From: a virus
Lineage: Duplodnaviria > Caudoviricetes
Reading direction: 5' to 3' (one strand)
DNA: 64,000 nucleotides
Virus record (IMG/VR): IMGVR_UViG_2936072512_000001
Span: 1-64,000 of that record
The position numbers and the translations under genes are program-made. Below, one piece after another: positions 1 to 64,000 of this stretch. Below the pieces are notes generated by a model. It had not been told where the DNA came from and ran no database searches. It was given only the letters and a program-made list of their open reading frames with translations. The number at the start of each line of letters is the position of its first letter. Positions within the stretch are counted from its first letter, which is position 1.

Positions 1-179
1 AGGCGCTGCGCACCCCCCCTACGGCGGCCGCGCTGGGTTGGGGCCCCGTCGGCCCCAAGACGTCCGCGTCACCAGCCCCCCGGGGGGGGGGGCCGTCCTT
101 TGGCCGGGACGGACCCGCCGCACCCCCTGACCTCCCTGCACTCCCTCACTCCCGCCCAACCCACCGAAGGAGCCCGCCC

Positions 180-686
180 GTGGACATCACCTACTGCGAA
201 GAGACCGGCTGCAGCTGGTACGTGCTGCAGTCGTCGCCCGGCTCGTCGTTCCAGACGGCCACCGTGCGCCGCCACGTCTACCGCAACCTGCACCGCTGGT
301 TCGTGCACGGCGCCGACGACAGCGTGCTGCGCGAGTACCTCGGCCACGTCGACGGCTGGGTCGGCAAGCAGGCCAAGTTCTGGGAGCTGCTCAACAGCGA
401 CCCCGACCAGTACCGGCTCATCGTCGGCAAGCGCCCGCTCGTCCAGGCCGTCCACGCCGCCGGAAGCAACCCCGGGCGGCCGGCCGAGGGCGCCGTCATG
501 GACGACGGCGGGGCGCTGACGTGCTCGTGCGGGAACTCGCCGGAGGCCTCCGGCTTCGAGACCGCGCGCAAGGACGGCACCCGCTGCGAGCCGGACGACA
601 GCTGGGGCGGCATCTGGCGGTGCAACTCCTGCCTGCTGGTGATCGACGCCAGCCGGATCGTGTTGCCCGTGCTGCAGGAGCAGTAG
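180..686 (+). CDS. hypothetical protein with C-terminal Cys cluster
   Basis: GAAGGAG RBS; CxC...CxxC. Confidence 0.7.
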   Translation: MDITYCEETGCSWYVLQSSPGSSFQTATVRRHVYRNLHRWFVHGADDSVLREYLGHVDGWVGKQAKFWELLNSDPDQYRLIVGKRPLVQAVHAAGSNPGRPAEGAVMDDGGALTCSCGNSPEASGFETARKDGTRCEPDDSWGGIWRCNSCLLVIDASRIVLPVLQEQ

Positions 687-1022
687 ATGCCGCAGTTCAC
701 GCCCAACCAGGCCGCCCGCTCGATCCTGCGCCGCCTGGAAGAGGACGGCTGGACCTGCACCCCGCCCGACGCCCCTCACCGGTCGGTGTGGGCGGTTCGC
801 CTGGCCCGCGAAACCTGCTGGCTCGGCGTGCTCCAGGTGTCGGCGGCCAAGGGGCGGGCCCTGCGCATCTCGCTGCTCTGGCACCCGTACGCCGGCTCCA
901 CTCGCGGCCTCGACGAACGGCACGCCGAGGGCGCCCACGACATCCGAGCCCTGATCGGCCAGACCACCCGCTGGGGCTGGCAGCCCGCCATCCTCACCCA
1001 ACCCCGCAAGGAGGCGTCATGA
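687..1022 (+). CDS. hypothetical protein
   Basis: starts directly after upstream stop. Confidence 0.65.
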   Translation: MPQFTPNQAARSILRRLEEDGWTCTPPDAPHRSVWAVRLARETCWLGVLQVSAAKGRALRISLLWHPYAGSTRGLDERHAEGAHDIRALIGQTTRWGWQPAILTQPRKEAS

Positions 1023-1330
1023 GCCTGTACCCGCCGCTGCCGGACAACCCCACCTGGGCGGAGCTGGTGCCGGGCGACCGGCTGGAGTTCACCACGAGCG
1101 CCAGGCCGGGCAAGCCGAGCCGCACCTACACCTGGGAGATCACCGGTGCCGCCCGCCCGGCCGCCGGCAAGCCGTACCCCTACGACGCGATGGTCGACAT
1201 CCGGGAGCACCTCGGCTTCCAGGAGCCGACCGACACGTCGATGACCGTGGAACTGGCCGGGAACCCGGGCCGGTCGGCCCTCGGCTCGATCGTCGTCATC
1301 CACCCGTCGCCCGACCGGGACAAGCCATGA
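1019..1330 (+). CDS. hypothetical protein
   Basis: AGGAGG RBS, ATGA overlap. Confidence 0.65.
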   Translation: MSLYPPLPDNPTWAELVPGDRLEFTTSARPGKPSRTYTWEITGAARPAAGKPYPYDAMVDIREHLGFQEPTDTSMTVELAGNPGRSALGSIVVIHPSPDRDKP

Positions 1331-1746
1331 AGCCCAGCACGTTACGGCTGCGCGCCCCGGCCTGCGGCTGGACCGTCCAGGACGTCAGCACCTGGCACTC
1401 CGTGCACATCGCCCGCGACGACTGGACGATCACCGTCGTCTTCTCGCGCGGCGGGGGAGAGGCCCCGCAGGAGGCGACCATCGTCAAGCCGGGTGCGGAC
1501 GGCCCGGCCCCGCTGCCGCTGAACCAGGTCACCACCTACCTCCACGGCAACCGCGCCGACATGGCGCTGTTCCGGATCGGCGACGGCGTCATCGTCGACG
1601 ACGAGCGCGGCCACGTCACCGACATCACCCCCGAGCCGTTCCGCGACCGGCACCCGCTGCCGGTCCGGCTGACCGTCCTGCTCGACAACGGCAAAACCAT
1701 CACCCCCTACGTCACCCGCGCCACCTGCGAAGGAGCAACCCCATGA
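1327..1746 (+). CDS. hypothetical protein
   Basis: ATGA overlaps on both sides. Confidence 0.7.
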   Translation: MKPSTLRLRAPACGWTVQDVSTWHSVHIARDDWTITVVFSRGGGEAPQEATIVKPGADGPAPLPLNQVTTYLHGNRADMALFRIGDGVIVDDERGHVTDITPEPFRDRHPLPVRLTVLLDNGKTITPYVTRATCEGATP

Positions 1747-2378
1747 CCATCGAGCTGCCGCCGCTGTACGGCACGCCGGAGGCCGCCCGCGCCTGGGCCG
1801 CCTACGACGCCATCGCCGAGTCGCGCGTCCTGTGGGTGCAGGACACCTACCGATCCTTCGTGCGTGCCGATGACGTCGCACACCTGGCCGGGCCCACGCA
1901 CATCGACGACGCCGAGGTGGACATCTTCCCTTCCAACGCCTCAGACACCTACGTTCTGGCGCCGGAGGAGCGGGCCCGCTGCAGGACGTCGCTGTGCCTG
2001 GCCGGAACCGTGTGCGACCTCAACGGCGGCCGGTGGCTGTTCACCATCGACCCCTTGGGCCATCCGCTGATCGCCGGGGCCCCTGCCAGCTACTTCGACC
2101 TGGACCATGAGGCCGAGTCCTACCTGCTGGCCGAACCCGACGACAACCCGCTCGCCATCCGCGACCGCAGCGGCCACCGCGTGATCACGGCGCACAATCG
2201 GGCCAGCAGGCTGCTCGGCCTCGACGACGACGGCGACGCCCACGACCTGTTCTCGGGCAGCAACCGGCTCGACGACCTGCTGCAGAAGGTGGAGCGCACG
2301 TACGGCCCGCGTCCCGCGAGCACGAAGCCGAGCACGACGGGGAGCACGACGGGCACGACGGAAAGCCCGGTGGCGTGA
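1743..2378 (+). CDS. hypothetical protein
   Basis: GAAGGAG RBS, ATGA overlap. Confidence 0.7.
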   Translation: MTIELPPLYGTPEAARAWAAYDAIAESRVLWVQDTYRSFVRADDVAHLAGPTHIDDAEVDIFPSNASDTYVLAPEERARCRTSLCLAGTVCDLNGGRWLFTIDPLGHPLIAGAPASYFDLDHEAESYLLAEPDDNPLAIRDRSGHRVITAHNRASRLLGLDDDGDAHDLFSGSNRLDDLLQKVERTYGPRPASTKPSTTGSTTGTTESPVA

Positions 2379-2965
2379 TGATCGACTTCATCGTGTCACA
2401 GGTCATCGGCTCGCTCGTGGCCGACCTCGACAGCGTCACCGTCCGACGAGACCGGAGCCGCATCCTCGTCGGCGACGCCCGCGTCGTGTGGGACCTGGCC
2501 GCCCTTCCCGACATCCCCGAAGAGGACGAGGAGCCGACCGGCCGGCTGCCGGGCGTGGAGACGATGGTGGGTGACGGCACCTGGATGTGGCATCGGGAGC
2601 TGCGCCCGCGCCTCCTGGAGCAGACCGGCCGCTACGACCTGGCCTCCGCGTGGAGCGAGATGTACGGCGACCACCTGCGGGAGGTCGAGTACTACGCCCG
2701 CATCGACTGGTCGACGTGGAGCCGCGACGGCTCCAGGGTCGGCGTCCTGCAGTACGCGCCCGTCGCCGTGAACGACGCGTGGCTGAGCCGCGTCCACCGC
2801 ACCTATCCGGGCCTGGTGTTGTACGGCATCGACCCGTGCATGCCGCTGGCGGTCCGCGCAGGCGACGACGGCCAGGTGGTCGGGTTCGTCGACCCGAACG
2901 TCCTGCCGCCCGTGGAGCCGGGCGTGCTGGACGCGATCTCCAGCTCCATCCTCGCCCCCGCCTAA
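2375..2965 (+). CDS. hypothetical protein
   Basis: coupled to upstream gene, followed by hairpin. Confidence 0.7.
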   Translation: MMIDFIVSQVIGSLVADLDSVTVRRDRSRILVGDARVVWDLAALPDIPEEDEEPTGRLPGVETMVGDGTWMWHRELRPRLLEQTGRYDLASAWSEMYGDHLREVEYYARIDWSTWSRDGSRVGVLQYAPVAVNDAWLSRVHRTYPGLVLYGIDPCMPLAVRAGDDGQVVGFVDPNVLPPVEPGVLDAISSSILAPA

Positions 2966-2976
2966 CCCCGTCCTGA

Positions 2977-3004
2977 GCTGGTCCCCGCCCGAGCGGGGAC
3001 CAGC
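2977..3004 (+). terminator. stem-loop, probable terminator
   Basis: GCTGGTCCCCGC-ccga-GCGGGGACCAGC after stop. Confidence 0.6.
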
Positions 3005-3013
3005 GCCTATACC

Positions 3014-3027
3014 TAGCGCAACCGCTA
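3014..3027. promoter_or_regulatory. TAGCG-N4-CGCTA palindrome
   Basis: TAGCGCAACCGCTA just upstream of the RBS of 3044. Confidence 0.75.
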
Positions 3028-3043
3028 CGCAGAAAGGCTGTCG

Positions 3044-4390
3044 ATGTACGGCACCGTGAAGACCCCGCCCGCGATCAAGCCCACGACGGGCCGCGCGGCG
3101 GCCATGACCGACGACGAATACGCGGCCTGGCGCGAGGAGCAGACGACCGGCGCGCTGAGCGTGCTCGGCTACGCGGCGGGCACCGCCTTCCACCTGGCCG
3201 CCAACCCGCACCTGATCGACGTCTTCCGCCTGTACGCCGCCCAGTTCTCGCACTACAACCTGCGCAACAAGCTGCGGCTGTTCGGCCAGGACCCGCGCGC
3301 CACCCGCGTCCAGGGCGACAAGTGGTGGCTGCGCGAGGGCCGCCAGGTCGTCGAAGGCGCCGCGCCCCTGTGGGTGGACGCCCTCTACACGGGCAAGCGC
3401 ACCAAGGAGGTCACCGACAAGCGGACCGGCGAGACCGAGCAGGTCGAGGCGCAGTACCGGGCGGTCGTCCCGCAGCAGGTCTACGACATCACCCAGACCG
3501 TGCCCGTGCCCGACACCAAAGGCCGCGGCTGCATGGTGTGCACCACCCCAGCAGGCGAGCCGTGCCCGCCCTACTGCGGCATCTACCTGAGCGAGCGTGG
3601 CCGCATCCCGAGCCGCATGCAGGTGCTGCTGGAGATATTCGACGTGCTCAAGGAGTACGGCGGCGTCGACGTCGAAGGAACGCTCGCCCAGCTCGGGCCC
3701 GACGCCTACGAGGAAGGAGACCAGGTGGACGGCACCACCCTGGAGCTGATCAAGGTCACCATGAGCAACGGCAGGAAGACCACCCGCCGCGTGCACGTGA
3801 CCGGCCCCGACGACAAGGGCCGCATCCGGTACGCCGTCCTGAAGGTCGGCGTGTTCTGGATCTCGCTCGACGAGCTCGCCTACGACCAGAACCGGCGCGG
3901 CACCAGCGTGCGCGTCCAGTACGGCGACGACCCCGAGCCCGGAGATGAGCACCGCTGGGCGATGAACCACGGAGAGAAGGCACGCCCGTACGCGCCCGTC
4001 ATCAACGGCGTCACCCTCGCCGGCTACGGCGTGGCCAACGCTGATGAGGCCGACGACCCCGGCTTCTGGGTGAGCGTCGGGCGGCCGGGACGGTATGGCA
4101 CCGGGCGCGTGCCGGACAAGACGGAGAAGGCGGCCCGGCAGATCGTCGCCCAGCTGGTGAAGCTGTGGCGGGAGCGGCCCGACCTCGACAAGGTCAGGGC
4201 GGCCCACGACCGTTTCCACGCGCCGCACCGGCTGGCCAACCACGAGCACGAGGCGGAGAAGATGCGCGCCCTGGCCGAGGAGTACGGCGCCAAGCTGCTC
4301 GACGCGCAGGAGAAGGCCGCCGCGCAGCGCGCCCTGCTGGCCGCCGAGAAGGCCGCCGAGGACGACGAGAACGCCGCCGCCGCGGTGTGA
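3044..4390 (+). CDS. ArdC-like N-terminal ssDNA-binding domain protein
   Basis: FSHYNLRNKLRLFGQDPRATRVQGDKWWLREGRQV resembles the ArdC-N YSxxN..Q.P.AT.V.G...W...GRQV pattern. Confidence 0.65.
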   Translation: MYGTVKTPPAIKPTTGRAAAMTDDEYAAWREEQTTGALSVLGYAAGTAFHLAANPHLIDVFRLYAAQFSHYNLRNKLRLFGQDPRATRVQGDKWWLREGRQVVEGAAPLWVDALYTGKRTKEVTDKRTGETEQVEAQYRAVVPQQVYDITQTVPVPDTKGRGCMVCTTPAGEPCPPYCGIYLSERGRIPSRMQVLLEIFDVLKEYGGVDVEGTLAQLGPDAYEEGDQVDGTTLELIKVTMSNGRKTTRRVHVTGPDDKGRIRYAVLKVGVFWISLDELAYDQNRRGTSVRVQYGDDPEPGDEHRWAMNHGEKARPYAPVINGVTLAGYGVANADEADDPGFWVSVGRPGRYGTGRVPDKTEKAARQIVAQLVKLWRERPDLDKVRAAHDRFHAPHRLANHEHEAEKMRALAEEYGAKLLDAQEKAAAQRALLAAEKAAEDDENAAAAV

Positions 4391-4391
4391 G

Positions 4392-4463
4392 GGGTCGAGC
4401 CCGGCCGTATCGGGCTCGACCCGTCCCTGATCGTACGGCTCGCGCAGCGAGCGCGAGCCGTAC
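4392..4463 (+). terminator. two consecutive stem-loops
   Basis: GGGTCGAGCCCG/CGGGCTCGACCC and GTACGGCTCGCGC/GCGCGAGCCGTAC. Confidence 0.55.
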
Positions 4464-4494
4464 TCCGCTACCACGAAGACCTGAAAGGACACCG

Positions 4495-4767
4495 ATGGAC
4501 GCCACCGGCAAGCAGACCGTCGCCGAGCTCGTCAAGGCGACCGGGTTGCCCCTGAGCCTGCACGTCAACGACGTGCTCGACGCGATCGAAGGCGGCAACG
4601 GCACCCGCGCCCGCAACTGCCTGGCCCGAAACGACATCACCACCCTGGAGCACCTGCAGCGCGCCGACGACGAGGGGCTGCTCGACATCCGCAACTTCGG
4701 GGAGCTGTGCCTGAAGGAGGTGAAGCAGGTCCTGGCGCGTCGCGCCGAGAGCACGCCCAACCGTTAA
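4495..4767 (+). CDS. stand-alone RNA polymerase alpha subunit C-terminal domain protein
   Basis: RARNCLARNDITTLEHL...LLDIRNFGELCLKEVKQVL matches the RpoA CTD signature; GAAAGGA RBS. Confidence 0.8.
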   Translation: MDATGKQTVAELVKATGLPLSLHVNDVLDAIEGGNGTRARNCLARNDITTLEHLQRADDEGLLDIRNFGELCLKEVKQVLARRAESTPNR

Positions 4768-4779
4768 CGCCGTTAATAC
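4763..4779. promoter_or_regulatory. parS-like site, third copy
   Basis: GTTAACGCCGTTAATAC, same motif as 7627/7673. Confidence 0.55.
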
Positions 4780-4797
4780 CAGTAGATCGTCTACATA

Positions 4798-4823
4798 TCG
4801 GCTCCGCCGTACGGCGGAGCCGA
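4798..4823. repeat. perfect 26-bp palindrome
   Basis: TCGGCTCCGCCGTACGGCGGAGCCGA. Confidence 0.8.
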
Positions 4824-4846
4824 CCCCACCAAGGAGAAGACCCCGC

Positions 4847-5596
4847 ATGTCCATCACGCTCAACGCCCAGCTCCCCGTCGAGCTGCTCAACTCCGCCGTC
4901 TACACCGACCCCGACGCCGCCCACACCTACGCCACCACCCGGCGCGGCAAGCGCACCAACCTGCACGTTCCCGCCTGCCCGACCGTCTCCAGCCAGCCGA
5001 CCGGCGAATGGAGCGGCAGCGCCTCCGAGGGCGACGGCGGCGCGACCTCGGGCCGCTTCTGGGCCGACTGCTGCATGCCCCACCGGGTCGCCCACGTCAC
5101 CCTCCCGGACGGCACCAAGCGCTACCGCCCGGCCGGGCCGATCGGCAGCGACGACTACGAGGGCCGCGCCGTCTACGCCGAGTGGGCCGTCGTCCGCCGC
5201 AGCGACAGCGGCCCCTGGCAGGTGCTCGCCTGGGCCAGCGACCCCGACCAGGCGGACAAGCTCGCCGGCGAGCTCGACGCGCCGGTCCTGGTGCACATCG
5301 GCCAGGGCCTGATCGCCCGCAGCTGGCTGACGGGCGTCGACATGCTGGAGGAGCGTCTGCAGCTGCACGGCATCACGTCCACCGCCGTGGCGTTCGGCGA
5401 GCACAGCGCCCGCCTGCACTTCACCGTGGGCAAGGAACCGATGATCGTGACCGTCACCCCCGGCACCACCGGCCTGGCCTCCTTCGCGCTGCTCAACGTC
5501 CCCAGCAAGGCGAGCGAGGAGACCACCATCGAGCAGTGGGACGACGCGGACGGCCTCATCGAACGCCTCCTCCAGCTCAACAAGAAGAGAAAGTAG
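4847..5596 (+). CDS. hypothetical protein
   Basis: AAGGAG RBS, typical codon usage. Confidence 0.7.
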   Translation: MSITLNAQLPVELLNSAVYTDPDAAHTYATTRRGKRTNLHVPACPTVSSQPTGEWSGSASEGDGGATSGRFWADCCMPHRVAHVTLPDGTKRYRPAGPIGSDDYEGRAVYAEWAVVRRSDSGPWQVLAWASDPDQADKLAGELDAPVLVHIGQGLIARSWLTGVDMLEERLQLHGITSTAVAFGEHSARLHFTVGKEPMIVTVTPGTTGLASFALLNVPSKASEETTIEQWDDADGLIERLLQLNKKRK

Positions 5597-5607
5597 CGGA
5601 ACCGCTA
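5594..5607. promoter_or_regulatory. TAGCG-N4-CGCTA palindrome
   Basis: TAGCGGAACCGCTA overlapping a stop codon, upstream of HU. Confidence 0.75.
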
Positions 5608-5656
5608 GGTTTTTCTTACCGTCTATCAAGACAGACAGAAGGCCGAGAGGAGACCC

Positions 5657-5935
5657 TTGAACCAGACACAGCTCGTCGCCGAACTCGCCGCGCGCCACAA
5701 CCTTCCCAAGCCCGCGATGCAGGCGATCGTGTCCGACCTGTTCGACACGATCCAGAACACCGTGGCCGCGGGCGGCGAGGTGTCCATCCAGAACTGGGGG
5801 AAGTTCACCGCCACCACCCACAAGGCGGGCACGGCCCGTAACCCGAGGACCGGGGTCGAAGTCCAGGTGCCTCAGCGCAGGCGCCCCACCCTGCGGCCCG
5901 GCAAGGGCTTCGTGGCCGCCGTCAACGGCCAGTAG
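5657..5935 (+). CDS. hup: HU family DNA-binding protein
   Basis: MNQTQLVAELA...WGKF...ARNPRTG..VQVP....PTLRPGK HU/IHF signature. Confidence 0.92.
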   Translation: MNQTQLVAELAARHNLPKPAMQAIVSDLFDTIQNTVAAGGEVSIQNWGKFTATTHKAGTARNPRTGVEVQVPQRRRPTLRPGKGFVAAVNGQ

Positions 5936-5952
5936 CTCGAGCGCGCCTTCGC

Positions 5953-6004
5953 GGGGCGTGAGCCGTACCGCCAGCACAGCGCTGGCGCGGACGGCTCACG
6001 CCCC
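5953..6004. terminator. long stem-loop between convergent genes
   Basis: GGGGCGTGAGCCGT...ACGGCTCACGCCCC. Confidence 0.6.
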
Positions 6005-6066
6005 CTGGTACGAACGAGCCAAGCCAGCGCGAGGCTAGAGAGTCCTGTGACCGTCGCCCTGCCCCG

Positions 6067-6543
6067 TCACCGGTTCGGCTCCACCTTCAGCACCACGTAC
6101 CCAGCCGCCCCGCGCTCCAGGCGCAACCTGTCGAACAAGGCTTCGTTGGCCGAGTCCAGCTTCGGGTTAAACCCGTCAGAGCTTGGCTTCATGGCTGACG
6201 AAAACGGCTCAACGTAGATGGTCTCGGGTCTGTGGGCCGACTCCATGCTCACAAAGCCGGTAGGCCCGCTGTCCTTCCAGCCGCGTCGCTCCAGTGCCTC
6301 GACGACCTGGCCGAACGCGTCACCTTCTGCAGATCCGCCGTCGAGGATGAGGACCACAGAAATGTCGTGCTCGCCGTCGTAGTACCACTCATCCGTCGTT
6401 TCTGCGACAACTCTTCCCAGCGTCCGTAACTCGGCCACGAGACCGGGATCTACACGAGCTGTACTCGTCCACAAACCGCTGCAGGCCGAGACGAGCACCA
6501 TCGCGAGAGCAACCCCAATCCATCGACCGCCCCTGGCGACCAT
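6067..6543 (-). CDS. putative lipoprotein (antisense accessory gene)
   Basis: signal peptide with lipobox VSAC; lower-GC codons. Confidence 0.65.
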   Translation of the reverse strand: MVARGGRWIGVALAMVLVSACSGLWTSTARVDPGLVAELRTLGRVVAETTDEWYYDGEHDISVVLILDGGSAEGDAFGQVVEALERRGWKDSGPTGFVSMESAHRPETIYVEPFSSAMKPSSDGFNPKLDSANEALFDRLRLERGAAGYVVLKVEPNR

Positions 6544-6694
6544 GGCGCCACTGTAGCGGCCGGACGCACCCAACTGAACGAGCCGGTGCACCTCAACCAA
6601 CGAGCCGACCGGCTCGCCCCTGGCGGTTCCCGGGACAAACTCCACCCACAGGGGTAGCGTCCGCTGCACTCATCCCCTCGCGAAAGGGCGCACC

Positions 6695-6943
6695 ATGGGC
6701 GACGCACCCGACCTGATCCACCACCAGGTGGCCCCGCTGACCCTCGGCCAGCTCCGCGAGCTCACCAGGGACCTGCCCGACAACCTCATCGTCACCGTCG
6801 TCCCCTCGGTCGGCCCCGGCCGGCCCGGCGACCAGGAGCAGGCCGTCACCCACGTCGGCCCCGAGTACGGCGGCGCGCCGCAGGGGCGGCTGACGCTGCT
6901 GGCCGACTGGCCGCCCGGCGACTACCACCGGGCGCCGCAGTGA
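6695..6943 (+). CDS. hypothetical protein
   Basis: GAAAGG RBS, typical codon usage. Confidence 0.6.
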   Translation: MGDAPDLIHHQVAPLTLGQLRELTRDLPDNLIVTVVPSVGPGRPGDQEQAVTHVGPEYGGAPQGRLTLLADWPPGDYHRAPQ

Positions 6944-7192
6944 TCCCCCGACGCCCTCCGACTCAGGCGGAGGAGCGCGGGACCGGCTCCGCCCGCATTG
7001 GGAGTCTTGCGAGGGCTGTCGCGTTGGCCGGCTCGCTCCGATACCGTGCTGTACGGCGGAAGCACCCGCTTTTCCACAGTCAGCTCCAGCCCACGCGGTG
7101 AGGCATCGAGATGGATGTGCGGTTTGTCCATGCCAGGCTGACGACCTCGCCTGATCATTGGACATCCAGACGCTCGGCGTGGGAGCGCTGAC

Positions 7193-7585
7193 GTGGCCAC
7201 CAGAATGCCGAAGGGCGGCCCGCAATGGCGCGCACGAAACAGATATCTCAGAAGGCGGCATCGTGAGGGCGGGTACCGAGGCAAACCTCCTCCACCATGG
7301 ACCTTCTCTGAAGCAGTCGGTACAGCTGGCGACATAACAGTCCGCCTCGGCCGCCTCGCCCTCGGGGTTCCGCCGCTACTGCTGCTCTGGTGCCTGCGCT
7401 CGAAGGTTCGCACGTGGGTCCCTCTTGGGTTTCTTCTCCTTATCGCAGGCATCGAGACAGTGGCCGACACGGGTCCAGCCGCGGCCGTAGTCGTCGTCGT
7501 CTCTGCCATTGCGGTGTTGTACGAAGTCGTGGCCCGGCTTCGGAAGAAACTCGAAGCCTGGTGGAACGGCGACTCCGATGGGTGA
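7193..7585 (+). CDS. putative membrane protein
   Basis: several hydrophobic segments; start uncertain. Confidence 0.45.
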   Translation: MATRMPKGGPQWRARNRYLRRRHREGGYRGKPPPPWTFSEAVGTAGDITVRLGRLALGVPPLLLLWCLRSKVRTWVPLGFLLLIAGIETVADTGPAAAVVVVVSAIAVLYEVVARLRKKLEAWWNGDSDG

Positions 7586-7626
7586 TGGCTCCCGACAGCT
7601 GCCCGCCTCTTCGGATACTGCCACGC

Positions 7627-7689
7627 GTTAACGGCGTTAATACTCCGCTTCACGAATAGATCGTTGAGCAGAGTATTAACGCCGTTAAC
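7627..7689. promoter_or_regulatory. candidate parS centromere: 19-bp inverted repeat pair
   Basis: GTTAACGGCGTTAATACTC ... GAGTATTAACGCCGTTAAC directly downstream of parB; each arm has a palindromic TTAACG-N-CGTTAA core. Confidence 0.7.
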
Positions 7690-7694
7690 AGGGC

Positions 7695-8726
7695 CTACTC
7701 CCCCGCGTCTTCTTCAAGATCGGCGCGAAGCTCGGCCGCCGCCACGTGGAGCTTGTCGATCGCCACATCGATCACGCCCAAGATCCGGCGCGCGATGTCC
7801 GGCTGGTCCTTGGCCACGCGGCGCAGAGCGCGCAGGTTGCCCGCCTGAGAGGCCGCCTGGACCAGCGCCCCCTCGACACGCATCGCCTCGTCGAAGTGAT
7901 CACCGTCGACACGGCTGGTGCGCCCCTCCCCCGCTCCCCCGCCCTGCGTGGTGTCCGCGTTCGTGGGCGCCGAGGGTTCGCGCCGCGGCGGCTGCTGCCC
8001 GCCTGACCCGGTCGCGGTCTGCCGGTCGGGTGCCGGCGCGGGAGCAGGGACCGGGTTCGGGGACGGACTGGCGGCCGGGGCAGGCTCAGGAAGCCGCTGT
8101 TCATCGGCGGGAAGCCGCCCGATCCGGCGCGCGTCCTCCAGCTTCAACCGGCCGTCCTTCAAGGCCTCCCGCATCTCGGGGATGAGCCCGAGCAGCGACA
8201 GCCGCTGCGACACCCACGCTGGCGTCTTTCCGAGCGCCTTGGCGGCTCCGCCCTGCGACAGCTCGGCCTTCTCCATCAGCTTGCGGATGGCTTCGGCCTC
8301 GTCCAGAGGCTCCATGGCGAGCCGCTGGATGTTCTCGATCAGGGCGTTCTGAAGCGACTGGTCTGCGCTCTGGCGGACATCGACGGGCGGCTCGACAAGC
8401 CCGGCCAGCTCGCAGGCGTACCGGCGCCGGTGGCCGAAGGCGATGACGTACGGCTTTGCCTCGTCGACGAGGCCGCGGTGCTCGGGCCGGGCCTCCAGCC
8501 AGGCGGGCGTTGGGACGAGCACGATCCGCTGGAGCAGGCCGGACTCGCGGATGCTGTCGGCCAGCTCCTGCAGCTCGTCGGAGTGGGCGGCGCGGCTGGG
8601 CGGGTTGTCCGGGTTGTCGGCCATCTGGTCGACGTGGACCTTGTCCGGCCACTGGGGCTTGTTGCGGTTGCCCATCTTGAGATCAGCCAGGGAGCGCTTC
8701 TGGCCCGAAGCTGCGGCGACGGTCAT
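7695..8726 (-). CDS. parB: ParB/Spo0J family partition protein
   Basis: ELADSIRESGLLQ, GHRR, ENIQR, HTH (AKALGKTPAWVSQRLSLL). Confidence 0.92.
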   Translation of the reverse strand: MTVAAASGQKRSLADLKMGNRNKPQWPDKVHVDQMADNPDNPPSRAAHSDELQELADSIRESGLLQRIVLVPTPAWLEARPEHRGLVDEAKPYVIAFGHRRRYACELAGLVEPPVDVRQSADQSLQNALIENIQRLAMEPLDEAEAIRKLMEKAELSQGGAAKALGKTPAWVSQRLSLLGLIPEMREALKDGRLKLEDARRIGRLPADEQRLPEPAPAASPSPNPVPAPAPAPDRQTATGSGGQQPPRREPSAPTNADTTQGGGAGEGRTSRVDGDHFDEAMRVEGALVQAASQAGNLRALRRVAKDQPDIARRILGVIDVAIDKLHVAAAELRADLEEDAGE

Positions 8727-9448
8727 ACCCGGACGCCCTTCAGCCGCTCGACCTCCAGGGCCAGCTTGTAGTAGTCCTCGCGCGCCTCGACACTGGTCCG
8801 GTTGCGCGGATACTGGGTGACGACCAGTCCGTCAGCGGGGGCACGGGTGTGGACCTTGTAGTGCCGGACGGCGGTCTTGGCCATGTTCCAGCCGTGCGCC
8901 TTGATGAATTCGATGGTCTCGTTCTTCTCTTTGTCGCCGTCGCGCGGCTCCCAGTTGTTGACGAACACCAGGTACGGCAGGCCGCGAGGCTTGATGACCT
9001 CTTCGATGGTGTTGTACGTCGGCTCGAACCCGAGCGACTCCGGCTCGATGGGCACGATCACCTCGTCGGTGACGGCCAGGACGCGGCGCAGCGCCTCACT
9101 GAAGCTGGAGTCCTCGAACGGGTCCCTGTGGCCAGGGCGCGTGGTGGGTTTCCAACCGGGCGTGTCCACCCACACGTTCTTGATGCCGGGCAGGTCGTGG
9201 AGGCCGTCCAAGTCGTCCAGATCGTCAGGCCCAATCTGGACGAAGTCGAACGGCAACGCCCGGCCGGCCTCGAGGACGTTGTTGGCCCACCAGCCGACTG
9301 AGTCTTGCGGGTCGATGGAGACGACGACGGTCTCTGCTTGTTCACCGGAGGTATCGGCGGTGACGGCGGCGAGGTTGAACGTGGTGGTCGACTTGCCGAT
9401 GCCGCCCTTTTGATTGACGACGGCACGCACCCTGGCTCTGTGGCCCAT
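8723..9448 (-). CDS. parA: ParA family ATPase
   Basis: deviant Walker A NQKGGIGKSTT, IDPQ, VDTP; coupled to parB. Confidence 0.92.
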   Translation of the reverse strand: MGHRARVRAVVNQKGGIGKSTTTFNLAAVTADTSGEQAETVVVSIDPQDSVGWWANNVLEAGRALPFDFVQIGPDDLDDLDGLHDLPGIKNVWVDTPGWKPTTRPGHRDPFEDSSFSEALRRVLAVTDEVIVPIEPESLGFEPTYNTIEEVIKPRGLPYLVFVNNWEPRDGDKEKNETIEFIKAHGWNMAKTAVRHYKVHTRAPADGLVVTQYPRNRTSVEAREDYYKLALEVERLKGVRV

Positions 9449-9574
9449 GGGACAGGCTCCTTCTCCGTATGCTTCCCAGCCACCTGGCTGGTACTTCGGA
9501 CAGGGCACCACTTTGCCAGAGGAGCATGTCGTCTGTGTCGCAATCCCCCGCTGGTGGGAGTGTCGGGTTGCTGG

Positions 9575-10072
9575 CTATGCGTGGGGAATGCCCAGCTCGT
9601 CGAAGTAGTCGTTCAACGCCGTCTCCACCAGCTCCAGCCGGGAGATCTCCTCCTTGTCGCAGGCGGCGGCCAGGCGCTGCTTGGTGTTGCGGTCCAGACG
9701 CACCACCAGCTCGACCCGGGCGAGGCCTTCGCCCCAGGTGCTCGTGCGCCGGCGTGCGGTCGGGTTGACCGGGTCGTCGGGGTGCATCTGCTGGGGGATG
9801 GCGAGGTCGTCGCACAGCTGGTTGATGACGTGCTGGAAGATGTCCTGCGGGCCTTGGCCGGTCTCGGCGATGGCGGCGCTGAGCCGCTGGTCGGTGTCGA
9901 TGGTCAGGGTGAAGGCGCTCTGCAGGAGCTTGGTCCAGCGGGCGGTTCGGGTGCGGGGGGTTGGTCGCGCTTCCGCTACGTTCTCCTGCGGTTCGTTCGG
10001 GTTCGGGCTGGGCTCGCGGCGGGGCATGGTGACGGGACTCCGGTGGGTTGGCCTGGTGGTGCCGGGTCTCAC
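9575..10072 (-). CDS. putative tandem ribbon-helix-helix DNA-binding protein
   Basis: two similar units ending DDLAIP / DELGIP; start uncertain. Confidence 0.55.
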   Translation of the reverse strand: MRPGTTRPTHRSPVTMPRREPSPNPNEPQENVAEARPTPRTRTARWTKLLQSAFTLTIDTDQRLSAAIAETGQGPQDIFQHVINQLCDDLAIPQQMHPDDPVNPTARRRTSTWGEGLARVELVVRLDRNTKQRLAAACDKEEISRLELVETALNDYFDELGIPHA

Positions 10073-10129
10073 GTTATGGCTTCGTCGCGGATTTGTCGCG
10101 CGTGACGCAGAGTCATAGTATCAGTTACC

Positions 10130-10158
10130 TTTACAAACGTCGCTTATAGCTATAGGCT
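10130..10158 (+). promoter_or_regulatory. sigma70/HrdB-like promoter
   Basis: TTTACA-N17-TAGGCT. Confidence 0.5.
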
Positions 10159-10206
10159 GAACCGATCTCGAAATCAAGATGATCTTGAACCCTCCGAGAC
10201 AATACC

Positions 10207-10220
10207 TAGCGGAACCGCTA
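10207..10220. promoter_or_regulatory. TAGCG-N4-CGCTA palindrome
   Basis: CAATACC-TAGCGGAACCGCTA-C just before the start codon. Confidence 0.75.
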
Positions 10221-10224
10221 CTCA

Positions 10225-10965
10225 ATGGAGATGCCCGCCGTGGCCGAAGCCCCTGCCGACAAGACCCTCGACCGCATCCGCAAACTCCTCGCCCAAGCCG
10301 AAGGCACCACCCACGAGCACGAGCGGCAGACCTTCATGGAAGCTGCCCAGAACCTCATGGCCAAGTACGGCATCGAGCGAGCGCACCTCGGAGCGCTTCA
10401 CCCCGAGACCGACAAGCCCGGCCACCGCAACATCACCGCGCCGAACCCCTGGGCCAACGAGCAGATCAACCTCATCTACCACGTCGCCGAGGCGCTGCGC
10501 TGCAAGTGCATCGTCACCGGGACCGGGCGCGGCGGAGTCGAGCCGGGCGTAGCCATCATGGGCTTCGAGTCCGACATGGAACGCGCCGAGATGCTCTACA
10601 CCAGCCTCCTGATCCAGATGTTCCGTGGACTCTTCACGACCCGTGTACCTGCGGGACACCCCAGCCCGAAGAGGTTCCAGCGGGCATTCCTGATTGGCTT
10701 CGCCGACGAGGCCGCCCGACGTATCCGCGAAGCCGAACAGCGCGCCGCGCAGCAGACCCCTACGTCGACCGGCACCAGCACCGACCTGGTCCTCGTCAGC
10801 CGAGCCGAGAAGGTCGAGGCGCTGGCCCGGCAGATGTTCCCCAGGACCCGCAAGTCCAAGCGCTCAGTGGACGGACTCGGCTACCTCGGAGGACAAGAGG
10901 CCGGCCGCCGCGCCGACATCGGCGGGAGCCGCCTCGGCTCTGGCTCGCGGACCGCGCTGTCGTGA
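10225..10965 (+). CDS. DUF2786 domain protein
   Basis: LDRIRKLLAQAE....E...F...AQNLMAKYGI. Confidence 0.8.
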   Translation: MEMPAVAEAPADKTLDRIRKLLAQAEGTTHEHERQTFMEAAQNLMAKYGIERAHLGALHPETDKPGHRNITAPNPWANEQINLIYHVAEALRCKCIVTGTGRGGVEPGVAIMGFESDMERAEMLYTSLLIQMFRGLFTTRVPAGHPSPKRFQRAFLIGFADEAARRIREAEQRAAQQTPTSTGTSTDLVLVSRAEKVEALARQMFPRTRKSKRSVDGLGYLGGQEAGRRADIGGSRLGSGSRTALS

Positions 10966-11405
10966 GCCGTCAGCCAGCGCAGGCGGGGCGGGACGCGCGT
11001 TCCGCCCGGCAGGTCGCCGCCACGATCGAGCACCTCGGCCGCGCCCTGGCCGCGCTCGATCGCGGCAACTGGAAGTCGTTCCGCGCGCACCTGCACGAGC
11101 TCGCCGAGGAGTCGATGCGGGCCGTCAGCGCCTACAACGGCGACAGCTTCCCCGGCGACCACACGGCCTACCGCAAGGCGATCGGCTCCGCCGTACCCAC
11201 CGAATGGGTGCGCATCCTCGCGAACCACCTGGACGAGCTCGTCCGCGAAAGCGGCCCGGTCGCCGACAGCCGCGTCGCGAAGACCATCTACTGCCACGTC
11301 ACCCGCCGCGAGCAGCAGTCGTCCATCCGCGACGGCATCCACGTCTGCCCCGCCTGCGGAACCACCGACCACCTGACCGTCATCCCCAACACCAACCAGG
11401 AGTAG
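10962..11405 (+). CDS. hypothetical protein
   Basis: GTGA overlap; C-terminal CPAC. Confidence 0.6.
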   Translation: MSRQPAQAGRDARSARQVAATIEHLGRALAALDRGNWKSFRAHLHELAEESMRAVSAYNGDSFPGDHTAYRKAIGSAVPTEWVRILANHLDELVRESGPVADSRVAKTIYCHVTRREQQSSIRDGIHVCPACGTTDHLTVIPNTNQE

Positions 11406-11408
11406 GAC

Positions 11409-12014
11409 ATGCCGAACCCGAACCGCCGCCTGATCGCGGTCATCCTCGACCGCTCCGGCAGCATGCTGGCCGTCAAGGACGACACAGAGGGCGGCCTGGC
11501 CGCCTTCCTCGCCGAGCAGCACACCAACCCGGCCGAGACGCTGGTGTCGCTCTACCAGTTCAGCGACTCCCCCGAGATGCTCTACGAGGCGCTGCCGCTA
11601 GCCGACGTCCCCTCGTTCACGCTCCGCCCGAGCGGCATGACGGCGCTGTTCGACGCGATCGGTTTCGGCATCAGCCGCACCACCGAGCACATCGACAGCC
11701 TCCCGGACGATGACCAGCCGGGCGAGGTGACGATCGTCGTCCTCACGGACGGCCAGGAGAACCGCTCGCGCGAGCTGACCACCATCGACAGCGTGCGCAA
11801 GCTCGTCGAGCACCAGACCGGGATCGGCTGGCGCTTCATCTTCCTCGGCGCCGCACCCGACACCTTCACCGTCGCGGGCGGGCTCGGCTTCGACCGGGCC
11901 AGCACCCTCCACTACGGCACCGCGAGCACCAAGGAGACGCTGACCCGCGCCGGGCGGGCCACCTCCACCGGCGAGCGCTTCACCGACGACGACCGCAACG
12001 CCACCCGCCACTAG
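11409..12014 (+). CDS. vWA domain protein
   Basis: MIDAS DRSGSM, TALFDA, LTDGQEN. Confidence 0.88.
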   Translation: MPNPNRRLIAVILDRSGSMLAVKDDTEGGLAAFLAEQHTNPAETLVSLYQFSDSPEMLYEALPLADVPSFTLRPSGMTALFDAIGFGISRTTEHIDSLPDDDQPGEVTIVVLTDGQENRSRELTTIDSVRKLVEHQTGIGWRFIFLGAAPDTFTVAGGLGFDRASTLHYGTASTKETLTRAGRATSTGERFTDDDRNATRH

Positions 12015-12162
12015 CTTCCTGGCTGCGGTGGGCCGTGCCGTCTGCCGCACTTTCGTCTGTAGAACGTCCGCCTTCTCTTGAGGAGCGGGTGGACGCACAA
12101 GTGAAGGTGCGGCTAGGCCTTCGCCTCGCCGCACCCGAAAGCTCCTCGGCCCCCCAAGACCG

Positions 12163-12633
12163 CTAACTATGGTTGTCGTTGCGCTTGTTCCGAGAGATCG
12201 TCACGCACACCGCGACGAGAGCCATGATGAAGAACTGACCGACGATCGCGACGATTGCTACTGTGTCAGGTGTACCCGGGGGGAGCACCTTCAGCGTTCC
12301 AATCGGGCCAAGTACTGCTCCGGTGATACAACCCACGTACGTCATGGTCTGCAACATGGGGCGTGTGTGCACCCCTGGCACTTCCACTTCGGACTTGAGA
12401 TCCTTCGCAGACTTGGTGATCTTCCATTTGGCCGCGTTGGTGGGAGGATCCACTTCCTGCGACCCCGCCTTGCGCTGGATGAGTTCCAGCGCCTTTTTCA
12501 GGACACCACTAGCCACAGCGGCGCCTTCCTCCACGTCGGGTGACCGGCCTACCCGGGATGGTAGGTCTGTTTGAGCCCCCGACGAGGCTTTCCGATCCTC
12601 GCGCCTCTGGCGGACGCGAAGACCCGCATCCAA
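12163..12633 (-). CDS. putative two-TM membrane protein (antisense accessory)
   Basis: two C-terminal hydrophobic helices, lower GC; start uncertain. Confidence 0.55.
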   Translation of the reverse strand: MDAGLRVRQRREDRKASSGAQTDLPSRVGRSPDVEEGAAVASGVLKKALELIQRKAGSQEVDPPTNAAKWKITKSAKDLKSEVEVPGVHTRPMLQTMTYVGCITGAVLGPIGTLKVLPPGTPDTVAIVAIVGQFFIMALVAVCVTISRNKRNDNHS

Positions 12634-13010
12634 GAGTCGAGATCCACTTCCGCTAGGCGGCCAAGCGGGAATGGATCACCACCGATCTGCTCGATCGGCA
12701 GTTCTCGACCAACGGCTCATCAGCGCGCGCCTACATGGCAAGAGCCGTTCGGTGGATGCGGTCGATGAAGATCATCAATTACCTCCTGTCTAGCCGCTTC
12801 AGCAGCTTTCGTGTGACAGAAGCCATGTGTGGTAAAGGGCTTCCGTGCTACGGGACACTACAGCACCTGAGCCGATTACGCACCGTTCTCCGCCGATTTT
12901 TCTGCCGAAAACACGCGCGCACACCACTTAAAGTGTGTCTTTTCTGTGTTCGACCTGGCACAATCGAAGCTTAGGAAGGATCACCAGAGGCAACTGTGGA
13001 GGTACGTGAC

Positions 13011-13250
13011 ATGCCAGAGGCCAAGCCGGCCGACGATCTACCCCCGATCGTCGATCGCATCAATGTCGCTTTGGTCGCTGAAGCCGCTCAAGCACTAGTA
13101 CGGCTGCAGCGAGACACGGGCCTGAAGAAGGTTGACATCGTCAACCGAGGATTGATCTTGTACGAGTTCATTGAGACCGAACTTCGCTCGGGCGGGCGCC
13201 TGATCATCCGGGACGAGAAGGGCAATGATCAGCTCGTCAAGCTCCTCTGA
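13011..13250 (+). CDS. small RHH-like DNA-binding protein
   Basis: RINVAL...L..LQRDTGLKKVDIVNRGL; GGAGG RBS. Confidence 0.6.
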   Translation: MPEAKPADDLPPIVDRINVALVAEAAQALVRLQRDTGLKKVDIVNRGLILYEFIETELRSGGRLIIRDEKGNDQLVKLL

Positions 13251-13457
13251 GAGTTCAGCGCGAGCGAGCAGTTCAGCGTGAATGGGCAAGCGCGTCCGCT
13301 GGCCATGTGCCGGAACGCCACCTGCGTGGTCTTGGAGGGAGGGACACTATGGCGTGAAAACGAGGACGACGGATGCGATCCTCCGCTGGGTCGAAACCGC
13401 TAAGTTCAATTCTCACGGGCACTCATGAGAATCCAGCCCGCCTGCGGGCGCCGAGCT

Positions 13458-14162
13458 TTAACGGAGCATGCCCGCCAGCAGCCCAAGCCAGATCTGATGG
13501 CTGTCGGCATGACGGACGGCGTCGGTGTAGTCGAGAACGGCGACCGGGTCGCCCTCCTCGGGCACCAAGAGCCGTGTGCGGCGGACGAGGTAGAGACCGG
13601 CGACGCCGCACCACTCGTACGAGACCGGGTGGAAGGCGCACGTGTGCTGGACGATGCGGATCTTCTGCGGGGCGTCGCGGCGCCACGTGATCCCTCCGGT
13701 GCCTGACTTGGCGGGCATCGGGTGCACGGACACTTCAGGGCATGACCCGTCGTCCTCGCCCGACCAGGCATCCATCACCACTTCCCACGGAGGCTTGGGG
13801 TCCGGCTCAGGCGTTGGAACCGGCGTCTCGCCCTCCAGCACGCTGGACGTCTCCAGGGCCAGGTGCGGGGCCTGGTCGAGGTAGTACAGCTCCGGGTTGT
13901 CGTCGTAGAAGGCATCCAGCCACTTCTTCAGCTGCGGGACGGACGTGCGATACGAGCGGGCGATCTTGGCCGGATCTCCTCCGTCGCGCAGCAGCTGCAC
14001 GGCCCGCAGTCGTCGTTTCGAGCCGTAGAAGTCGTTGAGAGCCGCACGGAGCTGCTCTTCAGGGACTCCCACTGCTCGCGCAGAGGCCGCGATGGGTTTG
14101 CGATCGAAGATAACTCGCTGCATCGCCTCGCCGATCTGCCCCGGCGGCAATCGGCGGTTCAC
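13458..14162 (-). CDS. HTH-containing hypothetical protein
   Basis: two HTH-like segments (ASARAVGVPEEQL; KIARSYRTSVPQLKKW). Confidence 0.6.
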   Translation of the reverse strand: MNRRLPPGQIGEAMQRVIFDRKPIAASARAVGVPEEQLRAALNDFYGSKRRLRAVQLLRDGGDPAKIARSYRTSVPQLKKWLDAFYDDNPELYYLDQAPHLALETSSVLEGETPVPTPEPDPKPPWEVVMDAWSGEDDGSCPEVSVHPMPAKSGTGGITWRRDAPQKIRIVQHTCAFHPVSYEWCGVAGLYLVRRTRLLVPEEGDPVAVLDYTDAVRHADSHQIWLGLLAGMLR

Positions 14163-14392
14163 GACAGATCCTCGCCGCGCTCGGTGAGCTGCTGGTTGAG
14201 CAGCCCAGCGATCGTGCTCGACAGAGGCTTGCGGTCCCCCGCCCAGGTCTCGTGCCTCGCCTTCCACGAACGGTCGACGTCCCGCCACACGTGCCAGCCT
14301 GGATGTGCGCGCTCCAGCAGCTGGCACATGGAGGCAGCGTGATCCGGGTCGTCGTAGTAGGCGACCGTCTCAGGCTGGAGCGCCTCGCTCAT
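14159..14392 (-). CDS. hypothetical protein
   Basis: coupled overlaps in a minus-strand operon. Confidence 0.6.
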   Translation of the reverse strand: MSEALQPETVAYYDDPDHAASMCQLLERAHPGWHVWRDVDRSWKARHETWAGDRKPLSSTIAGLLNQQLTERGEDLS

Positions 14393-14580
14393 GAGCGGAC
14401 TGCGCCGGTACGAAAGCCGGGCTCCTCGGACGTGTTCACCCACTTGTGCTGGGTGCGCTGGATGGCAAGGTGCTCGTCGGGCTCGTCGTCGAGCTCGTCG
14501 CCACGGGCCCACGCTCCTGGCGTCAGGCCTGCCAGGAGGTAGGAGTCTTCAGGTCCTGCAAAGTAGAGGCGGTCAGCCAT
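14389..14580 (-). CDS. hypothetical protein
   Basis: GGGAG RBS; ATGA overlap. Confidence 0.5.
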   Translation of the reverse strand: MADRLYFAGPEDSYLLAGLTPGAWARGDELDDEPDEHLAIQRTQHKWVNTSEEPGFRTGAVRS

Positions 14581-14629
14581 GGGGTACTCCCGTTCGCGAG
14601 GGGCTTCCACCTGCGACGCTACCTAACTT

Positions 14630-14660
14630 GTTCATAGACGGCTACGTCACGTCTATAGAC
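14630..14660. promoter_or_regulatory. GntR-type operator pair in divergent region
   Basis: GTTCATAGAC and GTCTATAGAC 21 bp apart. Confidence 0.5.
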
Positions 14661-14739
14661 CGTGTCGTTTTGTCCATGAACCGATATCCATGCGTACTTA
14701 GCCAAGGGGGCGCGAGCATGGCCTCCTAGCGTCCTGTCC

Positions 14740-15213
14740 ATGGTCAGCCCCACCTCGCCCGTGCCGCTCTATCGGCAGGTCGCCGACCTCGTACAGGCGC
14801 GGATCGACGCCGGCGAGCTCGTGCCCGGCGACCCCGTGCCGTCCGAGGCGGACCTGGTCGCCGCCTACGGGGTGGCGCGCGGAACGGCACGCAAGGCCAT
14901 CGAGGTCCTGCGCGAGCGCGGCCTGGTCACCACCGAGCAGGGCAAAGGCACCTACGTGGGACCGGCCGGCACGCCGCGGCGGCCGCGCTCACGCGACCGG
15001 TACGCCGCCATCGCCGTCGACCTCGAGGAGCGGGTCACGGCGGGGGAGTGGCGGCCGGATGCGCCGCTGCCGTCCGAGGTGCACCTGGGCGACCACTACG
15101 ACGTGTCGGTGTCGACGATCCGTCGCGCCATCCGGGTGCTGCGCGATCGGGGCCTGTTGATGACGGTTCCGGGCAAGGGCACGTACGTCACCGGCTCCGA
15201 CAGGCCCGCATAA
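14740..15213 (+). CDS. protein with two GntR winged-HTH domains
   Basis: PLYRQVAD..PSEADL...GKGTYV motif occurs twice. Confidence 0.88.
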   Translation: MVSPTSPVPLYRQVADLVQARIDAGELVPGDPVPSEADLVAAYGVARGTARKAIEVLRERGLVTTEQGKGTYVGPAGTPRRPRSRDRYAAIAVDLEERVTAGEWRPDAPLPSEVHLGDHYDVSVSTIRRAIRVLRDRGLLMTVPGKGTYVTGSDRPA

Positions 15214-15241
15214 CGGTATCTGTTACCTCTATAGTGGGGGA

Positions 15242-15718
15242 GTGAGCACTATCCCCGCCCGCGGCCCCGTCCCGCTCAAGACCCAGATCATCGACGACGT
15301 ACGGCGCCGCGTCGCCTCGGGTGAGCTGCAGCCGGGCGACCAGCTTCCCCCCGAGGGGCACTGGGTTCAGCGGTTCGGCGCGTCTCTGCCCACCGTGCGC
15401 AACGCGTTCAAGGTCCTCACCGACGAGGGCCTGGTCTACTCCGAGGGCCGCCGCGGCCGGTTCGTCGGCCCCCGCACCGCCGCCCAGGGCCGCGCCCCGT
15501 TCGCCATCGAGCGCATCGTCGAGGACGTCGTCGACGACATCAGCACCAGCCGTCTGCGGCCAGGGGATCGGCTGCCCAAGGTGGACGAGCTCATGGCCAC
15601 GTACGGGGTTTCCCGCATCACCGTGCTGCGGGCGATCTCCGAGCTGAAGGACGGCGGCTGGATCGTGTCCTCGCCGCCGCTGGGCCTGTTCGTCGCCGAC
15701 GAGCCGCCGATCGGCTAG
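15242..15718 (+). CDS. protein with two GntR winged-HTH domains
   Basis: LQPGDQLPPE and LRPGDRLPKVDEL. Confidence 0.85.
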   Translation: MSTIPARGPVPLKTQIIDDVRRRVASGELQPGDQLPPEGHWVQRFGASLPTVRNAFKVLTDEGLVYSEGRRGRFVGPRTAAQGRAPFAIERIVEDVVDDISTSRLRPGDRLPKVDELMATYGVSRITVLRAISELKDGGWIVSSPPLGLFVADEPPIG

Positions 15719-15966
15719 GAGCGCTCTTCGTCCCGGGCGTCGCGGTAGGCGGCCTGGTACTGCTCCGACCACCCCTTACGGCGCGGACGGTGACGCAGAA
15801 GAGCCGCGACGCCGGCGACGCTGAGTCCCCCGAGCACCGCCACGGCGACGACGGGCGCCGGGTGCTGGTCGCGAAGCGTAGCGACGGCGATTGCGATGAC
15901 GAGCGCGACCGCGCCGACGAACGCTGCTGCCGCGATCACCTGGGACCGGCGTCGGTTTCCTGTCAC
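15715..15966 (-). CDS. small two-TM membrane protein
   Basis: two hydrophobic helices; GGAGAG RBS. Confidence 0.55.
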   Translation of the reverse strand: MTGNRRRSQVIAAAAFVGAVALVIAIAVATLRDQHPAPVVAVAVLGGLSVAGVAALLRHRPRRKGWSEQYQAAYRDARDEERS

Positions 15967-16288
15967 TGCTCTCCCCCTTGGATTTCGGCCCGACAAGGCG
16001 TCGTGGCCCGGTCAAGAGTGCCAGTTACTTTCCGGTAGGTGGCAGGCCCGGATGCCCGATCGTTACGGGTGTTGAGAGGCCTGTGACAGCCTCGGCCGTC
16101 TTGACATTACCGGGATCGGTCATGACCGAATTCGGTAGCAAGCCGGTGCTTGCTTTTCCGGTTGGACCGGTTTACAAATTTCACTCACGGCCCATCTGCA
16201 CCAATTATCGCCCTTTCTTCCCCGCGATGATCTTTTCGTGCGCTTGTGGCCGTCGCGACTGGAACGCCCAGATAGAGAGTTACTCACT

Positions 16289-16786
16289 GTGACCATCAAG
16301 CAACGCTTGTTCGTGCCCGCCCTGGTGGCGGCGCTTCTTCTCGCCTGCGGCGGCGCAGCTTTCGCCGATCCCGCAGAGCCAACGCTGTCCCCGACCCCGA
16401 CGAGCTCGGAGACGGAACCGGCCTCCACCGAAACCCCTGACCCCACGCCGAGTGAGACTCCCAGCGCGACGGCCAGCCCGAGCCTGAGCGCCACGCCCAG
16501 TGCCGCGTCGACCGCCAACCCGGCGACCACCGTCGTGACCACGAAGTCGGAGACCACCGTCACCAACCCGGACGGCTCAACCTCCACCGTGCGCACCGTG
16601 ACCGTGGTCGAGACCGTTACCAACCCGGACGGCACCAAGAGCGTCAAAGAGACCGTGACCAAGACCGTCACCAACCCCAACGGGACCAGGACGATCACCA
16701 CCACGGTCACGCAGTCCACGGTCAAGGTGACCGTCACCACCGCGCCGCCCCCGGCGAGCACTAACGACAACACCGGCGGCTGGTAA
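16289..16786 (+). CDS. secreted Thr/Ser/Pro-rich repeat protein
   Basis: signal peptide ending AFA; 3x VTNP(D/N)G. Confidence 0.75.
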   Translation: MTIKQRLFVPALVAALLLACGGAAFADPAEPTLSPTPTSSETEPASTETPDPTPSETPSATASPSLSATPSAASTANPATTVVTTKSETTVTNPDGSTSTVRTVTVVETVTNPDGTKSVKETVTKTVTNPNGTRTITTTVTQSTVKVTVTTAPPPASTNDNTGGW

Positions 16787-16823
16787 CCGCCCGCACCAGC
16801 CACCAAGCAAGGGGAAGAACCAC

Positions 16824-17090
16824 ATGACTCACCTTCTGCTCGCTGCGGCGACGGCGTCGGCTACGGGAGCGCTGACGACCTACCTCCTCATCCAGATGGA
16901 AACGCCGCTCACACTGGTCACGGCCTGGCTCCTGCTTCCAGCCGCTGGCATCGCGCGCCTGGTCGAGGAGCTGCACGCCAAGCACCAGGAGCACAAGTCG
17001 GCCGCCCGCCGTGCGCAACGGCTCGCCGACCTGATCGCGGTTGTGGAGCGTGCCAGCGTCCAAGCGATGCTGAACCACTCGGCGCGGTGA
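16824..17090 (+). CDS. membrane protein
   Basis: hydrophobic N-terminus; coupled to next gene. Confidence 0.55.
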   Translation: MTHLLLAAATASATGALTTYLLIQMETPLTLVTAWLLLPAAGIARLVEELHAKHQEHKSAARRAQRLADLIAVVERASVQAMLNHSAR

Positions 17091-18079
17091 CCAGGGAGAC
17101 GCTGGAAGCTGTGCGATTCGAGGACCTGGGCATCAGCCCGCCCGCCGAAAACGTCTACCGATATCTGAACGACCGCGGCCCGACCCCCTTGGCGATCCTC
17201 GCCGAGGAGTTCGGGCCTGTGGCCATTAATGCTGTTGAAGAGCTGCGCTCGATCGGTCTGACCATCGGCGATCCCCCTGACGCGCGGCGGCCCGACCATG
17301 CCTTTGCAAGGCTCCTGGCAGAGCGGGCGCACCAGCTGAACGTGGCGCAGCTGGCTGTGGCCGAGATGCAGGAGCGCTACATCGCTTCCCACCGCGAGAC
17401 CTCACCACCGGTGATCGCGATCTCCAGCCGGGAGCAGGCCACCGCTTGCCGGGATGAGCTCACGTTGAGCGCCCGCACCGAGATCCTGCAGTTCATCACC
17501 TGGCCGTTCCACCCGAGCCATGCTCATCCGGCCGACGACGAGCGGCGCATGGAAGCCGACGGTCAGGTACGCGCTCCGCACCAGCGGCTGATCTACGAGC
17601 GGCGCGTGCTGGCAGAGAGCGCCGCCGCTCTGGACGGCATGCGCAAAGCGTTAAACCTTCCCGGGGGAGCGTCCGTTCGCGTCATCGACTTCCTGCCGTA
17701 CAAGCTCGTGATCCGCGACGGCGTGGCAGCGCTGTCATCTCGCTATCCGCGGGGGCATGAGGATCAAGTGTCGGCGCTTCACATCGCCGAGCACAACGTG
17801 CTCGTCACGGCCCACATGATGACGTTCGAGTACTACTGGGAGCGCTCCACTCCGCTGGGTGGCCACCGCAGCAGACACGTCCAACTCAGCGACGAGGAGC
17901 TCAAGCTGCTCGGCATGCTGGTCAACGGGGAGACGCAGGACTTCATGGCTCGGGCTCTCGGCGTGCAGGCCAAGACGGTCTATAACCGGATCACGAAGCT
18001 GTGCAAGCTGGCAGGCATCAAGGGGAACAACCCGATCAAGCTGGCTGTCCACGTCACCAAGAACGGCTGGCTCGACTGA
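17087..18079 (+). CDS. TrmB-like N-terminal HTH / LuxR-type C-terminal HTH regulator
   Basis: LGISPPAENVYRYL; FEYYWERSTP; LSDEELKLL...MARALGVQAKTV. Confidence 0.8.
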   Translation: MTRETLEAVRFEDLGISPPAENVYRYLNDRGPTPLAILAEEFGPVAINAVEELRSIGLTIGDPPDARRPDHAFARLLAERAHQLNVAQLAVAEMQERYIASHRETSPPVIAISSREQATACRDELTLSARTEILQFITWPFHPSHAHPADDERRMEADGQVRAPHQRLIYERRVLAESAAALDGMRKALNLPGGASVRVIDFLPYKLVIRDGVAALSSRYPRGHEDQVSALHIAEHNVLVTAHMMTFEYYWERSTPLGGHRSRHVQLSDEELKLLGMLVNGETQDFMARALGVQAKTVYNRITKLCKLAGIKGNNPIKLAVHVTKNGWLD

Positions 18080-18132
18080 CACCCGATGGGGCGCTCCGGC
18101 CTGACCCCGGGGCTGGGGTGTCTCACCAGGAC

Positions 18133-18711
18133 TCAGCGGGACTTGAGCAGGTTCACCGTGTTGTGGCTCTGCTGGATCGCCAGCCGTACCTGGGCAAGCA
18201 GGAACTGGATGGCCTTCTCGCGCTCCTCCTCGGGGATGCCTCGCAGGTTGCGGATCTGGCGGATCTCGCGCTCCAGCTCGGCGCGTACGGACTCGTGCGT
18301 CAGGCCGGACAGCGCCTCGTAGAGCGCGTCCCGCGCCGGCTGGTCGGGGTCGACCTGCTCCGGGTCCGGCCGCGGATACTTCTGAAGGAGGCCGGCGAGC
18401 AGTTCGGCGGCTGCGCCCTGGTCGACGGCGGCGAGCTGCTCGGGCTCGATGCCCACCGTGTAGGCCATCATGGCGAGCTCGTCGTCGGGGATGGCGCGTC
18501 GTCCCTGTTCGCTCCGGGCCCACTTCATGTCGGTCATCTCGGCGCGGTCGCCGAAGAGGTCGCTCATGAGCCGGGCGGCGCCTCGGAGGGAGAGTTTCTG
18601 GCCTCCAGGCGGGTTCTCCCGGTGTTGGGCGATCAGGTCTGCGGCGGCGCTGTGGTGGGGGCCGCGTGGGGGCCCGGTGGGTTCGTTGGGTATGGCTGAT
18701 GCGGTGGGCAT
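18133..18711 (-). CDS. XRE-like HTH protein, candidate immunity repressor
   Basis: LSLRGAARL...WARSEQG...LAMMAYTVGIEPEQL; divergent from the long early operon. Confidence 0.65.
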   Translation of the reverse strand: MPTASAIPNEPTGPPRGPHHSAAADLIAQHRENPPGGQKLSLRGAARLMSDLFGDRAEMTDMKWARSEQGRRAIPDDELAMMAYTVGIEPEQLAAVDQGAAAELLAGLLQKYPRPDPEQVDPDQPARDALYEALSGLTHESVRAELEREIRQIRNLRGIPEEEREKAIQFLLAQVRLAIQQSHNTVNLLKSR

Positions 18712-19027
18712 GGTGGGTTGCTCCGGGTGTGGCGCAGTGTGGCGTGTGTCGCAACAGTACCAAGTCGAAGCGGTGAAACGCTGTCTGAGGCTGCGATCTC
18801 TCTGTTAGGTCACAGGTTTCGGACCTCTGTTGTTGATCTTGTTTGCGTGCATCTCAGAGGCTTTCAGCCTGGTGAAAGCTGGTGTTGCAGTGTTGTGGAC
18901 CAAATGCAACAGAGGGTGTAGTGTCGTCTGTGTCGCGACATGCGCACGAAGACAAACGATCTTGAAGTGTGAGCGTCCGACCAGCAACTCCCGACCCGCG
19001 CCAACTCCAGGTTCCGCCAGCAATACC

Positions 19028-19041
19028 TAGCGGCACCGCTA
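19028..19041. promoter_or_regulatory. TAGCG-N4-CGCTA palindrome
   Basis: CAATACC-TAGCGGCACCGCTA-C before AGGAG RBS. Confidence 0.75.
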
Positions 19042-19056
19042 CATGTAGGAGCGCCC

Positions 19057-19485
19057 GTGACCCCCACCAGCACGGTCAACCCCTGCCTCGCCGACGACGG
19101 CGAGGACCACCGCGACAAGGTCGCCGACTACCTGGCCCTGCGCGTCGCCGAATGCCGCGACTGCGAGCACGGCCCCCACCTGCGCGGCGCCCTCATCGCC
19201 CTGCTCGACGATGACGACTACACCGCCGACAGCATGATCAACGCCGCCGTCATGGCCGCCACCGACCTGCCCGCCTACTCCGTGATGAGCGACCTGTTCG
19301 ACAACCCGCTCGTCTTCACCGGCACCGGCGCCGACCACCTCGGCCACCAGATCGCCGCCTACGCCGAGCGCTTCCTCTCCCTGCCCGGCGAGGTCGTCAT
19401 CGACGAGACGATGACCAGCGGCACCTTGCGCCCGCACGGCGGCGTCACCCACCCGCTCGCCGTCGCCGCGGTGGTGACCCAGTGA
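19057..19485 (+). CDS. hypothetical protein
   Basis: AGGAG RBS; first gene of the rightward operon. Confidence 0.7.
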   Translation: MTPTSTVNPCLADDGEDHRDKVADYLALRVAECRDCEHGPHLRGALIALLDDDDYTADSMINAAVMAATDLPAYSVMSDLFDNPLVFTGTGADHLGHQIAAYAERFLSLPGEVVIDETMTSGTLRPHGGVTHPLAVAAVVTQ

Positions 19486-19850
19486 TCGCCGTCGCGCTGG
19501 CGTTCGCGGCCCTGACCGCGGCGGTGCTCCTGCTGGCCCGCGTCCGTCTGGACGGGTTCGCCATCACGCTCGTGGCCGTGGTCACCGCGCTCCTCGCCGC
19601 CGTCGACCTGCCCGAAGGTGAGGACCAGTGAAGTACCGGAAGCTGTTCGGCGAGGTCGCCGAGACCGACATCGAGACGATGATCACCTACCTGAAGGCTC
19701 GCGACCCGTACGGCGAGGAACGCCTCATCCCGTGGCGCGGCGGCCCCGCCCTCGGCTACTACGCCGAGCTCGACGCCTACATGGAGCGCAGCCAGTGACC
19801 GCGACACCGACACCCCATCAGCACAACCCCGGTACGGAGATCCCCAGCTC

Positions 19851-20387
19851 ATGAACATCACCATCAGCGTCGACGAGATCAGCCTCGCGACCGTCGTCGC
19901 CGACACGATCGCCTACGACGAAGAAGGCGACGCCATCATCTCGGGCGAGAAGACCGTCGCCGACCTCGTCGCCGCCCAGATCGTCGAGCGCCTCACCCGA
20001 GATGACCACTGGCCCCGGATGCGCGAGCAGGTCATGGAGATCCGCAAGGAGCAGATCCGGGAGGCCTTGCGCCCCACCATCGACACCGCGCTCAACCGCC
20101 CGATCTTCAAGACGAACGGGTACGGCGAGCGCATCGGCCAGGAGACCACCCTCTCCGAGCTGATCTCGGACGAGGCCCGCGCCTGGCTGACCGCGCCAGC
20201 CAACCAGTACCGCAGGGAGGACGGCACCCTCCTGGAGCAGGCCATCCGCGCCGAGGTGAAGCACGTCGTCCAGAAGCTGGTCGCCGACGCCGTACAGAAG
20301 GCCGTCGCCGCGATGGAGGACAAGATCGCCGCACAGGCCGAGCAGCTCATCGCCGACACCGCGAAGAAGACGCGAGGCGGCAAGTGA
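19851..20387 (+). CDS. hypothetical phage protein
   Basis: GGAG RBS, typical codon usage. Confidence 0.75.
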   Translation: MNITISVDEISLATVVADTIAYDEEGDAIISGEKTVADLVAAQIVERLTRDDHWPRMREQVMEIRKEQIREALRPTIDTALNRPIFKTNGYGERIGQETTLSELISDEARAWLTAPANQYRREDGTLLEQAIRAEVKHVVQKLVADAVQKAVAAMEDKIAAQAEQLIADTAKKTRGGK

Positions 20388-20797
20388 GCACACAACAGTT
20401 CCGCGTGGGCGACCACGTCAGGGCCGTCATCATCGGCACCATCGCCTCACACGATGACATCGAGCGGCCCGGACACCTGTGCATCCGAAACGGCACCGGC
20501 GACTACAGGAGCCCAGAGCGGGCTGGCAGGTTCTCCTGCGTGCTGCTGGACGACCCGCATGTCACCGTCGAGCTGCTCGCGCCCGCCGAGTGGCCGCCCC
20601 GGCCCGGCGACACCTGGGAGCACGACGGCGAGCCGTGGTTCGCCGTCGACCGCCCGCTCTACGACCACCCGTGCACCCGGATGATCAACCACCGGGGCAT
20701 GGAGTGGCCCGGTGAACTCGACGACCTCCTCCAGAGCAAGCCCGGCGACTGGACCCTCATCCACCGCGCCGCCAGCCTCACCGAGGACGGCGAATGA
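20384..20797 (+). CDS. hypothetical protein
   Basis: coupled overlaps. Confidence 0.65.
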   Translation: MSTQQFRVGDHVRAVIIGTIASHDDIERPGHLCIRNGTGDYRSPERAGRFSCVLLDDPHVTVELLAPAEWPPRPGDTWEHDGEPWFAVDRPLYDHPCTRMINHRGMEWPGELDDLLQSKPGDWTLIHRAASLTEDGE

Positions 20798-21738
20798 GCA
20801 CCCTCGCCGAACTCGCCGGCCTGACGGCCGACCAGGTGCCCACGGTCGAGCCGGGCTCGCCGGAGTGGCTGCGCTACATGTCCGCGTCCAAGATCGCGGC
20901 TGTGGTCGGGCTGAACCCGTGGGAGTCGAAGTACTCGATGTGGTGCGTCATGTCGGGCCTGCTCGACCCGGCGCCGGAGACCGACCAGCAGCGGCGCGGC
21001 CACTACCTCGAACCGGCCGTGGCCGCGTGGCTGGCCGACCAGCACCCCGAGTATGAGATGCGGCCGGGCGGCTCCTGGGTCAGCCGCGAACACCCCTGGT
21101 ATCTCGCCTCGCCCGACCGGCTGTTCTGCGTCGACGGGCGCGTGGCCGAGCTGGTCGAGGTGAAGAGCGACGCCAACGGCGAGGAATGGGGCGAGCCCGG
21201 CACCGACGAGATCCCGATCTACTACCGGGTGCAGGTGCAGGTCCAGATGGACGTGCTGGGCGTGCACAGGACCCGGCTCGGGCTCATCACCGGCCGCCTG
21301 GAGTTCCGCGAGTACATCGTCGACTACGACGTCGACGACGCCGAATACCTTCGCGCCGAAGCCGAGGAGTTCCTGCTGTCGATCGCCTGGGGCGAGATGC
21401 CGCCCATCGACGGCCACCGGGCCACGGTCACCTCGATCCGCAGGCGGCACCCGCTCATCGACCCCAAGACGTTCTTCGACGTGCCCGACGACCTGGCCAC
21501 CCGGGTGATCCCCGTGCTGGAGGCAGAGAAGGGCGCCGAGCAGGACCTCAAGCAGGCCAAAGAGCGGGCGGCCAAGGCCCGCGCCGAACTGCTCGACGCC
21601 ATGGGCACCCGGGCGACCGCCCGCTACGCCGACACGAACTTCGCCAGGCGGCAGGCCAAGAAGGGCGGCCTGCCGTACCTCGTCGTCGACTCCGCCCTTC
21701 CTCCCGCCCCCGAACCGCAAGGAGCCGCAGCAGCATGA
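20794..21738 (+). CDS. YqaJ / lambda-exonuclease family protein
   Basis: GSPEWL, ASKIAA, GHYLEP, ASPDR, EVK, YRVQVQVQM. Confidence 0.92.
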   Translation: MSTLAELAGLTADQVPTVEPGSPEWLRYMSASKIAAVVGLNPWESKYSMWCVMSGLLDPAPETDQQRRGHYLEPAVAAWLADQHPEYEMRPGGSWVSREHPWYLASPDRLFCVDGRVAELVEVKSDANGEEWGEPGTDEIPIYYRVQVQVQMDVLGVHRTRLGLITGRLEFREYIVDYDVDDAEYLRAEAEEFLLSIAWGEMPPIDGHRATVTSIRRRHPLIDPKTFFDVPDDLATRVIPVLEAEKGAEQDLKQAKERAAKARAELLDAMGTRATARYADTNFARRQAKKGGLPYLVVDSALPPAPEPQGAAAA

Positions 21739-23072
21739 CGACTGCTACCGACAACCTGCCCGCCGTCCAGGCGAACGGCGCGCTGGCCATCCAGGCCGAC
21801 CAGACGATGTGGACCGCCGAGCAGCGACACGTCCTGGCCCAGCTCGGCGTCGCCGAGGACTGCCCCAACGCCGTCCTGGCCGGATACCTGCACCTGTGCC
21901 AGCGGCGCGGCCTGGACCCGTTCCTCAAGCAGGTGTACCTGATCGGCCGCCGCCAGCGGCAGCAGGACAACAGCTACCGGACCGTCTACACGCCGCAGAC
22001 CGGCATCGACGGCTACCGCGTACTCGCCCAGCGCGCCGCCCACCGCGCGGGCGTGAAGTACGGCTACGAGGACACCATCTGGTTCGCCCCGGACGGCTCC
22101 AAGCACGAGGTGTGGCTGTGGAACGACCGGCCGCCCGCAGCCGCGAAGATCACCGTCGTAGTGAACGGGCAGCGCTTCTCCGGCGTCGCCAACTTCGCCT
22201 CCTACGCCGACACCGACCGCGACGGCAAGCCGAAGAACCGGTGGAAGACCGACCCGGCCGGCATGACCGCCAAGTGCGCCGAAGCCCAGGCGCTGCGCAA
22301 GGCGTTCCCGGAGGACCTCGGCGACCTGTACACCCACGAGGAGATGGAGCACCTGGTCGACGACGAGGAGGTCTCACAGGCTCCCCCGCAGACCGTCCGG
22401 GAAGCGGCCCAGGCCAAGGCCGGGGCTTCGGCGACCGTGATGGTCTCCAAGGAGAAGCGGCACCTGCTCGCCCGCAAAATGGACGAACTCGGCGTCACCG
22501 ACAAGCTCGGCTACCTCCACCTGGTGCACCCCGACCACACCTTCGAGTCCAGCGGCGACCTCACCGCCGCCCAGGCCGAGCAGGTGCTCGCCGCCCTCCA
22601 CCGGGGCGACCACCTGCAGCCGGTCGACGGCGGGGGCGAACCCGACGAGGCCCAGGCAGCGGCAGGGCAGCCGGAAGCCGCGAAGCTGTCCAAGTCGAAG
22701 GCGGCCGAGGTCAACACCTGGCTCACCGAGGCCGGAATCGACAAGGACGCCCGCTTCGCCTGGCTCGCCGAGCAGGGCATCGCTCAGGTGTCCTCCACCA
22801 GCGACCTCACCCCGGAGCAGGCCACCGAGGCCATCATCCGCCTGACTCCGCTCACCGCTCAGCGGCGCGAGGACCTGCGCCAGCGCATCATCAACGTCTG
22901 GACCGACATGGACGGCACGCCGGAGCAGCTGTCGGCAGTGTTCTGCCGCGAGATGAAGGTTCCCGACGTGGCCAGCGCGTCCAACAGCAAGTACGCCACG
23001 TTCCTGAAGAAGCTCGCCGACGACAAGGTCAAGCCCGGCGAGCGCCTGCACCAGGACGAGCCCGAGTTCTAG
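21735..23072 (+). CDS. bet: RecT/Bet ssDNA-annealing protein
   Basis: GLDPFLKQVY, GIDGYR, W...PAGMTAKCAEAQALRKAFP..LGDLYTHEEM. Confidence 0.88.
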   Translation: MTTATDNLPAVQANGALAIQADQTMWTAEQRHVLAQLGVAEDCPNAVLAGYLHLCQRRGLDPFLKQVYLIGRRQRQQDNSYRTVYTPQTGIDGYRVLAQRAAHRAGVKYGYEDTIWFAPDGSKHEVWLWNDRPPAAAKITVVVNGQRFSGVANFASYADTDRDGKPKNRWKTDPAGMTAKCAEAQALRKAFPEDLGDLYTHEEMEHLVDDEEVSQAPPQTVREAAQAKAGASATVMVSKEKRHLLARKMDELGVTDKLGYLHLVHPDHTFESSGDLTAAQAEQVLAALHRGDHLQPVDGGGEPDEAQAAAGQPEAAKLSKSKAAEVNTWLTEAGIDKDARFAWLAEQGIAQVSSTSDLTPEQATEAIIRLTPLTAQRREDLRQRIINVWTDMDGTPEQLSAVFCREMKVPDVASASNSKYATFLKKLADDKVKPGERLHQDEPEF

Positions 23073-23076
23073 AACG

Positions 23077-23090
23077 TAGCGGCACCGCTA
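23077..23090. promoter_or_regulatory. TAGCG-N4-CGCTA palindrome
   Basis: CG-TAGCGGCACCGCTA-CG right after the recT stop. Confidence 0.75.
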
Positions 23091-23191
23091 CGAACCATGA
23101 TCGCCGTCCGGGCACCTGCGCGCACCCACCCGGTGCAACTCGAGGCCGGGTGCCCGGACGGACCCAACCTCATCCCTCTGAGAGGCCCCGC

Positions 23192-23503
23192 ATGACCACC
23201 AACTACCAGCCCACGCCTCAGCCCCAGCCCTCGCACGAGGTGCCGTACACCGAGGAGGTCATCGGCGAGCTGCGCCGCATCATCGACCGGATCGAGGTCG
23301 CGCGGAAGGAGCAGCACGGCGTCATCGCGCAGTCCCACGCAGCGACTAGGCACGCCCAGACGCTTCTGGACTCCTACGACAACTACGAGCAGCAGGTCCG
23401 GCAGCTCATCGACAAGGCCGAGTCCAACCGTGCCCCCGCGCCTCCATCCAGCGACCAGCCCCCGGTCTCCACCACCCCCACCGAGTTCCAGAACGGAGCA
23501 TGA
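23192..23503 (+). CDS. hypothetical protein
   Basis: GAGAGG RBS. Confidence 0.6.
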   Translation: MTTNYQPTPQPQPSHEVPYTEEVIGELRRIIDRIEVARKEQHGVIAQSHAATRHAQTLLDSYDNYEQQVRQLIDKAESNRAPAPPSSDQPPVSTTPTEFQNGA

Positions 23504-23760
23504 CCATGCCCATCGCCACCCCCGCCATCGACCTCATCACCCCGGAGATCGCCGGGCACCTGCTGTGGAGCGAAGGCATCGACGACGGCGTCCCGCCGTC
23601 GTCGCCGTTCGTGCCGCTGCTGCTGCTCGCCATCGACGCCGCCAGCGCCAGCGACCGGCTGAAGCTGGCCGCCGAGTACGGCGGCTACGTCGCCGCGCAC
23701 CAGGTGCTGAAGGACGGCGGCGAGAAGGCGCTCCGCGAGCGCGCCAGGGGCGCGTGCTGA
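23500..23760 (+). CDS. hypothetical protein
   Basis: ATGA overlap. Confidence 0.65.
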   Translation: MTMPIATPAIDLITPEIAGHLLWSEGIDDGVPPSSPFVPLLLLAIDAASASDRLKLAAEYGGYVAAHQVLKDGGEKALRERARGAC

Positions 23761-24038
23761 TGGCTGGTCTCGCCGTCGTGATCACGGTCCTGCTGATCTG
23801 CGCGACACCCTTCCTGGTCGTCTGGGTCGGCGACCGCCGCGACAGCAGGCTCGCCCACCTGCGCACCGCTCTGCGCGACACCACCGGCGAGCTCGACGAG
23901 CACCGACAGCTCGTCCGCTCCATCACCGAGCTCGCCGGACAGGGCGAGCGGGTCGGTGACACCTCCGCGGCCCTCGTCATGGAGGCCGTCCGCACCTTCG
24001 AGGCCCGGCCTCGCACCCCTCAGAGAGGCAAGAATTGA
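23760..24038 (+). CDS. membrane-anchored hypothetical protein
   Basis: N-terminal TM; TGATG overlap. Confidence 0.6.
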   Translation: MAGLAVVITVLLICATPFLVVWVGDRRDSRLAHLRTALRDTTGELDEHRQLVRSITELAGQGERVGDTSAALVMEAVRTFEARPRTPQRGKN

Positions 24039-24943
24039 ACCGCAAGACCCTCGCCGCCGCGTTCCTCGGCGCTGTCGTCCTGACCGGCTGCTCGGTGGAG
24101 ACCGAGACCAACGAGCAGGCCATCGACTACGACTACGACATGTTCTCCGGCACCACGGAGAAGGAGTCGTGCGTCGCCCCCGGCCAGCGCTCATGGCTCG
24201 ACGTCAACGACTACGGCGTGGTCCTGCCCGCCGACACCCGCACCTTCGAGTTCGCGGGCACCCCCGACGCCGGCCGCCCGGGCGGCTTCCTCGTCAAGGA
24301 GGGCGCCGAAGCCGGACCCATCACCGTGTCGGCCGCGGGCAACATCACGATGTTGGTCAGCGGCGTCGCCGCGTTCGACCTCACCACCAACTGCGACACC
24401 CTGGACGCCTTCTGGCGCAAGGTCGGCCGCAAGTACGCCGCCGACACCCCCGAAGGGTGGCGGCGCATGCTCGGCGTCGTCGTCCAGCAGCCGCTCGACC
24501 GGGCGATGGACGCCGCCGCCAAGCCGTACACGTGGGAGCAGCTGTCCGGCGACAACAACATCAAGCAGGCGTGGGAGAAGGAAGTCGCCAGGCTCGCGCA
24601 GGAGTTCGTCAAGGAGCAGACCGGCGCGGAGTACTTCACGAACTTCAAGCTGACGCTGCAGATGCCGGTGCCTCCGGCCAGTCTGCAGGACGCCAAGACG
24701 GCCAAGGAGGTCGCCGCCCAGCGCAACGAGGCGCAGATCGCCGAGAACACCCGCGCCGCCACCGAGAGCGAGCAGATCAAGAAGCTCGTCGAGATCCTCG
24801 GCCGCGACGGAGCGGTCGCGTGGAAGGCCGCGCAGCTGCAGGCCGAGGTGCTGATGAAGGCCGTCGAGCGCGGCCAGCTGCAGGTGTACGTCGCTGGCAA
24901 CGGCGCCCTGAACGTGGCGCCCAAGGGCGGCTCTCTCCAGTGA
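24035..24943 (+). CDS. SPFH/band-7 domain lipoprotein
   Basis: lipobox LTGC, SPFH-like core, C-terminal coiled coil. Confidence 0.75.
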   Translation: MNRKTLAAAFLGAVVLTGCSVETETNEQAIDYDYDMFSGTTEKESCVAPGQRSWLDVNDYGVVLPADTRTFEFAGTPDAGRPGGFLVKEGAEAGPITVSAAGNITMLVSGVAAFDLTTNCDTLDAFWRKVGRKYAADTPEGWRRMLGVVVQQPLDRAMDAAAKPYTWEQLSGDNNIKQAWEKEVARLAQEFVKEQTGAEYFTNFKLTLQMPVPPASLQDAKTAKEVAAQRNEAQIAENTRAATESEQIKKLVEILGRDGAVAWKAAQLQAEVLMKAVERGQLQVYVAGNGALNVAPKGGSLQ

Positions 24944-25047
24944 CCGACTGGACCCCGCTCGTGCAGATCCTCGTCCTGGTCCTCGTGGCCTGGGCGGGGT
25001 TCTGCATCGTCTGGCACTTCCTCACCAAAGACAAGGACTGACCCCTC

Positions 25048-25848
25048 ATGACGTTGCAACTGTCCCATCTGGCCAGCGGCGACATGCTGCGCAAGCTCGA
25101 CTCGGCAACGAAGTACCCGTCCATCCCGACCTACCACACGATCGACGAGCACCCGCGCGGCAAGGGCCGTCTCCTCGAGGACAACCCGATCTCCTTCACC
25201 GGCACCGCCTACGCCTACGAGAAGGTCGACGGCTCCAACGCCCGCATCATCGTCCTGCCGCACTCGGCTGGCTGGCTGATCGGCTCACGCGACGAGCTCC
25301 TCGCCGTGCAGGGCGACCTGCTGCACAACCCGTCGCTGCGGATCGTCGAGGCCCTGGAGAGCCTGGCCAAGGAGCTGACGAACCCGCTGGGCTACGCGAT
25401 CATGACTGCCTACCTGGAGGTGTACGGCGACCGCCGCACCCCGGCCTGGCAGAGCTACGGCGACGGCAAGCAGGTGTCGGCCCGCCTGTTCGACGTCAGC
25501 CTCGTCCCGGTCAGGGTGCTCGACCGGGACCTGGACCGGATCGCCTCCTGGCGCGACCACGGCGGCCAGGAATGGCTCAACGTGGACGACCTGGCTTCCT
25601 ACGCCCTCCAGCACAGCGTGTCGCAGGTGCCGTACCTGTTCGAGACGCCCGGCGCGTCCCTGCCGCGCAGCATCGACGACGCCCTGGCGCTGCTGCAGCC
25701 GTACGCCACCACGCAGGCGGGCATCGCCGGCGAGCCGGGCGCGGCCGAGGGCATCGTGCTGTCGTCGGCGGACCGCCGTACCAAGGCGAAGCTGCGGTTC
25801 AAGGACTACAACCGCACCCTGCGGCTGCGTGCGGAGGCCCAGGCGTGA
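25048..25848 (+). CDS. RNA ligase family (ATP-dependent nucleotidyltransferase)
   Basis: motif I EKVDGSN, EVYG, LFD, EGIV, KAKLR. Confidence 0.8.
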   Translation: MTLQLSHLASGDMLRKLDSATKYPSIPTYHTIDEHPRGKGRLLEDNPISFTGTAYAYEKVDGSNARIIVLPHSAGWLIGSRDELLAVQGDLLHNPSLRIVEALESLAKELTNPLGYAIMTAYLEVYGDRRTPAWQSYGDGKQVSARLFDVSLVPVRVLDRDLDRIASWRDHGGQEWLNVDDLASYALQHSVSQVPYLFETPGASLPRSIDDALALLQPYATTQAGIAGEPGAAEGIVLSSADRRTKAKLRFKDYNRTLRLRAEAQA

Positions 25849-26246
25849 CCGACGACAGCGCGCCCACCTGGGCCGTCCGCGCCAACGCCGTGGCGCACCT
25901 GGGCCGCGTCGGCTGGATCCAGCGCCGCTACGCCGCCACCCGCAACGACGGCGGGGCCTGCTGCCTGGTCGAGTCGATCGGCCGGGGCGCCGGCCTGCCG
26001 CCGCTCGCCCTGACCGGCGACCGGCCCAAGCAGCACATCCGCGACACCTACCCCGAGCAGCTGCGCGCCGCCGAAGCCACCATCGGCGTGGTGGCCGCGG
26101 AGCTGGGGCGGCCGAAGAGCACGTCGATCTCGGCGCAGGACTGGCTGGCGAACTGGAACGACCACAAGGAGCGCACGTTCCCGCAGGTGGTCGAAGCGCT
26201 CATGGGTGACCACATCCTCGAAATCCTCGCCGGAGCACACGCGTGA
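25845..26246 (+). CDS. hypothetical protein (DUF6197-like)
   Basis: GWIQ...CCLV...WND..RT..QV pattern. Confidence 0.6.
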   Translation: MTDDSAPTWAVRANAVAHLGRVGWIQRRYAATRNDGGACCLVESIGRGAGLPPLALTGDRPKQHIRDTYPEQLRAAEATIGVVAAELGRPKSTSISAQDWLANWNDHKERTFPQVVEALMGDHILEILAGAHA

Positions 26247-26515
26247 TCGCGGCGGCGTGGGCGGCCATCGGGTCGGTGATCGCGATCATCGCGAGCATCC
26301 TCGGATGGCTGACGCTGGCCTGGCTGGTGATCGGCTTCACCTACGCCTGGTGGCGGCAGCACCGCTCCAGGCGGGTCGCCCGCGCCGCCGCACGGCAGGC
26401 CGCCAAGGCCCGGCACCCCTCCTCCCTCGCCCAGCAGCCTCGACAGCCAGACCCGGTGTTCGACGCGCTGCTCGACGACCACCCCGAACTCCACGACCTG
26501 AAGGACAGAAAGTGA
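26243..26515 (+). CDS. membrane protein
   Basis: hydrophobic N-terminus. Confidence 0.6.
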   Translation: MIAAAWAAIGSVIAIIASILGWLTLAWLVIGFTYAWWRQHRSRRVARAAARQAAKARHPSSLAQQPRQPDPVFDALLDDHPELHDLKDRK

Positions 26516-27024
26516 CAGAGCCGGAGATCACCATCACGGTGTACGGCAAGCCAGCGCCGCAGGGGTCGAAGCGGCACGTCGGCAATGGCCGCATGATCGA
26601 GCAGGTCAAGGGCGTCAAGCCGTGGCGTGCCAGCGTGGTCCGCGACGCCACCGCGCAGCTGCGGGCGCTCAGCGTCCAGCGCTACGGCGGCGTCGGCCAG
26701 GTGTCGATGCTGCGCCTGGACGGCCAGCTGGAGGCGTCGATGGCGTTCACCATGCGCGCCAAGCCGACGTCGAAGCCGTCCTGGTGGCCGCCGTCCGAGC
26801 CGTGGTCGAGGCACCTGTGGTGGTACCCGGCCAGCCGCCCCGACCTGTCCAAGCTGGTGCGCTCCACAGAGGACGCACTGACCGACGCCGGAGTTTGGGC
26901 CGACGACGGGCGCGTGGTCCGCTACCGCGACGTGGTCGAGATGTACGTCGGCGACCCGCGCGAACCCCACGCGCTCGACCAGCCCGGCGCCGTCATCCGC
27001 ATCTGGAAGGTGGCAGCGCCGTGA
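26512..27024 (+). CDS. rusA: RusA family Holliday junction resolvase
   Basis: GKPAPQGSKR; PDLSKLVRSTEDALT..WADDGRVV. Confidence 0.88.
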   Translation: MTEPEITITVYGKPAPQGSKRHVGNGRMIEQVKGVKPWRASVVRDATAQLRALSVQRYGGVGQVSMLRLDGQLEASMAFTMRAKPTSKPSWWPPSEPWSRHLWWYPASRPDLSKLVRSTEDALTDAGVWADDGRVVRYRDVVEMYVGDPREPHALDQPGAVIRIWKVAAP

Positions 27025-27197
27025 CCGGCCCGCGGCTGGTCGGCGCTGCCCTGATCGCGCTGGTGTTCCTCGTCCTGTTCGGGCTGTCGGTGTGGACCAT
27101 CGGATGGAAGCACTCGGCGGGCATCTTCGGCGCGGCCCTGGCGCTCATCGTCGTCCTCATGGCCGGGGCGTTCCTCCTGTCCGGAGGTGCCGGATGA
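27021..27197 (+). CDS. small two-TM protein
   Basis: hydrophobic; coupled. Confidence 0.55.
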   Translation: MTGPRLVGAALIALVFLVLFGLSVWTIGWKHSAGIFGAALALIVVLMAGAFLLSGGAG

Positions 27198-27607
27198 CGC
27201 CCGTCGAAGCCTCGTGGGTGCGTAAGCACGCGTGGACGCAGGCGATGCGCAGGTGCTGGAAGGACACCCCGGCCTACTACTCCAGCTGCTCCTGCCAGTA
27301 CGGCGAGTGCGTCAGCTGCCGCGACGGAAAACACCGGCACTGCAGCCGCGGCTACGCGCTGCGCCGCACCGAAACCATGATCACCGACAGGCGGGGGCGT
27401 GCCCTCTACCTGCCGGACTACTACACGCACCCGAGCAACGTGTCCGCGACCGGCCCGGCCCGCACCAACGTGGCGCAGGTGTGGCTCGCCGACCGCACCT
27501 GCCGGTGGCTGTGCCCCTGCCCCTGCCGCAGCATCGGCGAACCCGTCTACACCCCGAGCGGCTCCCTGCAGGGCCACCAAGCATCCCTGTTCGCCGCACC
27601 CGCCTGA
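27194..27607 (+). CDS. Cys-rich hypothetical protein (DUF6248-like)
   Basis: CSCQ..CVSC..HRHC, CRWLCPCPC. Confidence 0.65.
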   Translation: MTPVEASWVRKHAWTQAMRRCWKDTPAYYSSCSCQYGECVSCRDGKHRHCSRGYALRRTETMITDRRGRALYLPDYYTHPSNVSATGPARTNVAQVWLADRTCRWLCPCPCRSIGEPVYTPSGSLQGHQASLFAAPA

Positions 27608-27637
27608 CCGACTGACCTTTTGGAAGGAACCCCTCTG

Positions 27638-27838
27638 TTGATCACTCCCGATGATGTTCGCACCGTTGCACGCAAGCGCAAGGTCGGCCGCCCGAAGTAC
27701 GGCAAGCGGACCGTGATCTGGTCCGAAGACGGAACCCGGGTGATCGCCGTCGTCGAAGGAGACCACCACGACGACCCGGACACCATCGCCGCGGCCCGCG
27801 CCCTCGCCTACGGCGGCACGCCGGCGAGCGGGCAGTGA
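27638..27838 (+). CDS. hypothetical protein
   Basis: GAAGGA RBS. Confidence 0.55.
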   Translation: MITPDDVRTVARKRKVGRPKYGKRTVIWSEDGTRVIAVVEGDHHDDPDTIAAARALAYGGTPASGQ

Positions 27839-28356
27839 TGGTCTCGAACCTGGCGGGCCCGTGCGCCTCCTGCGGATGGGAGCGCAAGCTGTACCAGCGG
27901 AACCTGTGCTCACCCTGCCGCGCCTACCACCGGGCCAACGCGTCGCTGCACCACTACCCGCCGCGGGTCGCCGCCCGGCACGTGTCGGCGCACGTCGCCG
28001 TCCAGGCGCGCACGTCGGACCCTGCGCTGACCGCGCTCCAGGTCGTGTCCTCGGAGCTGGCCACCGCCCGCCACACCCCGGCCAGCGTGCTGGCCGCCCT
28101 GCACGAGGCCGGCTTCACCTTGACGGCGCCCGCGACCGACTACACCGGATGGCTGCCCCGCACCCCGGAAGGGCATCGGGCCGTCAACGCCTACGTGGAG
28201 CTTGTCCGCAAGGACGTGCCGCTGGACGCGATCGAGGCGTGCACCGGCAAGGGCGTGCGCACCCTGCAGCGCTACCACAGCGCCGCGCTCGTCCTCGGCC
28301 TCCTGCCGCCCACCCAGCAGCTGCAGCACAGCATGAGCGGGGCGAGCCCGTCATGA
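27835..28356 (+). CDS. hypothetical protein with N-terminal Zn finger and C-terminal HTH-like segment
   Basis: CASC..CSPC; GKGVRTLQRY. Confidence 0.6.
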   Translation: MMVSNLAGPCASCGWERKLYQRNLCSPCRAYHRANASLHHYPPRVAARHVSAHVAVQARTSDPALTALQVVSSELATARHTPASVLAALHEAGFTLTAPATDYTGWLPRTPEGHRAVNAYVELVRKDVPLDAIEACTGKGVRTLQRYHSAALVLGLLPPTQQLQHSMSGASPS

Positions 28357-28673
28357 GGATCGCCTCGTGGCGGCTGCGCGCCGCCTGCCGTGGCCAGCCG
28401 CTGGAGCTGTTCTACGGCCCGCCCCGCGACGACGACGACACCGGCCGAGGGCCGCGCGAGACCCCCAGCCAGAAGGCGAAGCGTGAGGCCCGCGCCAAAC
28501 GGTTCTGCGACCAGTGCGAGGTCCTCGACGAGTGCTTGACCGCACAGCTGGCGCTCGGGCGCGGCCAGCAGTACGGCTACGCCGCCGGAATGAACGAGGA
28601 CGAGCGCGTCGCCTACCGCCGCCGCATGATGCGCACCGCCAAGCGGCGCGCCGAGGCGCGGGAGGGGGCGTGA
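28353..28673 (+). CDS. whiB: WhiB family transcriptional regulator
   Basis: WRLRAACRG..LFY, AKRFCDQCEVLDECL, GYAAGMNEDER. Confidence 0.9.
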   Translation: MRIASWRLRAACRGQPLELFYGPPRDDDDTGRGPRETPSQKAKREARAKRFCDQCEVLDECLTAQLALGRGQQYGYAAGMNEDERVAYRRRMMRTAKRRAEAREGA

Positions 28674-28972
28674 GCTACCTCGACGAGCAGCAGCGGCCCC
28701 ACTTCGACGACGCGGTGCGGGCGCTGGCGCACCGCGTCCACGAGCGCGACAAGCAGCCGCCCGAGGACCGCGCCGACCCGAACGCGTGGGCGATCGAGTT
28801 CATGACGTCGCTCCTCGGCCACCACTGGCGCCGGACCGTCCCCGACAAGCCGGCCCCGGCCCGCCGAACGGCTCCGCCCGACTACAGCCGGGCCCAGCAG
28901 CTCCGCCAGGAGGCGGAGCAGATCCGCGACCGCAACAAGCAGCGATGGGAGCAAGAGCATGGCTCGACCTGA
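28670..28972 (+). CDS. hypothetical protein
   Basis: GGAGG RBS, overlap. Confidence 0.6.
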   Translation: MSYLDEQQRPHFDDAVRALAHRVHERDKQPPEDRADPNAWAIEFMTSLLGHHWRRTVPDKPAPARRTAPPDYSRAQQLRQEAEQIRDRNKQRWEQEHGST

Positions 28973-29372
28973 CGTGCAGATCCCCTGGGTGGAGGGCAGC
29001 ATCCCGCGCGACGTGCGGCTGCTGCCCGATGAGGTGAAGCCGCTCGTCCGCTACGAGAAGGCCGAACCGTTCGAGCGGCGGCTACGCCTGGGCGACCCGA
29101 CCAAGGGCCGCGTCGAGCCGGTGCACGTCCTCTACGACGGCGACGGCAACACCTTCCACATGGGGGTGTCGGAGCTGGTCTACACCGTCCAACGCCAGCC
29201 GCTCATCGAGCTCGGCTGGATGGACGGCCCCTGGATCGGCGTGTCCAGCCCGGTCGTCACCAAGCACGAGAAGCACGAGTTGTACGGCATCCAGTACTAC
29301 GACCGCAAGCGGGCCCTGCAGTACACGCAGATGGACCTGCGCCTGTTCCAGCGGATGGGGCAGCTGTCGTGA
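28959..29372 (+). CDS. hypothetical protein
   Basis: typical codon usage, coupled. Confidence 0.65.
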   Translation: MARPDVQIPWVEGSIPRDVRLLPDEVKPLVRYEKAEPFERRLRLGDPTKGRVEPVHVLYDGDGNTFHMGVSELVYTVQRQPLIELGWMDGPWIGVSSPVVTKHEKHELYGIQYYDRKRALQYTQMDLRLFQRMGQLS

Positions 29373-29890
29373 CCAGCGGCATCGACGGCCCCGAGCTCAG
29401 GGACGACATGGCTCCGGCGCAGCTGCGCGCCCTGCACGACGGCACCCTCGCCCGGCTGCGCGACCTGGCCCCCAGCCTGGCCGCCGAGATCGACAGCCTG
29501 CACACCGAGCTGCGGGCGCTGCGTCGCGTCTTCGACTTCTACGAGAACTCCGGCCACATCGAGACCCGCGTGCTCGGCGCGGACGGCACGCCTGGCGAGC
29601 CGTCGCACCCGGACTTCTGCCCCGGCTGCATGGCCGAGCGGCTCGAGGTCGCCGAGGCCGAGGTGACCGCCGTCGCCGCGCAGCTGACCGGCCGGTGGGC
29701 GGAGTGGCTGCAGCAGGTCGGCTTCCCTCTCGATCACGCCTACGGCGCGGGCGCGCTTCCGCCGTACGACCTGGCCGCGCTCGCCAAGGCGTGGCACACC
29801 AACGACGACGCGGCCCTGTCGGAGCAGGAATGGGCCGAGCTGCTCCGCGTCGAGATCCACGGCCCCGGGCGGGAGGAGCGCGATGTCTAA
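29369..29890 (+). CDS. hypothetical protein
   Basis: coupled. Confidence 0.65.
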   Translation: MTSGIDGPELRDDMAPAQLRALHDGTLARLRDLAPSLAAEIDSLHTELRALRRVFDFYENSGHIETRVLGADGTPGEPSHPDFCPGCMAERLEVAEAEVTAVAAQLTGRWAEWLQQVGFPLDHAYGAGALPPYDLAALAKAWHTNDDAALSEQEWAELLRVEIHGPGREERDV

Positions 29891-30098
29891 ATCGCTGCGC
29901 CTGCTCGGCGAGCTCGACTCCGGCCTGGTGCTGCTGGCCGGGCTCGTGTTCTTCCAGATCTCCCAGGTCGCCGACTCGTTCGTCGACCCCGAGACGCCGT
30001 TCGCGTGGAACGCGCTGTTCGTCGGCGTGCTCGCGTTCGGCTGGCTGCTGACCCTCCTCACCCTCAACGCAGAACGCAAGGAGCACCCCGATGCCTGA
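29883..30098 (+). CDS. small membrane protein
   Basis: two hydrophobic helices; GGAGG RBS. Confidence 0.6.
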   Translation: MSKSLRLLGELDSGLVLLAGLVFFQISQVADSFVDPETPFAWNALFVGVLAFGWLLTLLTLNAERKEHPDA

Positions 30099-30438
30099 CT
30101 ACGAGGCGCCGTTCGACGCTGGCGGCAACCTGATGCACTACGCGAGGAAGCCCTACCACGGCCAGGCCGCCTACTACCAGGCGCACGAGTGGCGGCCCAA
30201 CGAGCCGTTCGTGGCCACCCTCACGATGGCCTCGACCAGGCGGGGACGCTCGGCCGCCTACTTCATCTGGGCGGACGCCGAAGGGCGCACCTACCCGATG
30301 TTCATGACCGACGTCGCCGACCTGGTCCGCGACGCCGTCATCAACCAGGGCACCGTCACCGGCCAGTGGACGGTCCGCAAGCGCGGCGAAAACTTCGGGA
30401 TCCGCTTCCACGGGCCCGCCGAGGCGGTGACCGCGTGA
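30091..30438 (+). CDS. hypothetical phage protein
   Basis: AAGGAG RBS. Confidence 0.7.
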   Translation: MPDYEAPFDAGGNLMHYARKPYHGQAAYYQAHEWRPNEPFVATLTMASTRRGRSAAYFIWADAEGRTYPMFMTDVADLVRDAVINQGTVTGQWTVRKRGENFGIRFHGPAEAVTA

Positions 30439-30836
30439 GCGAGCAGATGACCCTCACCGACTGGCGCGGCAACCCGTACACGGTCGGCACCACGGTGCTC
30501 TACCCGCGCATGTCCGGCCGCAGCTGCGAGATCTGCGAGGGCGTCGTCGTCGACATCTGGGAAGCCGTCTACGACCGCAAGCTCTACAAGTGGGTCCGCG
30601 CCAATCCCGACAAGCTCGCGCACCAGGCCGTCACCGGCCGGGACCGCGAGATGCGAGTGAAGATCCAGCCCAACGGGCGCGGCAGCCGCGACTTCTACCG
30701 CAGCGACTCCCGCGCCGCCCGTGACGAGAACGGCGACTACGTCTACGACGACGACGGCCACATGGTCTTCGAGAAGGTCGACCTCAAGCCCGTCACCCTC
30801 ACGATCATCGAGAACGTCACGGTGCTGACGTCATGA
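30435..30836 (+). CDS. hypothetical phage protein
   Basis: GTGA overlap. Confidence 0.7.
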   Translation: MSEQMTLTDWRGNPYTVGTTVLYPRMSGRSCEICEGVVVDIWEAVYDRKLYKWVRANPDKLAHQAVTGRDREMRVKIQPNGRGSRDFYRSDSRAARDENGDYVYDDDGHMVFEKVDLKPVTLTIIENVTVLTS

Positions 30837-31024
30837 ACGCCTCAGCCAACTGCCAGCTGGGCGAACCGTCCGACCTGCCCAACCCGGCCGGTGGCGGCGT
30901 CGCCGGGATCGCGTGCGCGTGCGGCTGGTCGATGGTCGCCCCTTATGTCCGCGAGACCGGCCGGCCCGTGGCCGCCCGCCTCGTCCGCGCCCACGGCGAG
31001 CGCCACCTGCGAGGAGAAGAATGA
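30833..31024 (+). CDS. small hypothetical protein (CxCGW...H)
   Basis: coupled on both sides. Confidence 0.5.
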   Translation: MNASANCQLGEPSDLPNPAGGGVAGIACACGWSMVAPYVRETGRPVAARLVRAHGERHLRGEE

Positions 31025-31803
31025 CCACCCCGCACGCCCGAGCCCTGCAGCTCCTCACCGAAACCGGGCTCGTCTTCCCCGTCCGCGACCTCGTGCGCGG
31101 CCCAGAGTCACGCTCGCGCACGAACGCCGAAGCCGCGCAGCGCGCCCTCGACGTGCTCGACGAGCACGACCTGCTCGTGGTCCCCGCAGCCGAGCACTGC
31201 ATCACCTCGAAGGCGTGCCGACAGGCCAGCGTCGACCGCGACCGCGCCGACACCGAGCTGACCGCTGTACGGCGACAGCTGACCGCCGCCCGGATGGAAC
31301 GCGACGCGCTGATCGCGGAAGCCAGGCTGACGCGCGGCCAGGCTGCGCAGGAACAGCTGGAGAAGACCGCCCGGGATCTGCGCCTGGCGGAGATGCGCGC
31401 CACCAACTGGGAGGCGTACGCGGGCGACGTGGCGCGGCAACTCAACCACAAGGTTCAGGAGGTCACGGCCGAGCGAGACGAGCTGCAGAAGAGGGTGGCC
31501 GGCTACGAGAACGGCATCTGCTGGGACACCACATGTCTCGGGTGCGCCAAGCTCCTGGACCGCTGCTACGCGGCTGACGCCCGCCGCGACGCGGCCGACA
31601 AGAAGATCGCAGCGGTGCTCGGGTTGCACCGGCAGGGCGAGGTCGAAAAGTGGGTGCCGTGTGAGGAGCACCTCACGTACTTCGCGAAGCAGTCGTACTG
31701 CGGCATGTGCGCCGAGCGGCCGGTGCAGGTCTGCGAGGAGTGCAAGCAGCCGTGGCCGTGCCGTACCGCCCAAGCCCTGCAGGGAGGCTCCGATGGCGTT
31801 TAA
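31021..31803 (+). CDS. coiled-coil, Cys-containing hypothetical protein
   Basis: GAGGAG RBS; C-terminal CEEC..WPC.T. Confidence 0.65.
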   Translation: MTTPHARALQLLTETGLVFPVRDLVRGPESRSRTNAEAAQRALDVLDEHDLLVVPAAEHCITSKACRQASVDRDRADTELTAVRRQLTAARMERDALIAEARLTRGQAAQEQLEKTARDLRLAEMRATNWEAYAGDVARQLNHKVQEVTAERDELQKRVAGYENGICWDTTCLGCAKLLDRCYAADARRDAADKKIAAVLGLHRQGEVEKWVPCEEHLTYFAKQSYCGMCAERPVQVCEECKQPWPCRTAQALQGGSDGV

Positions 31804-32230
31804 GTCGCCGTGGCAGCCCGAGCCGAAGGTGCCGGACGGGTTCGTCCTGTTCTACCGCGGCGTCGGCAGGCAGATATTCGTGCGCCGCTGGGCGCCCGGC
31901 GACGCCGACCACTGCTCGAACGCCGGCCGGAAGGGCGTCATCCCGTGCCTTCCGCCCGCCGTGGTGTCGCTCACGATCCTCTGGCTGGGGTCCCGCGAGC
32001 GCGAGCGGCGCACCGGCACGCTCTGCCTCCTGCACGTTCCTGGCAGCGCAGGCACGACCGTCATCGCCCGCCACGGGATCAAGCACGCCACGGAGCGGCT
32101 GATCCGCGAGCACCGCGCCCGCTTCGACCAGCTGGTGGAGCTGGAGACGCGGGCAATGATCGACCAGGCGATCGGGGCCGCCACCGGCATGCTCGACCAG
32201 CTCTTCGCCGAGGAGGCCGACCGTGTCTGA
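31793..32230 (+). CDS. hypothetical protein
   Basis: GGAGG RBS. Confidence 0.6.
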   Translation: MAFKSPWQPEPKVPDGFVLFYRGVGRQIFVRRWAPGDADHCSNAGRKGVIPCLPPAVVSLTILWLGSRERERRTGTLCLLHVPGSAGTTVIARHGIKHATERLIREHRARFDQLVELETRAMIDQAIGAATGMLDQLFAEEADRV

Positions 32231-32355
32231 CCAGCCAACCGACGAGCAGGAGTGGCCAGACACGGGCGGCTGCACCGAGTGGTCGTGCCTCTACCACGGC
32301 GAGATCAACCGGGCCCGCGCCCAGGCCGAGCGGGCACGCAGGCGGGAGACGTCAG

Positions 32356-32775
32356 GTGAGTGAGCTGCCCACGATCGCCTACACCGGCTCCCGCGACGCC
32401 GACCGCGACCGCGTCCGCGCCGACCTGGCGCTGCTGCACAAGCGGAACGGCGACTTCCACCTCATCGTCGGCTACGACCCCGAGCGCCGACAGCCGCGCG
32501 GCGGCGACCGGCACGCCCACGAGTACGCCGTCGAGCACGGCCTGACCGTCGAGTGCTGGCCAGCCCTGTGGCAGGTGCCCGAGCTGGCCAAGACCGCGGG
32601 CCTCTACCGCAACGGGCTCATGCTCGGCCTGGCCATGGCACGCCAGATCGACGGCGGACGCGTCGGCGTGCTCGCCCACCTGAAGGACGGCTCGACAGGC
32701 TCGGCCGGGACCGCCGCCTACGCCGCGGCGCTCGGCCTGCCCGTGTGGCGCAGACCAGCAGGCAGGCCCGAGTGA
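32356..32775 (+). CDS. SLOG/YspA-like (DUF2493-like) protein
   Basis: TGSRD, GGD..A..YA, AG..RN..ML, GS.GT...A. Confidence 0.7.
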   Translation: MSELPTIAYTGSRDADRDRVRADLALLHKRNGDFHLIVGYDPERRQPRGGDRHAHEYAVEHGLTVECWPALWQVPELAKTAGLYRNGLMLGLAMARQIDGGRVGVLAHLKDGSTGSAGTAAYAAALGLPVWRRPAGRPE

Positions 32776-33131
32776 GGCGCAAATCCAGCAGAAGCATCGT
32801 CCTGGGCGCCGCCTTCACCGTCACCGCGGCCGCCATCCTGATCGCCGTGGTCACCTACCCGGACGATCCGGAGGTGGTCGCCGACTGCGTCGAGGCCACA
32901 CCCCAACCGGACGGCAGCCATCTGGTGGTGCCGGACAGCTACTGCGGTTCGAGCTCGACCGTGGTGGTGGTCAACGGCTCCTCCTACCAGTACGTGTACG
33001 GCGCAACCAGCTCAGGCCGTTACGCGCGCGGCGGCACCCTCGTGCGGCCCACAGGCGTGACGATCACCACCAGGTCAGGCACAACCGTTGTCCGAGGCGG
33101 CTTCGGAGGACGAGGAGGAAGCGGTTCATGA
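32772..33131 (+). CDS. membrane-anchored protein with RGGFG tail
   Basis: N-terminal TM, two Cys, RGGFGGRGGSGS end. Confidence 0.65.
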   Translation: MRRKSSRSIVLGAAFTVTAAAILIAVVTYPDDPEVVADCVEATPQPDGSHLVVPDSYCGSSSTVVVVNGSSYQYVYGATSSGRYARGGTLVRPTGVTITTRSGTTVVRGGFGGRGGSGS

Positions 33132-34216
33132 GCAAGACCCGAGACGTGACGAAGATGGTCCACGAAGAAGCCAACCGGCTCGCGTTGCGGGTCGAGCGCG
33201 TCGACAGCGGTTGGGCGGTCACCTCCGTCCACCACCCGACCGGCCGCGTCCACGTCGTGCCGTACCGGCTGGGCGGCAGCGAGTTCTACAACCAGCGCGC
33301 CCAGATGCGCCGCCTGGCCAGGGAAGCCGACCAGCACGTGCTGAGCAAGCTGGTGCCGGTGATGGCCGCCGCTGCGGCTGGCCGCGATTCGGTGGAGACG
33401 CTCGTCGAGGGCGCCCGCGCTGACGGCATCCAGGTGTACGTCGCCGGCGGCATGCTCAACGTGGCCGGCCCGCTCGACGTGCTGCCCGGCTGGCGCGACC
33501 TGCTGATGGCGCGCGAGCAGGAGGTCATCAACCACCTCGCCCCGCCCCGGGGCGCAGAGCCCGCCGACCAGTCCGCCGACCAGCCCGACCCCCAGCCTGA
33601 CCCTGCCCCCGAGCCAGAAGCCGATCCATCGATAGGAGACGACATCCACGTGCGCGACATCACCGAAGACGCCGAGCTGCTGTACCGCAGGCTCCTGGAC
33701 GAAGCCAAGAAGCAGGGCCTCGCACCGCAGAAGCAGTTCGGCGTGCTCGGGCTGGTCTGGAAGGGTGCGCTGAAGCATTTCGTGGCCACCGAAGCCCCCT
33801 CCTGGGCCAACGATTACATGCGGGAGGTGGCCGAGTACCTGAAGAACACGCGGCACATCCGCAACCTCAGCCATGGCCACCACACCAAGTGGTGGATCGC
33901 CCCGGCCTGGAGCAGCGACCTGATCGTGGTCCGCCCGAAGCCGCCTGCCGATGGGCAGGACACGCAGGAGCAGCTGCCCATCGCGTCGGCGGTCGCCCTC
34001 GACAGGGTGAAGGGGCTCGCCGACCGTCTGGCAACGGCCGAGAAGTCTGCGGCCCGCGCCGAGCGTCTGTCCGCGGCGCTCGTCGCCGAGCGGAAGAAGT
34101 CGGCCGAGCTGGCTGCCGAGCTGCGGGAGACGCGCGGCCTGCTCGATGGGGCGCGGGCTGAGCTCGCCGAGTGGAAGGTCGTCGAGGACGGTCTGAAGAA
34201 GCTGGGGCTGGCGTGA
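33128..34216 (+). CDS. multidomain hypothetical protein with C-terminal coiled coil
   Basis: GAGGAGG RBS; 362 aa ORF. Confidence 0.7.
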   Translation: MSKTRDVTKMVHEEANRLALRVERVDSGWAVTSVHHPTGRVHVVPYRLGGSEFYNQRAQMRRLAREADQHVLSKLVPVMAAAAAGRDSVETLVEGARADGIQVYVAGGMLNVAGPLDVLPGWRDLLMAREQEVINHLAPPRGAEPADQSADQPDPQPDPAPEPEADPSIGDDIHVRDITEDAELLYRRLLDEAKKQGLAPQKQFGVLGLVWKGALKHFVATEAPSWANDYMREVAEYLKNTRHIRNLSHGHHTKWWIAPAWSSDLIVVRPKPPADGQDTQEQLPIASAVALDRVKGLADRLATAEKSAARAERLSAALVAERKKSAELAAELRETRGLLDGARAELAEWKVVEDGLKKLGLA

Positions 34217-34497
34217 GCGAGGTCCTTGTGCTGCCGCCCGCGAAGGAGCTGGCGCTGTGCCACGTCGACTCCACCGAGGAGTTCGTGCCCGACGTCGAGC
34301 CGTGCGGTCGGGAGTCGGTGATCGTGCTGCTGATGGGGTGTCTGCACGAGCACATCGGCCTCACCCCGGTCTGCCAGTTCCACGTCCAGGCCGCAGCGCT
34401 CGGCGAGATGGTGTGCCCGAACTGCACGTGCCACGTCTGCCCGCTGGTCGCGGTCGCCGAGGTGACCGCGTCGGGGGAGCAGGTGCCGATCAGGTGA
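34213..34497 (+). CDS. Cys-rich hypothetical protein
   Basis: GTGA overlap. Confidence 0.55.
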   Translation: MSEVLVLPPAKELALCHVDSTEEFVPDVEPCGRESVIVLLMGCLHEHIGLTPVCQFHVQAAALGEMVCPNCTCHVCPLVAVAEVTASGEQVPIR

Positions 34498-34636
34498 CCG
34501 GCCTGGTACGGCACCGTTGGCCGATGCGTGCCGCCCGTCGCCCTCCGCGTGGTCGGGGGCGGCGGGCGGCGCCGTCTACGGTTTGTGCTGACGCCCTTCC
34601 CTCAAGGGCCGCCAGGAGGATCTTGAGGGGAGTGGT

Positions 34637-35038
34637 GTGGCTGCAGAACTCGTCGGGGAGGTCGCCGCGTGGCTCGGAACCCCAGCAGCGAGAGGGATGA
34701 CGCAGGCTGAGCGGGTCGTGCTGTTCATCATCGCCGAGCGGTCGAAGAAGGAGACACGCCGCATGCTGTGGCACCGCGGCGACCGCGACGACGACGGCAA
34801 GAAGATCACCCTCACCGAAACCATCTGCCTGCGGGCCGGCCTCGGCCCCCGCGGACTCAACGAAGTCCTGCAGCGGCTCGCCGCCCGCGGGCTCGAGGTG
34901 CGGATCGCGATCGGCACCGACGCGTCGGGGCGAGTGGTGTTCGCCCGGCGCGGGCACGCGGTCGACTACCGGCTGCCGGAGCTGCCCGCCTCGGTCCAGA
35001 TGCCGCCGAGGACAGGCCACGCTCCGGCCGTACCCTAA
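34637..35038 (+). CDS. winged-HTH protein resembling the N-terminus of phage replication initiators
   Basis: MTQAERVVLFIIAE...ICLRAGLGPRGLNEVLQRL; function inferred. Confidence 0.55.
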   Translation: MAAELVGEVAAWLGTPAARGMTQAERVVLFIIAERSKKETRRMLWHRGDRDDDGKKITLTETICLRAGLGPRGLNEVLQRLAARGLEVRIAIGTDASGRVVFARRGHAVDYRLPELPASVQMPPRTGHAPAVP

Positions 35039-35331
35039 GCGGCCAGCTTCGGAGGCTCCTCGCCATCCTGATCAGGGTCTTCGTGGCGCTCCTCGACGGC
35101 CTGGTCGTCGCGCTCGTCAACCTCGGCCGCGCCCTTCGAGTTGCCCCTGCCGGGGAACAGCAGCTCGATGATGACCGCGACGACCGCGACGACCGCCGCG
35201 GCGGAGGCGACGCGGTCGTTCGGCACCAGCACACCCAGCACGGCGGCGGCCACGAGGGCCAGGATGATCCGACGCTGCCGCGTCGCGACCAGCCATGAGG
35301 CACACTGGATGATGAACCGGAAGAAACGCAT
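35035..35331 (-). CDS. small two-TM membrane protein
   Basis: hydrophobic; divergent from the XRE gene. Confidence 0.5.
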   Translation of the reverse strand: MRFFRFIIQCASWLVATRQRRIILALVAAAVLGVLVPNDRVASAAAVVAVVAVIIELLFPGRGNSKGAAEVDERDDQAVEERHEDPDQDGEEPPKLAA

Positions 35332-35409
35332 GTGACGTGCTCACTTTCGGTCGGCATCTGTCCGAGGCTGCTGCCTGAAGGTCGCGAGCCAGAGCGGCAG
35401 CAGTCCGGA

Positions 35410-35434
35410 CAGTGTCCGGATTCTCCGGACACTG
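35410..35434. promoter_or_regulatory. inverted-repeat operator
   Basis: CAGTGTCCGGA-ttc-TCCGGACACTG between divergent genes. Confidence 0.55.
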
Positions 35435-35562
35435 AATCCATTAAAAACCCCTGATGACGCTGGGATGCGGCGCGCACCGGACAACGACCCACTAGGGTGA
35501 CAAGTGGGAGATATCTGGAGTACGCCGGGATTCCGCCCGGGTCAAATAGGAAGCATTCACAC

Positions 35563-36315
35563 ATGCCCAAGAAGCCCCTCGGCCGGCCCAAGGCCCCGCC
35601 CGGACCCCAGTACGACTTCTTCGACTTGCTGCAGCGCACCGTCCGGCGGCACGACGATCCATCTCTGGACCAGCTCGCCCTGGCGACGCATCGCAGCAAG
35701 GCCGTGCTTCACCGGCACCTCGTCGGACCAAGGCTCCCGAGTGTTGATCTCCTGGATCGCCTGCTTAGGGCTCTGAAGTGCTCACAGGAGGAGCGGGAGG
35801 CGATCGGAGCGGCGTACACCGCAGCTCACGAGGACCAGATCGAGCGCACCCGCAATGCACAACAGCAGCAACCTGCGGAGTCTCGCCCTGTCACGGACCT
35901 TGCCTATGACCTTTCCTTCCTTCGTCAGCAAGGGCTGCTCGCCATGTATGAATGGGCGTCGGAGCTGCGGCGTCTGCGAGCTGATGCCGGGAACCCGAGC
36001 CTGCGCGCGATCATGGACGAAGCTGACAGGCAGGGAATCCAGCGAATCTCCAGGGGCGGGCTGGCTGAATGGCTCACTGGCCGCGGAATGCCGCGCAAGT
36101 TCGAGGCCGTCGAGCCTGTGATGGAGATGCTGGAGCGGGTCGGGACCGGGGTCGGTGTGGACAGTGAGGTAGACCCACTGCGCCGCGACCACTGGCGGAA
36201 GCTGTACAACCGGGCGCAGAGTGAGCGGAACCTGCTCTCCCACAGCGCGGCCCTGATTGGCGACACGGGGGTCGACCGAGGGCAAGACCTGTGGATACCT
36301 CCTAGACGATCATGA
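35563..36315 (+). CDS. double XRE-HTH protein
   Basis: PSLDQLA..RSKAVLHRHL.G.RLPS and ELRRLRADAGNPSLR..ISRGGLAEWL.G. Confidence 0.75.
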   Translation: MPKKPLGRPKAPPGPQYDFFDLLQRTVRRHDDPSLDQLALATHRSKAVLHRHLVGPRLPSVDLLDRLLRALKCSQEEREAIGAAYTAAHEDQIERTRNAQQQQPAESRPVTDLAYDLSFLRQQGLLAMYEWASELRRLRADAGNPSLRAIMDEADRQGIQRISRGGLAEWLTGRGMPRKFEAVEPVMEMLERVGTGVGVDSEVDPLRRDHWRKLYNRAQSERNLLSHSAALIGDTGVDRGQDLWIPPRRS

Positions 36316-36508
36316 GTTAGGTCACGGTGAGAGCGTGGCCCGTACTCCACGCTGCGACCGTACCCTAACCCCCTGTTAGGCCACGCCCAGACCGTAGCCC
36401 CTGTCCGTAACAACCTCCCTTCACTGATATCCAGAGAAAGATCCCGCCGACCACCTACAGCTGTAAGGGGGAGATGATCACGCCTCGAACCTGTGGAGAA
36501 CCGGACAG

Positions 36509-36724
36509 ATGACCATGGGACGCGTCACCGCCTACGCCATCACCTGCGACACCGAAGGCTGCCCCCTCGGCGCCGCCAACTTCGACAACAACCTCGACGA
36601 CCTCCGCGCCTACGCCGCCGCCCAAGGCTGGACCCGCTGCGCAGACGACCGCGACCACTGCCCCGACCACTCGCCCCGGGTCCAGCGCACCTTCCTCGAC
36701 GTCCTCCTCGGCCGAACCCGATGA
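36509..36724 (+). CDS. small Cys/His protein
   Basis: CD..GC...GW....DHCPDH. Confidence 0.6.
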   Translation: MTMGRVTAYAITCDTEGCPLGAANFDNNLDDLRAYAAAQGWTRCADDRDHCPDHSPRVQRTFLDVLLGRTR

Positions 36725-36906
36725 CGCACCCGCTCTTCCACCGCGGCCAGTTCTACTCCTGGGCCTACGAACAGACCATGACCCGCCTCGGCCGCCGCGA
36801 ACTCCACGGCCTCCATCACGCCTGGGTCCGCAACCGCGCCGACGCCGTACGCGACCAGCCCCGCCTCGCCGCCATCAAGACCGCATACCGCCGCAAGCGC
36901 AGGTAG
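36721..36906 (+). CDS. hypothetical protein
   Basis: ATGA overlap. Confidence 0.5.
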   Translation: MTHPLFHRGQFYSWAYEQTMTRLGRRELHGLHHAWVRNRADAVRDQPRLAAIKTAYRRKRR

Positions 36907-37390
36907 TTGGCGTACCCCACCACCAGCCACAGGGCCGCTGACCAGCACAAACGCGGGAAGCGCAGAAGCGGGCACCCCCCGACACCCCACGCAGGCCCCC
37001 GCCGTACCCCTCGTCGCTGCTGCCTTTCACCACAGACACCGTTGCAGGCGGACGCAACAGTGCCACAGCAGTGCCCCTAGAAGGAGCTGCAAGGGGTCAC
37101 AGGCGGACGAACAGGGCAAGGTCGGTACAGTGAGACCAGAACGCACCCAAGGCGGTCACAGAGGCACTACAGGGACGCACAGAAGATCCGAGCAAAGTAG
37201 ACCGTAGTCCGGTTAGGGGATTTGGGGGAGGGGTGAGGCTGTGCCGTCGCCGGCGCGCGTCCCCGCCGGCGCCCTGCCGAACGATCTTGGAACGGGCGGC
37301 GACATAGCCTCTGGCCAGGCTTTATAACGATCAGCTAACTTTCACTATCGCGTATACCTATATCCCCTTGACGTGCGTCATGATCGCTCC

Positions 37391-38191
37391 ATGTCCATCA
37401 CACAGAACACGCGAGGCGCACTCGCCGCACTGGCCCTAGCGGTCAGCACGGCAGGCGCTTTCGCTCTCACCGTGGACCCCACGTGTGAGACACCGGGGAT
37501 CGTGTGCATCCCCGGTCCCCCCGGTCCTGCCGGAGCCACCGGCCCCGCTGGAGCCCCTGGCCTGTCGGCCTACGACCTGGCCGTGCAGCAGGGCTACACC
37601 GGCAACCTGTCGGAATGGCTGGAGTCCCTTCGCGGCCCCGCTGGACCCACCGGCACCCCCGGTCCCACCGGTCCGCAGGGAAGCACCGGCCCCACCGGCC
37701 CCGCTGGCCCTATCGGGTCGCCTGGCCCCAAGGGGGAGAGGGGCGAACGCGGGGAGACCGGTCCCACCGGCCCCGCAGGCAAGCCGGGTACGCCCGGTCC
37801 CAGCGGTTCCCCCGGTCCGAAGGGCGACCGTGGCGACGTGGGGCCTACCGGCCCCGCTGGCGCTGTCGGCCCCGCTGGCTCCCCCGGTCCGAAGGGCGAC
37901 CCAGGGCGCGCCGGTACCGACTCGGCCAGCACCCGACGCGACCCCGCCAACACCCCCACGAACACCCCCACCGACACCGGCATGGGCGACACCCGCAACA
38001 CGTCGTCGGGCTTCCCCGTCGCGCCCGTGGCAGGCGGGGGCATCGGCCTGGTCCTGCTGGCCATCGCCACCGCTGTCGCGCTGAAGCACCGGCGCGCGAA
38101 CCATGCCCGTCAGGCGACGATTCCTAGCGGTTCCGCTACCAACCCTGCTGACGGCACCCCCGCCGTTGGCGACGACACCAAGGAGATCTGA
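37391..38191 (+). CDS. secreted, membrane-anchored collagen-like protein
   Basis: signal peptide, long Gly-X-Y run, [19 protein letters not shown] motif, C-terminal TM plus KHRR. Confidence 0.85.
38125..38138. promoter_or_regulatory. TAGCG-N4-CGCTA palindrome (intragenic)
   Basis: CC-TAGCGGTTCCGCTA-C, 55 bp before the next start. Confidence 0.7.
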
Positions 38192-38192
38192 C

Positions 38193-38930
38193 ATGCCCCC
38201 CAAGAGCAAGCCCACCACCAGCAAGCCCGCCCCCGTGGAGCCGACCCCCGCCGTGCCCGCGCGGCTCACCGTGGCGGAGATCAAGGCCGTGTTCATCGGC
38301 TTCCTGTCGTGGCTCTGCACCATGGCCGACGGCACCGTGAAGTCTCCCGTCATGCTCCCTTCCGGGCTCACGGCGGACGGCAGCAAGAACAGCCCACAGC
38401 GACTCGCCTACCGGTGCGACGGTGCCCGCGTGTCCATCGCGGGCATGGTCGGCGCGCAGCGTCACGGCTGGACCATGGCCGCGAAGTCGTGGCCGGTCAT
38501 CGGTCGTCTCTCCGCTGGTGAGGTCGAGGCCGCAGGGCTGTTGGCCCTGGTCTACGGCACCGAAGTGGAGCCGTTCACGCTCGACATCCTGACCAGCACC
38601 GGCCACACCGATGGGGCGCTGATCGGTGCGCTCTGGCAGGCGAGCCGCGATGACGTGGCCAACCCTGTCGCGACCCTGGTTGCCGCCCTGGCACCCAAGG
38701 TCAAGGCCGAGTCCGGTCCCAAGGTGACCCTGTCGGACGCAGAACAGCAGACCATCAAGGCCCTGCTCGGACTGCCCGTCGACCACCCGATGCACGCTTC
38801 GGGACTCGACTCGCTGACCGCCGAAGCGCAAGAGGTCTACAAGGCGCGACGTGCCTCGAAGGACGCTAAGGCCGCGATCAGGGCCGCCGCTGAAGCCGCG
38901 CAGGCCGACCAGCAGAACGACCAGGCGTAA
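38193..38930 (+). CDS. hypothetical protein
   Basis: AAGGAG RBS. Confidence 0.75.
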   Translation: MPPKSKPTTSKPAPVEPTPAVPARLTVAEIKAVFIGFLSWLCTMADGTVKSPVMLPSGLTADGSKNSPQRLAYRCDGARVSIAGMVGAQRHGWTMAAKSWPVIGRLSAGEVEAAGLLALVYGTEVEPFTLDILTSTGHTDGALIGALWQASRDDVANPVATLVAALAPKVKAESGPKVTLSDAEQQTIKALLGLPVDHPMHASGLDSLTAEAQEVYKARRASKDAKAAIRAAAEAAQADQQNDQA

Positions 38931-38937
38931 CGCCTGA

Positions 38938-38976
38938 GGCCGGTACCCGCCCGACCGAAACAGGCGGGTACCGGCC
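38938..38976 (+). terminator. stem-loop
   Basis: GGCCGGTACCCGCC...GGCGGGTACCGGCC. Confidence 0.6.
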
Positions 38977-39011
38977 CCACTTCCCCCGATCGTACCTAGC
39001 AGGGAGCAACC

Positions 39012-39698
39012 ATGCTGATCACTGCCAAGCATCCGCAGGCAATCCAGGCAGCCAAGGACGCAGCCAACGCGCGGGAGACCCGAAACGCGCACCACGACGC
39101 GTGCCCCAAGTGCGCGCACCGGGCCAACCGTTCTCAGGCGTGCCCTCTGGGAAAGATCATTCTGGACACCGTGTCGAGGCTGGAGAGCCAAGCGCGTGAC
39201 ACGCTCACGGCCTACCTGCCTCCGGGCACGCCCGTCTACTACCGGCTGGGCAAGTGGACCGTTCGGGGCCTGTCGAGTAGGGCACCTTCGGAGGGCTACC
39301 GGCTCGAAGCGCTGGAGGGCGGGTTCGCGCGGCTTGCCCTGGTCGAGGACGTCACGCCGCGCGACGGAGTAGGCGAGCATGAGCGCATCTCGGCCGTGCG
39401 CTCGACGGCGTTCGCCCTACAGTCGGCGCTCCGGAAGTGCGGCGTACGCGCCACCCTGACCGCGCGGTGGCTCCCTGACGGGGTCGGCGTTGACGTGCAG
39501 GTGATGATCGGAGAGCTGTCGCAGGACGCGCCGGAGTGGGCGCGCCAGTACTGGGCATCGCTCCACAGCATGGCCACGCGCCTGCCCGCCCTGGCGCGCG
39601 TGTCCACATCACCGGCCACGTTCGCCAAAATCGCGGGCGCGGCTCAACGGCTGAGAATCCAGGCCGACAAGATGGACCGCCTGTCACGCGCTGAGTGA
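39012..39698 (+). CDS. hypothetical protein
   Basis: AGGGAG RBS; N-terminal H..CPKC..C. Confidence 0.7.
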   Translation: MLITAKHPQAIQAAKDAANARETRNAHHDACPKCAHRANRSQACPLGKIILDTVSRLESQARDTLTAYLPPGTPVYYRLGKWTVRGLSSRAPSEGYRLEALEGGFARLALVEDVTPRDGVGEHERISAVRSTAFALQSALRKCGVRATLTARWLPDGVGVDVQVMIGELSQDAPEWARQYWASLHSMATRLPALARVSTSPATFAKIAGAAQRLRIQADKMDRLSRAE

Positions 39699-39705
39699 CC
39701 GCCCC

Positions 39706-39740
39706 GAAGCCGCGCGACCGAACCCCGGTCGCGCGGCTTC
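39706..39740 (+). terminator. stem-loop
   Basis: GAAGCCGCGCGACC...GGTCGCGCGGCTTC. Confidence 0.6.
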
Positions 39741-39844
39741 CGCATGCCGGGGGTACCCCCCTGCCTGGCGGCCGGCAGGGGCCGCCCCGCTCTTCTTTGT
39801 CCGCGAAAGTTTTTGATCTTGTTAGGGTGTGCGGGGGAGGTGTT

Positions 39845-40567
39845 GTGTCTGGTTGTGTGTGTGTTGGCCCGTGTAACAGGGTGTCGCGTGAGGCGTGGGC
39901 GGTGTTTTTGGGGGCTCGCGAGGTGCATGCGGGGGCTGTTGATCGGTGGGTGGGTGGGGGTTGTCGGGGTTCGATTCCTGCTGAGCCGGTGGAGCCTGCT
40001 GTGGAGTGGCGGGTGGGTGAGCCGCTGGTGTGTGGGCGGTGTCGGGGGTCGGTGCGGCGGGCGCTGCTTGAGGTGGATGTGTTGGCGGCGCGGTTGCGTG
40101 CGGAGTCGGAGGGTCTGGGGGCTCAGACGAGGCAGTCGCGGGTGTCGGGGTCGAGGCCTAAGCCTGTGGTGTCGCCGGTGGGGGATCTGCTGGATGAGCT
40201 GACGGGCGAGCTGTTGTGGTTGGAGGACGAGGCTCGCGCCGGGCTGGGCGTGGCGGGTCGTGCTCCTGGTGCTCGTGGTGCGCTGGCCAGGTCGAGGGCG
40301 ATCTCGTGGCTGGTGGAGGAGGGCCGCCTGGAGGTGGTGCTCGCGGTGGAGGCGGTCGCGGAGCCGCTGGTGGTGGCGGCGCTCGGCTGGGAGTCGAAGT
40401 TGCGGCGGGCGCTGGGGGAGACGCCGGGGTGGTCGCCGGCGCGGTGCGTGTGCGGGGCGCGGCATCTCGCCTGGGACGCGAAGGTGGGGTTCTTCGTGTG
40501 CGGCGAGTGCGGTCGGCACGTGTCGGAGGTGGAGGAGCGCGGCCTGGTCGTTGAGGAGGCCGGGTAG
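39845..40567 (+). CDS. Zn-ribbon protein, possible antiterminator/late regulator
   Basis: GGAGGTG RBS; CxGPCN, CGRC, RCVCG..VCGECG; function inferred. Confidence 0.6.
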   Translation: MSGCVCVGPCNRVSREAWAVFLGAREVHAGAVDRWVGGGCRGSIPAEPVEPAVEWRVGEPLVCGRCRGSVRRALLEVDVLAARLRAESEGLGAQTRQSRVSGSRPKPVVSPVGDLLDELTGELLWLEDEARAGLGVAGRAPGARGALARSRAISWLVEEGRLEVVLAVEAVAEPLVVAALGWESKLRRALGETPGWSPARCVCGARHLAWDAKVGFFVCGECGRHVSEVEERGLVVEEAG

Positions 40568-40568
40568 G

Positions 40569-41330
40569 TCACACGCACTCGGCGACCTTCCGGCTCTCAG
40601 TTTCCTGGGAGAACCAAACTCCGTAGTCGAGCACCTCAGCCCCCCATTCGTTGAATGACACACGGCGGGCAGGCTCGCCTCCTCTCTCAATGCTCCAGAG
40701 TTGATCGTCGAGAGGATGGCTGTGCCGCAGCTCGAGGCTGAAGTCCGGGGGGTTGTCTTCGAAGGCGATGAGCTCTACCCGGAATTCACCTTCCGAGCAG
40801 GGGGGGAGTTCTAACCAATAGCTCACGTGCATGATCCTTCCTGCACCCTCGCTCGGAATGCTGGTGAATTGGGCGACGGCCATGGTGGAAAGTGTGTTCG
40901 CGTTTCTGATGGTGAAGAGATACGGGCCGCGCCCTCTTGACCTCGGCGCGGACGATGTCACTCGGCGAGCGAACTGCACGAGGTGGTCCATGCGCTGTTG
41001 TTCGTCGATCTGGGCAGCTTTCTCCGAAGCGGAGTATGCCAATGTGGCGACGATCACTGCGGCGACGGTGGCGAGCGCGGTAATGATCGTGCCCCATCGG
41101 ATCGCTCGCCCTTCACGAGGCCGACGATGCTCGTCTGCTCGACGACGTTTCCGATAGGCGCGTTCGGCCGCTAACCGCGTACTCTTCGGCGAAGATCTCG
41201 GCGGCTGCAGGCGAACTCGGGCGGGCCGTAGACGTGTCTCCGGTTTCTGCGCGGGTGGGGCGGGTTCGGAAACGGGGTCGAGCTGGTTGGCGAGGTGGCG
41301 GAAGATCCGAGCGAGGCGCGGATGTGGCAT
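40569..41330 (-). CDS. single-TM membrane protein (antisense accessory)
   Basis: central TM, lower GC. Confidence 0.6.
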   Translation of the reverse strand: MPHPRLARIFRHLANQLDPVSEPAPPAQKPETRLRPARVRLQPPRSSPKSTRLAAERAYRKRRRADEHRRPREGRAIRWGTIITALATVAAVIVATLAYSASEKAAQIDEQQRMDHLVQFARRVTSSAPRSRGRGPYLFTIRNANTLSTMAVAQFTSIPSEGAGRIMHVSYWLELPPCSEGEFRVELIAFEDNPPDFSLELRHSHPLDDQLWSIERGGEPARRVSFNEWGAEVLDYGVWFSQETESRKVAECV

Positions 41331-41639
41331 ATGTCCATGATGCTCAAGCTGACTGACTGGCCGCAGGAAGATGATCGAGGAGACCCCGGCTAAGTTCGAG
41401 TTGGTGGTGAGGTCGGCGTTCCATCGCGCGTGCGGGCCGAGTCGCGTCGGTCGGTCGGTGACACGCTCGCTTTCCAGATTTTTGTTCTGTAAGTGCCTGA
41501 TGACTTGCAGGAACTACTGATTCTCGCAAGTAACTTCTGTGATCTTGAAAAGGTAGGCCTGAGGGCCTTCTAACCCTTGATAACAGTCATTATCGCAGTC
41601 TAGGACATAGATCATCTCCGAGACCGTTGAAGGAGAGAC

Positions 41640-41909
41640 ATGCTCCCTCGCGTGTACGTCAAGCGCTCCACGACGGTGCGCGCGGTACGGCTCGCCACCG
41701 ACAACCACGACGACGTCATCGCCTGGCTGGCCGAGCACAACGTCGCCGCCGAGCGGTCATGGACCGGACGGCCAGGCCTGGTGATCACCTACTGCAGCGG
41801 CGTCACCTGGTGGCTCGACGTGGGGGAGTGGGTCATGGTCGACGGCGACGGCCAGGCGGACGTGATGGTCGACGAGAAGTTCGTCGACGCCTATGAGGAG
41901 GTCGGATGA
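41640..41909 (+). CDS. hypothetical phage protein
   Basis: AAGGAG RBS. Confidence 0.7.
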   Translation: MLPRVYVKRSTTVRAVRLATDNHDDVIAWLAEHNVAAERSWTGRPGLVITYCSGVTWWLDVGEWVMVDGDGQADVMVDEKFVDAYEEVG

Positions 41910-42193
41910 ACCCGAACGACGACAGACCCGTGATCGCCGACGCGAGCTCGACGCCGGCGCGGCCGCGGTGGCGCATCCTGCTCGAAGCCGGGTCGCTCCA
42001 TCTCGGCGGCACGTGGCTGCACGAGTGCCGGAAGCCGGACTGCGACCGGGCGGTGCCGGTGAACGTGCTGTTCTGCTGCCCGGCGTGCAGCACGGCCGAC
42101 GCCGGACGCTACGAGCTTGACGCGCACTCGGGCGGGTGCGACGAGACGTGGGTGGAGCGACAGCGGCAAAGTCGCCTGCTGGGCCTGGAGTAG
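41906..42193 (+). CDS. Cys-rich hypothetical protein
   Basis: GGAGG RBS, ATGA overlap. Confidence 0.6.
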   Translation: MNPNDDRPVIADASSTPARPRWRILLEAGSLHLGGTWLHECRKPDCDRAVPVNVLFCCPACSTADAGRYELDAHSGGCDETWVERQRQSRLLGLE

Positions 42194-42203
42194 GAGGACC
42201 TCG

Positions 42204-42482
42204 GTGACCATCACGCCGACGCGCCGCGTGCACACGCTGACCCGGCGCCGCTACCGCAAGGAAGGCAAGGACGCGCACCTGATGGCATGCGACCAGCTCC
42301 GGGCGACAGAGATGCAGATCAGCGACGGCTTCTGGGAGTGCGACTGCCCGTACGGCTGCGAGTACGTCCGGTTCGAGGCCGTGATGCGGTGCCGCCACGG
42401 CCACGAGGACCTGTTCATGTGGGGCCAGTTCGGTACGAGCGACCTCGTGCTGGCGGAGATCGCGAAGGGCGGGAAGCGGTGA
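42204..42482 (+). CDS. Cys-containing hypothetical protein
   Basis: AGGAGG RBS. Confidence 0.6.
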   Translation: MTITPTRRVHTLTRRRYRKEGKDAHLMACDQLRATEMQISDGFWECDCPYGCEYVRFEAVMRCRHGHEDLFMWGQFGTSDLVLAEIAKGGKR

Positions 42483-42955
42483 ACGAGCTGGTGGAGTTCA
42501 TGAAGGTCCGCCTCGACGAGGAGGAGCGGGCGGCGCTGGCGTGGCCGGAGGACCAGCGAACCTGGAAGGCGGTGGGCGGCAAGAGCACGATCCGCTACAG
42601 CAACGGCCGCTCGGAGAACTTCCGCGTCATCGATGTCGCCGGGGACGGCTTCCTCGGCTGGGATCGCATCATGGTCGCTCGCGACCTCGGCGGCCTGGTC
42701 GAGCACATCGCCGTCCACGACCCCGCGCGCGTGCTGCGTGAAGTGGCGGCGAAGCGGAAGCTGCTCGCCGACTACGAGCACACGGTGAGGCTGCGCGACG
42801 AGGCCGCGGCCCGGGTGGAGGACGTTGAAGAGGGTCCGATGACGAGGGACTTCATGGTGTGGGAGAACGCAGTGCGCGAGGTGGCGCTGTTGGAACGGTG
42901 GTTGGAGCAGCTGGCCGCGCCGTACCTGCAGGCCGAGGGCCAGCGCGGTGAGTGA
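42479..42955 (+). CDS. DUF6221 family protein
   Basis: LVEFMKVRLDEEE...HIAVHDPARVLREVAAKRKLL. Confidence 0.75.
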   Translation: MNELVEFMKVRLDEEERAALAWPEDQRTWKAVGGKSTIRYSNGRSENFRVIDVAGDGFLGWDRIMVARDLGGLVEHIAVHDPARVLREVAAKRKLLADYEHTVRLRDEAAARVEDVEEGPMTRDFMVWENAVREVALLERWLEQLAAPYLQAEGQRGE

Positions 42956-43334
42956 CCTCGTCGGCTTCCTGCGGGACCAGCTTGACGAGGAGGAGCGCGA
43001 CGCGGGACTAGCCATGGCCGCTCTCCTGCCGGCGCGCATGCTGACCGGGGGCGAGCAGGTGACGGTGCCTGTCGAGCGGGTGCTGCGACAGCTCCCGAAG
43101 GAGCTGGCGCAGCACATCGCACGGCATGACCCGCCCGCGGTGCTGGCGGACGTCGCGTCGAGGCGGCAGATCCTCGCCGACCACCGTATGACGCAGGCCG
43201 AGGCCGTGACCGAGGACGACTCCCTGTTCTGGGAGGAGTGCCGCGAGTGCGGGGGCGAGTGGCCGTGCCGTACGGTGCGCAGGCTGGCGGCCAGGTATGA
43301 GCGCCTGCCCGGGTTCAAGGACGAGTGGCGATGA
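42948..43334 (+). CDS. DUF6221 family protein, tandem paralog
   Basis: LVGFLRDQLDEEE...HIARHDP..VLADVASRRQIL...PGFKDEWR. Confidence 0.75.
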   Translation: MSDLVGFLRDQLDEEERDAGLAMAALLPARMLTGGEQVTVPVERVLRQLPKELAQHIARHDPPAVLADVASRRQILADHRMTQAEAVTEDDSLFWEECRECGGEWPCRTVRRLAARYERLPGFKDEWR

Positions 43335-43359
43335 GCGAGCCACTGCCCGCGATCAGACG

Positions 43360-43373
43360 TAGCGTTTCCGCTA
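43360..43373. promoter_or_regulatory. TAGCG-N4-CGCTA palindrome
   Basis: CG-TAGCGTTTCCGCTA-GGT. Confidence 0.7.
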
Positions 43374-43659
43374 GGTGTTGCGCCAGGTCAGCAGGTGTGT
43401 CACACTTCCTGCCAGCGGTCCCCGTGTGTCTTCCGGCAGGCCGCTGACCTGGGGTAAGGCGGGAGAGCCGTTCGCGCGAGGGCGGCTCCCCACCGCCTTC
43501 CAGCGAAGCGAAGCGCTGAGATCCATTCTGAGACGTCGATTCGCGCGCCTATCCGATCACCTTCACGCGGTTCTGATCGCGTCACAGCGTGGACTACAGC
43601 GCTCCGCTTCAAGGTCCTGTCAGGTCCGGAATCGCCTCATACGAGTGCTTTCGCACGGA

Positions 43660-43926
43660 ATGCGAGGTGAGGCGATCCCGCCGCACCCGACGCCCGTCAC
43701 CGCCGCCCAGGCCGCCGAACGGCTCGAGCGGACGCCCGCCACGATCCGCCAGTGGGCGATCAGGTATGGCGCCCGCCAGCTCGGCCGCGCCGGCCGGGAG
43801 ACCGTCTACGACTACGCCGACCTGGCGTCGATCGAGGCGTGCATCTGGCGGGGCGAACCGGTCCCACCGACGCCCGCGGACCGCGACGACCTACGCGCCC
43901 AGCTTGTCTGGGAGGCAGCAGCATGA
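43660..43926 (+). CDS. HTH DNA-binding protein
   Basis: TAAQAAERLERTPATIRQWA; start uncertain. Confidence 0.6.
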   Translation: MRGEAIPPHPTPVTAAQAAERLERTPATIRQWAIRYGARQLGRAGRETVYDYADLASIEACIWRGEPVPPTPADRDDLRAQLVWEAAA

Positions 43927-44053
43927 CCGAGCCGAGATCGTTCAGGGCTGCGTGAGGCAAGGGTTTCGGTTGCGGCTGACCACGCCAAGCATGGGACCGA
44001 ATTAGGTATCGACCGCCACCCTTGCGCTGACCTGGGCAAACGTCTCGGCTCAC

Positions 44054-44081
44054 ACCAGACAGTCCCTGCATTCTGTCTGGT
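44054..44081. promoter_or_regulatory. inverted-repeat operator
   Basis: ACCAGACAG-N10-CTGTCTGGT upstream of the HTH gene. Confidence 0.45.
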
Positions 44082-44130
44082 ATAGCGCTGGGCTCGTCAT
44101 GCCCATACAACTGACTCGAAGGAACCCCTC

Positions 44131-44343
44131 ATGATCCACGTGAAGAGACAGGTCCGCATCGCCGGTGCCGAGCGCGTCGCTCTCGCCCAGGCCGTCCGCG
44201 AGCAGTACGAAGCCGGGCAGACGATCCGCGACATCGCCACGGCGATCGGCCGCTCGTACGGCTTCGTCCACCAGCTGCTGCGCGAGGCCGAGGCCGAGGT
44301 GCGCGGCCACGGCGGCACGCGCAGTGCGGTGGCGAGCCAGTAA
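44131..44343 (+). CDS. small actinobacterial HTH protein
   Basis: YEAGQTIRDIATAIGRSYGFVHQLL. Confidence 0.85.
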   Translation: MIHVKRQVRIAGAERVALAQAVREQYEAGQTIRDIATAIGRSYGFVHQLLREAEAEVRGHGGTRSAVASQ

Positions 44344-44462
44344 AGCGGAAAGCCCCGAACCCGTGAGGGGCCGGGGCTTCGCTCGCACGAACTCTGAGCC
44401 AGTTACGTGATGCCCGGACGCTACACGGGATGATCGCGAACGGCAACAAACCGGACAGACGA

Positions 44463-45038
44463 TCACGGCACGAGCAGGTTGATCGCCACGCCGATCGGGA
44501 TGGACACCAGCACGCCGAAGGCGAAGAACGTCCACTGCTGGCGCTTCCCGGCCGCGACGTTGGCGTCGATGACCGTCTGGGCCGCCCCGGCCATGAGGGC
44601 TTGGATCTTCTCAGCCTGTTCTTGGTTCACTTCAAGCATGCGCTGCTGTTCGGCAGAACGTCGAGCCAGCTCCTCGTTGGCCACCTGCTGTGCGTGTAGT
44701 TCACGAGTCAGTTCGTCCATCAGCTCTGCAGTTTGCTGCAGAGACGTTGTGATCTTGGAGCTCAGGTCGCGCAGGCGCACTCCGGGAACACCCGCAAGGA
44801 CCTTGACGGCATCCTCGTATGCCGAGCGCTGCGACCGGTAGTTGTCGCGGATGATGAGTGTGAGACCTCCCACGACTATGGCAGCGAGGGTCGCCCACTC
44901 CACCCAATCCGGAGTCACCGTGATTAAGAGCCCCAAGGCAAAGAGGACTGGTATGGCGAGCAGCATGCCTGCGCCAATGCCAGCAAGCGAGCGAAGCGTG
45001 AACTTGAGCGGAGGAGGCGGGGGCTGGGGCGTCGGCAT
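44463..45038 (-). CDS. membrane protein with coiled coil (antisense accessory)
   Basis: 2 TM, coiled coil, C-terminal TM. Confidence 0.65.
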   Translation of the reverse strand: MPTPQPPPPPLKFTLRSLAGIGAGMLLAIPVLFALGLLITVTPDWVEWATLAAIVVGGLTLIIRDNYRSQRSAYEDAVKVLAGVPGVRLRDLSSKITTSLQQTAELMDELTRELHAQQVANEELARRSAEQQRMLEVNQEQAEKIQALMAGAAQTVIDANVAAGKRQQWTFFAFGVLVSIPIGVAINLLVP

Positions 45039-45165
45039 GCCCGCCATCCTGCCGGATAAGCATGATCGTGAAGGGCGTTGATCTCTGGTCGTAATCGAGG
45101 CTAAGCCTACGGATTGCGGTGGTACGGTCACGATCGAATGTCCCCTCGCGAATCGGACAAAGATC

Positions 45166-45618
45166 ATGAGCGACACCCTGATCGTCTCGCCCCCACGCCT
45201 GCCTGGCTACCTCGCCGAGATCGAGGTCGCCGACTGGTCCCTCCACCTTCGACGCGTCGATGTGTCGAACCTGGCGGCGGTCCTCGACAACCTCGACACC
45301 GGGCACCCCGGCGGCTCGATCCTCCTCGATGGCGATGGCGACGAGGAACTGGTGCTCACCGTCGCTCTGCGTCCAGGCGAGGCCATCCTTCGTGTCGAGC
45401 GCGACGGCGAATGGGACCCGAACCACGCCGTTCTCGACGCGGCAGCGTGCGAGAACGCTCGCACGGCCCTCCGCGCCGCCATCGCCGCCGACAGGGCCGC
45501 ATCAGCCGGTGACCCGATTCCTCCGGGCGTACAGGTCGCCCTCGACGCCAGGGAAGTCATCATGGACACGATGCGCCGCGAGCTGGAGGAATACCGGAGG
45601 GGCGGGCACGGTGACTGA
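45166..45618 (+). CDS. hypothetical protein
   Basis: typical codon usage. Confidence 0.6.
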   Translation: MSDTLIVSPPRLPGYLAEIEVADWSLHLRRVDVSNLAAVLDNLDTGHPGGSILLDGDGDEELVLTVALRPGEAILRVERDGEWDPNHAVLDAAACENARTALRAAIAADRAASAGDPIPPGVQVALDAREVIMDTMRRELEEYRRGGHGD

Positions 45619-45786
45619 GCACGTGGTCTCCACGCTGCCCGCCCGCAAGATGGACGCCCATACCCCGTTCTTCCGCTGGGCCTGCTCGTGCGGCGACCGA
45701 GGCACCAGCACCTTCGGCTACGTCGGCCAGGCCGAGCGGGCCGGCCGCGACCACGCCGCGGCGAAGGCCGAGCTGGAGCGTCTGCG

Positions 45787-46121
45787 TCAGGTGGAGAAGT
45801 CGAGCGGGTCAGGGACGGGACACCCGTCGCCGCAGGTCCGCATCGAGATCGGGTTGTAGCGGAACCAGGACTGGTGGTTGTGCATCCAGTCGGGGAGTGC
45901 CACTCGATCAGGCACTCCCATTCGCCTCCTGGCGGCCGCCGCCACACCCGCAGGATCGCGTGCCTGACCTGGCCGTCTTCGTAGAGCACATCTACGACCT
46001 GGCGCGGGTTGACGGCCTTCTGCTCTCCGGTGCCGCCGCTGGCGTCCTCCAGCATCGGGCGGGCGAACCGGTGCCACCGCGAACACGCTGCCGAGTAACG
46101 CATCCGGCCATTATCGAACAT
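45787..46121 (-). pseudogene. probable frameshifted small gene
   Basis: MFDNGRM...CLIEWHSP continues as DWMHNHQSWFRYNP in another frame across a C4 run near 45891. Confidence 0.45.
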
Positions 46122-46129
46122 GCTTTCGC
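46114..46129. promoter_or_regulatory. LexA (SOS) box-like site
   Basis: TCGAACATGCTTTCGC vs actinobacterial TCGAAC-N4-GTTCGA, 2 mismatches. Confidence 0.4.
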
Positions 46130-46136
46130 GCCTCTG

Positions 46137-46730
46137 CTACTCGGCCAAGGCCTTCTCTAGCCGAGACAGAAGCTGTTCTAGGTGGCTTGGGCAAGGCGCG
46201 AAAAGTGGACCCATGGCTCGCCTCTTGTCCGGAGGCATGGTTCGCACCTCTCTCAGCATCCTGTGGAGCTCGTTGACTGTCACCTGGGTCTGCCATGTAC
46301 GGAACACGTCGTGATCGGCGGTGAACTTATCCCGATCCAGAAGCAGGATCCTGTCGATCGAGACCCACTCGCGGGACGGTACGTGATGCCCGGTATCTGC
46401 GGGAGTTGGCTCAGGAACCGATTCTAGAGATCGGAACAGACGCAGCTTCTGCCTCATGGCCGCCCAGGTGTGGCGGGCCCGCCTGCCTGTCAGCACCGCG
46501 ACCCCGCACACGAGAAATCCGATGGCTGTGGCCAGCTTGAAGAGCTTGCCGGGCCGGTCGTTGATCAGCGCGATCCACTCTTCCGCGCGACCGGCAGCGT
46601 CGTCGGGATCGCAGGATTGCAGGTAGGCGGCGCGCCGTATCAGCTTGCGGGCCAACCAGGGCGAGATGTCGCAGCTCTCGTTGACGATCAGCCCGAGCAC
46701 GACTCCGAGGATGATCTCTCGGCTACTCAA
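46137..46730 (-). CDS. membrane protein coupled to padR
   Basis: TTGA overlap with padR; TM segments; RAEEWIA motif. Confidence 0.65.
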   Translation of the reverse strand: MSSREIILGVVLGLIVNESCDISPWLARKLIRRAAYLQSCDPDDAAGRAEEWIALINDRPGKLFKLATAIGFLVCGVAVLTGRRARHTWAAMRQKLRLFRSLESVPEPTPADTGHHVPSREWVSIDRILLLDRDKFTADHDVFRTWQTQVTVNELHRMLREVRTMPPDKRRAMGPLFAPCPSHLEQLLSRLEKALAE

Positions 46731-47092
46731 CGGGTACCGCCAGCCAGGAGGCCGAGCAGCCACGTCAGTGGCGCAAATCCCAGGGTCGGCCTTGGCGTCA
46801 GCGCTGCGGGACGGCGCTGCGTGAGCAGTGCACGAGCGGCGGGGATGCCTTCGCCGGTGAGCGAGTAGTAGCGGCGGCGGGGGCCGGGGTTGTCGGGTTC
46901 GAGCTCTTCCCAGCGTCGTTCGATCCATCCGGCTTCGTGGAGCCGGTCGAGGGCGCGGTAGACCGTGGGGCCGTTGCGCTTGGTGGCCTTGATGATGGCC
47001 CAGCCGTGCAGCTCTTCGTTCTGCTGGTGCGCTCGGAGGAGCGCTTCCAGGACGTCGAGGGTGGGTCCGGTGACCCGTTCGATCCCTGCCAT
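46727..47092 (-). CDS. padR: PadR family transcriptional regulator
   Basis: LHGWAI...GPTVYRALDRLHEAGWI..W.....PRRRYYSLTGEG. Confidence 0.88.
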   Translation of the reverse strand: MAGIERVTGPTLDVLEALLRAHQQNEELHGWAIIKATKRNGPTVYRALDRLHEAGWIERRWEELEPDNPGPRRRYYSLTGEGIPAARALLTQRRPAALTPRPTLGFAPLTWLLGLLAGGTR

Positions 47093-47101
47093 GCCTCTAT
47101 C

Positions 47102-47113
47102 GTACCTAGGTAC
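47102..47113. promoter_or_regulatory. perfect palindrome overlapping the padR -10, probable operator
   Basis: GTACCTAGGTAC; minus-strand TACGAT about 6 nt before the ATG. Confidence 0.55.
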
Positions 47114-47133
47114 ATTAAGGAGTGCGCGGGGAT

Positions 47134-48390
47134 TTGCTGACCGCCATCTCCTTATTCGCCGGGGTCGGCGGCTTCGACCTCGCCCTGCAGCGCGCGGGCG
47201 TCCGGGTGACGGCCGCCGTCGAGATCGACAAGGCCGCGCGTCGGGTGCTGGCCGCCCGCTTCCCCGACACCGTGCTGTTCTCCGATGTGCGGGAGGTGAC
47301 CGGTGGCCGCCTCCTCGCAACCGGCTTTACCCCCGAGCAGGGGATCGTCACCGCAGGTTGGCCCTGCACCGGCAACAGCGTCGCCGGTCGCCGGCGAGGC
47401 CTCGACGACGACGGCTCCGGCCTGTGGTCGGAGGTGCGGCGGCTGCTCGCCGAGCTGCGCCCGGCCTGGTTCATCGGGGAGAACGTCCGCGGGCTCCTCT
47501 CGGTCAACCAGGGCACGGACTTCGCGCAGATTGTCGACGACCTGGCCGAGCTCGGGATGGGGTTCGCCTGGAGGGTGTTCGACGCTCGATACTTCGGAGT
47601 GGCCCAGCGACGCCGTCGTCTGCTCGTTGTCGGACATGCTGGAGGATCACCGGACGGTCCCCGCGAAGTACTTCTTGAGCCCGGCCGCCGCGGCGTCGAT
47701 CCTGCGCCGGGCGGCCAGGCGGCGCAGGACGTTGCCGGAACCCTTGGCGGAGGCACTGGCAGTCGTGGCTGGTGCAACGACCTCGACCGGATGACGTTCC
47801 TGCCCGTGGTCGAGCCGATCACCGGGCCGATCGTGGCGTCGGCGCTCACCTCGAACATGGCCGGAGCCGGGGGTGGAGTCGATGACAACACCGCCCAGGC
47901 CTGGCACATCGTTCCTGCAGGGGTCGGGGTCAGGAGGCTGACCCCGACCGAGTGCGAGCGGCTGCAGGGCTTCCCGGACGGCTGGACCGACGTGCCCGGC
48001 TGCTCGGACGCCGCCCGCTACCGGCAGATGGGCAACGCCGTCCCGGTGCCGTTGGCCGAGTGGGTCACCCGCAGAATCAGGCGGGCGTCACGCAACCCGG
48101 ATGGCGATATCCCCTCAGCAGTGCCTCAGGATCGACACGACGCGGCCAGTGAGCGCGTGATGGAACTGCTTGCTGCTCTTCCCCGTGGGGACGCGCCAGC
48201 ACTCGTTCCAGCCACCGACTGCGTCGGTGAGCGTCACCGTGAAGTATCTGACGGCACTGCAGTGGTTGTTGACGTAGATCCGGGTGTTGGTCAGTCCACG
48301 TTCCCACGAGAAGTTGATGCTTCCCGGCTCCCACTCACAGCTGAAGGAGCGAGTGGCAGCGGTTCCCGCCGTGTCGGCGAGCGCGGGTGA
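47134..48390 (+). CDS. C5 DNA cytosine methyltransferase
   Basis: FAGVGG, GWPC, GENV, QRRRR, RRLTPTECERLQGFP, GNAV; MTase fold ends near 48090. Confidence 0.92.
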   Translation: MLTAISLFAGVGGFDLALQRAGVRVTAAVEIDKAARRVLAARFPDTVLFSDVREVTGGRLLATGFTPEQGIVTAGWPCTGNSVAGRRRGLDDDGSGLWSEVRRLLAELRPAWFIGENVRGLLSVNQGTDFAQIVDDLAELGMGFAWRVFDARYFGVAQRRRRLLVVGHAGGSPDGPREVLLEPGRRGVDPAPGGQAAQDVAGTLGGGTGSRGWCNDLDRMTFLPVVEPITGPIVASALTSNMAGAGGGVDDNTAQAWHIVPAGVGVRRLTPTECERLQGFPDGWTDVPGCSDAARYRQMGNAVPVPLAEWVTRRIRRASRNPDGDIPSAVPQDRHDAASERVMELLAALPRGDAPALVPATDCVGERHREVSDGTAVVVDVDPGVGQSTFPREVDASRLPLTAEGASGSGSRRVGERG

Positions 48391-48459
48391 TCCGGTTCCG
48401 ATGAGCCCGGCCGCTCCCAGCGTTAGTGCGCTGAGCAGCGCGGTGACATGACGTCGCAT
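48115..48459 (-). CDS. small secreted Cys-containing protein
   Basis: signal peptide ending ALA; 4 Cys; GAAGGG RBS. Confidence 0.7.
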   Translation of the reverse strand: MRRHVTALLSALTLGAAGLIGTGSPALADTAGTAATRSFSCEWEPGSINFSWERGLTNTRIYVNNHCSAVRYFTVTLTDAVGGWNECWRVPTGKSSKQFHHALTGRVVSILRHC

Positions 48460-48784
48460 GGTGATTCCCTTCGCGGATATTGCTGTCAGCCATGAGAGGA
48501 ATCCAGCAACCGGACCGTGACGCGGGTCGCGGGAGTGTGAGCCGGATCACGCGGCCCATCGGCGTCATTCTGCCGAGCGTGGCCCCAGCCGCCGGGTAGC
48601 CCTTGACCACTCAGAACCTGCGCTGTCCGGCACGCATGCCCCGTGACCTGCGGTGGTCCTCCACTTTGGGGCTGGGGCCACGCTCGGGAAAAGGACACCA
48701 AGAGCCTTAAGTTGCGCAATCGTCACCGCGTACTTGGGGTCCCCGTAAGAAACGTGTCATGGGCCCCAAACGAGCGGCTCTACT

Positions 48785-49045
48785 TCAGGCTGCTTTCCTG
48801 GCAAGCGCCTGGTCGGCTTCGGAGCCGAGCAGCTGCGCGGCGGCCGACAGCTCGGTGAGCAGCTCGGCGTCCATCGCGTCGAGCGTGGCCGTCAGGCCCT
48901 GCACGTCGCCCCGGTACGCCCACCCCATCGCGCCCTGCGCGGCGAAGGTGCGGCCCACCGTCACGAAGGCCTTCTGCATGTCCGCCATGGCCTTGGCGAA
49001 CGCCTTGTATTCGCTGGTCGGTTCGTCGTTCACATCACTCCTCAC
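48785..49045 (-). CDS. hypothetical protein
   Basis: GAGGAG RBS near the start. Confidence 0.55.
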   Translation of the reverse strand: MRSDVNDEPTSEYKAFAKAMADMQKAFVTVGRTFAAQGAMGWAYRGDVQGLTATLDAMDAELLTELSAAAQLLGSEADQALARKAA

Positions 49046-49063
49046 GATCGATCGGGGACCGCC

Positions 49064-49849
49064 ATGGGGCTGCGCCCTCCGTTCCAGTACTACGGCGCGA
49101 AGGGCAAGCTGGCCCCGTTCCTGGCGAGCCTACTGCCGCCGCACGAGGTGTATGTCGAGCCGTTCGCCGGGTCCGCCGCGGTGTTCTTCGCGAAGAAGCC
49201 CGCCAAGATCGAGACGATCAACGACCTCAACGGCGACCTGATCGCGTTCATGCGCACCCTGCGCGACCAGCCCAAGGCGCTGATCCGGGCGGTGCAGTTC
49301 ACGCCGTACGCCCGCGCCGAGCACCAACAGGCCAAGCTCGGCGACGCCACCGCGACCGACCTGGAGCGCGCCCGCCGCTGGTGGATCCAATGCACCCAGT
49401 CCCGCTCCGGCGAAGCCGGCGCGTCCTGGCGCCGGCCGACCTCGAGGACGCGGGTGAACAACCCGGCCGGGGCGAAGCGGGCGTCAACGTCGCTGCGCTG
49501 GCATGCGGCGCGGCTGCGGGAGGCGTTCATCGAGCAGTGCGACGCGCTGGAGCTGATCCAGCGTATGGACTCGCCGACGACGGCGTTCTACGTCGACCCG
49601 CCGTACCTGCGCTCCACCCGCAACGAGTTCGGGTCGGGCCACTACGTCAAGGAGATGGACAAGGAGCACCAGCACGTTCCGCTGCTGAAGATCCTCGCCG
49701 CGTGCGAGGGCGCGGTGGTGCTGTCCGGCTACCGGTCCGACCTGTACGACGACATGCTGCCCGGGTGGCGGCGCATCGACTTCCGGGTGCGGAACGCCGC
49801 CTCCGACGAGCGGCGGCATGCCGTCGAGTCGGTGTGGGTCAACCGCTGA
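49064..49849 (+). CDS. Dam-like (D12 class) DNA adenine methyltransferase
   Basis: YYGAK, EPFAGS, IND, DPPY. Confidence 0.92.
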   Translation: MGLRPPFQYYGAKGKLAPFLASLLPPHEVYVEPFAGSAAVFFAKKPAKIETINDLNGDLIAFMRTLRDQPKALIRAVQFTPYARAEHQQAKLGDATATDLERARRWWIQCTQSRSGEAGASWRRPTSRTRVNNPAGAKRASTSLRWHAARLREAFIEQCDALELIQRMDSPTTAFYVDPPYLRSTRNEFGSGHYVKEMDKEHQHVPLLKILAACEGAVVLSGYRSDLYDDMLPGWRRIDFRVRNAASDERRHAVESVWVNR

Positions 49850-50119
49850 ACCAGCGAGCCCGCTCCACCTGCTGCTGAAACTCGCAGCCGGGCGCGATGT
49901 AGCGAGGTGAAGCGATTCCGTGTCGTAGCAGCCCGACGAGCCGTTCGTGCCGCTCGTCGATCATCTCCTGGATCAGGCTCCGCTGCTTGCCGGTCTCCTG
50001 CTGCTCGTCACGCTGACGGACGTGCTCGTCGCACTCGCACTGTCGCTCGCTCACGGCCTCATGCTCCCACCGCGCGCCCCTCGCGCGAGCGGGATTCCCC
50101 TCACCCTCTGGAGTTCGCC

Positions 50120-51133
50120 ATGTGGTGGCACTCGACCAACTACCTGAAGCAGGACGGCCCGACCAAGGGCATGCTGGCGCACCGCCGCTACTCCCTGTAC
50201 GAGACACCGAGGCTGATGCTGCGCTGCCGCCTCTTCGGCCACAAGCCCGTCGTGGACGGGCACGGCCCGATCGGCGAGGCGCTCAGCGCGGCCCGATGGG
50301 TGGTGTGCGACCGGTGCGGTGTCCGGCCTGACCCACAGGGCAGCCTCGACCCCGAGCGGTACGCGATCGGCGAGCCGTACACCGGGCGACTCGACAACGT
50401 GGTCTTCATCACGGAGTTCCGCGAGTCCGGCGGCCACCGGCGCCCGCCGGGTCCGTGGCCGGTGAAGCCGACCGGCGACATGCACGCCGAAGTGGTCGTC
50501 GGCCAGACGTGGGGCGTCTTCTCGGCCGAGCTGAAGGTCGGCAACTGCGGCAGTGACAACAAGATCGGGGCGCACCTGCGGATGTGGCCGATCGGTGCCA
50601 TCTACCTCGGCTTCGGCTCGCACGGCACCTGGCTGCAGCGCCGCCTGAACCCGGACGGATACGAGTCGCGCGTGATCAGCCTCAACGTCGGCGAGTGGCG
50701 GATCGGCTGGAAGCTGTGGGCCCGCCGCGACGCCTGGTCGGCCGGCGAGCCGCGCTGGATGCAGGGCTTCATCTCCCTCGACCTGGCGCAGAAGCTGTTC
50801 GGCCCGAAGCGCTACTCCTACAAGCCGGTCGAAGGTCCCACCTACCAGTGGGTGCGCCTCAATCACGGCGAGCTCCACCAGGTGCAGCTGAAGCTCCACA
50901 AGCAGCGGCTCGGCCGGCCCCGGCTGGAGTGGCGGGCGAAGTACAGCTGGACGGTGGAGTGGAAGGCCGACGCGCCCATCCCGGTCGGCGACGGCAAGAC
51001 GCTCAGCAACGGCTGGGTGGACGTGCCCGAGGTGTCGGTCGAGAACGGCATGTGGGACCTGACCGCCGCGGCGCGCGCCGCACACCAGATCAACGAGCGC
51101 CGCGACCGCAGCGACTACCGGAGGCAGGCGTGA
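50120..51133 (+). CDS. Trp-rich hypothetical protein
   Basis: GGAG RBS; long ORF; CRLFGH motif. Confidence 0.7.
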   Translation: MWWHSTNYLKQDGPTKGMLAHRRYSLYETPRLMLRCRLFGHKPVVDGHGPIGEALSAARWVVCDRCGVRPDPQGSLDPERYAIGEPYTGRLDNVVFITEFRESGGHRRPPGPWPVKPTGDMHAEVVVGQTWGVFSAELKVGNCGSDNKIGAHLRMWPIGAIYLGFGSHGTWLQRRLNPDGYESRVISLNVGEWRIGWKLWARRDAWSAGEPRWMQGFISLDLAQKLFGPKRYSYKPVEGPTYQWVRLNHGELHQVQLKLHKQRLGRPRLEWRAKYSWTVEWKADAPIPVGDGKTLSNGWVDVPEVSVENGMWDLTAAARAAHQINERRDRSDYRRQA

Positions 51134-51432
51134 ACATCCCTGCCTGGCTCCTCAACGCTGCGCACCGTCGCGGCGTCGTCCGCAGCCTGTCGAGCCGGTC
51201 CGGCAACATGGTGAACACGCCGATCGTGATGCGGTTCTCCGCGCGGACGTGGGCGCCGCACTGGCTGCTGAAGGCCTCCCTCCGCCACTCGTGGGCGATC
51301 ATGAACCGCTCGAAGAGCGACGCGTACGCGCTCGCCCGGGTCCAGCGCTCCAACCAGGCGATGAGCGGGCTCGTCATCTGGGAGTTCACCTTCCGGCCGC
51401 TGGCCTACACCGATCAGAAGCGGGGGTGGTGA
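51130..51432 (+). CDS. hypothetical protein
   Basis: coupled on both sides. Confidence 0.55.
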   Translation: MNIPAWLLNAAHRRGVVRSLSSRSGNMVNTPIVMRFSARTWAPHWLLKASLRHSWAIMNRSKSDAYALARVQRSNQAMSGLVIWEFTFRPLAYTDQKRGW

Positions 51433-52154
51433 TGGCGCGCATCAATGACCAGGAGTACGTGCTGCTGCCGGTGGATGCGGTCACCCCGCACCCGGACAAC
51501 GCCAACCGGGGCAACGTCGACCTCATCGCCGAGTCGATCGAGACGAACGGCTTCTACGGCGTCGTCGTCGTGCAGAAGTCCCGCATGCGGGTCATCGCCG
51601 GCGAGCACCGGTGGCGCGGCGCCCGCGCCAAGGGCCTGGCCGAGTTTCCCGCCGTGGTGGTGGACGTCGACGACGAGACCGCCAAGCGGATCATGCTGGC
51701 CGACAACAGGACCAGCGAGCACAGCGAGTACGACGAGGAGCAGCTGGTCGCGCTGCTGCAGTCGCTGCCTGGCCTGGACGGCACCGGCTGGACCGACGAC
51801 GACCTGGCCGACCTGCTCGACTCCCTCGACGACGAGATCGAGATCGTCGCCGACGAGCCGGGCACGGGCCGATCCTCCTCGCCTCCTCCTCGACCGGCTC
51901 ACGCCGAGGACGACGCCGAGTCCGAGGAGGACGACGATGACGATCTCGACGAGGCCCTGGACGACGGGGACGAGCCAGCCCCCGCCGAGCCGCCACGGCC
52001 CAGAAGCGGACAGACCGCTGAGCTGATCGTGCCGCTCACCGCCGACGAGCACGCCGAAGCGTTCCAGCTCATGGCCGTCATCCGTGAGCGGGACGGCGAC
52101 CTGTCGTTGCCTCAGCTGGTGCTCGCGGCGCTGCGCACGCACGCCAGAACGTAG
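51432..52154 (+). CDS. ParB N-terminal (ParBc/Srx) domain protein with acidic tail
   Basis: PHPDNAN..IAESIETNGF..IAGEHRW..LADNRT. Confidence 0.85.
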   Translation: MARINDQEYVLLPVDAVTPHPDNANRGNVDLIAESIETNGFYGVVVVQKSRMRVIAGEHRWRGARAKGLAEFPAVVVDVDDETAKRIMLADNRTSEHSEYDEEQLVALLQSLPGLDGTGWTDDDLADLLDSLDDEIEIVADEPGTGRSSSPPPRPAHAEDDAESEEDDDDDLDEALDDGDEPAPAEPPRPRSGQTAELIVPLTADEHAEAFQLMAVIRERDGDLSLPQLVLAALRTHART

Positions 52155-52165
52155 CGGAATCGCTA
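52152..52165. promoter_or_regulatory. TAGCG-N4-CGCTA palindrome
   Basis: TAGCGGAATCGCTA between stop and terS RBS. Confidence 0.7.
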
Positions 52166-52181
52166 GGAAGGACATCCCCTC

Positions 52182-52658
52182 ATGCCGAAGGTCAACAAGG
52201 CCCGCGAGGTGGAGCTCGCCCAGCGCCGCTACCAGGCGGTGCAGATGCGCATCGCCGGGGTGCCGCTCGCCATCATCTCCGAGCGTCTCGGCTACTCCGG
52301 GCCCGCGTCGGTGTCGAAGGACATCGATCGGTCTTTGCAGAGGGCCGCCGCGCAGGAGCACATGGCCTCCGAGCACCTGCTGAAGCTGGAGATCGACCGG
52401 CTCGACCGGGTCATGGCCGCGCTGTGGCCCAAGGCGCTCAAGGGCGACGTCCAGTCCTGCGAGACGATCTTGAAGACGATCAACCGGCGCAGCTCCCTGC
52501 TCGGCCTCGACCTGATCAACCGCAACGGCGTCGGCGACACCGACATGGCCTCGCTGCTCGGCAACATGCTCGCCCAGCTGCAGGCCAAGCACCTGCCCGC
52601 GCAGCCGAACGTGGACGCCATTATCGAGGCCGAGGTGATCGCGGAGATCGAGGCGTGA
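52182..52658 (+). CDS. terS: terminase small subunit
   Basis: N-terminal HTH, RLD....LW.KA..GD...RR..LLGLD; precedes terL. Confidence 0.75.
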   Translation: MPKVNKAREVELAQRRYQAVQMRIAGVPLAIISERLGYSGPASVSKDIDRSLQRAAAQEHMASEHLLKLEIDRLDRVMAALWPKALKGDVQSCETILKTINRRSSLLGLDLINRNGVGDTDMASLLGNMLAQLQAKHLPAQPNVDAIIEAEVIAEIEA

Positions 52659-53941
52659 CAGCGGTCGTCGACGGGCCGCTGCTGTCGCCCAAGCAGGAGT
52701 TCGCCATCGCCGACTCCACCGCCCGCCTGAACTGCTTCCACGGCGCCATCCGCTCCGGCAAGACCGTCGCCTCGCTGATCAGGTGGGTCGCCTACATCGC
52801 CAACGCGCCGCGCGGCGGCTCCCTGGTGATCGTCGGCAAGACGGCGGACACGATCAGCCGCAACATCTTCGACGTGCTCATGGACCCGGCGATCATGGGG
52901 CCGATTTCGCGCCGCATCATCTACACGCGCGGGGCGCCGACCGCGAACATCATGGGCCGCCGCGTCGAGATCATCTCCTCCAACGACGCCCGCTCGGAGA
53001 ACCGGCTGCGCGGCATGACGTGCGCCGGGGCGTACGTCGACGAGGCGACGCTGATCGAGCGGCCCTTCTGGGACATGCTGCTGTCGCGTCTGTCGGTGAA
53101 GGGCGCCCAGCTGTTCTGCACGACGAACCCGGACGCGCCCAACCACTGGTTCAAGAAGGACTTCCTGGACCGCTCTCACGAGCTGGACCTGAAGCACTGG
53201 CACTTCACCCTCGACGACAACCCGTTCCTCGACCCCGCCTACGTGAAGGCGCTGAAGGCCGAGTTCACCGGCCTTTGGTACAAGCGCTTCATCGAGGGCC
53301 TGTGGGTCATGGCCGAGGGCGCCATCTACGACATGTGGGACCCCGACATCCACGTCGTCACCTCGCTGCCGCCCATGGAGAAGTGGCTGGGCCTGGGCAT
53401 CGACTACGGCACCACCAACCCGTTCAACGCCCTGCTGGCCGGGGTGTCGGTGCCGGACCGGATGGGGCAGCGCCGCATCTACTTCGCCGCCGAGTGGCGG
53501 TGGGACGCTCGCGCGCAGCGCCGCCAGCTGACGGACGGCGAGTACTCCAAGGCGCTGTCGGCGTGGCTGGCCAAGATCCCGGACACGTACGGGCCCGGCA
53601 CCTACGGGGTGAAGCCGCAGTGGACGGTCGTCGACCCGTCCGCGGCCTCGTTCATCACGCAGCTGTACCGCGACGGCTGGTCGCCGGTCCCGGCCGACAA
53701 CTCCGTCAACGACGGCATCCGCACGGTCGCGAACCTCATCTCGGCCGACCAGCTGCGCGTCCACGCCTCCTGCAAGGGCTGGCTGGACGAGGTCGGCTCG
53801 TACGCGTGGGACGACCGCAAGGCCGACAAGGGCGAAGACTCGCCGATCAAGCTTGACGACCACGCGCTCGACGCCGGCCGCTACCTGCTGCACACCACGC
53901 AGGCGGCGTGGCTGCCGCTGATGGAACGCCTCCCCGCCTGA
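52655..53941 (+). CDS. terL: terminase large subunit (PBSX-like)
   Basis: GAIRSGKT, YVDEAT, TTNPD, IDYGTTNP, DDHALDAGRY. Confidence 0.95.
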   Translation: MTAVVDGPLLSPKQEFAIADSTARLNCFHGAIRSGKTVASLIRWVAYIANAPRGGSLVIVGKTADTISRNIFDVLMDPAIMGPISRRIIYTRGAPTANIMGRRVEIISSNDARSENRLRGMTCAGAYVDEATLIERPFWDMLLSRLSVKGAQLFCTTNPDAPNHWFKKDFLDRSHELDLKHWHFTLDDNPFLDPAYVKALKAEFTGLWYKRFIEGLWVMAEGAIYDMWDPDIHVVTSLPPMEKWLGLGIDYGTTNPFNALLAGVSVPDRMGQRRIYFAAEWRWDARAQRRQLTDGEYSKALSAWLAKIPDTYGPGTYGVKPQWTVVDPSAASFITQLYRDGWSPVPADNSVNDGIRTVANLISADQLRVHASCKGWLDEVGSYAWDDRKADKGEDSPIKLDDHALDAGRYLLHTTQAAWLPLMERLPA

Positions 53942-54098
53942 CCTCCCTGATCGTCCGCCCCGCCTACTCCGCGGGGCGGGCCCGCTCCGCGCCCCCGTCC
54001 CCGTGGGCGCGTCGAGCGCGGCTGTGGCCGCGCGCCGTTGAGGGGCGGCGCGCGGCCACAACGCAAGCCCCACCCATCGGAACAGCGTGAGGAGCCAC

Positions 54099-54566
54099 GT
54101 GGACTTCGTTTTCAACATCTCCAAGGGGCGCGGGGTGGAGCTCTACCACCGCGTCAAGTCATCCGACCCGGCCGGTACGGCGCTCGTGGTGGTGGCGCTG
54201 GCGCAGACCGGCCTCGCCACCGACGCCGACCTGCGGATCGCCGACACGCTGTCGGCCATCCTCGGCGGCTCCTCCAACGAGGTGACCAACGTCGGCTACG
54301 CCCGCAAGGTGCTCGTGGCGGCCGACCTGGCCGCCTGGGCTCCGGACGACACCAACCACCGCACCGACCTGGACATCCCCGACCAGACGTGGAACAGCGT
54401 CGCCACAGGCGACTCGTGGGGCAAGCTGCTCGTCTGCTACCGGCCCACGGCCGGCGCGGCCGACGCCGACATCGTGCCCGTCTCAGGCCACGACTTCGTC
54501 GTCTCGCCGGACGGCACCAACGTGGTGGCGCAGATCGACGCCACCGGCTTCTACCGGGCGGCCTGA
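54099..54566 (+). CDS. putative virion structural protein
   Basis: GAGGAG RBS; beta-rich with GYARK motif; location. Confidence 0.6.
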   Translation: MDFVFNISKGRGVELYHRVKSSDPAGTALVVVALAQTGLATDADLRIADTLSAILGGSSNEVTNVGYARKVLVAADLAAWAPDDTNHRTDLDIPDQTWNSVATGDSWGKLLVCYRPTAGAADADIVPVSGHDFVVSPDGTNVVAQIDATGFYRAA

Positions 54567-54567
54567 C

Positions 54568-55026
54568 ATGGCCAAGGCGGGTTACACGATCCAGGCGCCG
54601 TGGACGGCCGTCCCTGCCGGTGGCGCCGGTAAGACGCTGCTGCAGGTGACGCTCCCGTCCTCGTTCGGGCTGGAGATCAAGAAGATCCGGGTCGGGCTCA
54701 ACGGCACCTCGGCCACGGCGGTGCCCGGCATCATCGACCTCATCGCCGCGACCGCGGCGGGGGCGAGCGTCACCAGCGCGACCGTGCAGCAGGTGTACGG
54801 CAGGACCATCGCGCACGGACTGACCGCCCAGCACACGCTGACGGGCGAGCCGACCGGCATCAGCGTGCTGGACCCGTGGCCGCTCTCGCCGAACGGCGGC
54901 CTGGTCCTGTACGACTGGCCGCTCGGCGACAGCCCCGACTTCGCCCCGTCGTCGATCTTCGGTATCCGCGCGACGTTCCCGGCGGCGGTGTCGGCGATGG
55001 TCACTCTGTGGGTCGAGCGCATCTAG
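54568..55026 (+). CDS. putative virion structural protein
   Basis: beta-rich, coupled. Confidence 0.6.
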   Translation: MAKAGYTIQAPWTAVPAGGAGKTLLQVTLPSSFGLEIKKIRVGLNGTSATAVPGIIDLIAATAAGASVTSATVQQVYGRTIAHGLTAQHTLTGEPTGISVLDPWPLSPNGGLVLYDWPLGDSPDFAPSSIFGIRATFPAAVSAMVTLWVERI

Positions 55027-55772
55027 GGCAGATAGCCCCAGTCGCGTGCGACCGGCCGCAGCAGCTCCGGCACAAGGTCAGGGGCCGGTAGCGGGCGAGG
55101 CGGCTGGACAGCGCCGGTGCGGATCTTGTCGCGCCAGTCTCCCAGGCCGCGCGGCCACTCGCTGTGGCGCGGCCCGTAGTGGAGCATGGCCGGCTCGAAG
55201 TCGACGCCGAGGAAGCCGCACACGTCCTGCAGCACCGCTTCCGGATCTGCGGTCAGCTGCTCGTACCGGACTGTCCAGCCTGGCAGGGCGGCGCGGGCGT
55301 CGGAGACGGCGTCCATGCAGCCGCGCAGGTATCGGGCAGAGGCGGCGGGGCCGTGCCGGGTGGCTTCCAGCCACGAGGTGAGCACGCTGCCCGGGTGCCG
55401 CAGCAGGAAGATCCAGCGGGCATCGGGCCAGCAGGAGGCCAGCCGCCGCCAGTGCGGCACGTCCGTGGGGCTCTTGTGCACCAGCGTGGCCTTGCCCGAC
55501 CGGGCGAGCAGCTGGTGCGCCAGCTGGTCCCACAGCAGGTAGTCCAGCTCGTCCTGTCCGCCGAGGTCGCCGAGCGCCAGCCGCGCGGGCGGGGACGCGG
55601 CGGCGGAAATCTTGGCCAGCGGGATCTCGTGCGGGGCGTGCAGGCGGCTGTGGCCGCCGAGTACGGCACGCAGCAGCGTGGACCCTGACCGGGGGGCGCA
55701 GGCCACGATGACCGGCTCCTTCACCAGACGCACCGACGCCTTCTTCGACCAGCCCCGAGCCTCGCTGTTCAT
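55023..55772 (-). CDS. PAPS-dependent sulfotransferase family protein
   Basis: APRSGSTLL 5'-PSB, LLRHPGSVLTSW 3'-PB, VRYEQLTADPEAVL..VCGFLG. Confidence 0.9.
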   Translation of the reverse strand: MNSEARGWSKKASVRLVKEPVIVACAPRSGSTLLRAVLGGHSRLHAPHEIPLAKISAAASPPARLALGDLGGQDELDYLLWDQLAHQLLARSGKATLVHKSPTDVPHWRRLASCWPDARWIFLLRHPGSVLTSWLEATRHGPAASARYLRGCMDAVSDARAALPGWTVRYEQLTADPEAVLQDVCGFLGVDFEPAMLHYGPRHSEWPRGLGDWRDKIRTGAVQPPRPLPAPDLVPELLRPVARDWGYLP

Positions 55773-55786
55773 CTGAGGAGGTTACG

Positions 55787-56491
55787 GTGCCCGTCGAGGT
55801 TGATCCGTCGCTGCCGCTCGTGGCCACCGCGTACGACGCCCTGTCGGTCGGGCCGTTCAACACCCCCGCGGGGGCTCTCCTCGTCGTGGGGTTCGCCGGG
55901 TACGGGTCGTCGACCCCGCTGGCCGACGGCGTCACCTTCACCCTCCAGCAAGAGTCCCCGCTGTGGACGTACGCCCAGCTCTGGACGGCTCCGCTGACCG
56001 CAGCACGGACCGGGCTCGAGATCGAGATGCCCGCAGCGGAGATGGTCGGCGGGATGAAGGTATGGGTCGTGACCGGCCAGGCCTCCCCGGTGGCCGTGGG
56101 CCAGGGCGGCAGCGGGTCGCTGACGACCAACAACGCGACCGTCACCGGCTACAACAGCAGCAGGGCCGGAACGCTCGGCCTGGCCGTTGGCTACGAGGAC
56201 GACCAAGTCGCCGAGACCGCGACGCCAACCACCTCCACCGACATCTTCGACCGCTACTACAAATCTGACCTTCACGGCCCGGGTGTCCCCGGGTCGGCTC
56301 TGTTCCTGCACAAGGCGGCGCCTGCGACGGCGGCCGGGCAGGCGGTCACGTTCAACCTGAACGCCCCCGGCACGGCCGCTGCCGACTGGCATTGGGCCGC
56401 GATCGAAATCCTCAACGCGCCCGACGCGCCCTCGCCGCCGCGCATCGTGCACGCGGCCCGCGCTGCAACGCACCGAGCATCGAGTTGGTAG
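55787..56491 (+). CDS. putative virion structural protein
   Basis: GAGGAGG RBS; Ala/Thr/Gly-rich. Confidence 0.65.
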   Translation: MPVEVDPSLPLVATAYDALSVGPFNTPAGALLVVGFAGYGSSTPLADGVTFTLQQESPLWTYAQLWTAPLTAARTGLEIEMPAAEMVGGMKVWVVTGQASPVAVGQGGSGSLTTNNATVTGYNSSRAGTLGLAVGYEDDQVAETATPTTSTDIFDRYYKSDLHGPGVPGSALFLHKAAPATAAGQAVTFNLNAPGTAAADWHWAAIEILNAPDAPSPPRIVHAARAATHRASSW

Positions 56492-56503
56492 CGGAGGTGA
56501 GCG

Positions 56504-57523
56504 ATGGCCCGCCCAGGGCGTAGCTATCCCAACCGGCCCGTCATCGTCCGACCCCTCGCCGCACCGGTGGCGCGACAAGCCGTCGAGACCGACTCGGCCA
56601 CCGCCTTCACCTTCGCCCGCGGCCGGTACGCGCACCAGGTGGAAGAGCACGACACCGCTCACCCGATCGCGGCGGCCAAGGTCGTGCCGGTCGGCAAGGC
56701 GTTGGAGTCGACGGAGCCCGGCCACGTCTCGCCCGTCAAGGCGGGCCTGGTCAAGCAGGCCAGCGAGACCGACACCGCCTCCACCACCGACGCCCGCAAG
56801 CGGGTTCTGGTCGGCCGCGCCGACGAGCACGACAGCGCCGGCATCATCCGGGCCAAGGCCCGCCTCTACACCGCGGTGCAGGCCGACATGGCGTTGCCGA
56901 TCACCCCGGTCAAGGCGCAGACGATCGGCCGCGCCATCGACATGACGCTGCCGCGCCCCATCCGGGCCGCCAAGCAGCAGCTGGTCCGAACGGCGGCCGA
57001 GTCTGCGGCCAGCTGGCCGATCGAGGCGAACAAGTCCGCCTTCGTCGGCTTGGCCGTCGAGCACTCCTCCGGCGCCTCGATCTTCGTGGGCGCGTCCCTC
57101 GTTGTCGTCGTCGGCCGCGCCGACGAGATCACCCTTGCAGGCCGTATCGGGCGCGTCTGGCCGCTGCTGCGTGTCGGGCGGCCCAGGCGCTCGTGGGCGG
57201 CCCGCCTTCATGCGAGAGGAGCCGGTGGCGTGCAGCCGATCAGCAGCCTGTCTCGGGAGTACGTGTGGCTGTACGTCGAGGGGGCCTCCGGCGCTGAGCC
57301 GGTCGAGGTCGCCTTCACCGTGCCCGGCGTCGAGCCGGCCGAAGGCCAGTGGCATGACGCCGAGTGGAGCGGCCGAACTCTGGAGGGCGCGCACGCCCGC
57401 GTCCGGGTCGGCCCAGGCCCTGACGCTGTCGCCTTGGCCGAAGGCACCTGGCAGGCGTGGGTGCGCGTCACCCGCCCCGACATCGAGCCCGTCCTGCCGT
57501 CCGGCCTCGTCCCCATCATCTGA
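56504..57523 (+). CDS. repeat-containing putative virion protein, possible fusion of two genes
   Basis: about 21-aa repeats (VG.A.E.D.A..I); internal AGAGGAG-N8-GTG at 57230. Confidence 0.65.
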   Translation: MARPGRSYPNRPVIVRPLAAPVARQAVETDSATAFTFARGRYAHQVEEHDTAHPIAAAKVVPVGKALESTEPGHVSPVKAGLVKQASETDTASTTDARKRVLVGRADEHDSAGIIRAKARLYTAVQADMALPITPVKAQTIGRAIDMTLPRPIRAAKQQLVRTAAESAASWPIEANKSAFVGLAVEHSSGASIFVGASLVVVVGRADEITLAGRIGRVWPLLRVGRPRRSWAARLHARGAGGVQPISSLSREYVWLYVEGASGAEPVEVAFTVPGVEPAEGQWHDAEWSGRTLEGAHARVRVGPGPDAVALAEGTWQAWVRVTRPDIEPVLPSGLVPII

Positions 57524-57583
57524 CCATCGAGAGGGCCGACGTGTCCGCCCAGTTCAACGCACTGCCCACGGGGGAGGGATGCC

Positions 57584-59149
57584 ATGCCGCTGCCTGAGCG
57601 TGACATGGAGTGGCCGCCTCCGAAGATCAAGCCCGAGATGCACCAGTACGAGATCCACGGCGCGTGGTACTCGGGAGACCCTGAACGGCTCGCGAAGGTG
57701 TACGGCGGAGCATTCGGCAGCCCGGCCTACGGCCTGGACGCCAAGGGCTGGGACCGTCCGCAGGTCAACCCGCTCGGCCTGTGGGGGCGGGTCACGTCGA
57801 TGTTCTGGGCGCGCAAGCAGCTGCCCGGCCAGACGTTCACCCCGAAGCTGCACGTCCCGGTCGCCGGAGACATCGCCTCCACCAGCGCCGACCTGCTGTT
57901 CGCCGAGCCGCCGACGCTGCGCGTGCAGGGTGAGGACTCGCAGACCCGCCTGGAGAAGATCCTCGAAGAGGGCGGCGTGTACGGCGTCCTGCTCGAAGGG
58001 GCCGAGCTCGGCGCCGGGTACGGCGGCGTGTACGTGCGCGTCGGCTACAACACCGACGTCGCCGACTACCCGATCGTCGACCTCGTGCCCGCCGACGCCG
58101 GCGTGCCCGAGTTCGCCAACGGCCGGCTGAAGGCGGTCACGTTCTGGCGGGTGCTGGAAGACGACCACAAGACGGTCTGGCGGCACCTGGAGCGGCACGA
58201 GTCTGGTCGCGTCTTCCACGGCCTGTACAAGGGCACTGAGGACCGTCTCGGTGACGCGCAGCCGCTCGCCGACCATCCGGAGACCGCTGACTTCGCCAAG
58301 CTGGTCGACGCGGCGGGCGGGTTCGACACCGGATACAAGGGGCTGCTCGTCTCCTACGTGCCGAACATGCGTCCTCACCGGACGCTGCGCGGCACCAGTT
58401 TGGGCCGCTCCGACTACGCCGGGGTTGAGCAGCTCATGGACAGCCTCGACGAGGTCTACACGTCCTGGATGCGCGACATCCGGCTCGGCAAGGGCCGCGT
58501 CTTCCTGCCCGAGGTGTACCTGGAGAACCGGGGCCGCGGCCAGGGCGCGTCGTTCGACCCGGACCGCGAGTTCTTCTCCGGGTTGGGCATGCTGCCGTCG
58601 CCGAACAACGCGGGCAGCATGATCACGATCTCGCAGTTCGACATCCGCGTGGCCGAGCACAAGGAGTCGGCCAAGTCGCTGCTGGCGCAGATCCTGCGCG
58701 GCGCCGGGTACTCGATGCAGTCGTTCGGCGAGGACGACAACGCCGGGCAGGCGGCGACCGCGACCGAGATGCACATGCGCCGCCACAAGTCGTACACGAC
58801 CCGCGGCCGGAAGACCGGCTACTGGACGCCGACGCTGGCGTGGCTGACGGACTGCCTGCTGACGGTCGACCAGAAGGTGTTCAACTCGAAGGTCGTCGCC
58901 GCCCGCGCCCAGGTCGAATGGCCGGACGGCGTCATGCCGGACCCGGAGGCGATGGCCCGCACGCTCGACTTCCTGAACCGGGCACAGGTCGCCTCCCTGG
59001 AGACGAAGATCCGCATGCTGCACCCCGAGTGGGACGACACGCAGGTGCGCGAGGAGACCAAGCGGCTGCGCGCCGAGCTCGGCGTGCTCGTCGAAGACCC
59101 GGCCAAGCTGCGCGAAACCTACATCCCCGACGCTCCCAAGGCAGCCTGA
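57584..59149 (+). CDS. phage portal protein (SPP1/A118-like)
   Basis: 521 aa; SADLLF.E, GRSDYA..LMDSLDE, DIRVAEH, TATE; position. Confidence 0.9.
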   Translation: MPLPERDMEWPPPKIKPEMHQYEIHGAWYSGDPERLAKVYGGAFGSPAYGLDAKGWDRPQVNPLGLWGRVTSMFWARKQLPGQTFTPKLHVPVAGDIASTSADLLFAEPPTLRVQGEDSQTRLEKILEEGGVYGVLLEGAELGAGYGGVYVRVGYNTDVADYPIVDLVPADAGVPEFANGRLKAVTFWRVLEDDHKTVWRHLERHESGRVFHGLYKGTEDRLGDAQPLADHPETADFAKLVDAAGGFDTGYKGLLVSYVPNMRPHRTLRGTSLGRSDYAGVEQLMDSLDEVYTSWMRDIRLGKGRVFLPEVYLENRGRGQGASFDPDREFFSGLGMLPSPNNAGSMITISQFDIRVAEHKESAKSLLAQILRGAGYSMQSFGEDDNAGQAATATEMHMRRHKSYTTRGRKTGYWTPTLAWLTDCLLTVDQKVFNSKVVAARAQVEWPDGVMPDPEAMARTLDFLNRAQVASLETKIRMLHPEWDDTQVREETKRLRAELGVLVEDPAKLRETYIPDAPKAA

Positions 59150-59180
59150 CCCGGCCGCCCCTCCACGAAGGGGGTAGCGG

Positions 59181-61358
59181 GTGGCCACCGTCACCGAGCA
59201 GGTCGCCGCAGCTCTGGCCCAGGCCGAGCAGGTCGCCCGCATCTACGAGCAGGCCGAGCTGGACCTGCTGGAGGCGATCGCCAAGCACGCCGCCAAGGAC
59301 ACCAGCAGCGACGACGCCGACTTCTGGGCGTCCAAGCGGCTGGCCGACATCCAGCAGCTGCGCAAGGAGGCGGCGCGGATCGTCGCCCGGCTCGACAAGG
59401 CCGCCAAGGCCGCCGCGAAGGGCGCCGTCAACACCGCGTGGCAGGCCGGGGTCGACAAGGCGATCGTCGGCGCTGTCGAGCAGGTCCACGACGAGAAGCT
59501 GAAGAAGCGGCTGGCGCGCGTCATGCGCGACGCCCGCAAGCTCGGCTCCTCAGGCCTGGTCAACCAGGGGCAGGGCGTGCTGGAGCTGGCCGAGCACCTC
59601 ACGGGGGACATCGTCGGCAAGTTCGACGTGCTGCACCTGGCCGTGCTGCGCGTCACCGACGACATCTACCGCAAGGTGATCGGCCAGGTGGCCGGGCCGG
59701 TACTGGCCGGGTCGCGGACGCTGCGCGACGCCGTCCAGGACGCGCTGAACCAGTTCGCCGCGGGCGGCATCAAGGGCTTCGTCGACGCCGCAGGCCGCGC
59801 TTGGGGGATGCGCGAGTACGCCGAGATGGCCACCCGCACCGCGACCGCCCGCGCGGCCGTAGAGGGCGAGCTGGCCACGCTGGGCGACGCCGGCCTGGAG
59901 CTGGTGATCGTGTCGCGGGCTCCGTCGTCGTGCTCGGTGTGCGACCGCTGGGAGAACAAGGTCCTGGCGCACCGCGGGGCGGCCGGGCAGCGCCAGGTGG
60001 AGAGCGTCCTCGACCCCGACCAGATGGTGACCGTCGAGGTGGCGGCGACGGTGTCCGAGGCCCGCGCCGCAGGGCTGCTGCACCCGAACTGCCGACACTC
60101 GCTGACGGCGTACCTGCCCGGGGTGACCACGCCCGCGCCGGTCGTGGACGCGCCGTCGTACGAGGCGACGCAGAAACAGCGCGCCCTGGAGCGCAAGGTC
60201 CGCGAGTGGAAGAAGAAGCAGGCCGTCGCCGTCGACGACCACTCCAAGCAGGTCGCCAAGGCCAAGGTGGAGGCCTGGCAGCAGGCGTTGGCCGCGCACG
60301 TGGCCGACGAAGGGTTGAGGCGCAAGCGCGGCCGGGAACGGCTCATGGCCAACGAGACGATGCCCGCGCCGTACGAGAAGAAGCCGCCCAAGCCTCAGGC
60401 GGCAGAGCCGAAGAGTCCGGCCGCTGACCGCGCCGAGGCTGCGCCGCCCCCTGCAGCGCCGTCTCCTGCGACACCGTCTCCTGCAGCGCCGCCCGCGACG
60501 CCTCCTGCGCGAACCGAGCCTCCGTCTCAGCCAGAGCCGGCCCGCTCCGACACCCCCTCCGACGTGGCAGAGGCAGAGCCCACCCGCGAGGAAGGGCCCG
60601 ACACACCCTGGCACCACCGGCTGGGCGAGGTGTCCGCAATCAAGACCAACGTGGATTCGGGCGAAGCGAGCCGCCGCAACATCGCCAAGGGCATCCAAGG
60701 CGTCAAGGCGAAGGTGCAGTTCGTCAACGGGACCGAAGGCTTCCACAAGCAGATGGCGACGGACGATCGAGGCAAGAAGACGAGTGGGCGCCGCGACACC
60801 GACGCTGAGCAGCTGTCCTCGCTGCTCGGGCGCGCCATCGGAGCTCCGGTCCCTCGCGTCTACCGAACAGGAGAGGCCGAGTACTACACCGACTGGGTGG
60901 AAGGCGACACCGCGGCCGAGTACACCGGGCCTGACCCAGACGGAGTGAGCGAGCGGCTTATCGCCTCCCGCGAAGGGCTGCTCCTCGGCCTGCTGGACGT
61001 CCTGACCGCCAACACGGACCGGCATCTCAACAACTGGATGATCGGCAAGAACGGCGAGCTGGCGGGCATCGACCACGGCCTCGCCTGGGAAGGCGGCTTC
61101 GGCGACGATCCGCTGCCGCTGAGCCACCTCAACCCCAGCGGCCCGTTCGCGAGCCAGCTGTTCAGCTGGCGCACGTTCGAGCTGAAGAACACCAACCGAT
61201 TCACGCCGGAGGACATCGCTGTGCTGCGAACACGGCTGGAAGCGTTGCGCCCCGACTTCGCCCTGCTCGGCCGGGAACAGTGGCTGGACTACAGCCTGCA
61301 CTGGCTTAACCAGGTGGGGCGGCGCGCCACCGGCACGACCTCTATCGTGGCCCCATGA
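59181..61358 (+). CDS. minor capsid (MuF-like) protein with C-terminal HipA/PI3K-like kinase domain
   Basis: GRAW...YAEMATRT, C..CDRWE, GLLHPNCRH, QKQRALER; Pro-rich linker; TDRHLNN and IDHG. Confidence 0.88.
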   Translation: MATVTEQVAAALAQAEQVARIYEQAELDLLEAIAKHAAKDTSSDDADFWASKRLADIQQLRKEAARIVARLDKAAKAAAKGAVNTAWQAGVDKAIVGAVEQVHDEKLKKRLARVMRDARKLGSSGLVNQGQGVLELAEHLTGDIVGKFDVLHLAVLRVTDDIYRKVIGQVAGPVLAGSRTLRDAVQDALNQFAAGGIKGFVDAAGRAWGMREYAEMATRTATARAAVEGELATLGDAGLELVIVSRAPSSCSVCDRWENKVLAHRGAAGQRQVESVLDPDQMVTVEVAATVSEARAAGLLHPNCRHSLTAYLPGVTTPAPVVDAPSYEATQKQRALERKVREWKKKQAVAVDDHSKQVAKAKVEAWQQALAAHVADEGLRRKRGRERLMANETMPAPYEKKPPKPQAAEPKSPAADRAEAAPPPAAPSPATPSPAAPPATPPARTEPPSQPEPARSDTPSDVAEAEPTREEGPDTPWHHRLGEVSAIKTNVDSGEASRRNIAKGIQGVKAKVQFVNGTEGFHKQMATDDRGKKTSGRRDTDAEQLSSLLGRAIGAPVPRVYRTGEAEYYTDWVEGDTAAEYTGPDPDGVSERLIASREGLLLGLLDVLTANTDRHLNNWMIGKNGELAGIDHGLAWEGGFGDDPLPLSHLNPSGPFASQLFSWRTFELKNTNRFTPEDIAVLRTRLEALRPDFALLGREQWLDYSLHWLNQVGRRATGTTSIVAP

Positions 61359-61603
61359 GAGCGATGCGTCTCGTGGACATCGGCGAGGGCGACGACATCG
61401 GCGTCCTGTCCCTCAGCGACGACGGAGTCCTGTCGTCATCGTCGCCGCACGTCGACCGGCTGGTCCGCGGCAAGCAGCGGCTGTTCTCCTGGACCGACGC
61501 CGACACGTTCGCCTACTTCGCCGGCGAGCTGGGCGAGACCTGGCCCAGTAACAACGGCCCGTGGTCGGACGGTGTGCTGCGTTTCGAGGTCGCAGCCCCG
61601 TAG
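61355..61603 (+). CDS. small protein, candidate immunity protein
   Basis: ATGA overlap with the toxin-like gene. Confidence 0.6.
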   Translation: MRAMRLVDIGEGDDIGVLSLSDDGVLSSSSPHVDRLVRGKQRLFSWTDADTFAYFAGELGETWPSNNGPWSDGVLRFEVAAP

Positions 61604-61622
61604 CCAGACCCTGATCACTCTT

Positions 61623-61731
61623 GAAAGGCCCGCCTGGCGCGGGCCTTTCGCATGTCCGGGCCAGTCACCCTGACTGTCCTCCCACAAACCCCTGAAGGCC
61701 CGTCCTGGCGGCGGGCCTTTCGCATGTCCGG
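61623..61731 (+). repeat. duplicated hairpin element upstream of the scaffold gene
   Basis: AAGGCCCG..CCTGG..CGGGCCTTTCGCATGTCCGG at 61623-61659 and 61694-61731. Confidence 0.75.
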
Positions 61732-61749
61732 CTCCAGGAGGGCCACACG

Positions 61750-62577
61750 ATGTCTGATCTGATGACGATGACGCCGGGCGCGATCATCGGATACCGCAAG
61801 AGCGGCGCTCCGATCCGCCTGATCGGCGGAGGTTCAGAAGGTGCGCCCGAGGGCGGCGCGGGCGGCGCAGGTGATCCTGCCGGTGCTGCCGGTGCTGGCG
61901 CTTCGTCCGCTGGTACGGCGGGCCCCGCCGTCGAGGATGATCCGCCTGCCAACCCCAACGCCAAGCGCGTCGACGAGCTGCCCACGTGGGCGCAGAAGCT
62001 CGTCAAGGACCTGCGCACCGAGGCTGCGGACTTCCGCACCCAGCTGGCGGACGTGAAGCGGCAGGCCGAGACGCCGCCTGCTGGCCCCTCCGTGGAGGAG
62101 ATCTCCAGCCAGGTCCGCAACGACGTCGCCAAGCAGATCGCCGACGCCCTGGGCATCACGACCAGCGAGGAAGCTCCGCCGCCCGACCCCGAGCAGGTCA
62201 TCGCGCAGCTGACCGCCGACAAGCAGGCCTCCGACACGCAGGCCCGGCAGTCGGCCGAGCGGCACCGCATGGCGCTGGTCGAGCTGGCCGTGCACCGCAT
62301 CTCCACGCGGACCGGCGCCGACCCTGACGCTCTCCTGGACTCCCGGTCCTTCCTGAGCAACATCCACGGCCTCGACCCCGACGCCGCTGGCTTCAACGAC
62401 ACGTTGACCGCCGCGATCACGCAGGCCGTCAACGACAACCCCAAGTTCGCGGCCGCCCAGGCGCCGGCCGCTCAGCGATCCGGAGGCGAGTTCGGCGGCG
62501 GGCCCGGCGGACGCAGCGAATCGGACGAACCGTCCGTCGATGACTTCCGCGCCAAGCGGCGCGCCAAGAAGGAGTAG
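61750..62577 (+). CDS. capsid scaffolding protein
   Basis: LPTWAQK...LRTEAA..R, LLDSRSF, SGGEF; precedes capsid. Confidence 0.8.
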   Translation: MSDLMTMTPGAIIGYRKSGAPIRLIGGGSEGAPEGGAGGAGDPAGAAGAGASSAGTAGPAVEDDPPANPNAKRVDELPTWAQKLVKDLRTEAADFRTQLADVKRQAETPPAGPSVEEISSQVRNDVAKQIADALGITTSEEAPPPDPEQVIAQLTADKQASDTQARQSAERHRMALVELAVHRISTRTGADPDALLDSRSFLSNIHGLDPDAAGFNDTLTAAITQAVNDNPKFAAAQAPAAQRSGGEFGGGPGGRSESDEPSVDDFRAKRRAKKE

Positions 62578-62582
62578 CCGAC

Positions 62583-63497
62583 ATGGCTAACACGTTCCTC
62601 ACCCCGCAGAAGATCGCCAGCGCCGCGCTGGCGACGCTGTACGAGACCTGCGTCATGGCGCAGCTCGTGCACCGCGACCTCGACCAGGACTTCGCGGGCA
62701 AGCAGGGCGACACCGTGAACGTCCGCAAGCCCGCGACGTTCGACGCCTACGAGTACGACCGCAGCCAGGGCATCCAGATCCAGAACGCGACCGAGACGGC
62801 GATCCCGGTCACGCTGAACCACTTCGCCGACGTCTCCTTCGCCGTCACCACGGAGGAGCTGACGCTGGAGATCGAGGACTTCGCGACCCAGCTGCTCACC
62901 CCGGCGATGGAGGCCATCGCGCAGAAGATCGACCGCGACCTGCTCGCGCTGCGCGACGACATCACCCAGGAGGTCGGCGTCGTCCTGGACCCGAACATCC
63001 ACACCTGGGACAAGCCGCAGGTCCTCATCGACGCCGACCGCGTCCTGAACGAGCGCAACGTCGCCCCGACGCAGCGCTCGGCGGTGATCGGCCCGCAGAT
63101 CAAGGCGAACTGGCTGTCCGACCCGCTGTTCCACCAGGTGGACACCTCGGGCACCACGGACGGCCTGCGCGAGGCCTCGCTCGGCCGCCGCGTCTTCGGG
63201 TTCGACCCGTACTCGACGCAGAACATCAAGCGGCCCGCGCAGGTCTCCGGCAACTCCAAGTCCGAGGTCGGCGTCGCCTTCCACCGGACGGCGTTCTGCC
63301 TCGTCACTCGGCCGCTGGTGCTGCCGCAGGGCGCGGCCCGCGCGACCGTCGCCAACTACAAGGGCTTCTCGCTGCGCGTCGTGATCGACTACGACATCGA
63401 CCTCAAGCAGGACGTGTGCTCGATCGACACGCTGTACGGCACCAAGACGCTCGACCCCAACCGCGCGGTCCTGGTGAAGGACGCCGACGTCGCCTAG
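62583..63497 (+). CDS. major capsid protein (P22 coat-like)
   Basis: MANTFLTP, GDTVNVRKP, AFHRTAF.LVTRPL, DTLYG. Confidence 0.9.
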   Translation: MANTFLTPQKIASAALATLYETCVMAQLVHRDLDQDFAGKQGDTVNVRKPATFDAYEYDRSQGIQIQNATETAIPVTLNHFADVSFAVTTEELTLEIEDFATQLLTPAMEAIAQKIDRDLLALRDDITQEVGVVLDPNIHTWDKPQVLIDADRVLNERNVAPTQRSAVIGPQIKANWLSDPLFHQVDTSGTTDGLREASLGRRVFGFDPYSTQNIKRPAQVSGNSKSEVGVAFHRTAFCLVTRPLVLPQGAARATVANYKGFSLRVVIDYDIDLKQDVCSIDTLYGTKTLDPNRAVLVKDADVA

Positions 63498-63505
63498 TCG
63501 ATTCC

Positions 63506-63535
63506 TAGCGGAACCGCTGTGAAGCGGTTCCGCTC
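63506..63535. promoter_or_regulatory. two adjacent degenerate copies of the palindrome, also able to form a hairpin
   Basis: TAGCGGAACCGCTG and AAGCGGTTCCGCTC after the capsid stop. Confidence 0.65.
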
Positions 63536-63556
63536 CTTTCCTGCAAGGAGACCTTG

Positions 63557-63919
63557 ATGGGCTACAAGCCCCGCATCACTGAGAAGACCATCACGCTCAA
63601 GGGCGCCGACGTCGCCGCGGGCACCCACGTCCTGTGGCGGGCCCCGGTCCCGTGCCGTGTCGTCGCCGTCCGCGCCTACCGCATCGGCGGCTCCGGCGCC
63701 GCCCCCACCGTCAACGCCCACAAGAACGGCGTGACCATGCTCACCGGCGACCTGTCGGTGGCCACCGCCACGACCTGGACCGCCGCCTCGCTCGCCGCCG
63801 TGGCCGCCCGCCGCTTCGTCGAGGGCGACACCCTGGCGGTGCAGGTCGTCACGGCGGGCGGCACCGCGCCTACCGACCTGATCATCCAGGTCGACATCCA
63901 GAAGGACGCCAACTTCTGA
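63557..63919 (+). CDS. putative head decoration / virion protein
   Basis: AAGGAG RBS; beta-rich; follows capsid. Confidence 0.65.
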   Translation: MGYKPRITEKTITLKGADVAAGTHVLWRAPVPCRVVAVRAYRIGGSGAAPTVNAHKNGVTMLTGDLSVATATTWTAASLAAVAARRFVEGDTLAVQVVTAGGTAPTDLIIQVDIQKDANF

Positions 63920-64000
63920 TGCCCGGCCCGCGCACCCCTGTGGATCACATGGGCGCGATGACCGCAGCCGAGAACGTCAACGCGATGGGCGCGACCGGCG

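What the first reader, a model, noticed from the sequence alone, without database searches (positions are those of the whole stretch)
36500..40570. Restriction-site-depleted ~2.5 kb segment bracketed by a C/A to G/T strand-skew switch: candidate terminal or first-injected region
Seen: 36500-37200 is strongly C/A-rich and 39790-40560 strongly G/T-rich, although the genes on both sides are on the + strand. Between about 37275 and 39770 I found by eye no GCCGGC, CCCGGG, CCGCGG, GGCGCC, CTGCAG, CAGCTG, GAGCTC or CTCGAG, all frequent elsewhere. Codon choice dodges them: Ala-Gly as GCT/GCA GGC, Leu-Gln as CTA CAG (39417), Leu-Glu as CTC GAA. GGTACC, ACCGGT and GTCGAC do remain. The borders carry a G-rich tract (~37215-37235) and GGGGGTACCCCC (39749-39760). 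Inference: packaging termini or a long terminal repeat that enters the cell first and is selected against restriction sites, about 12 kb from terS.
Basis: partly seen in the sequence, partly recalled or inferred. Interest (0 to 1): 0.75.

Follow-up and report, generated by a model that had tools for sequence, protein, structure and literature searches.

The report
Restriction-site-free operon in a phage-plasmid
A three-gene unit inside a large Nonomuraea phage-plasmid, and its counterparts in about twenty related elements, has been kept almost free of the short DNA words that actinomycete restriction enzymes cut, which marks it as DNA that must stay whole when the rest of the genome is still at risk.

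Summary
None of the eight hexamers occurs between 37268 and 39771. This 2503-bp gap is the longest among 72,206 sites in the 10.5-Mb genome. No codon shuffle reaches zero (0 of 5000; 16.1 sites expected).

The segment is one insulated operon: a collagen-like membrane protein, an orphan and a zinc-binding protein. It lies in a ~106-kb phage-plasmid, upstream of a G/T-rich zinc-ribbon gene.

Synteny, purge and skew recur in relatives. In 16 pooled cassettes the eight words occur 10 times against 142-152 expected. Flanks stand at 0.70 of expectation. One-letter neighbours of the words are not depleted. NaeI- and Eco29kI-family nucleases occur in 16 and 8 of 110 genomes of the genus. This is selection against exact restriction words, not chance, composition or a recent insertion.

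Termini or a terminal repeat are not shown. However, contigs of the probable source run give the cassette about three times the depth of both flanks and break at its borders. That is unexplained.

My best reading is an establishment-type operon that works like T5 first-step-transfer DNA. Earlier notes of this scan describe similar purged islands in other phages.

The parts
35497..36315 (+). Helix-turn-helix (XRE-type) protein. It occupies the position that a replication-initiator gene holds in the relatives examined (5 of 7).
   Evidence: Pfam HTH_31, E 2.4e-6. Relatives: phrog_2447 replication initiation protein, E 3.4e-45, at the matching place.
36509..36724 (+). Small gene A (71 aa). Extreme C at third codon positions. 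Start of the C/A-rich left arm.
   Evidence: Third position C 0.83, G 0.08, T 0.00. No family hit.
36721..36906 (+). Small gene B (61 aa), ATGA-coupled to A and C-rich at third positions.
   Evidence: Third position C 0.72; sequence read.
36907..37246 (+). Noncoding T-poor tract that closes the left arm. In relatives the matching tract is 300-400 nt, C/A-rich and G/T-poor.
   Evidence: Window: A .24, C .33, G .32, T .11. Relatives: the richest 300-nt windows are 62-77% C+A with T 6-12%.
37247..37275 (.). Left border hairpin made of two copies of a palindromic octamer. It holds the last sites before the gap (37249, 37265, 37268).
   Evidence: Relatives carry a GCCGGC-containing hairpin at the same place.
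37300..37390 (+). AT-rich promoter region of the operon (GC about 0.45 in a 70% GC genome).
   Evidence: Lowest-GC 80-nt window upstream of the collagen gene in all 17 loci examined, GC 0.36-0.50. The E. coli-type consensus scan found 0 promoters, so the promoter is inferred.
37391..38191 (+). Gene C: collagen-like protein (Gly-X-Y repeats). The signal-like N-terminus and hydrophobic C-terminal anchor are read by eye, not by a predictor.
   Evidence: Pfam Collagen, E 4.3e-19. NCBIfam collagen-like adhesins are below cut-off. tblastn matches (largely the collagen-repeat part) in 14 of 17 relatives.
38193..38930 (+). Gene D (245 aa): orphan, in the variable middle slot of the operon.
   Evidence: No family, atlas or phage-record hit. 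D-like in 3 of 17 relatives by tblastn. The slot is held by three unrelated gene types.
38935..38979 (.). Hairpin between D and E (17-nt arms, 94% complementary), holding two GGTACC.
   Evidence: Inverted repeat I23.
39012..39698 (+). Gene E (228 aa): the conserved member of the operon. It has an invariant His-Cys-Cys-Cys motif, long helices and a small Tudor/SH3-like barrel.
   Evidence: Alignment A2 with 12 relatives, 20-28% identity, H27/C31/C34/C44 invariant. Model pLDDT 85.6. Only local Tudor matches, 53 residues, E 0.4.
39710..39799 (+). Two successive hairpin terminators. The second holds GGGGGTACCCCC and the first site after the gap (39771).
   Evidence: Both hairpins are kept, with different stem sequences, in the 18 aligned loci.
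39813..39841 (+). Conserved promoter and leader of gene F: the motif TTGATCTTG followed by a TANNNT hexamer, then a Shine-Dalgarno run. The G/T-rich right arm starts here.
   Evidence: Alignment of 18 loci. The skew rises about 150 nt upstream of the F start in all 18.
39845..40567 (+). Gene F (240 aa from the GTG at 39845 by homology; my queries began one codon earlier, at 39842). A helical protein with a C-terminal zinc ribbon, written almost without C or A at third positions. This is the right arm.
   Evidence: phrog_1568 'DNA binding protein', E 3.7e-8. Third position G .64-.75, A 0-.03 in the 16 of 18 homologues that read without in-frame stops. Model pLDDT 75.8, only weak matches to uncharacterised actinophage proteins.
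40569..41330 (-). Convergent gene G (253 aa), unknown. It ends the unit.
   Evidence: no family.

Best explanation
WHAT IT IS. The segment 37.27-39.77 kb is a self-contained operon of a ~106-kb temperate phage-plasmid of Nonomuraea. It has an AT-rich promoter region, three genes and hairpin terminators. The genes encode a collagen-like membrane protein (C), a variable middle gene (D) and a conserved zinc-binding protein (E).

WHAT IS SHOWN. Natural selection has removed from this operon, word by word, the 6-8-bp palindromes cut by Type II restriction enzymes that circulate in actinomycetes. Examples are the NaeI/NgoMIV, SacII/Eco29kI, NarI, NotI, SfiI, XhoI, StuI, SalI, PvuII, PstI and SacI words. 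The rest of the element keeps most of them.

WHAT IS INFERRED. The purge is confined to one transcription unit. That implies the unit must remain uncut and readable on incoming DNA at a time when the rest of the genome is not yet protected. The rest probably relies on the element's own C5 and N6A methyltransferases and on repair. On this reading it is an establishment or pre-early module that works like T5 first-step-transfer DNA or the leading region of T7-like phages. It may or may not be physically terminal.

THE SKEWED ARMS. The two arms coincide with the neighbouring transcription units. They are oriented so that any transcript running into the operon is C-rich and poor in G and U. I read them, with less confidence, as polar insulators: Rho-loading zones that keep outside transcription out of the operon.
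For: THIS WINDOW.
- 0 of the eight words in 2503 bp, the largest gap in the genome.
- 0 of 5000 codon shuffles reach 0.

RELATIVES. 17 loci from other species of the genus show the order C, middle gene, E, F.
- In 14 of 17 the largest gap of the 12-kb locus (1.3-3.5 kb) lies in or reaches into the 2.8 kb upstream of F.
- The cassette is the largest gap of each of 3 whole replicons of 97-106 kb.
- Pooled over 16 cassettes (29,760 nt) the eight words occur 10 times. Expectation is 141.8 from flank frequencies and 151.8 from a maximal-order Markov model. Flanks give 542 against 769.
- Single words against flank frequency: GCCGGC 0 vs 33, CCGCGG 0 vs 32, GGCGCC 1 vs 27.5.
- Codon shuffles over 32 cassette ORFs of 17 loci (this window's included) give 5 against 129.2. 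Over 98 flank ORFs they give 324 against 464.8.
- Four further IMG/VR loci, two with F only 50% identical, hold 0-1 sites where 6-7 are expected.

EXACT WORDS ARE THE TARGET.
- One-mismatch neighbours of the three main words stand at 1.06-1.95 of expectation. Transitions and transversions behave alike.
- 4-bp palindromes are not depleted (GGCC 0.97, CCGG 1.11). NotI (0 vs 14.1) and SfiI words (0 vs 5.0) are absent.

MATCHING ENZYMES IN THE HOST GENUS. Of 110 genomes, the NaeI family is in 16, Eco29kI in 8, NgoMIV in 2 and SacI in 1.

THE ELEMENT'S OWN METHYLTRANSFERASES. A C5 methylase lies at 47122-48390 (E 7e-57) and a D12 N6A methylase at 49064-49849 (E 1.4e-21). The backbone keeps the NaeI, NarI and SacII words at 0.77-0.87 of Markov expectation.

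PRECEDENT.
- T5-like phages resist Type I and II systems unless sites lie in the first-step-transfer region (PMC10644984, passages read).
- In Murciavirus only motifs in the first-injected region matter, and that region is variable and rich in anti-defence genes (PMC12455610, abstract).
- Here the cassette also diverges faster than its flanks. For L017 vs L026, F is 89.6% identical, the upstream region 80.8% and the cassette 72.5%.

ARMS. The F skew (+0.34 to +0.53) holds in 18 of 18 loci and starts at the promoter.
Against: - No expression data exist. No RNA run is listed, and the time of expression (early, or in the lysogen) is unknown.
- None of C, D or E resembles a known anti-restriction protein or any known early protein. 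A membrane-anchored collagen-like protein looks more like a lysogenic-conversion or exclusion function.
- In a simple race between cutting and protection, a cut anywhere is lethal. A local purge therefore pays only if entry is progressive, cuts elsewhere can be repaired, or the unit is selected on its own. None of these is shown.
- The operon lies 8-12 kb from the terminase genes in the middle of the early region. Entry from an end next to the terminase genes would therefore not bring it in first.
- All palindromes together are not depleted. SphI and BglII words are in excess: GCATGC 20 vs 6.8, AGATCT 13 vs 3.7.
- 10 of the 17 relatives form one subgroup with F 82-96% identical, so the counts overstate independence.
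- For the insulator reading, the noncoding tract in this window itself is not G-poor (C .33, G .32), and F is a translated gene.
- The ~3x depth of the cassette is not predicted by this explanation.
Confidence: 0.45

Rival explanations
1. The cassette is a direct terminal repeat, or lies at the packaging termini, of the virion DNA. It therefore enters first from either end, as the T5 long terminal repeat does. The skewed arms and hairpins are its inner border signals.
For: - The purge fits the T5/BF23 rule (PMC10644984).
Contigs of the probable source run have depth 885 and 844 over 37357-39765 against 296 and 261 in the flanks, and they break at both borders.
- The assembly holds the segment only once.
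- The mirror symmetry of the arms about the cassette would make sense relative to two ends.
- In T5-like phages a long noncoding region with direct and inverted repeats marks the inner border of the repeat (PMC10644984). Here hairpins mark both borders.
Against: - A terminal repeat gives at most 2x depth; about 3x is seen. Contigs cannot show molecule ends.
- Extra 95-99%-alike contigs over 37311-37930 point instead to several slightly different copies (table 2).
- Contigs also break at about 34.58 and 41.47 kb.
- The borders coincide with a promoter and terminators.
- All 17 relatives' assemblies run through both borders, and complete genomes G051, G024 and G105 hold one copy. This does not exclude a virion repeat.
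- The large terminase is 52-54% identical to small Streptomyces phages whose records start at the terminase gene.
- No T5-like pre-early gene family was found.
Confidence: 0.2
2. The cassette is a mobile or amplifiable gene unit selected at its own level. It is a lysogeny-expressed accessory operon (surface or exclusion function) that spreads between related elements as an intact fragment. When incoming DNA is cut in a cell that already holds a relative, the fragment is rescued by recombination through the conserved arms. Only cassettes without internal sites survive this.
For: - The unit is insulated, with its own promoter region and terminators.
- The middle gene is variable and the cassette diverges faster than its flanks.
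- Conserved arms lie on both sides; F is 68-72% identical at the DNA level across species.
- Relatives are common. F-like DNA covering most or all of the gene is found in 17 of the 109 other genomes of the genus, and shorter pieces in more. An incoming element would therefore often meet a resident one.
- The element encodes RecT.
- Both borders carry GCCGGC-containing hairpins.
- The cassette behaves as a discrete ~3x-deep unit in one culture.
Against: - No second context of any cassette was found in any assembly.
- No recombinase or repeat defines the borders; only 7-nt matches exist.
- GC-rich hairpin stems hold such palindromes by their nature.
- Cassette and flank identities mostly rise and fall together, so no clear exchange event is shown.
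Confidence: 0.15
3. The features belong to the replication origin. The operon lies beside the initiator gene. The switch from C/A to G/T marks divergent replication. The extra depth is local over-replication. The purge protects DNA that is replicated first and so is most often unmethylated.
For: - In 5 of 7 relatives examined the gene just upstream is a replication initiator. For phrog_2447 the E-values are 3.4e-45 and 3.8e-33; an O-like family matches another relative at 3.7e-6. In all 7 a J-domain protein lies further upstream; in 6 it directly precedes this gene.
- Short repeats that I read by eye as possible iterons, and an AT-rich zone, lie nearby.
- A local minimum of cumulative GC skew lies near 39 kb.
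- Depth is about 3x.
Against: - The C/A-rich arm lies to the right of the candidate iterons, the wrong side for a leading-strand effect.
- The arms are 0.7 kb long and follow transcript limits, not replication arms.
- Over-replication gives slopes, not a plateau with sharp edges.
- The initiator gene itself keeps its sites.
- This window has a different gene at the initiator's place.
Confidence: 0.08
4. Chance, base composition or codon usage, or a recently inserted foreign segment.
For:
- All 64 palindromes together are at expectation.
- 0.42% of genome windows reach the same unbiased statistic.
- The cassette uses more A/T-ending codons: GCT 0.15, GGT 0.20, CCT 0.19 against 0.02, 0.07, 0.04 in host genes.
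Against: - The purge is replicated in 16 relatives and 4 further loci at the same place.
- Codon-shuffle and Markov controls hold.
- Neighbours of the words are not depleted.
- Synteny is conserved at 20-50% protein identity.
Confidence: 0.02

Closest known systems
First-step-transfer (pre-early) DNA in the long terminal repeat of T5/BF23 (Tequintavirus)
   Same: One bounded part of the genome lacks restriction sites that the rest keeps. In T5 this part decides sensitivity to Type I and II systems (PMC10644984, passages). Hairpin- and repeat-rich noncoding DNA lies at its border.
   Different: Here the part is 2-3.5 kb rather than about 10 kb. It is one operon of three genes with no homology to the A1, A2 or dmp families. 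It is in a temperate phage-plasmid, next to the replication initiator. Its terminal position and two-step entry are not shown.
Leading (first-injected) region of Autographiviridae (T7 early region with Ocr; Murciavirus)
   Same: Only motifs in the early-entering region matter for restriction. That region is highly variable between relatives and holds anti-defence genes (PMC12455610, abstract). The cassette here is also the fastest-diverging part.
   Different: That case concerns Type I motifs and a genome end in lytic podoviruses. Here a dozen Type II palindromes are purged from an internal operon, and no anti-defence function has been identified.
Morons / accessory operons of temperate phages (concept of Hendrix and Juhala; recalled, not read here)
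   Same: It is an independent transcription unit with its own promoter region and terminators between backbone genes. Its content is variable, and its surface-protein product is typical of lysogenic conversion.
   Different: The unit is kept in synteny across the whole family, and one of its genes (E) is a core gene. Morons are not known for word-specific purging of restriction sites.
Leading region of conjugative plasmids
   Same: It is the first DNA to enter and is enriched in anti-defence genes (PMC11541004, search listing only).
   Different: In 1751 enterobacterial plasmids the leading region is not consistently depleted in 4-8-bp palindromes (PMC13478746, abstract). No conjugative transfer is known for this element.

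Membership tests
Restriction-site avoidance under selection by Type II systems | Exact recognition words are fewer than expected from composition (Markov model) and from codon usage (synonymous shuffles) | tested here: met
   Window: 0 vs 16.1 (shuffle) and 0 vs 11.4 (Markov). 16 relatives: 10 vs 151.8 (Markov). 17 loci incl. the window: 5 vs 129.2 (shuffle). Flanks: 0.70 by both controls.
Restriction-site avoidance under selection by Type II systems | The depletion is specific to the words, not to their one-letter neighbours or sub-words | tested here: met
   Neighbours of the three main words at 1.06-1.95 of expectation. 4-bp palindromes at 0.57-1.77, with GGCC 0.97 and CCGG 1.11.
Restriction-site avoidance under selection by Type II systems | Enzymes that cut the avoided words occur in the host group | tested here: met
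   Of 110 genomes of the genus: NaeI family 16, Eco29kI family 8, NgoMIV 2, SacI 1. The BglII family (a word in excess) is in 0, but that model rang nowhere, so this control is inconclusive. The link from family to word is from the family names and recall; specificities were not tested.
T5-type first-step-transfer region / long terminal repeat | Lies in a direct terminal repeat of the virion DNA | tested here: inconclusive
   No virion reads. Contig-level depth is about 3x over 37357-39765, with breaks at both borders. A repeat predicts at most 2x. There is a single copy in the assembly.
T5-type first-step-transfer region / long terminal repeat | Free of sites that the rest of the genome keeps | tested here: met
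T5-type first-step-transfer region / long terminal repeat | Encodes the pre-early proteins of the family (A1, A2, dmp relatives) | tested here: not met
   No Pfam, PHROG, NCBIfam or PADLOC family other than collagen repeats for C, D and E.
T5-type first-step-transfer region / long terminal repeat | Two-step DNA entry with an injection stop signal | not testable with these tools
   Needs infection experiments.
Moron (independent accessory transcription unit of a prophage) | Own promoter and terminator between backbone genes | tested here: inconclusive
   Terminator hairpins are present and conserved. The promoter is inferred from an AT-rich zone and a conserved TANNNT hexamer in relatives. The consensus scan found 0 promoters.
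Moron (independent accessory transcription unit of a prophage) | Present in some relatives and absent from others at the same place | tested here: not met
   An ORF at the E position in 14 of 17 relatives (intact there in 13; split in two in L021), 12 of them aligned with E in A2. tblastn matches to C (largely its collagen-repeat part) in 14 of 17. Only L018 lacks C and the middle gene, and its F is broken by 3 stops.
Rho-dependent terminator (rut-type C-rich, G-poor untranslated RNA), for the left arm | An untranslated stretch of 80 nt or more with C well above G | tested here: inconclusive
   Relatives L011-L016, richest 300-nt window: C .37-.48, G .17-.22. This window's noncoding tract: C .33, G .32. 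The rule itself is recalled.

The most novel reading that the evidence does not exclude
The cassette may be a physically separate DNA unit: a terminal repeat, or an excisable or tandemly amplifiable segment. Its borders are hairpins holding NaeI-type words, and they coincide with the edges of the word-free zone and of the ~3x depth plateau. Selection would then act on the fragment itself. It would survive restriction intact, and then either be expressed first or be rescued into a resident relative through the conserved arms. The mirror-image C/A and G/T arms would act as polar guards, through Rho loading on inward transcripts or through protection of ends. That would be a restriction-proof gene capsule inside a phage-plasmid. 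I know of no such arrangement, but I ran no literature search aimed at this claim; my four searches covered related topics only.
Probability: 0.2. Interest if true: 0.85.

Novelty: new variant of a known kind. Interest (0 to 1): 0.62.

Why it matters
Region-specific loss of restriction sites is known from a few lytic coliphages and marine podoviruses, where it marks the DNA that enters first and carries anti-defence genes.

Here the same signature is found in a temperate phage-plasmid family of rare actinomycetes. It is confined to one three-gene operon of unknown function and is kept through deep divergence. It therefore points to genes that are probably decisive at the very start of establishment. 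It also gives a sequence-only way to find such genes.

The list of purged words reads as a record of the restriction enzymes these elements meet in nature.

Two features are unexplained and directly testable: the mirrored strand-composition arms, and the threefold depth of exactly this segment in one culture. Either could reveal a new way of insulating, amplifying or moving a gene unit.

Tried and rejected
INVERTED-REPEAT HOMOLOGY BETWEEN THE ARMS. None found. There is only about 60% compositional complementarity in many registers, and no protein similarity.

RNA GENES. No tRNA in the window. No Rfam match in 35000-42000 at E up to 1.

PROMOTER SCAN. 0 sigma-70-type sites in 35300-41800. Of the 4 terminator-like sites, none is one of the hairpins described here. 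The scan's rules do not fit this GC-rich host.

RELATIVES AMONG SEQUENCED PHAGES AND PLASMIDS. Megablast of 36300-41300 found nothing. tblastn with F, D and E against phage records found nothing, apart from one chance row at E = 5. F against plasmid records found nothing. No virion-sequenced relative could therefore be used to place the ends.

FUNCTION OF D, E AND F.
- The word-index search with E found only E itself.
- Atlas look-ups for D and E gave no usable hit.
- The fold of F gave no PDB match at E <= 0.001 and only weak matches to uncharacterised actinophage proteins.
- The fold of E gave only a local Tudor-like barrel and generic helical bundles, with Z up to 8.5, in the range the tool calls common.
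- No anti-restriction fold was recognised. This does not exclude one.

DEAMINATION DECAY OF METHYLATED SITES. Rejected as the cause, because transversion neighbours are as common as transition neighbours.

STRAND SKEW AS A GENERAL WAY TO AVOID PALINDROMES (ONE BLOCK FROM 36.5 TO 40.6 kb). Rejected. F keeps a GCCGGC at about +590 in most relatives, forced by conserved Pro-Ala-Arg codons.

OTHER STRONGLY SKEWED WINDOWS OF THE GENOME. Of 18 loci examined, by my reading of the printed translations most are low-complexity protein repeats, unlike F.

EXPRESSION. No RNA holder is listed for the stretch. This says nothing about expression.

JUNCTION HUNTING FOR THE ~3x SEGMENT.
- No second copy in the assembly.
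- No 21-mer of either border elsewhere, and no contig end touching 35.5-41.5 kb.
- Only 7-nt matches between the borders.
- Read laying reported no joints. Two loose ends and 25 records were not shown.

TYROSINE INTEGRASES. None on this contig. One serine-recombinase domain lies 19 kb upstream of the window. It was not followed up.

SUPPLEMENTS. Supplementary files of the papers were not opened. They may hold site maps of T5-like first-step-transfer regions that bear on the comparison.

Full report
WHERE THE WINDOW LIES. The window is the reverse strand of a 106,290-bp contig (69% GC) of a 10.5-Mb, 53-contig genome. Names attached to homologues of one gene place it in Nonomuraea, with relatives in Microtetraspora (on a 94-kb plasmid) and Streptosporangium. 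The contig is a phage-like replicon. It carries:
- RecT at 21186-23069 and a ligase-family protein at 25048-25845;
- a C5 DNA methylase at 47122-48390 and a D12 N6A methylase at 49064-49849;
- a ParB-N protein at 51249-52154;
- a large terminase at 52424-53941, a portal protein and a minor capsid protein.
It is collinear with, and a circular permutation of, a 96.7-kb second replicon of a two-contig genome (G051:C2) and a 98.5-kb contig of another species. I therefore treat the element as a phage-plasmid. Some relatives sit in chromosomes.

THE OBSERVATION. The eight hexamers occur 352 times in the window, and none lies between 37268 and 39771. This 2503-bp gap is the largest among all gaps between 72,206 sites in the genome.

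Shuffling synonymous codons within the three genes gives 16.1 +/- 3.4 sites and never fewer than 5 in 5000 trials. Host codon usage would give 26.4. Genes of the window in general stand at 0.69 of their shuffle expectation (275 vs 398.4 over 70 ORFs).

The words were chosen after the fact, and the total of all 64 palindromic hexamers is normal: 47 against 47.5-54.8, with CGCGCG, GCGCGC and GGTACC in excess. A statistic that does not choose words puts the segment in the top 0.42% of genome windows (176 of 41,519). That is unusual but not decisive for a reader who scanned 64 kb.

The skew is as described. It comes from third codon positions: C 0.83 and 0.72 in the two small left genes, and G 0.68, T 0.20, A 0.00 in the right gene. 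It extends into the adjoining noncoding DNA. The + strand frame of the right gene is the real one, since it matches phrog_1568 at E 3.7e-8. The two arms are not inverted copies of each other.

WHAT THE SEGMENT IS. It is one operon:
- an AT-rich upstream zone (37300-37390);
- gene C (37391-38191), a collagen-repeat protein (Pfam E 4.3e-19) whose signal-like start and hydrophobic C-terminal anchor I read by eye;
- gene D (38193-38930), an orphan;
- a hairpin;
- gene E (39012-39698);
- two hairpin terminators (39710-39799).
The last sites before the gap lie in a hairpin at 37247-37275. The first site after it lies in the second terminator. The purged zone is therefore the transcription unit.

Downstream, gene F has its own promoter motif, conserved across relatives: TTGATCTTG followed by a TANNNT hexamer. 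F is followed by a convergent gene.

THE RELATIVES SETTLE THE STATISTICS. A DNA search of 110 genomes of the genus found F-like DNA at 68-72% identity, covering most or all of the gene (677-801 nt), in 17 of the 109 other genomes, and shorter pieces in more. I fetched 12 kb around 17 of them. tblastn shows the same order, C then D or another middle gene then E then F, with a further shared gene 5-6 kb upstream.

An ORF at the E position was called in 14 of the 17, intact there in 13 (split in two in L021). Twelve of them align with the window's E at 20-28% identity with an invariant His-Cys-Cys-Cys motif. The exception, L018, has lost C and the middle gene, and its F has three in-frame stops. 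It looks like a decaying copy, so I left it out of the pooled counts.

- In 14 of 17 relatives the largest gap of the eight words in the 12-kb locus (1.3-3.5 kb) lies in or reaches into the 2.8 kb upstream of F.
- In each of the three whole replicons the cassette is the largest gap.
- Pooled over 16 relatives (29,760 nt between -2000 and -140 of the F start), the eight words occur 10 times. Expectation is 141.8 from flank frequencies and 151.8 from a maximal-order Markov model of the cassettes themselves. The flanks stand at 542 of 769.
- Codon shuffles of 32 cassette ORFs (17 loci, the window included) give 5 against 129.2. For 98 flank ORFs they give 324 against 464.8.
- The collagen genes were mostly dropped by my ORF filter in that test, so the result does not rest on them.
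- Four additional loci from IMG/VR, two with F only 50% identical, have 0-1 sites where 6-7 are expected.

Ten of the 17 relatives form one subgroup with F 82-96% identical. The number of independent lineages is therefore nearer a dozen. Their cassettes are still only 70-85% identical, which is enough change to have made many sites.

EXACT WORDS ARE THE TARGET. Against flank frequencies the pooled counts are GCCGGC 0 of 33, CCGCGG 0 of 32, GGCGCC 1 of 27.5, CTCGAG 0 of 5.2, AGGCCT 0 of 5, GTCGAC 1 of 7.1, CAGCTG 1 of 7.1, GAGCTC 2 of 12 and CTGCAG 2 of 11.8. NotI words are 0 of 14.1 and SfiI words 0 of 5.0.

One-letter neighbours of the three main words are at 1.06-1.95 of expectation, with transitions and transversions alike. 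The 4-bp palindromes inside them are not depleted. This excludes base composition, codon preference and deamination decay.

Among palindromes with a flank-based expectation of 10 or more, 5 of 19 fall to 0.17 or below. Among the 970 non-palindromic word pairs the 1st percentile of the ratio is 0.14.

By name, the purged words are the recognition sites of enzymes first isolated from Nocardia and Streptomyces (recalled, not tested). The corresponding Pfam nuclease families occur in the genus: NaeI in 16, Eco29kI in 8, NgoMIV in 2 and SacI in 1 of 110 genomes.

The backbone itself avoids some words. Markov ratios are CTCGAG 0.25, GTCGAC 0.31 and CAGCTG 0.47. It keeps the all-G/C words at 0.77-0.87. 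One possible reason is protection by the element's own C5 methylase. That is inference.

THE ARMS. The right arm is a family trait. F has GC skew +0.34 to +0.53 in 18 of 18 loci, starting about 150 nt before the start codon. In the 16 homologues that read without in-frame stops, third positions are G .64-.75, T .11-.24, C .06-.16 and A 0-.03. In the two distant loci the skew is weaker, +0.24 and +0.26.

The left arm is positional rather than tied to a gene family. In 5 of 7 relatives examined the gene there is a replication initiator (phrog_2447 at E 3.4e-45 and 3.8e-33; an O-like family at 3.7e-6 in another subgroup). In all 7 a J-domain protein lies further upstream; in 6 it directly precedes this gene. 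The initiator gene is followed by 300-400 nt of noncoding, C/A-rich, T-poor DNA and a hairpin. This window has different genes at that place (an HTH protein, A and B), with the same bias. Both arms coincide with transcription units.

Transcripts running toward the operon from either side would be C-rich and poor in G and U. That is the composition Rho is known to load on (recalled). I therefore read the arms as insulators. This is weakly supported: the noncoding tract of this window is not G-poor. Replication-strand and Chi-like readings are possible but fit the geometry less well.

TERMINI. Nothing places the virion ends here.
- The terminase is most like those of small Streptomyces phages, at 52-54% identity.
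- The SoJo record starts 25 bp before the terminase gene and ends 4 bp after its last gene.
- No sequenced phage or plasmid record holds F; no sequenced phage record holds D or E.
- Only contigs, not reads, are available for one run, which is probably the source of this assembly.

Laid on 34000-43000, those contigs gave an unexpected result. The contigs over 37357-37855 and 37916-39765 have mean word depths of 885 and 844. The flank contigs have 288, 296, 261 and 280. The contigs break between 37325 and 37357 and at 39765, which matches the borders of the purged zone. Summed depths also show extra contigs, 95-99% alike, over about 37311-37930.

The assembly holds the cassette once, with no trace of its borders elsewhere. 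Three complete genomes of relatives hold theirs once. The tool warns that contig depth is not a copy number, and other breaks occur nearby.

The size, about 3x, exceeds what a terminal repeat can give. It fits better a tandem amplification collapsed by the assembler, an excised multicopy form, or copies in unassembled contexts. I cannot decide between these.

COMPARISON WITH WHAT IS KNOWN. The closest case is the T5/BF23 first-step-transfer region, where Type I and II systems act only through sites in that region (PMC10644984, passages). Next is the leading region of Murciavirus, which is variable and rich in anti-defence genes (PMC12455610, abstract). Conjugative plasmids show no consistent palindrome depletion in their leading regions (PMC13478746, abstract).

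This element shares the signature, and possibly the logic, but not the proteins, the size or the shown position. It fails the homology feature of the T5 family, so it is not a member. It is also unlike a classical moron, since it is kept throughout the family.

Earlier notes of this scan describe purged early-gene islands in other uncultured phages, one of them in a phage-plasmid. They are unchecked by me and are not independent support, but they suggest the phenomenon is widespread.

VERDICT. The terminal-repeat part remains open and is the less likely reading, with one intriguing result in its favour. The function of the three proteins and the cause of the local selection are inferred, not shown.

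Noticed in passing
window 37357-39765 (run X1): Contigs of the probable source run give the cassette about 3x the word depth of both flanks (844-885 vs 261-296) and break at its borders. Extra 95-99%-alike contigs cover about 37311-37930. The assembly has a single copy.
   Followed up: partly
L013:4598-5446, L012:3986-4798, L017:3950-4987 and neighbours: In 5 of 7 relatives examined the gene just upstream of the cassette is a replication initiator (phrog_2447, E 3.4e-45; O-like in another subgroup). In all 7 a J-domain protein lies further upstream; in 6 it directly precedes this gene. In L013 and L014 the gene holds short repeats that I read by eye as possible iterons, followed by an array of C3 runs. 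This may be the phage origin.
   Followed up: partly
window 39012-39698 and alignment A2: E belongs to a fast-evolving family with an invariant His-Cys-Cys-Cys motif and a Tudor/SH3-like barrel between long helices (pLDDT 85.6). It has no known relative.
   Followed up: partly
window 51249-52154: A ParB N-terminal-domain protein lies directly upstream of the large terminase. It may be the DNA-recognition partner for packaging. I found no recognisable small terminase.
   Followed up: no
window 37913, 38942, 38967, 39752: Four of the window's seven GGTACC words lie in the purged segment, three of them in hairpins. Expectation from the genome is 0.19.
   Followed up: no
L033 (G065:C133) first 50 bases: The contig of one relative starts with what looks by eye like the 3' part of a tRNA gene (T-arm). 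That element may be integrated at a tRNA, or the contig may break at a repeated tRNA.
   Followed up: no
The rest is identical.
   Followed up: no
G000:C26 ends: The head and tail of the contig share about 70%-identical stretches and map to adjacent places of G051:C2.
   Followed up: no
L017, L019, L020 and others, about 95-130 nt upstream of the collagen gene start: One subgroup of relatives has a perfect palindrome of the type TCGAAC-N4-GTTCGA and a GGCCGGCC word upstream of the cassette promoter. A -10-like TANNNT hexamer lies 6-7 nt before the start codon, which suggests an operator and a leaderless mRNA.
   Followed up: no

Follow-up and report, generated by a model that had tools for sequence, protein, structure and literature searches.

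A phage head protein–kinase fusion and its small partner gene suggest injected enzyme cargo with a built-in inhibitor

Results

A MuF–kinase fusion gene adjoins the portal gene

The window, by which we mean the whole 64,000-nucleotide stretch analysed here (Caudoviricetes; IMG/VR record IMGVR_UViG_2936072512_000001, positions 1 to 64,000), contains a head module in which portal, fusion, partner, scaffold-like and major capsid genes follow one another on the same strand, and large terminase and ParB_N genes are also present (Table 1). MuF genes are usually found directly 3' of the portal gene, and this is where the fusion gene lies: it adjoins the portal gene, and a Shine-Dalgarno-like GAAGGGGG is found upstream of its GTG start.

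Table 1. Features of the locus and of the fusion protein (positions in the window)
Feature	Position	Strand	Evidence
ParB_N gene	51249–52154
Large terminase gene	52424–53941
Portal protein gene	57584–59149	+	PHROG 533 portal, E 2.5e-100; Pfam SPP1_portal, E 4.6e-09
MuF–kinase fusion gene, 725 aa, GTG start, TGA stop	59181–61358	+
MuF2/Phage_min_cap2 head domain, aa 15–374	59223–60302	+	Pfam PF06152, E 6.1e-55; PHROG 581 minor head protein, E 2.4e-84
HPNCRH, aa 301–306	60081–60098	+
Pro/Ala-rich linker, aa ~394–475	60360–60605	+	Translation and codon-position GC
Atypical protein-kinase-like domain (predicted), aa 476–725 (250 aa)	60606–61355	+	AF2, VIA-align, Foldseek, Pfam, alignment
Gly-rich loop, G504–G507	60690–60701	+
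FHK Lys, K523	60747–60749	+
DAEQ Glu, E543	60807–60809	+
DRHLNN catalytic loop, aa 613–618	61017–61034	+
IDHG Mg-binding motif, aa 630–633	61068–61079	+
82-aa partner ORF, candidate cognate inhibitor	61355–61603	+	ATGA overlap with fusion stop; GC3; HMM match
Intergenic stretch, two GC-rich hairpins with a copy of one exact 19-mer behind each (61641–61659; 61713–61731)	61604–61749	+
Scaffold-like protein gene	61750–62577	+	PHROG 8952, E 5.6e-33; PHROG 233 head scaffolding, E 2.1e-05
Major capsid protein gene, P22-coat type	62583–63497	+	Pfam P22_CoatProtein, E 2.9e-44; PHROG 283, E 1.6e-73

The domain architecture of the fusion is directly visible in its translation. A preliminary description, made by a model from the sequence and a list of its open reading frames, had proposed a minor-capsid domain carrying HPNCRH and a Pro/Ala linker at about 60360–60600. 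We found both: the Pfam Phage_min_cap2 match encloses HPNCRH, and the linker extends to the start of the kinase-like domain. GC at codon position 2 is raised in the linker (0.755), as expected of Pro/Ala codons, and GC at codon position 3 (GC3) falls from 0.97 over the MuF-coding part of the gene to 0.87 over the kinase-coding part. The main text of PMC5576092 defines the MuF superfamily by an N-terminal PF04233, PF06152, MuF3 or MuF4 domain and names PF06152 'MuF2', and the window protein belongs to the superfamily through PF06152. It also resembles MuF polymorphic toxins in that its gene lies just downstream of the portal gene in a head module, its C-terminal extension varies among homologues, and a small ORF (82 aa; the usual bound is <150 aa) lies directly behind it.

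In the intergenic stretch before the scaffold-like gene, the 19-mer is present in two exact copies as compared to none expected by chance, and the stretch folds with a minimum free energy of –67 kcal/mol (z –3.15). It resembles a terminator or a processing site.

The C-terminal domain is predicted to adopt an atypical kinase fold

The preliminary description had pointed to FHK, DAEQ, DRHLNN and IDHG as kinase motifs, and all of them are present and conserved across an alignment of 34 relatives. All sequences of this alignment share E543, D613, R614, N618 and D631, and at least 90% of them share K523; because these positions are invariant or near-invariant, the motifs are conserved and not there by chance. 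The full catalytic set (G504/G507, beta3 K523, alphaC E543, D613-R614-H615-N618 and D631) is present and is conserved in two alignments. The Pfam model PI3_PI4_kinase (PF00454) matches the window's domain at 28.0 bits (cut-off 27.1) over aa 604–636 only, and it is matched by 47 of 60 mid-length relatives with a best E of 7.2e-20.

The preliminary description had suggested a structural search of the last ~240 residues, in which the absence of a kinase fold would speak against it; in our search the last 250 residues model as a bilobal kinase fold with the complete catalytic set. The AF2 model, built from the 34-sequence alignment, has a pLDDT of 91.1 and a pTM of 0.91. When it was compared to the PDB with Foldseek, all the top matches among those listed were kinases. 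With VIA-align, the best structural match is PI4KII-alpha (Z 13.4, 220 of 250 residues aligned), followed by actin-fragmin kinase (Z 12.8, 204 residues), CtkA (Z 12.4, 201 residues), HipT(Lp) (7wcf; Z 11.9), HipA (Z 11.1) and HipT(Ec) (Z 10.7); Fam20C and RIO also match, and the aminoglycoside phosphotransferase fold is found at Z 9.2. In total, 173 chains have a Z of at least 8, and every one of the 50 matches listed is a kinase or kinase-like. The PI3/4K-, CtkA- and HipA-type likeness suspected from the motifs is thus what the comparison returned, as exactly these are the nearest solved structures. On the strength of these models, we confidently predict that the C-terminal domain has an atypical protein-kinase-like fold with intact-looking catalytic residues.

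PI4KII-alpha, actin-fragmin kinase and CtkA all have a DRHxxN-type catalytic loop and an IDxG-type Mg-binding loop. PI4KII-alpha (4pla/4hnd), actin-fragmin kinase (1cja) and H. pylori CtkA (3akj) match over nearly the whole of the window's kinase domain; however, the window's domain is only 8–18% identical to them, is much smaller (250 aa), is without eukaryotic accessory regions and is part of a phage head protein.

By sequence, membership of the HipA family was rejected: no HipA family (HipA_C, HipA_2, Couple_hipA) matches the fusion's kinase at E ≤ 1, only one of the 60 mid-length relatives matches HipA_2, and hhalign gives the kinase profile a probability of 0.8% against E. coli HipA.

The kinase family is carried by many unrelated proteins

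We found 968 clusters of the kinase domain family at 50% identity (E ≤ 1e-3), so the domain is widespread in sequence data. Of the best 150 proteins (181–7828 aa), 118 have the kinase at the C-terminus, 28 have it internally and 4 have it at the N-terminus. The 60 mid-length relatives include 8 proteins with a VG15 domain, 7 with Phage_min_cap2, 4 with Phage_Mu_F, 2 with Portal_Mu, 1 with Phage_portal and 5 with an ADP-ribosyltransferase (ART). Among the architectures are Portal_Mu with the kinase, VG15 with ART and the kinase, and a prohead protease with a 2H phosphoesterase and the kinase; stand-alone kinase genes and giant ORFs with several kinase copies were also found. In BFVD, PI3/4K-like domains are likewise present in phage portal, MuF and ART fusion proteins. 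Proteins of the same genus with a WXG100_2 domain (T7SS-type) end in a related kinase domain with 38% identity to the window's, and behind them lies a different, 128-aa ORF in five of five loci, with a stop–start overlap in three. These occurrences support a cargo-like distribution of the kinase across unrelated carriers.

The 82-aa ORF belongs to a small-protein family that follows C-terminal kinases

The 82-aa ORF that had been noted as overlapping the fusion gene by ATGA is confirmed. It has a coding-type GC profile (GC1/2/3 of 0.65/0.48/0.90), and the GC3 frame-plot signal shifts into its frame at about 61310–61520. An HMM trained without the 82-aa ORF, on 12 partners from other loci, matches it at 29.4–29.7 bits (E 2.8e-08 among 882 six-frame segments of the window; next best E 0.5). 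Judged by this homology, the 82-aa ORF is genuine and belongs, as a divergent member, to a small-protein family that lacks annotation. The family matches no Pfam family and has a conserved W-S-N-G-Y motif. The 82-aa ORF is its most divergent member, with 18–26% identity to the other 17 in the partner alignment, a 12-aa insertion, and D and V at positions that are N and Y in at least 90% of members; this divergence weighs against the reading that we favour below.

A small ORF coupled to the kinase had been proposed for this locus alone, and the pattern extends to others. The kinase ends its ORF in 16 of 31 loci examined, and a partner-family ORF lies directly behind it in all 16 (the HMM was built from 13 of these partners and picked up the other 3), whether the carrier is a MuF protein, a prohead protease, a stand-alone kinase or a giant protein. 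In 10 of 13 listed loci the partner start overlaps the kinase stop by 4 nt, and none of 150 kinase proteins holds the partner domain in cis. In a family sample of 401 genomes, the partner is present in 22 of 27 kinase-positive genomes as compared to 8 of 374 kinase-negative ones. In the other five kinase-positive genomes, where the kinase always lies within a long or giant ORF, the partner profile found no partner. A partner is thus not required alongside each copy of the kinase, which also counts against our preferred reading.

The identities of kinases and partners co-vary (Mantel r 0.80, n = 19, none of 5000 permutations as high). Because linked genes co-diverge with or without binding, this result speaks for inheritance as a cassette and not for contact. 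Across the loci compared, the genetic linkage of kinase and partner is strict where the kinase ends its ORF, and the two co-diverge across unrelated carriers. Median pI is 5.1 for the kinase domains and 4.9 for the partners; as both are acidic, charge gives no hint of pairing.

The 82-aa ORF is without a ribosome-binding site of its own, and a scan of 57000–64000 restricted to sigma-70-type promoters found none.

The C-terminus of MuF proteins is polymorphic among close homologues

The preliminary description had named an invariant C-terminus among homologues as a finding that would speak against it. In our survey of phage records, the window's C-terminal domain is found in only 1 of 202 records with a MuF match, that of phage pMLP1. 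Of the 11 MuF orthologues closest to the window's within the genus (50–54% identity), 7 are short (381–439 aa) and have no extension, and in 6 of these the scaffold gene comes directly next with no small ORF between; scaffold orthologues lie directly 3' of short MuF genes in sibling species. The other 4 have an unrelated extension of ~265 aa, and in 3 of them a different, 56-aa ORF is ATGA-coupled behind it. The polymorphism of the MuF C-terminus is thus directly observed.

Discussion

To our knowledge, MuF-fused effectors are a recognised idea that has barely been tested, with few domains studied (ADP-ribosyltransferases and alarmone-type pyrophosphokinases). Here we describe a MuF-type head protein with an intact-looking C-terminal kinase, and we think it rather probable that the kinase and the 82-aa gene form one exchangeable cassette that works as an injected kinase with its inhibitor. 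The locus suggests enzyme cargo that may be injected into the host together with a built-in means of restraint. The preliminary description had proposed a virion-delivered kinase toxin–immunity pair. The part that stands is the cassette logic of an effector delivered by the virion with a cognate neutraliser, which is supported by comparative evidence: the predicted kinase fold, the linked small ORF, the polymorphic MuF C-terminus and the WXG100-like kinase proteins with another coupled ORF. The part that does not fare well is 'immunity' in the sense of protecting lysogens, which is doubtful because the small gene lies inside a late head operon without its own ribosome-binding site or promoter.

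[quoted passage not shown] By analogy, the MuF domain would bind the portal so that a few copies of the fusion enter the procapsid, and the fusion protein would exit the capsid together with the DNA. In the newly infected cell, the kinase would phosphorylate one or more host targets, more probably a protein than a lipid, and the cell would be disabled or re-programmed early in infection. In the producing cell, the small protein would be made by translational coupling with the fusion, bind the kinase and hold it inactive until packaging, as an antitoxin-like plug.

The same architecture is open to the model of Jamet et al., in which the kinase would kill or arrest non-lysogenic competitors and the 82-aa protein would protect lysogens and kin. 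MuF polymorphic toxins, as described in the main texts of Jamet et al., 2017 (PMC5576092) and Zhang et al., 2012 (PMC3482391), share with the window an N-terminal MuF domain, a post-portal gene, a variable C-terminal effector and a small ORF behind the extended forms. The pattern in the genus, where most short MuF orthologues are without a small ORF and most long ones have one, fits this model, as do the WXG100_2 (T7SS-type) proteins that end in a related kinase with their own coupled small ORF. However, the small gene has neither a ribosome-binding site of its own nor a sigma-70-type promoter in 57000–64000, and it overlaps a late-gene stop, so it would be expected only alongside head proteins and not in a quiescent lysogen. 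We also found no tyrosine integrase on the 106,290-bp contig, on which nearly all ORFs are on one strand and one serine-recombinase domain lies far off (contig positions 98438–98734); the source may be an integrated prophage, a phage-plasmid or a free phage. We therefore regard protection of lysogens as an unlikely role for the pair.

The window also departs from the described MuF toxins in that its effector is a PI4KII/AFK/CtkA-like kinase and its partner family has no Pfam model. The word 'kinase' does not occur in the main text of PMC5576092, and the only kinase in 12 of 18 places in PMC3482391 is a lantibiotic-synthetase-type 'Tox-Peptide Kinase', although the supplements of both may list more. 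The earlier impression that few of the known MuF effectors would be kinases fits the literature searched, in which we found no printed description of a PI4KII-like kinase as MuF cargo, though the domain is common in sequence data.

The small protein could instead be a positive partner, either an activating or substrate-targeting subunit of the kinase or a chaperone for folding or packaging the fusion. Strict linkage and co-divergence would suit any obligate partner, small subunits of atypical kinases are known (the top Foldseek matches in the PDB are PRPK, solved with TPRKB), and kinase copies inside giant ORFs occur without the partner. On the other hand, a C-terminal effector with a coupled small ORF that differs by effector type is the signature of a toxin and its neutraliser, and an activator would be expected to be fused more often than in 0 of 150 proteins. 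A positive role is, in our view, less likely again than protection of lysogens.

Restraint by the small protein has a counterpart in HipBST, which pairs a small (~100 aa) protein with an atypical kinase that shares the fold class, and in which HipS neutralises HipT by a Trp wedged into the Gly-rich-loop pocket (PMC10627512); the window's partner family has a conserved Trp in its W-S-N-G-Y motif. Unlike HipBST, the window has its partner downstream (the reverse gene order) and no HipB-like regulator, and its kinase is part of a virion protein and not of a free toxin–antitoxin module. In sequence, the partner is not significantly similar to the HipA N-terminal domain or to HipS, hhalign gives its profile a probability of 0.4% against HipA aa 1–120, and Couple_hipA was found in none of 21 genomes, the window's own included. 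When an Atlas model of one partner member was compared to ten neighbour sets, a 109-aa Couple_hipA protein was among them (TM 0.55 (query)/0.41 over 61 residues), a similarity that says little about a protein of this length. Inhibition in the manner of HipS is at best a weak lead.

The enzyme might act on a lipid or small molecule, such as phosphatidylinositol-type lipids, nucleotides or an antibiotic-like compound. The best structural match (PI4KII-alpha) and the Pfam match (PI3_PI4_kinase) both point this way, and the aminoglycoside phosphotransferase fold is among the matches. The identity to PI4KII-alpha is just 17%, however, and the next matches, 1–2 Z units lower, are protein kinases (actin-fragmin kinase, CtkA, Fam20C, HipT/HipA and RIO), so that we consider such a substrate improbable. 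Since the nearest structure is a lipid kinase, it is a guess that a protein would be the likelier target. Few bacteria besides Actinomycetota make phosphatidylinositol-type lipids. A bolder version, to which we give little credence, is that the phage would inject a PI4KII-like enzyme that phosphorylates host phosphatidylinositol-type membrane lipids at DNA entry, that a HipS-like plug would restrain it in the producing cell, and that this kinase–plug cassette would be traded among phage heads, T7SS-type toxins and giant polyvalent proteins.

Least likely of all is a kinase that acts in the producing cell on head proteins or late host factors (assembly, lysis timing), with MuF placing it at the assembly site: its gene lies among the late head genes and its carrier is a head-assembly protein, but it is dispensable for the head type (7 of 11 nearest orthologues are without an extension and 201 of 202 phage records without the domain), the cassette is also found on non-head carriers (WXG100_2 proteins, stand-alone genes), and there would be little point in making a neutraliser alongside an enzyme that works in the same cell.

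An injected kinase with a plug, the reading we prefer, also has relatives in the polyvalent proteins of Iyer et al., 2017 (PMC5512222), which join MuF or portal domains to enzymes (ADP-ribosyltransferases, kinases), are packaged in the head and are predicted to be injected with the DNA. The MuF/VG15/portal proteins with ART and kinase domains and the giant ORFs among the window's kinase relatives are of this kind, and many are truly polyvalent; the window fusion has one carrier and one effector domain as compared to the two or more effector-type domains that define the class. The kinase described in PMC5512222 is a Ser/Thr/Tyr-type enzyme that has lost its C-terminal subdomain and is found chiefly in Verrucomicrobia-Chlamydia and Bacteroidetes. 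The paper also reports a MuF fusion to a zeta-toxin-like kinase, and 'PI3K' does not occur in it. The polyvalent model predicts no dedicated small partner gene, whereas such a gene is the most regular feature of the window's cassette.

For head-packaged, injected modifying enzymes T4 Alt is a precedent, and for phage kinases that phosphorylate host proteins T7 kinase (gp0.7) is one (PMC5512222 and PMC9503650). Both belong to folds or families unrelated to the window kinase. T7 gp0.7 is expressed after injection and is not known to be packaged, and we know of no dedicated small partner gene for either protein.

The window's cargo is a member of a widespread kinase family whose carriers include MuF, portal, prohead-protease, WXG100-like and giant proteins and which is undescribed in the literature searched, and a previously unannotated small-protein family reliably marks its C-terminal copies. 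If the kinase and plug act as we propose, they would be a new phosphorylation-based weapon in phage–host and bacterial conflicts and a compact two-gene module that can be tested, and genomes could be searched for further such cargo simply by way of the small ORF.

The same MuF–kinase fusion is found in Micromonospora phage pMLP1 (CP058906.1), the only one among 50,697 phage records, as an unannotated 647-aa ORF with 34% identity over its full length (E 1e-102). As in the window, a partner-family ORF and then a scaffold-like gene lie behind the pMLP1 fusion; unlike in the window, its linker is shorter and its partner has the canonical GWSNG motif.

The fusion gene and its head module

The window is GC-rich (0.62–0.72), and its final 12 kb on the + strand make up a phage head module. 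We found that the minor-capsid domain, the Pro/Ala linker and the FHK, DAEQ, DRHLNN and IDHG motifs named in the preliminary description are all present in the translation of the 725-aa ORF and in its Pfam matches. The 82-aa ORF does overlap the MuF stop codon as ATGA; it has a GC3 of 0.90, and exactly at this point the frame-plot signal shifts into its frame.

Features of the head module and of the 725-aa protein
Feature	Position	Strand	Match or detail
Large terminase	52424–53941	+	PHROG 2, E 3.6e-47
Portal	57584–59149	+	PHROG 533, E 2.5e-100
725-aa ORF	59181–61358	+	
Phage_min_cap2 domain	aa 15–374		Pfam, E 6.1e-55
HPNCRH	aa 301–306		
Pro/Ala-rich linker	aa ~394–475		between Phage_min_cap2 and C-terminal domain
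C-terminal domain	after linker		250 aa
Kinase motifs	K523, E543, D613–N618, I630–G633		FHK, DAEQ, DRHLNN, IDHG
82-aa ORF (P0002)	61355–61603	+	
Scaffold-like gene	61750–62577	+	
P22-type major capsid gene	62583–63497	+	

The C-terminal domain

Pfam recognises the C-terminal domain only at aa 604–636 (PI3_PI4_kinase, 28.0 bits; cut-off 27.1). When we aligned the domain with 33 short relatives (alignment A1, 34 sequences), E543, D613, R614, N618 and D631 were invariant, and K523 and the Gly of the beta2–beta3 turn were conserved in at least 90% of the sequences. AF2 run on the single sequence gave an unusable model (pLDDT 37); with the A1 alignment the model reached pLDDT 91.1 and pTM 0.91. The top Foldseek matches of this model in the PDB are all kinases (PRPK/Bud32, RIO, VPS34, PI4KII-alpha). 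VIA-align, a structure search independent of Foldseek, ranked PI4KII-alpha first (Z 13.4 over 220 residues), then actin-fragmin kinase (12.8), H. pylori CtkA (12.4) and Fam20C (12.0), and lower down Legionella HipT (11.9; structure 7wcf according to PMC10627512), RIO1 (11.4), HipA (11.1) and E. coli HipT (10.7). A phmmer search of PDB sequences with the kinase domain returned no match at E ≤ 10, so kinship to solved kinases is at the level of fold only. Because of the fold matches and the conserved catalytic residues, we predict that the C-terminal domain is an atypical, catalytically complete protein-kinase-like enzyme, which may act on a protein, a lipid or a small molecule, and the kinase-like domain first read from motifs is thus borne out.

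The 725-aa protein is matched by 202 phage records, 201 of which lack the kinase domain, and among the 29 matches listed the alignment is confined to aa ~21–376. A MuF homologue is present in 43 of 110 genomes of the window's genus. The 11 nearest homologues (50–54% identity) comprise seven short proteins (381–439 aa) and four longer ones (651–658 aa). Six of the seven short MuF genes are followed by the scaffold gene 75–94 nt downstream, with no small ORF; for the seventh, the filter returned no downstream ORF. The four longer proteins carry an unrelated ~265-aa extension without a Pfam family, and three of their genes are followed by a different, ATGA-overlapping 56-aa ORF, which scores 26.8 bits on Pfam RMF (ribosome modulation factor), just below the cut-off of 27.9. 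Thus, the C-terminus is not invariant among homologues, as the polymorphic-toxin reading originally put forward would have it. One head-gene lineage alternates between three states (a bare MuF protein lacking any small ORF, extension A plus small ORF A, and the kinase plus its partner), which is the pattern published for MuF toxins (according to PMC5576092). The sibling-species loci with an extended MuF protein (655–658 aa) and the 56-aa ORF (L040, L041 and L043; L041:1480–3620) hold a second, different candidate effector–partner pair on the same head-gene lineage.

Distribution of the kinase domain

An exhaustive HMMER search found the kinase domain in 968 clusters (50% identity) at E ≤ 1e-3, and 568 of these pass E ≤ 1e-10. 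Of the 150 best proteins (181–7828 aa), 118 have the domain no more than 30 residues from the C-terminus, 28 have it internally and four have it at the N-terminus. Sixty mid-length relatives scanned with Pfam gave PI3_PI4_kinase (47), VG15 (8), Phage_min_cap2 (7), ADPrib_exo_Tox (5), Phage_Mu_F (4), Portal_Mu (2) and Phage_portal (1), and eight longer relatives include Portal_Mu–kinase, Phage_Mu_F–kinase and VG15–ADP-ribosyltransferase–kinase proteins. Source names for relatives are 'hypothetical protein', 'VG15 protein', 'phage minor capsid protein', 'ADP-ribosyltransferase' and 'WXG100-like domain-containing protein'. PI3/4K-like folds in BFVD likewise occur in phage portal, head-morphogenesis and ADP-ribosyltransferase fusion proteins. 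One locus (L015, G007:C15) encodes in a single ORF a caudovirus prohead serine protease (Peptidase_S78), a 2H / 2'-5' RNA-ligase-type phosphoesterase and the kinase, with a partner ORF 3' of the fusion; here a head protein again serves as the carrier, this time of two cargo enzymes.

Of 50,697 deposited phage records, a single one, Micromonospora phage pMLP1, encodes the domain, and there too MuF is the fusion partner (34% full-length identity); a search of viral contigs for relatives of the single kinase domain found none. In a sample of 401 genomes of the window's bacterial family, 27 hold the kinase domain, often within giant open frames, the longest of 13,736 aa, and sometimes in several copies per frame. 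A profile search of a phylum sample (401 genomes) gave strong matches beyond the window's own in two genomes only (G587 and G887); the other 30 matches are weak, partial and to other kinases and were left out of the family count. Giant frames with the kinase measure 20,955 aa (G887:C85), 13,736 aa (G101:C5), 10,123 aa (G151:C15), 10,004 aa (G101:C8) and 5,053 aa (G364:C1); they come from related actinobacterial genomes, and some hold multiple copies of the kinase, up to four per frame.

The partner family

We examined 31 domain-holding loci (pMLP1, the window's own and 29 from other genomes). The kinase terminates its ORF in 16 of these (0–27 residues after the match), and a 66–91-aa ORF of one family lies directly 3' in all 16. 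A partner HMM built from 13 of the 16 loci found the ORF in the remaining three (L015, L021, L027) and gave three more matches at loci of other layout (L013, L028, L029); at 10 of 13 loci listed, the partner start overlaps the kinase stop by 4 nt. Carriers are MuF2 proteins (L008, L017, pMLP1 and the window), the prohead protease–2H protein (L015), stand-alone proteins of ~320–340 aa (L005, L021) and long or giant proteins. Members have a beta-rich N-terminal part and a D-D-G-x-L-T turn, and close to the C-terminus the motif W-S-N-G-Y is nearly invariant. P0002, the window's own member, scores 29.7 bits on a partner HMM built without it, and it is the lone match among the window's 882 six-frame segments (E 2.8e-08; next best 0.5). 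The coupled small ORF proposed earlier is therefore a real gene of a kinase-linked family, and the profile evidence argues that it is the kinase's partner rather than a chance ORF. P0002 is also the most divergent member, with a 12-aa insertion and with D and V at the positions where the family conserves N and Y. At aa 62–71 (61538–61567), W-P-S-N-N-G-P stands immediately before W-S-D-G-V, as if the W-S-N-G motif had been duplicated locally, which would account for the insertion.

The partner domain is found in cis in none of 150 kinase-bearing proteins. In the family sample, the partner is present in 22 of 27 kinase-positive and 8 of 374 other genomes; related genomes are not independent in these counts, and, as the kinase search used a single sequence, it may have missed divergent kinases in some 'partner only' genomes. 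Kinase and partner co-vary in pairwise identity (Mantel r 0.80, n=19; none of 5000 permutations reached this value), which shows inheritance as a cassette and not contact. Five kinase-positive genomes (G097, G127, G326, G348, G364) gave no match to the partner profile, and each of them has its kinase inside a long ORF; such genomes count against an obligatory role of the partner.

A word-index protein search with P0002 returned only P0002 itself; since the family did turn up in profile searches, this reflects the limited reach of the word index. With P0002 as query, the Atlas yielded no match better than chance (the Atlas model of P0002 has pLDDT 0.46), 18 partner members had no credible Pfam match (best Cadherin_5, E 0.0076), and kinase and partner, both acidic, gave no signal of charge complementarity. 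Likeness to calmodulin was rejected as non-significant (PDB profile matches with E 0.03–0.2); these matches probably trace to the D-D-G-x-L-T motif.

We also compared the partner with HipS, the ~100-aa protein of HipBST that, according to PMC10627512, neutralises the HipT kinase with Trp65 wedged beside the Gly-rich loop. Couple_hipA was absent from the 21 genomes searched, and hhalign gave a probability of 0.4% for the partner profile against the HipA N-terminal part and 0.8% for the kinase profile against E. coli HipA. An Atlas model of one partner (pLDDT 0.77) has among its neighbour sets a 109-aa Couple_hipA protein, a weak likeness (TM 0.55 by query). With negative sequence tests and one weak structural neighbour of a predicted model, a HipS-like partner is a lead only.

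A related kinase domain (38% identity to the window's) forms the C-terminus of an 802-aa protein of the same genus whose N-terminus is WXG100_2 (35.3 bits). In L076–L080 (G439, G485, G480, G424, G477), a conserved 128-aa ORF lies 3' of the gene for the ~800-aa WXG100_2–kinase protein in all five, with a stop–start overlap in three; in L080, the two are separated by a 205-aa ORF that weakly matches Amidoligase_2. The 128-aa ORF has no Pfam family, and as a member of the partner family it was rejected: the partner HMM has no match at these loci and hhalign detects no kinship (0.1%). Since the 128-aa ORF is unlike the partner, another branch of the kinase has another coupled small gene on a secretion-type carrier, an arrangement that fits a toxin–neutraliser logic.

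A proposed role for the pair

By every testable feature, the fusion gene can be placed in the MuF-effector class (MuF polymorphic toxins, polyvalent proteins). According to PMC5576092, the MuF protein SPP1 gp7 binds the portal and is present in 1–2 copies per capsid. Because MuF proteins bind the portal in few copies per capsid, the 725-aa fusion would be packed into the head and exit with the DNA, and a few enzyme molecules might be enough to modify a host target as infection starts; T7 kinase and T4 Alt are precedents for host-modifying phage enzymes (according to PMC5512222 and PMC9503650). The partner would be made in an equal step with the fusion by translational coupling and would keep the kinase inactive inside the producing cell, with HipBST as a structural precedent. 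Immunity of lysogens would be the other use of such a protein. The small gene lacks its own ribosome-binding site, and a scan of 57000–64000 for sigma-70-type promoters, the only type covered, found none; for these reasons we favour a plug in the producer over immunity of lysogens.

The word 'kinase' does not occur in the main text of PMC5576092, whose supplements may list kinase domains. In its available text, PMC5512222 deals with two kinases of polyvalent proteins, one of another type and one zeta-toxin-like; both differ from the window's, as does the only kinase in the available text of PMC3482391, which is of lantibiotic-synthetase type (its supplements may list more). The available part of PMC9503650 does not mention the family. 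Our literature search found no paper on this kinase family, although supplements may list kinase domains that main texts omit. Judged from sequence, the kinase is a widespread, uncharacterised candidate cargo with a dedicated, previously unannotated partner family.

Surroundings of the cassette

The window corresponds to 15272–79271, minus strand, of contig G000:C26 (106,290 bp), whose 75 high-GC3 ORFs share a single orientation almost without exception. We found no tyrosine integrase, tRNA or terminal repeat on the contig; it has one serine-recombinase domain (98438–98734, ~19 kb beyond the window's start), and a ParB_N gene lies at window 51249–52154. The contig may represent a phage or a phage-plasmid of ~106 kb and not an integrated prophage.

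Within the head module, ~3.6 kb with five ORFs (54087–57523) separate large terminase and portal and include a reverse-strand sulfotransferase gene (55023–55772; Pfam Sulfotransfer_3, E 7.7e-23), which resembles a moron inserted at an unusual site. The stretch from the partner ORF to the scaffold gene (61604–61749) holds two GC-rich hairpins (MFE –67 kcal/mol, z –3.15), each followed by the same exact 19-mer (61641–61659 and 61713–61731), which is found nowhere else in the window. The hairpins resemble a terminator or processing site that has been duplicated midway through the late operon, and they might mark the cassette junction.
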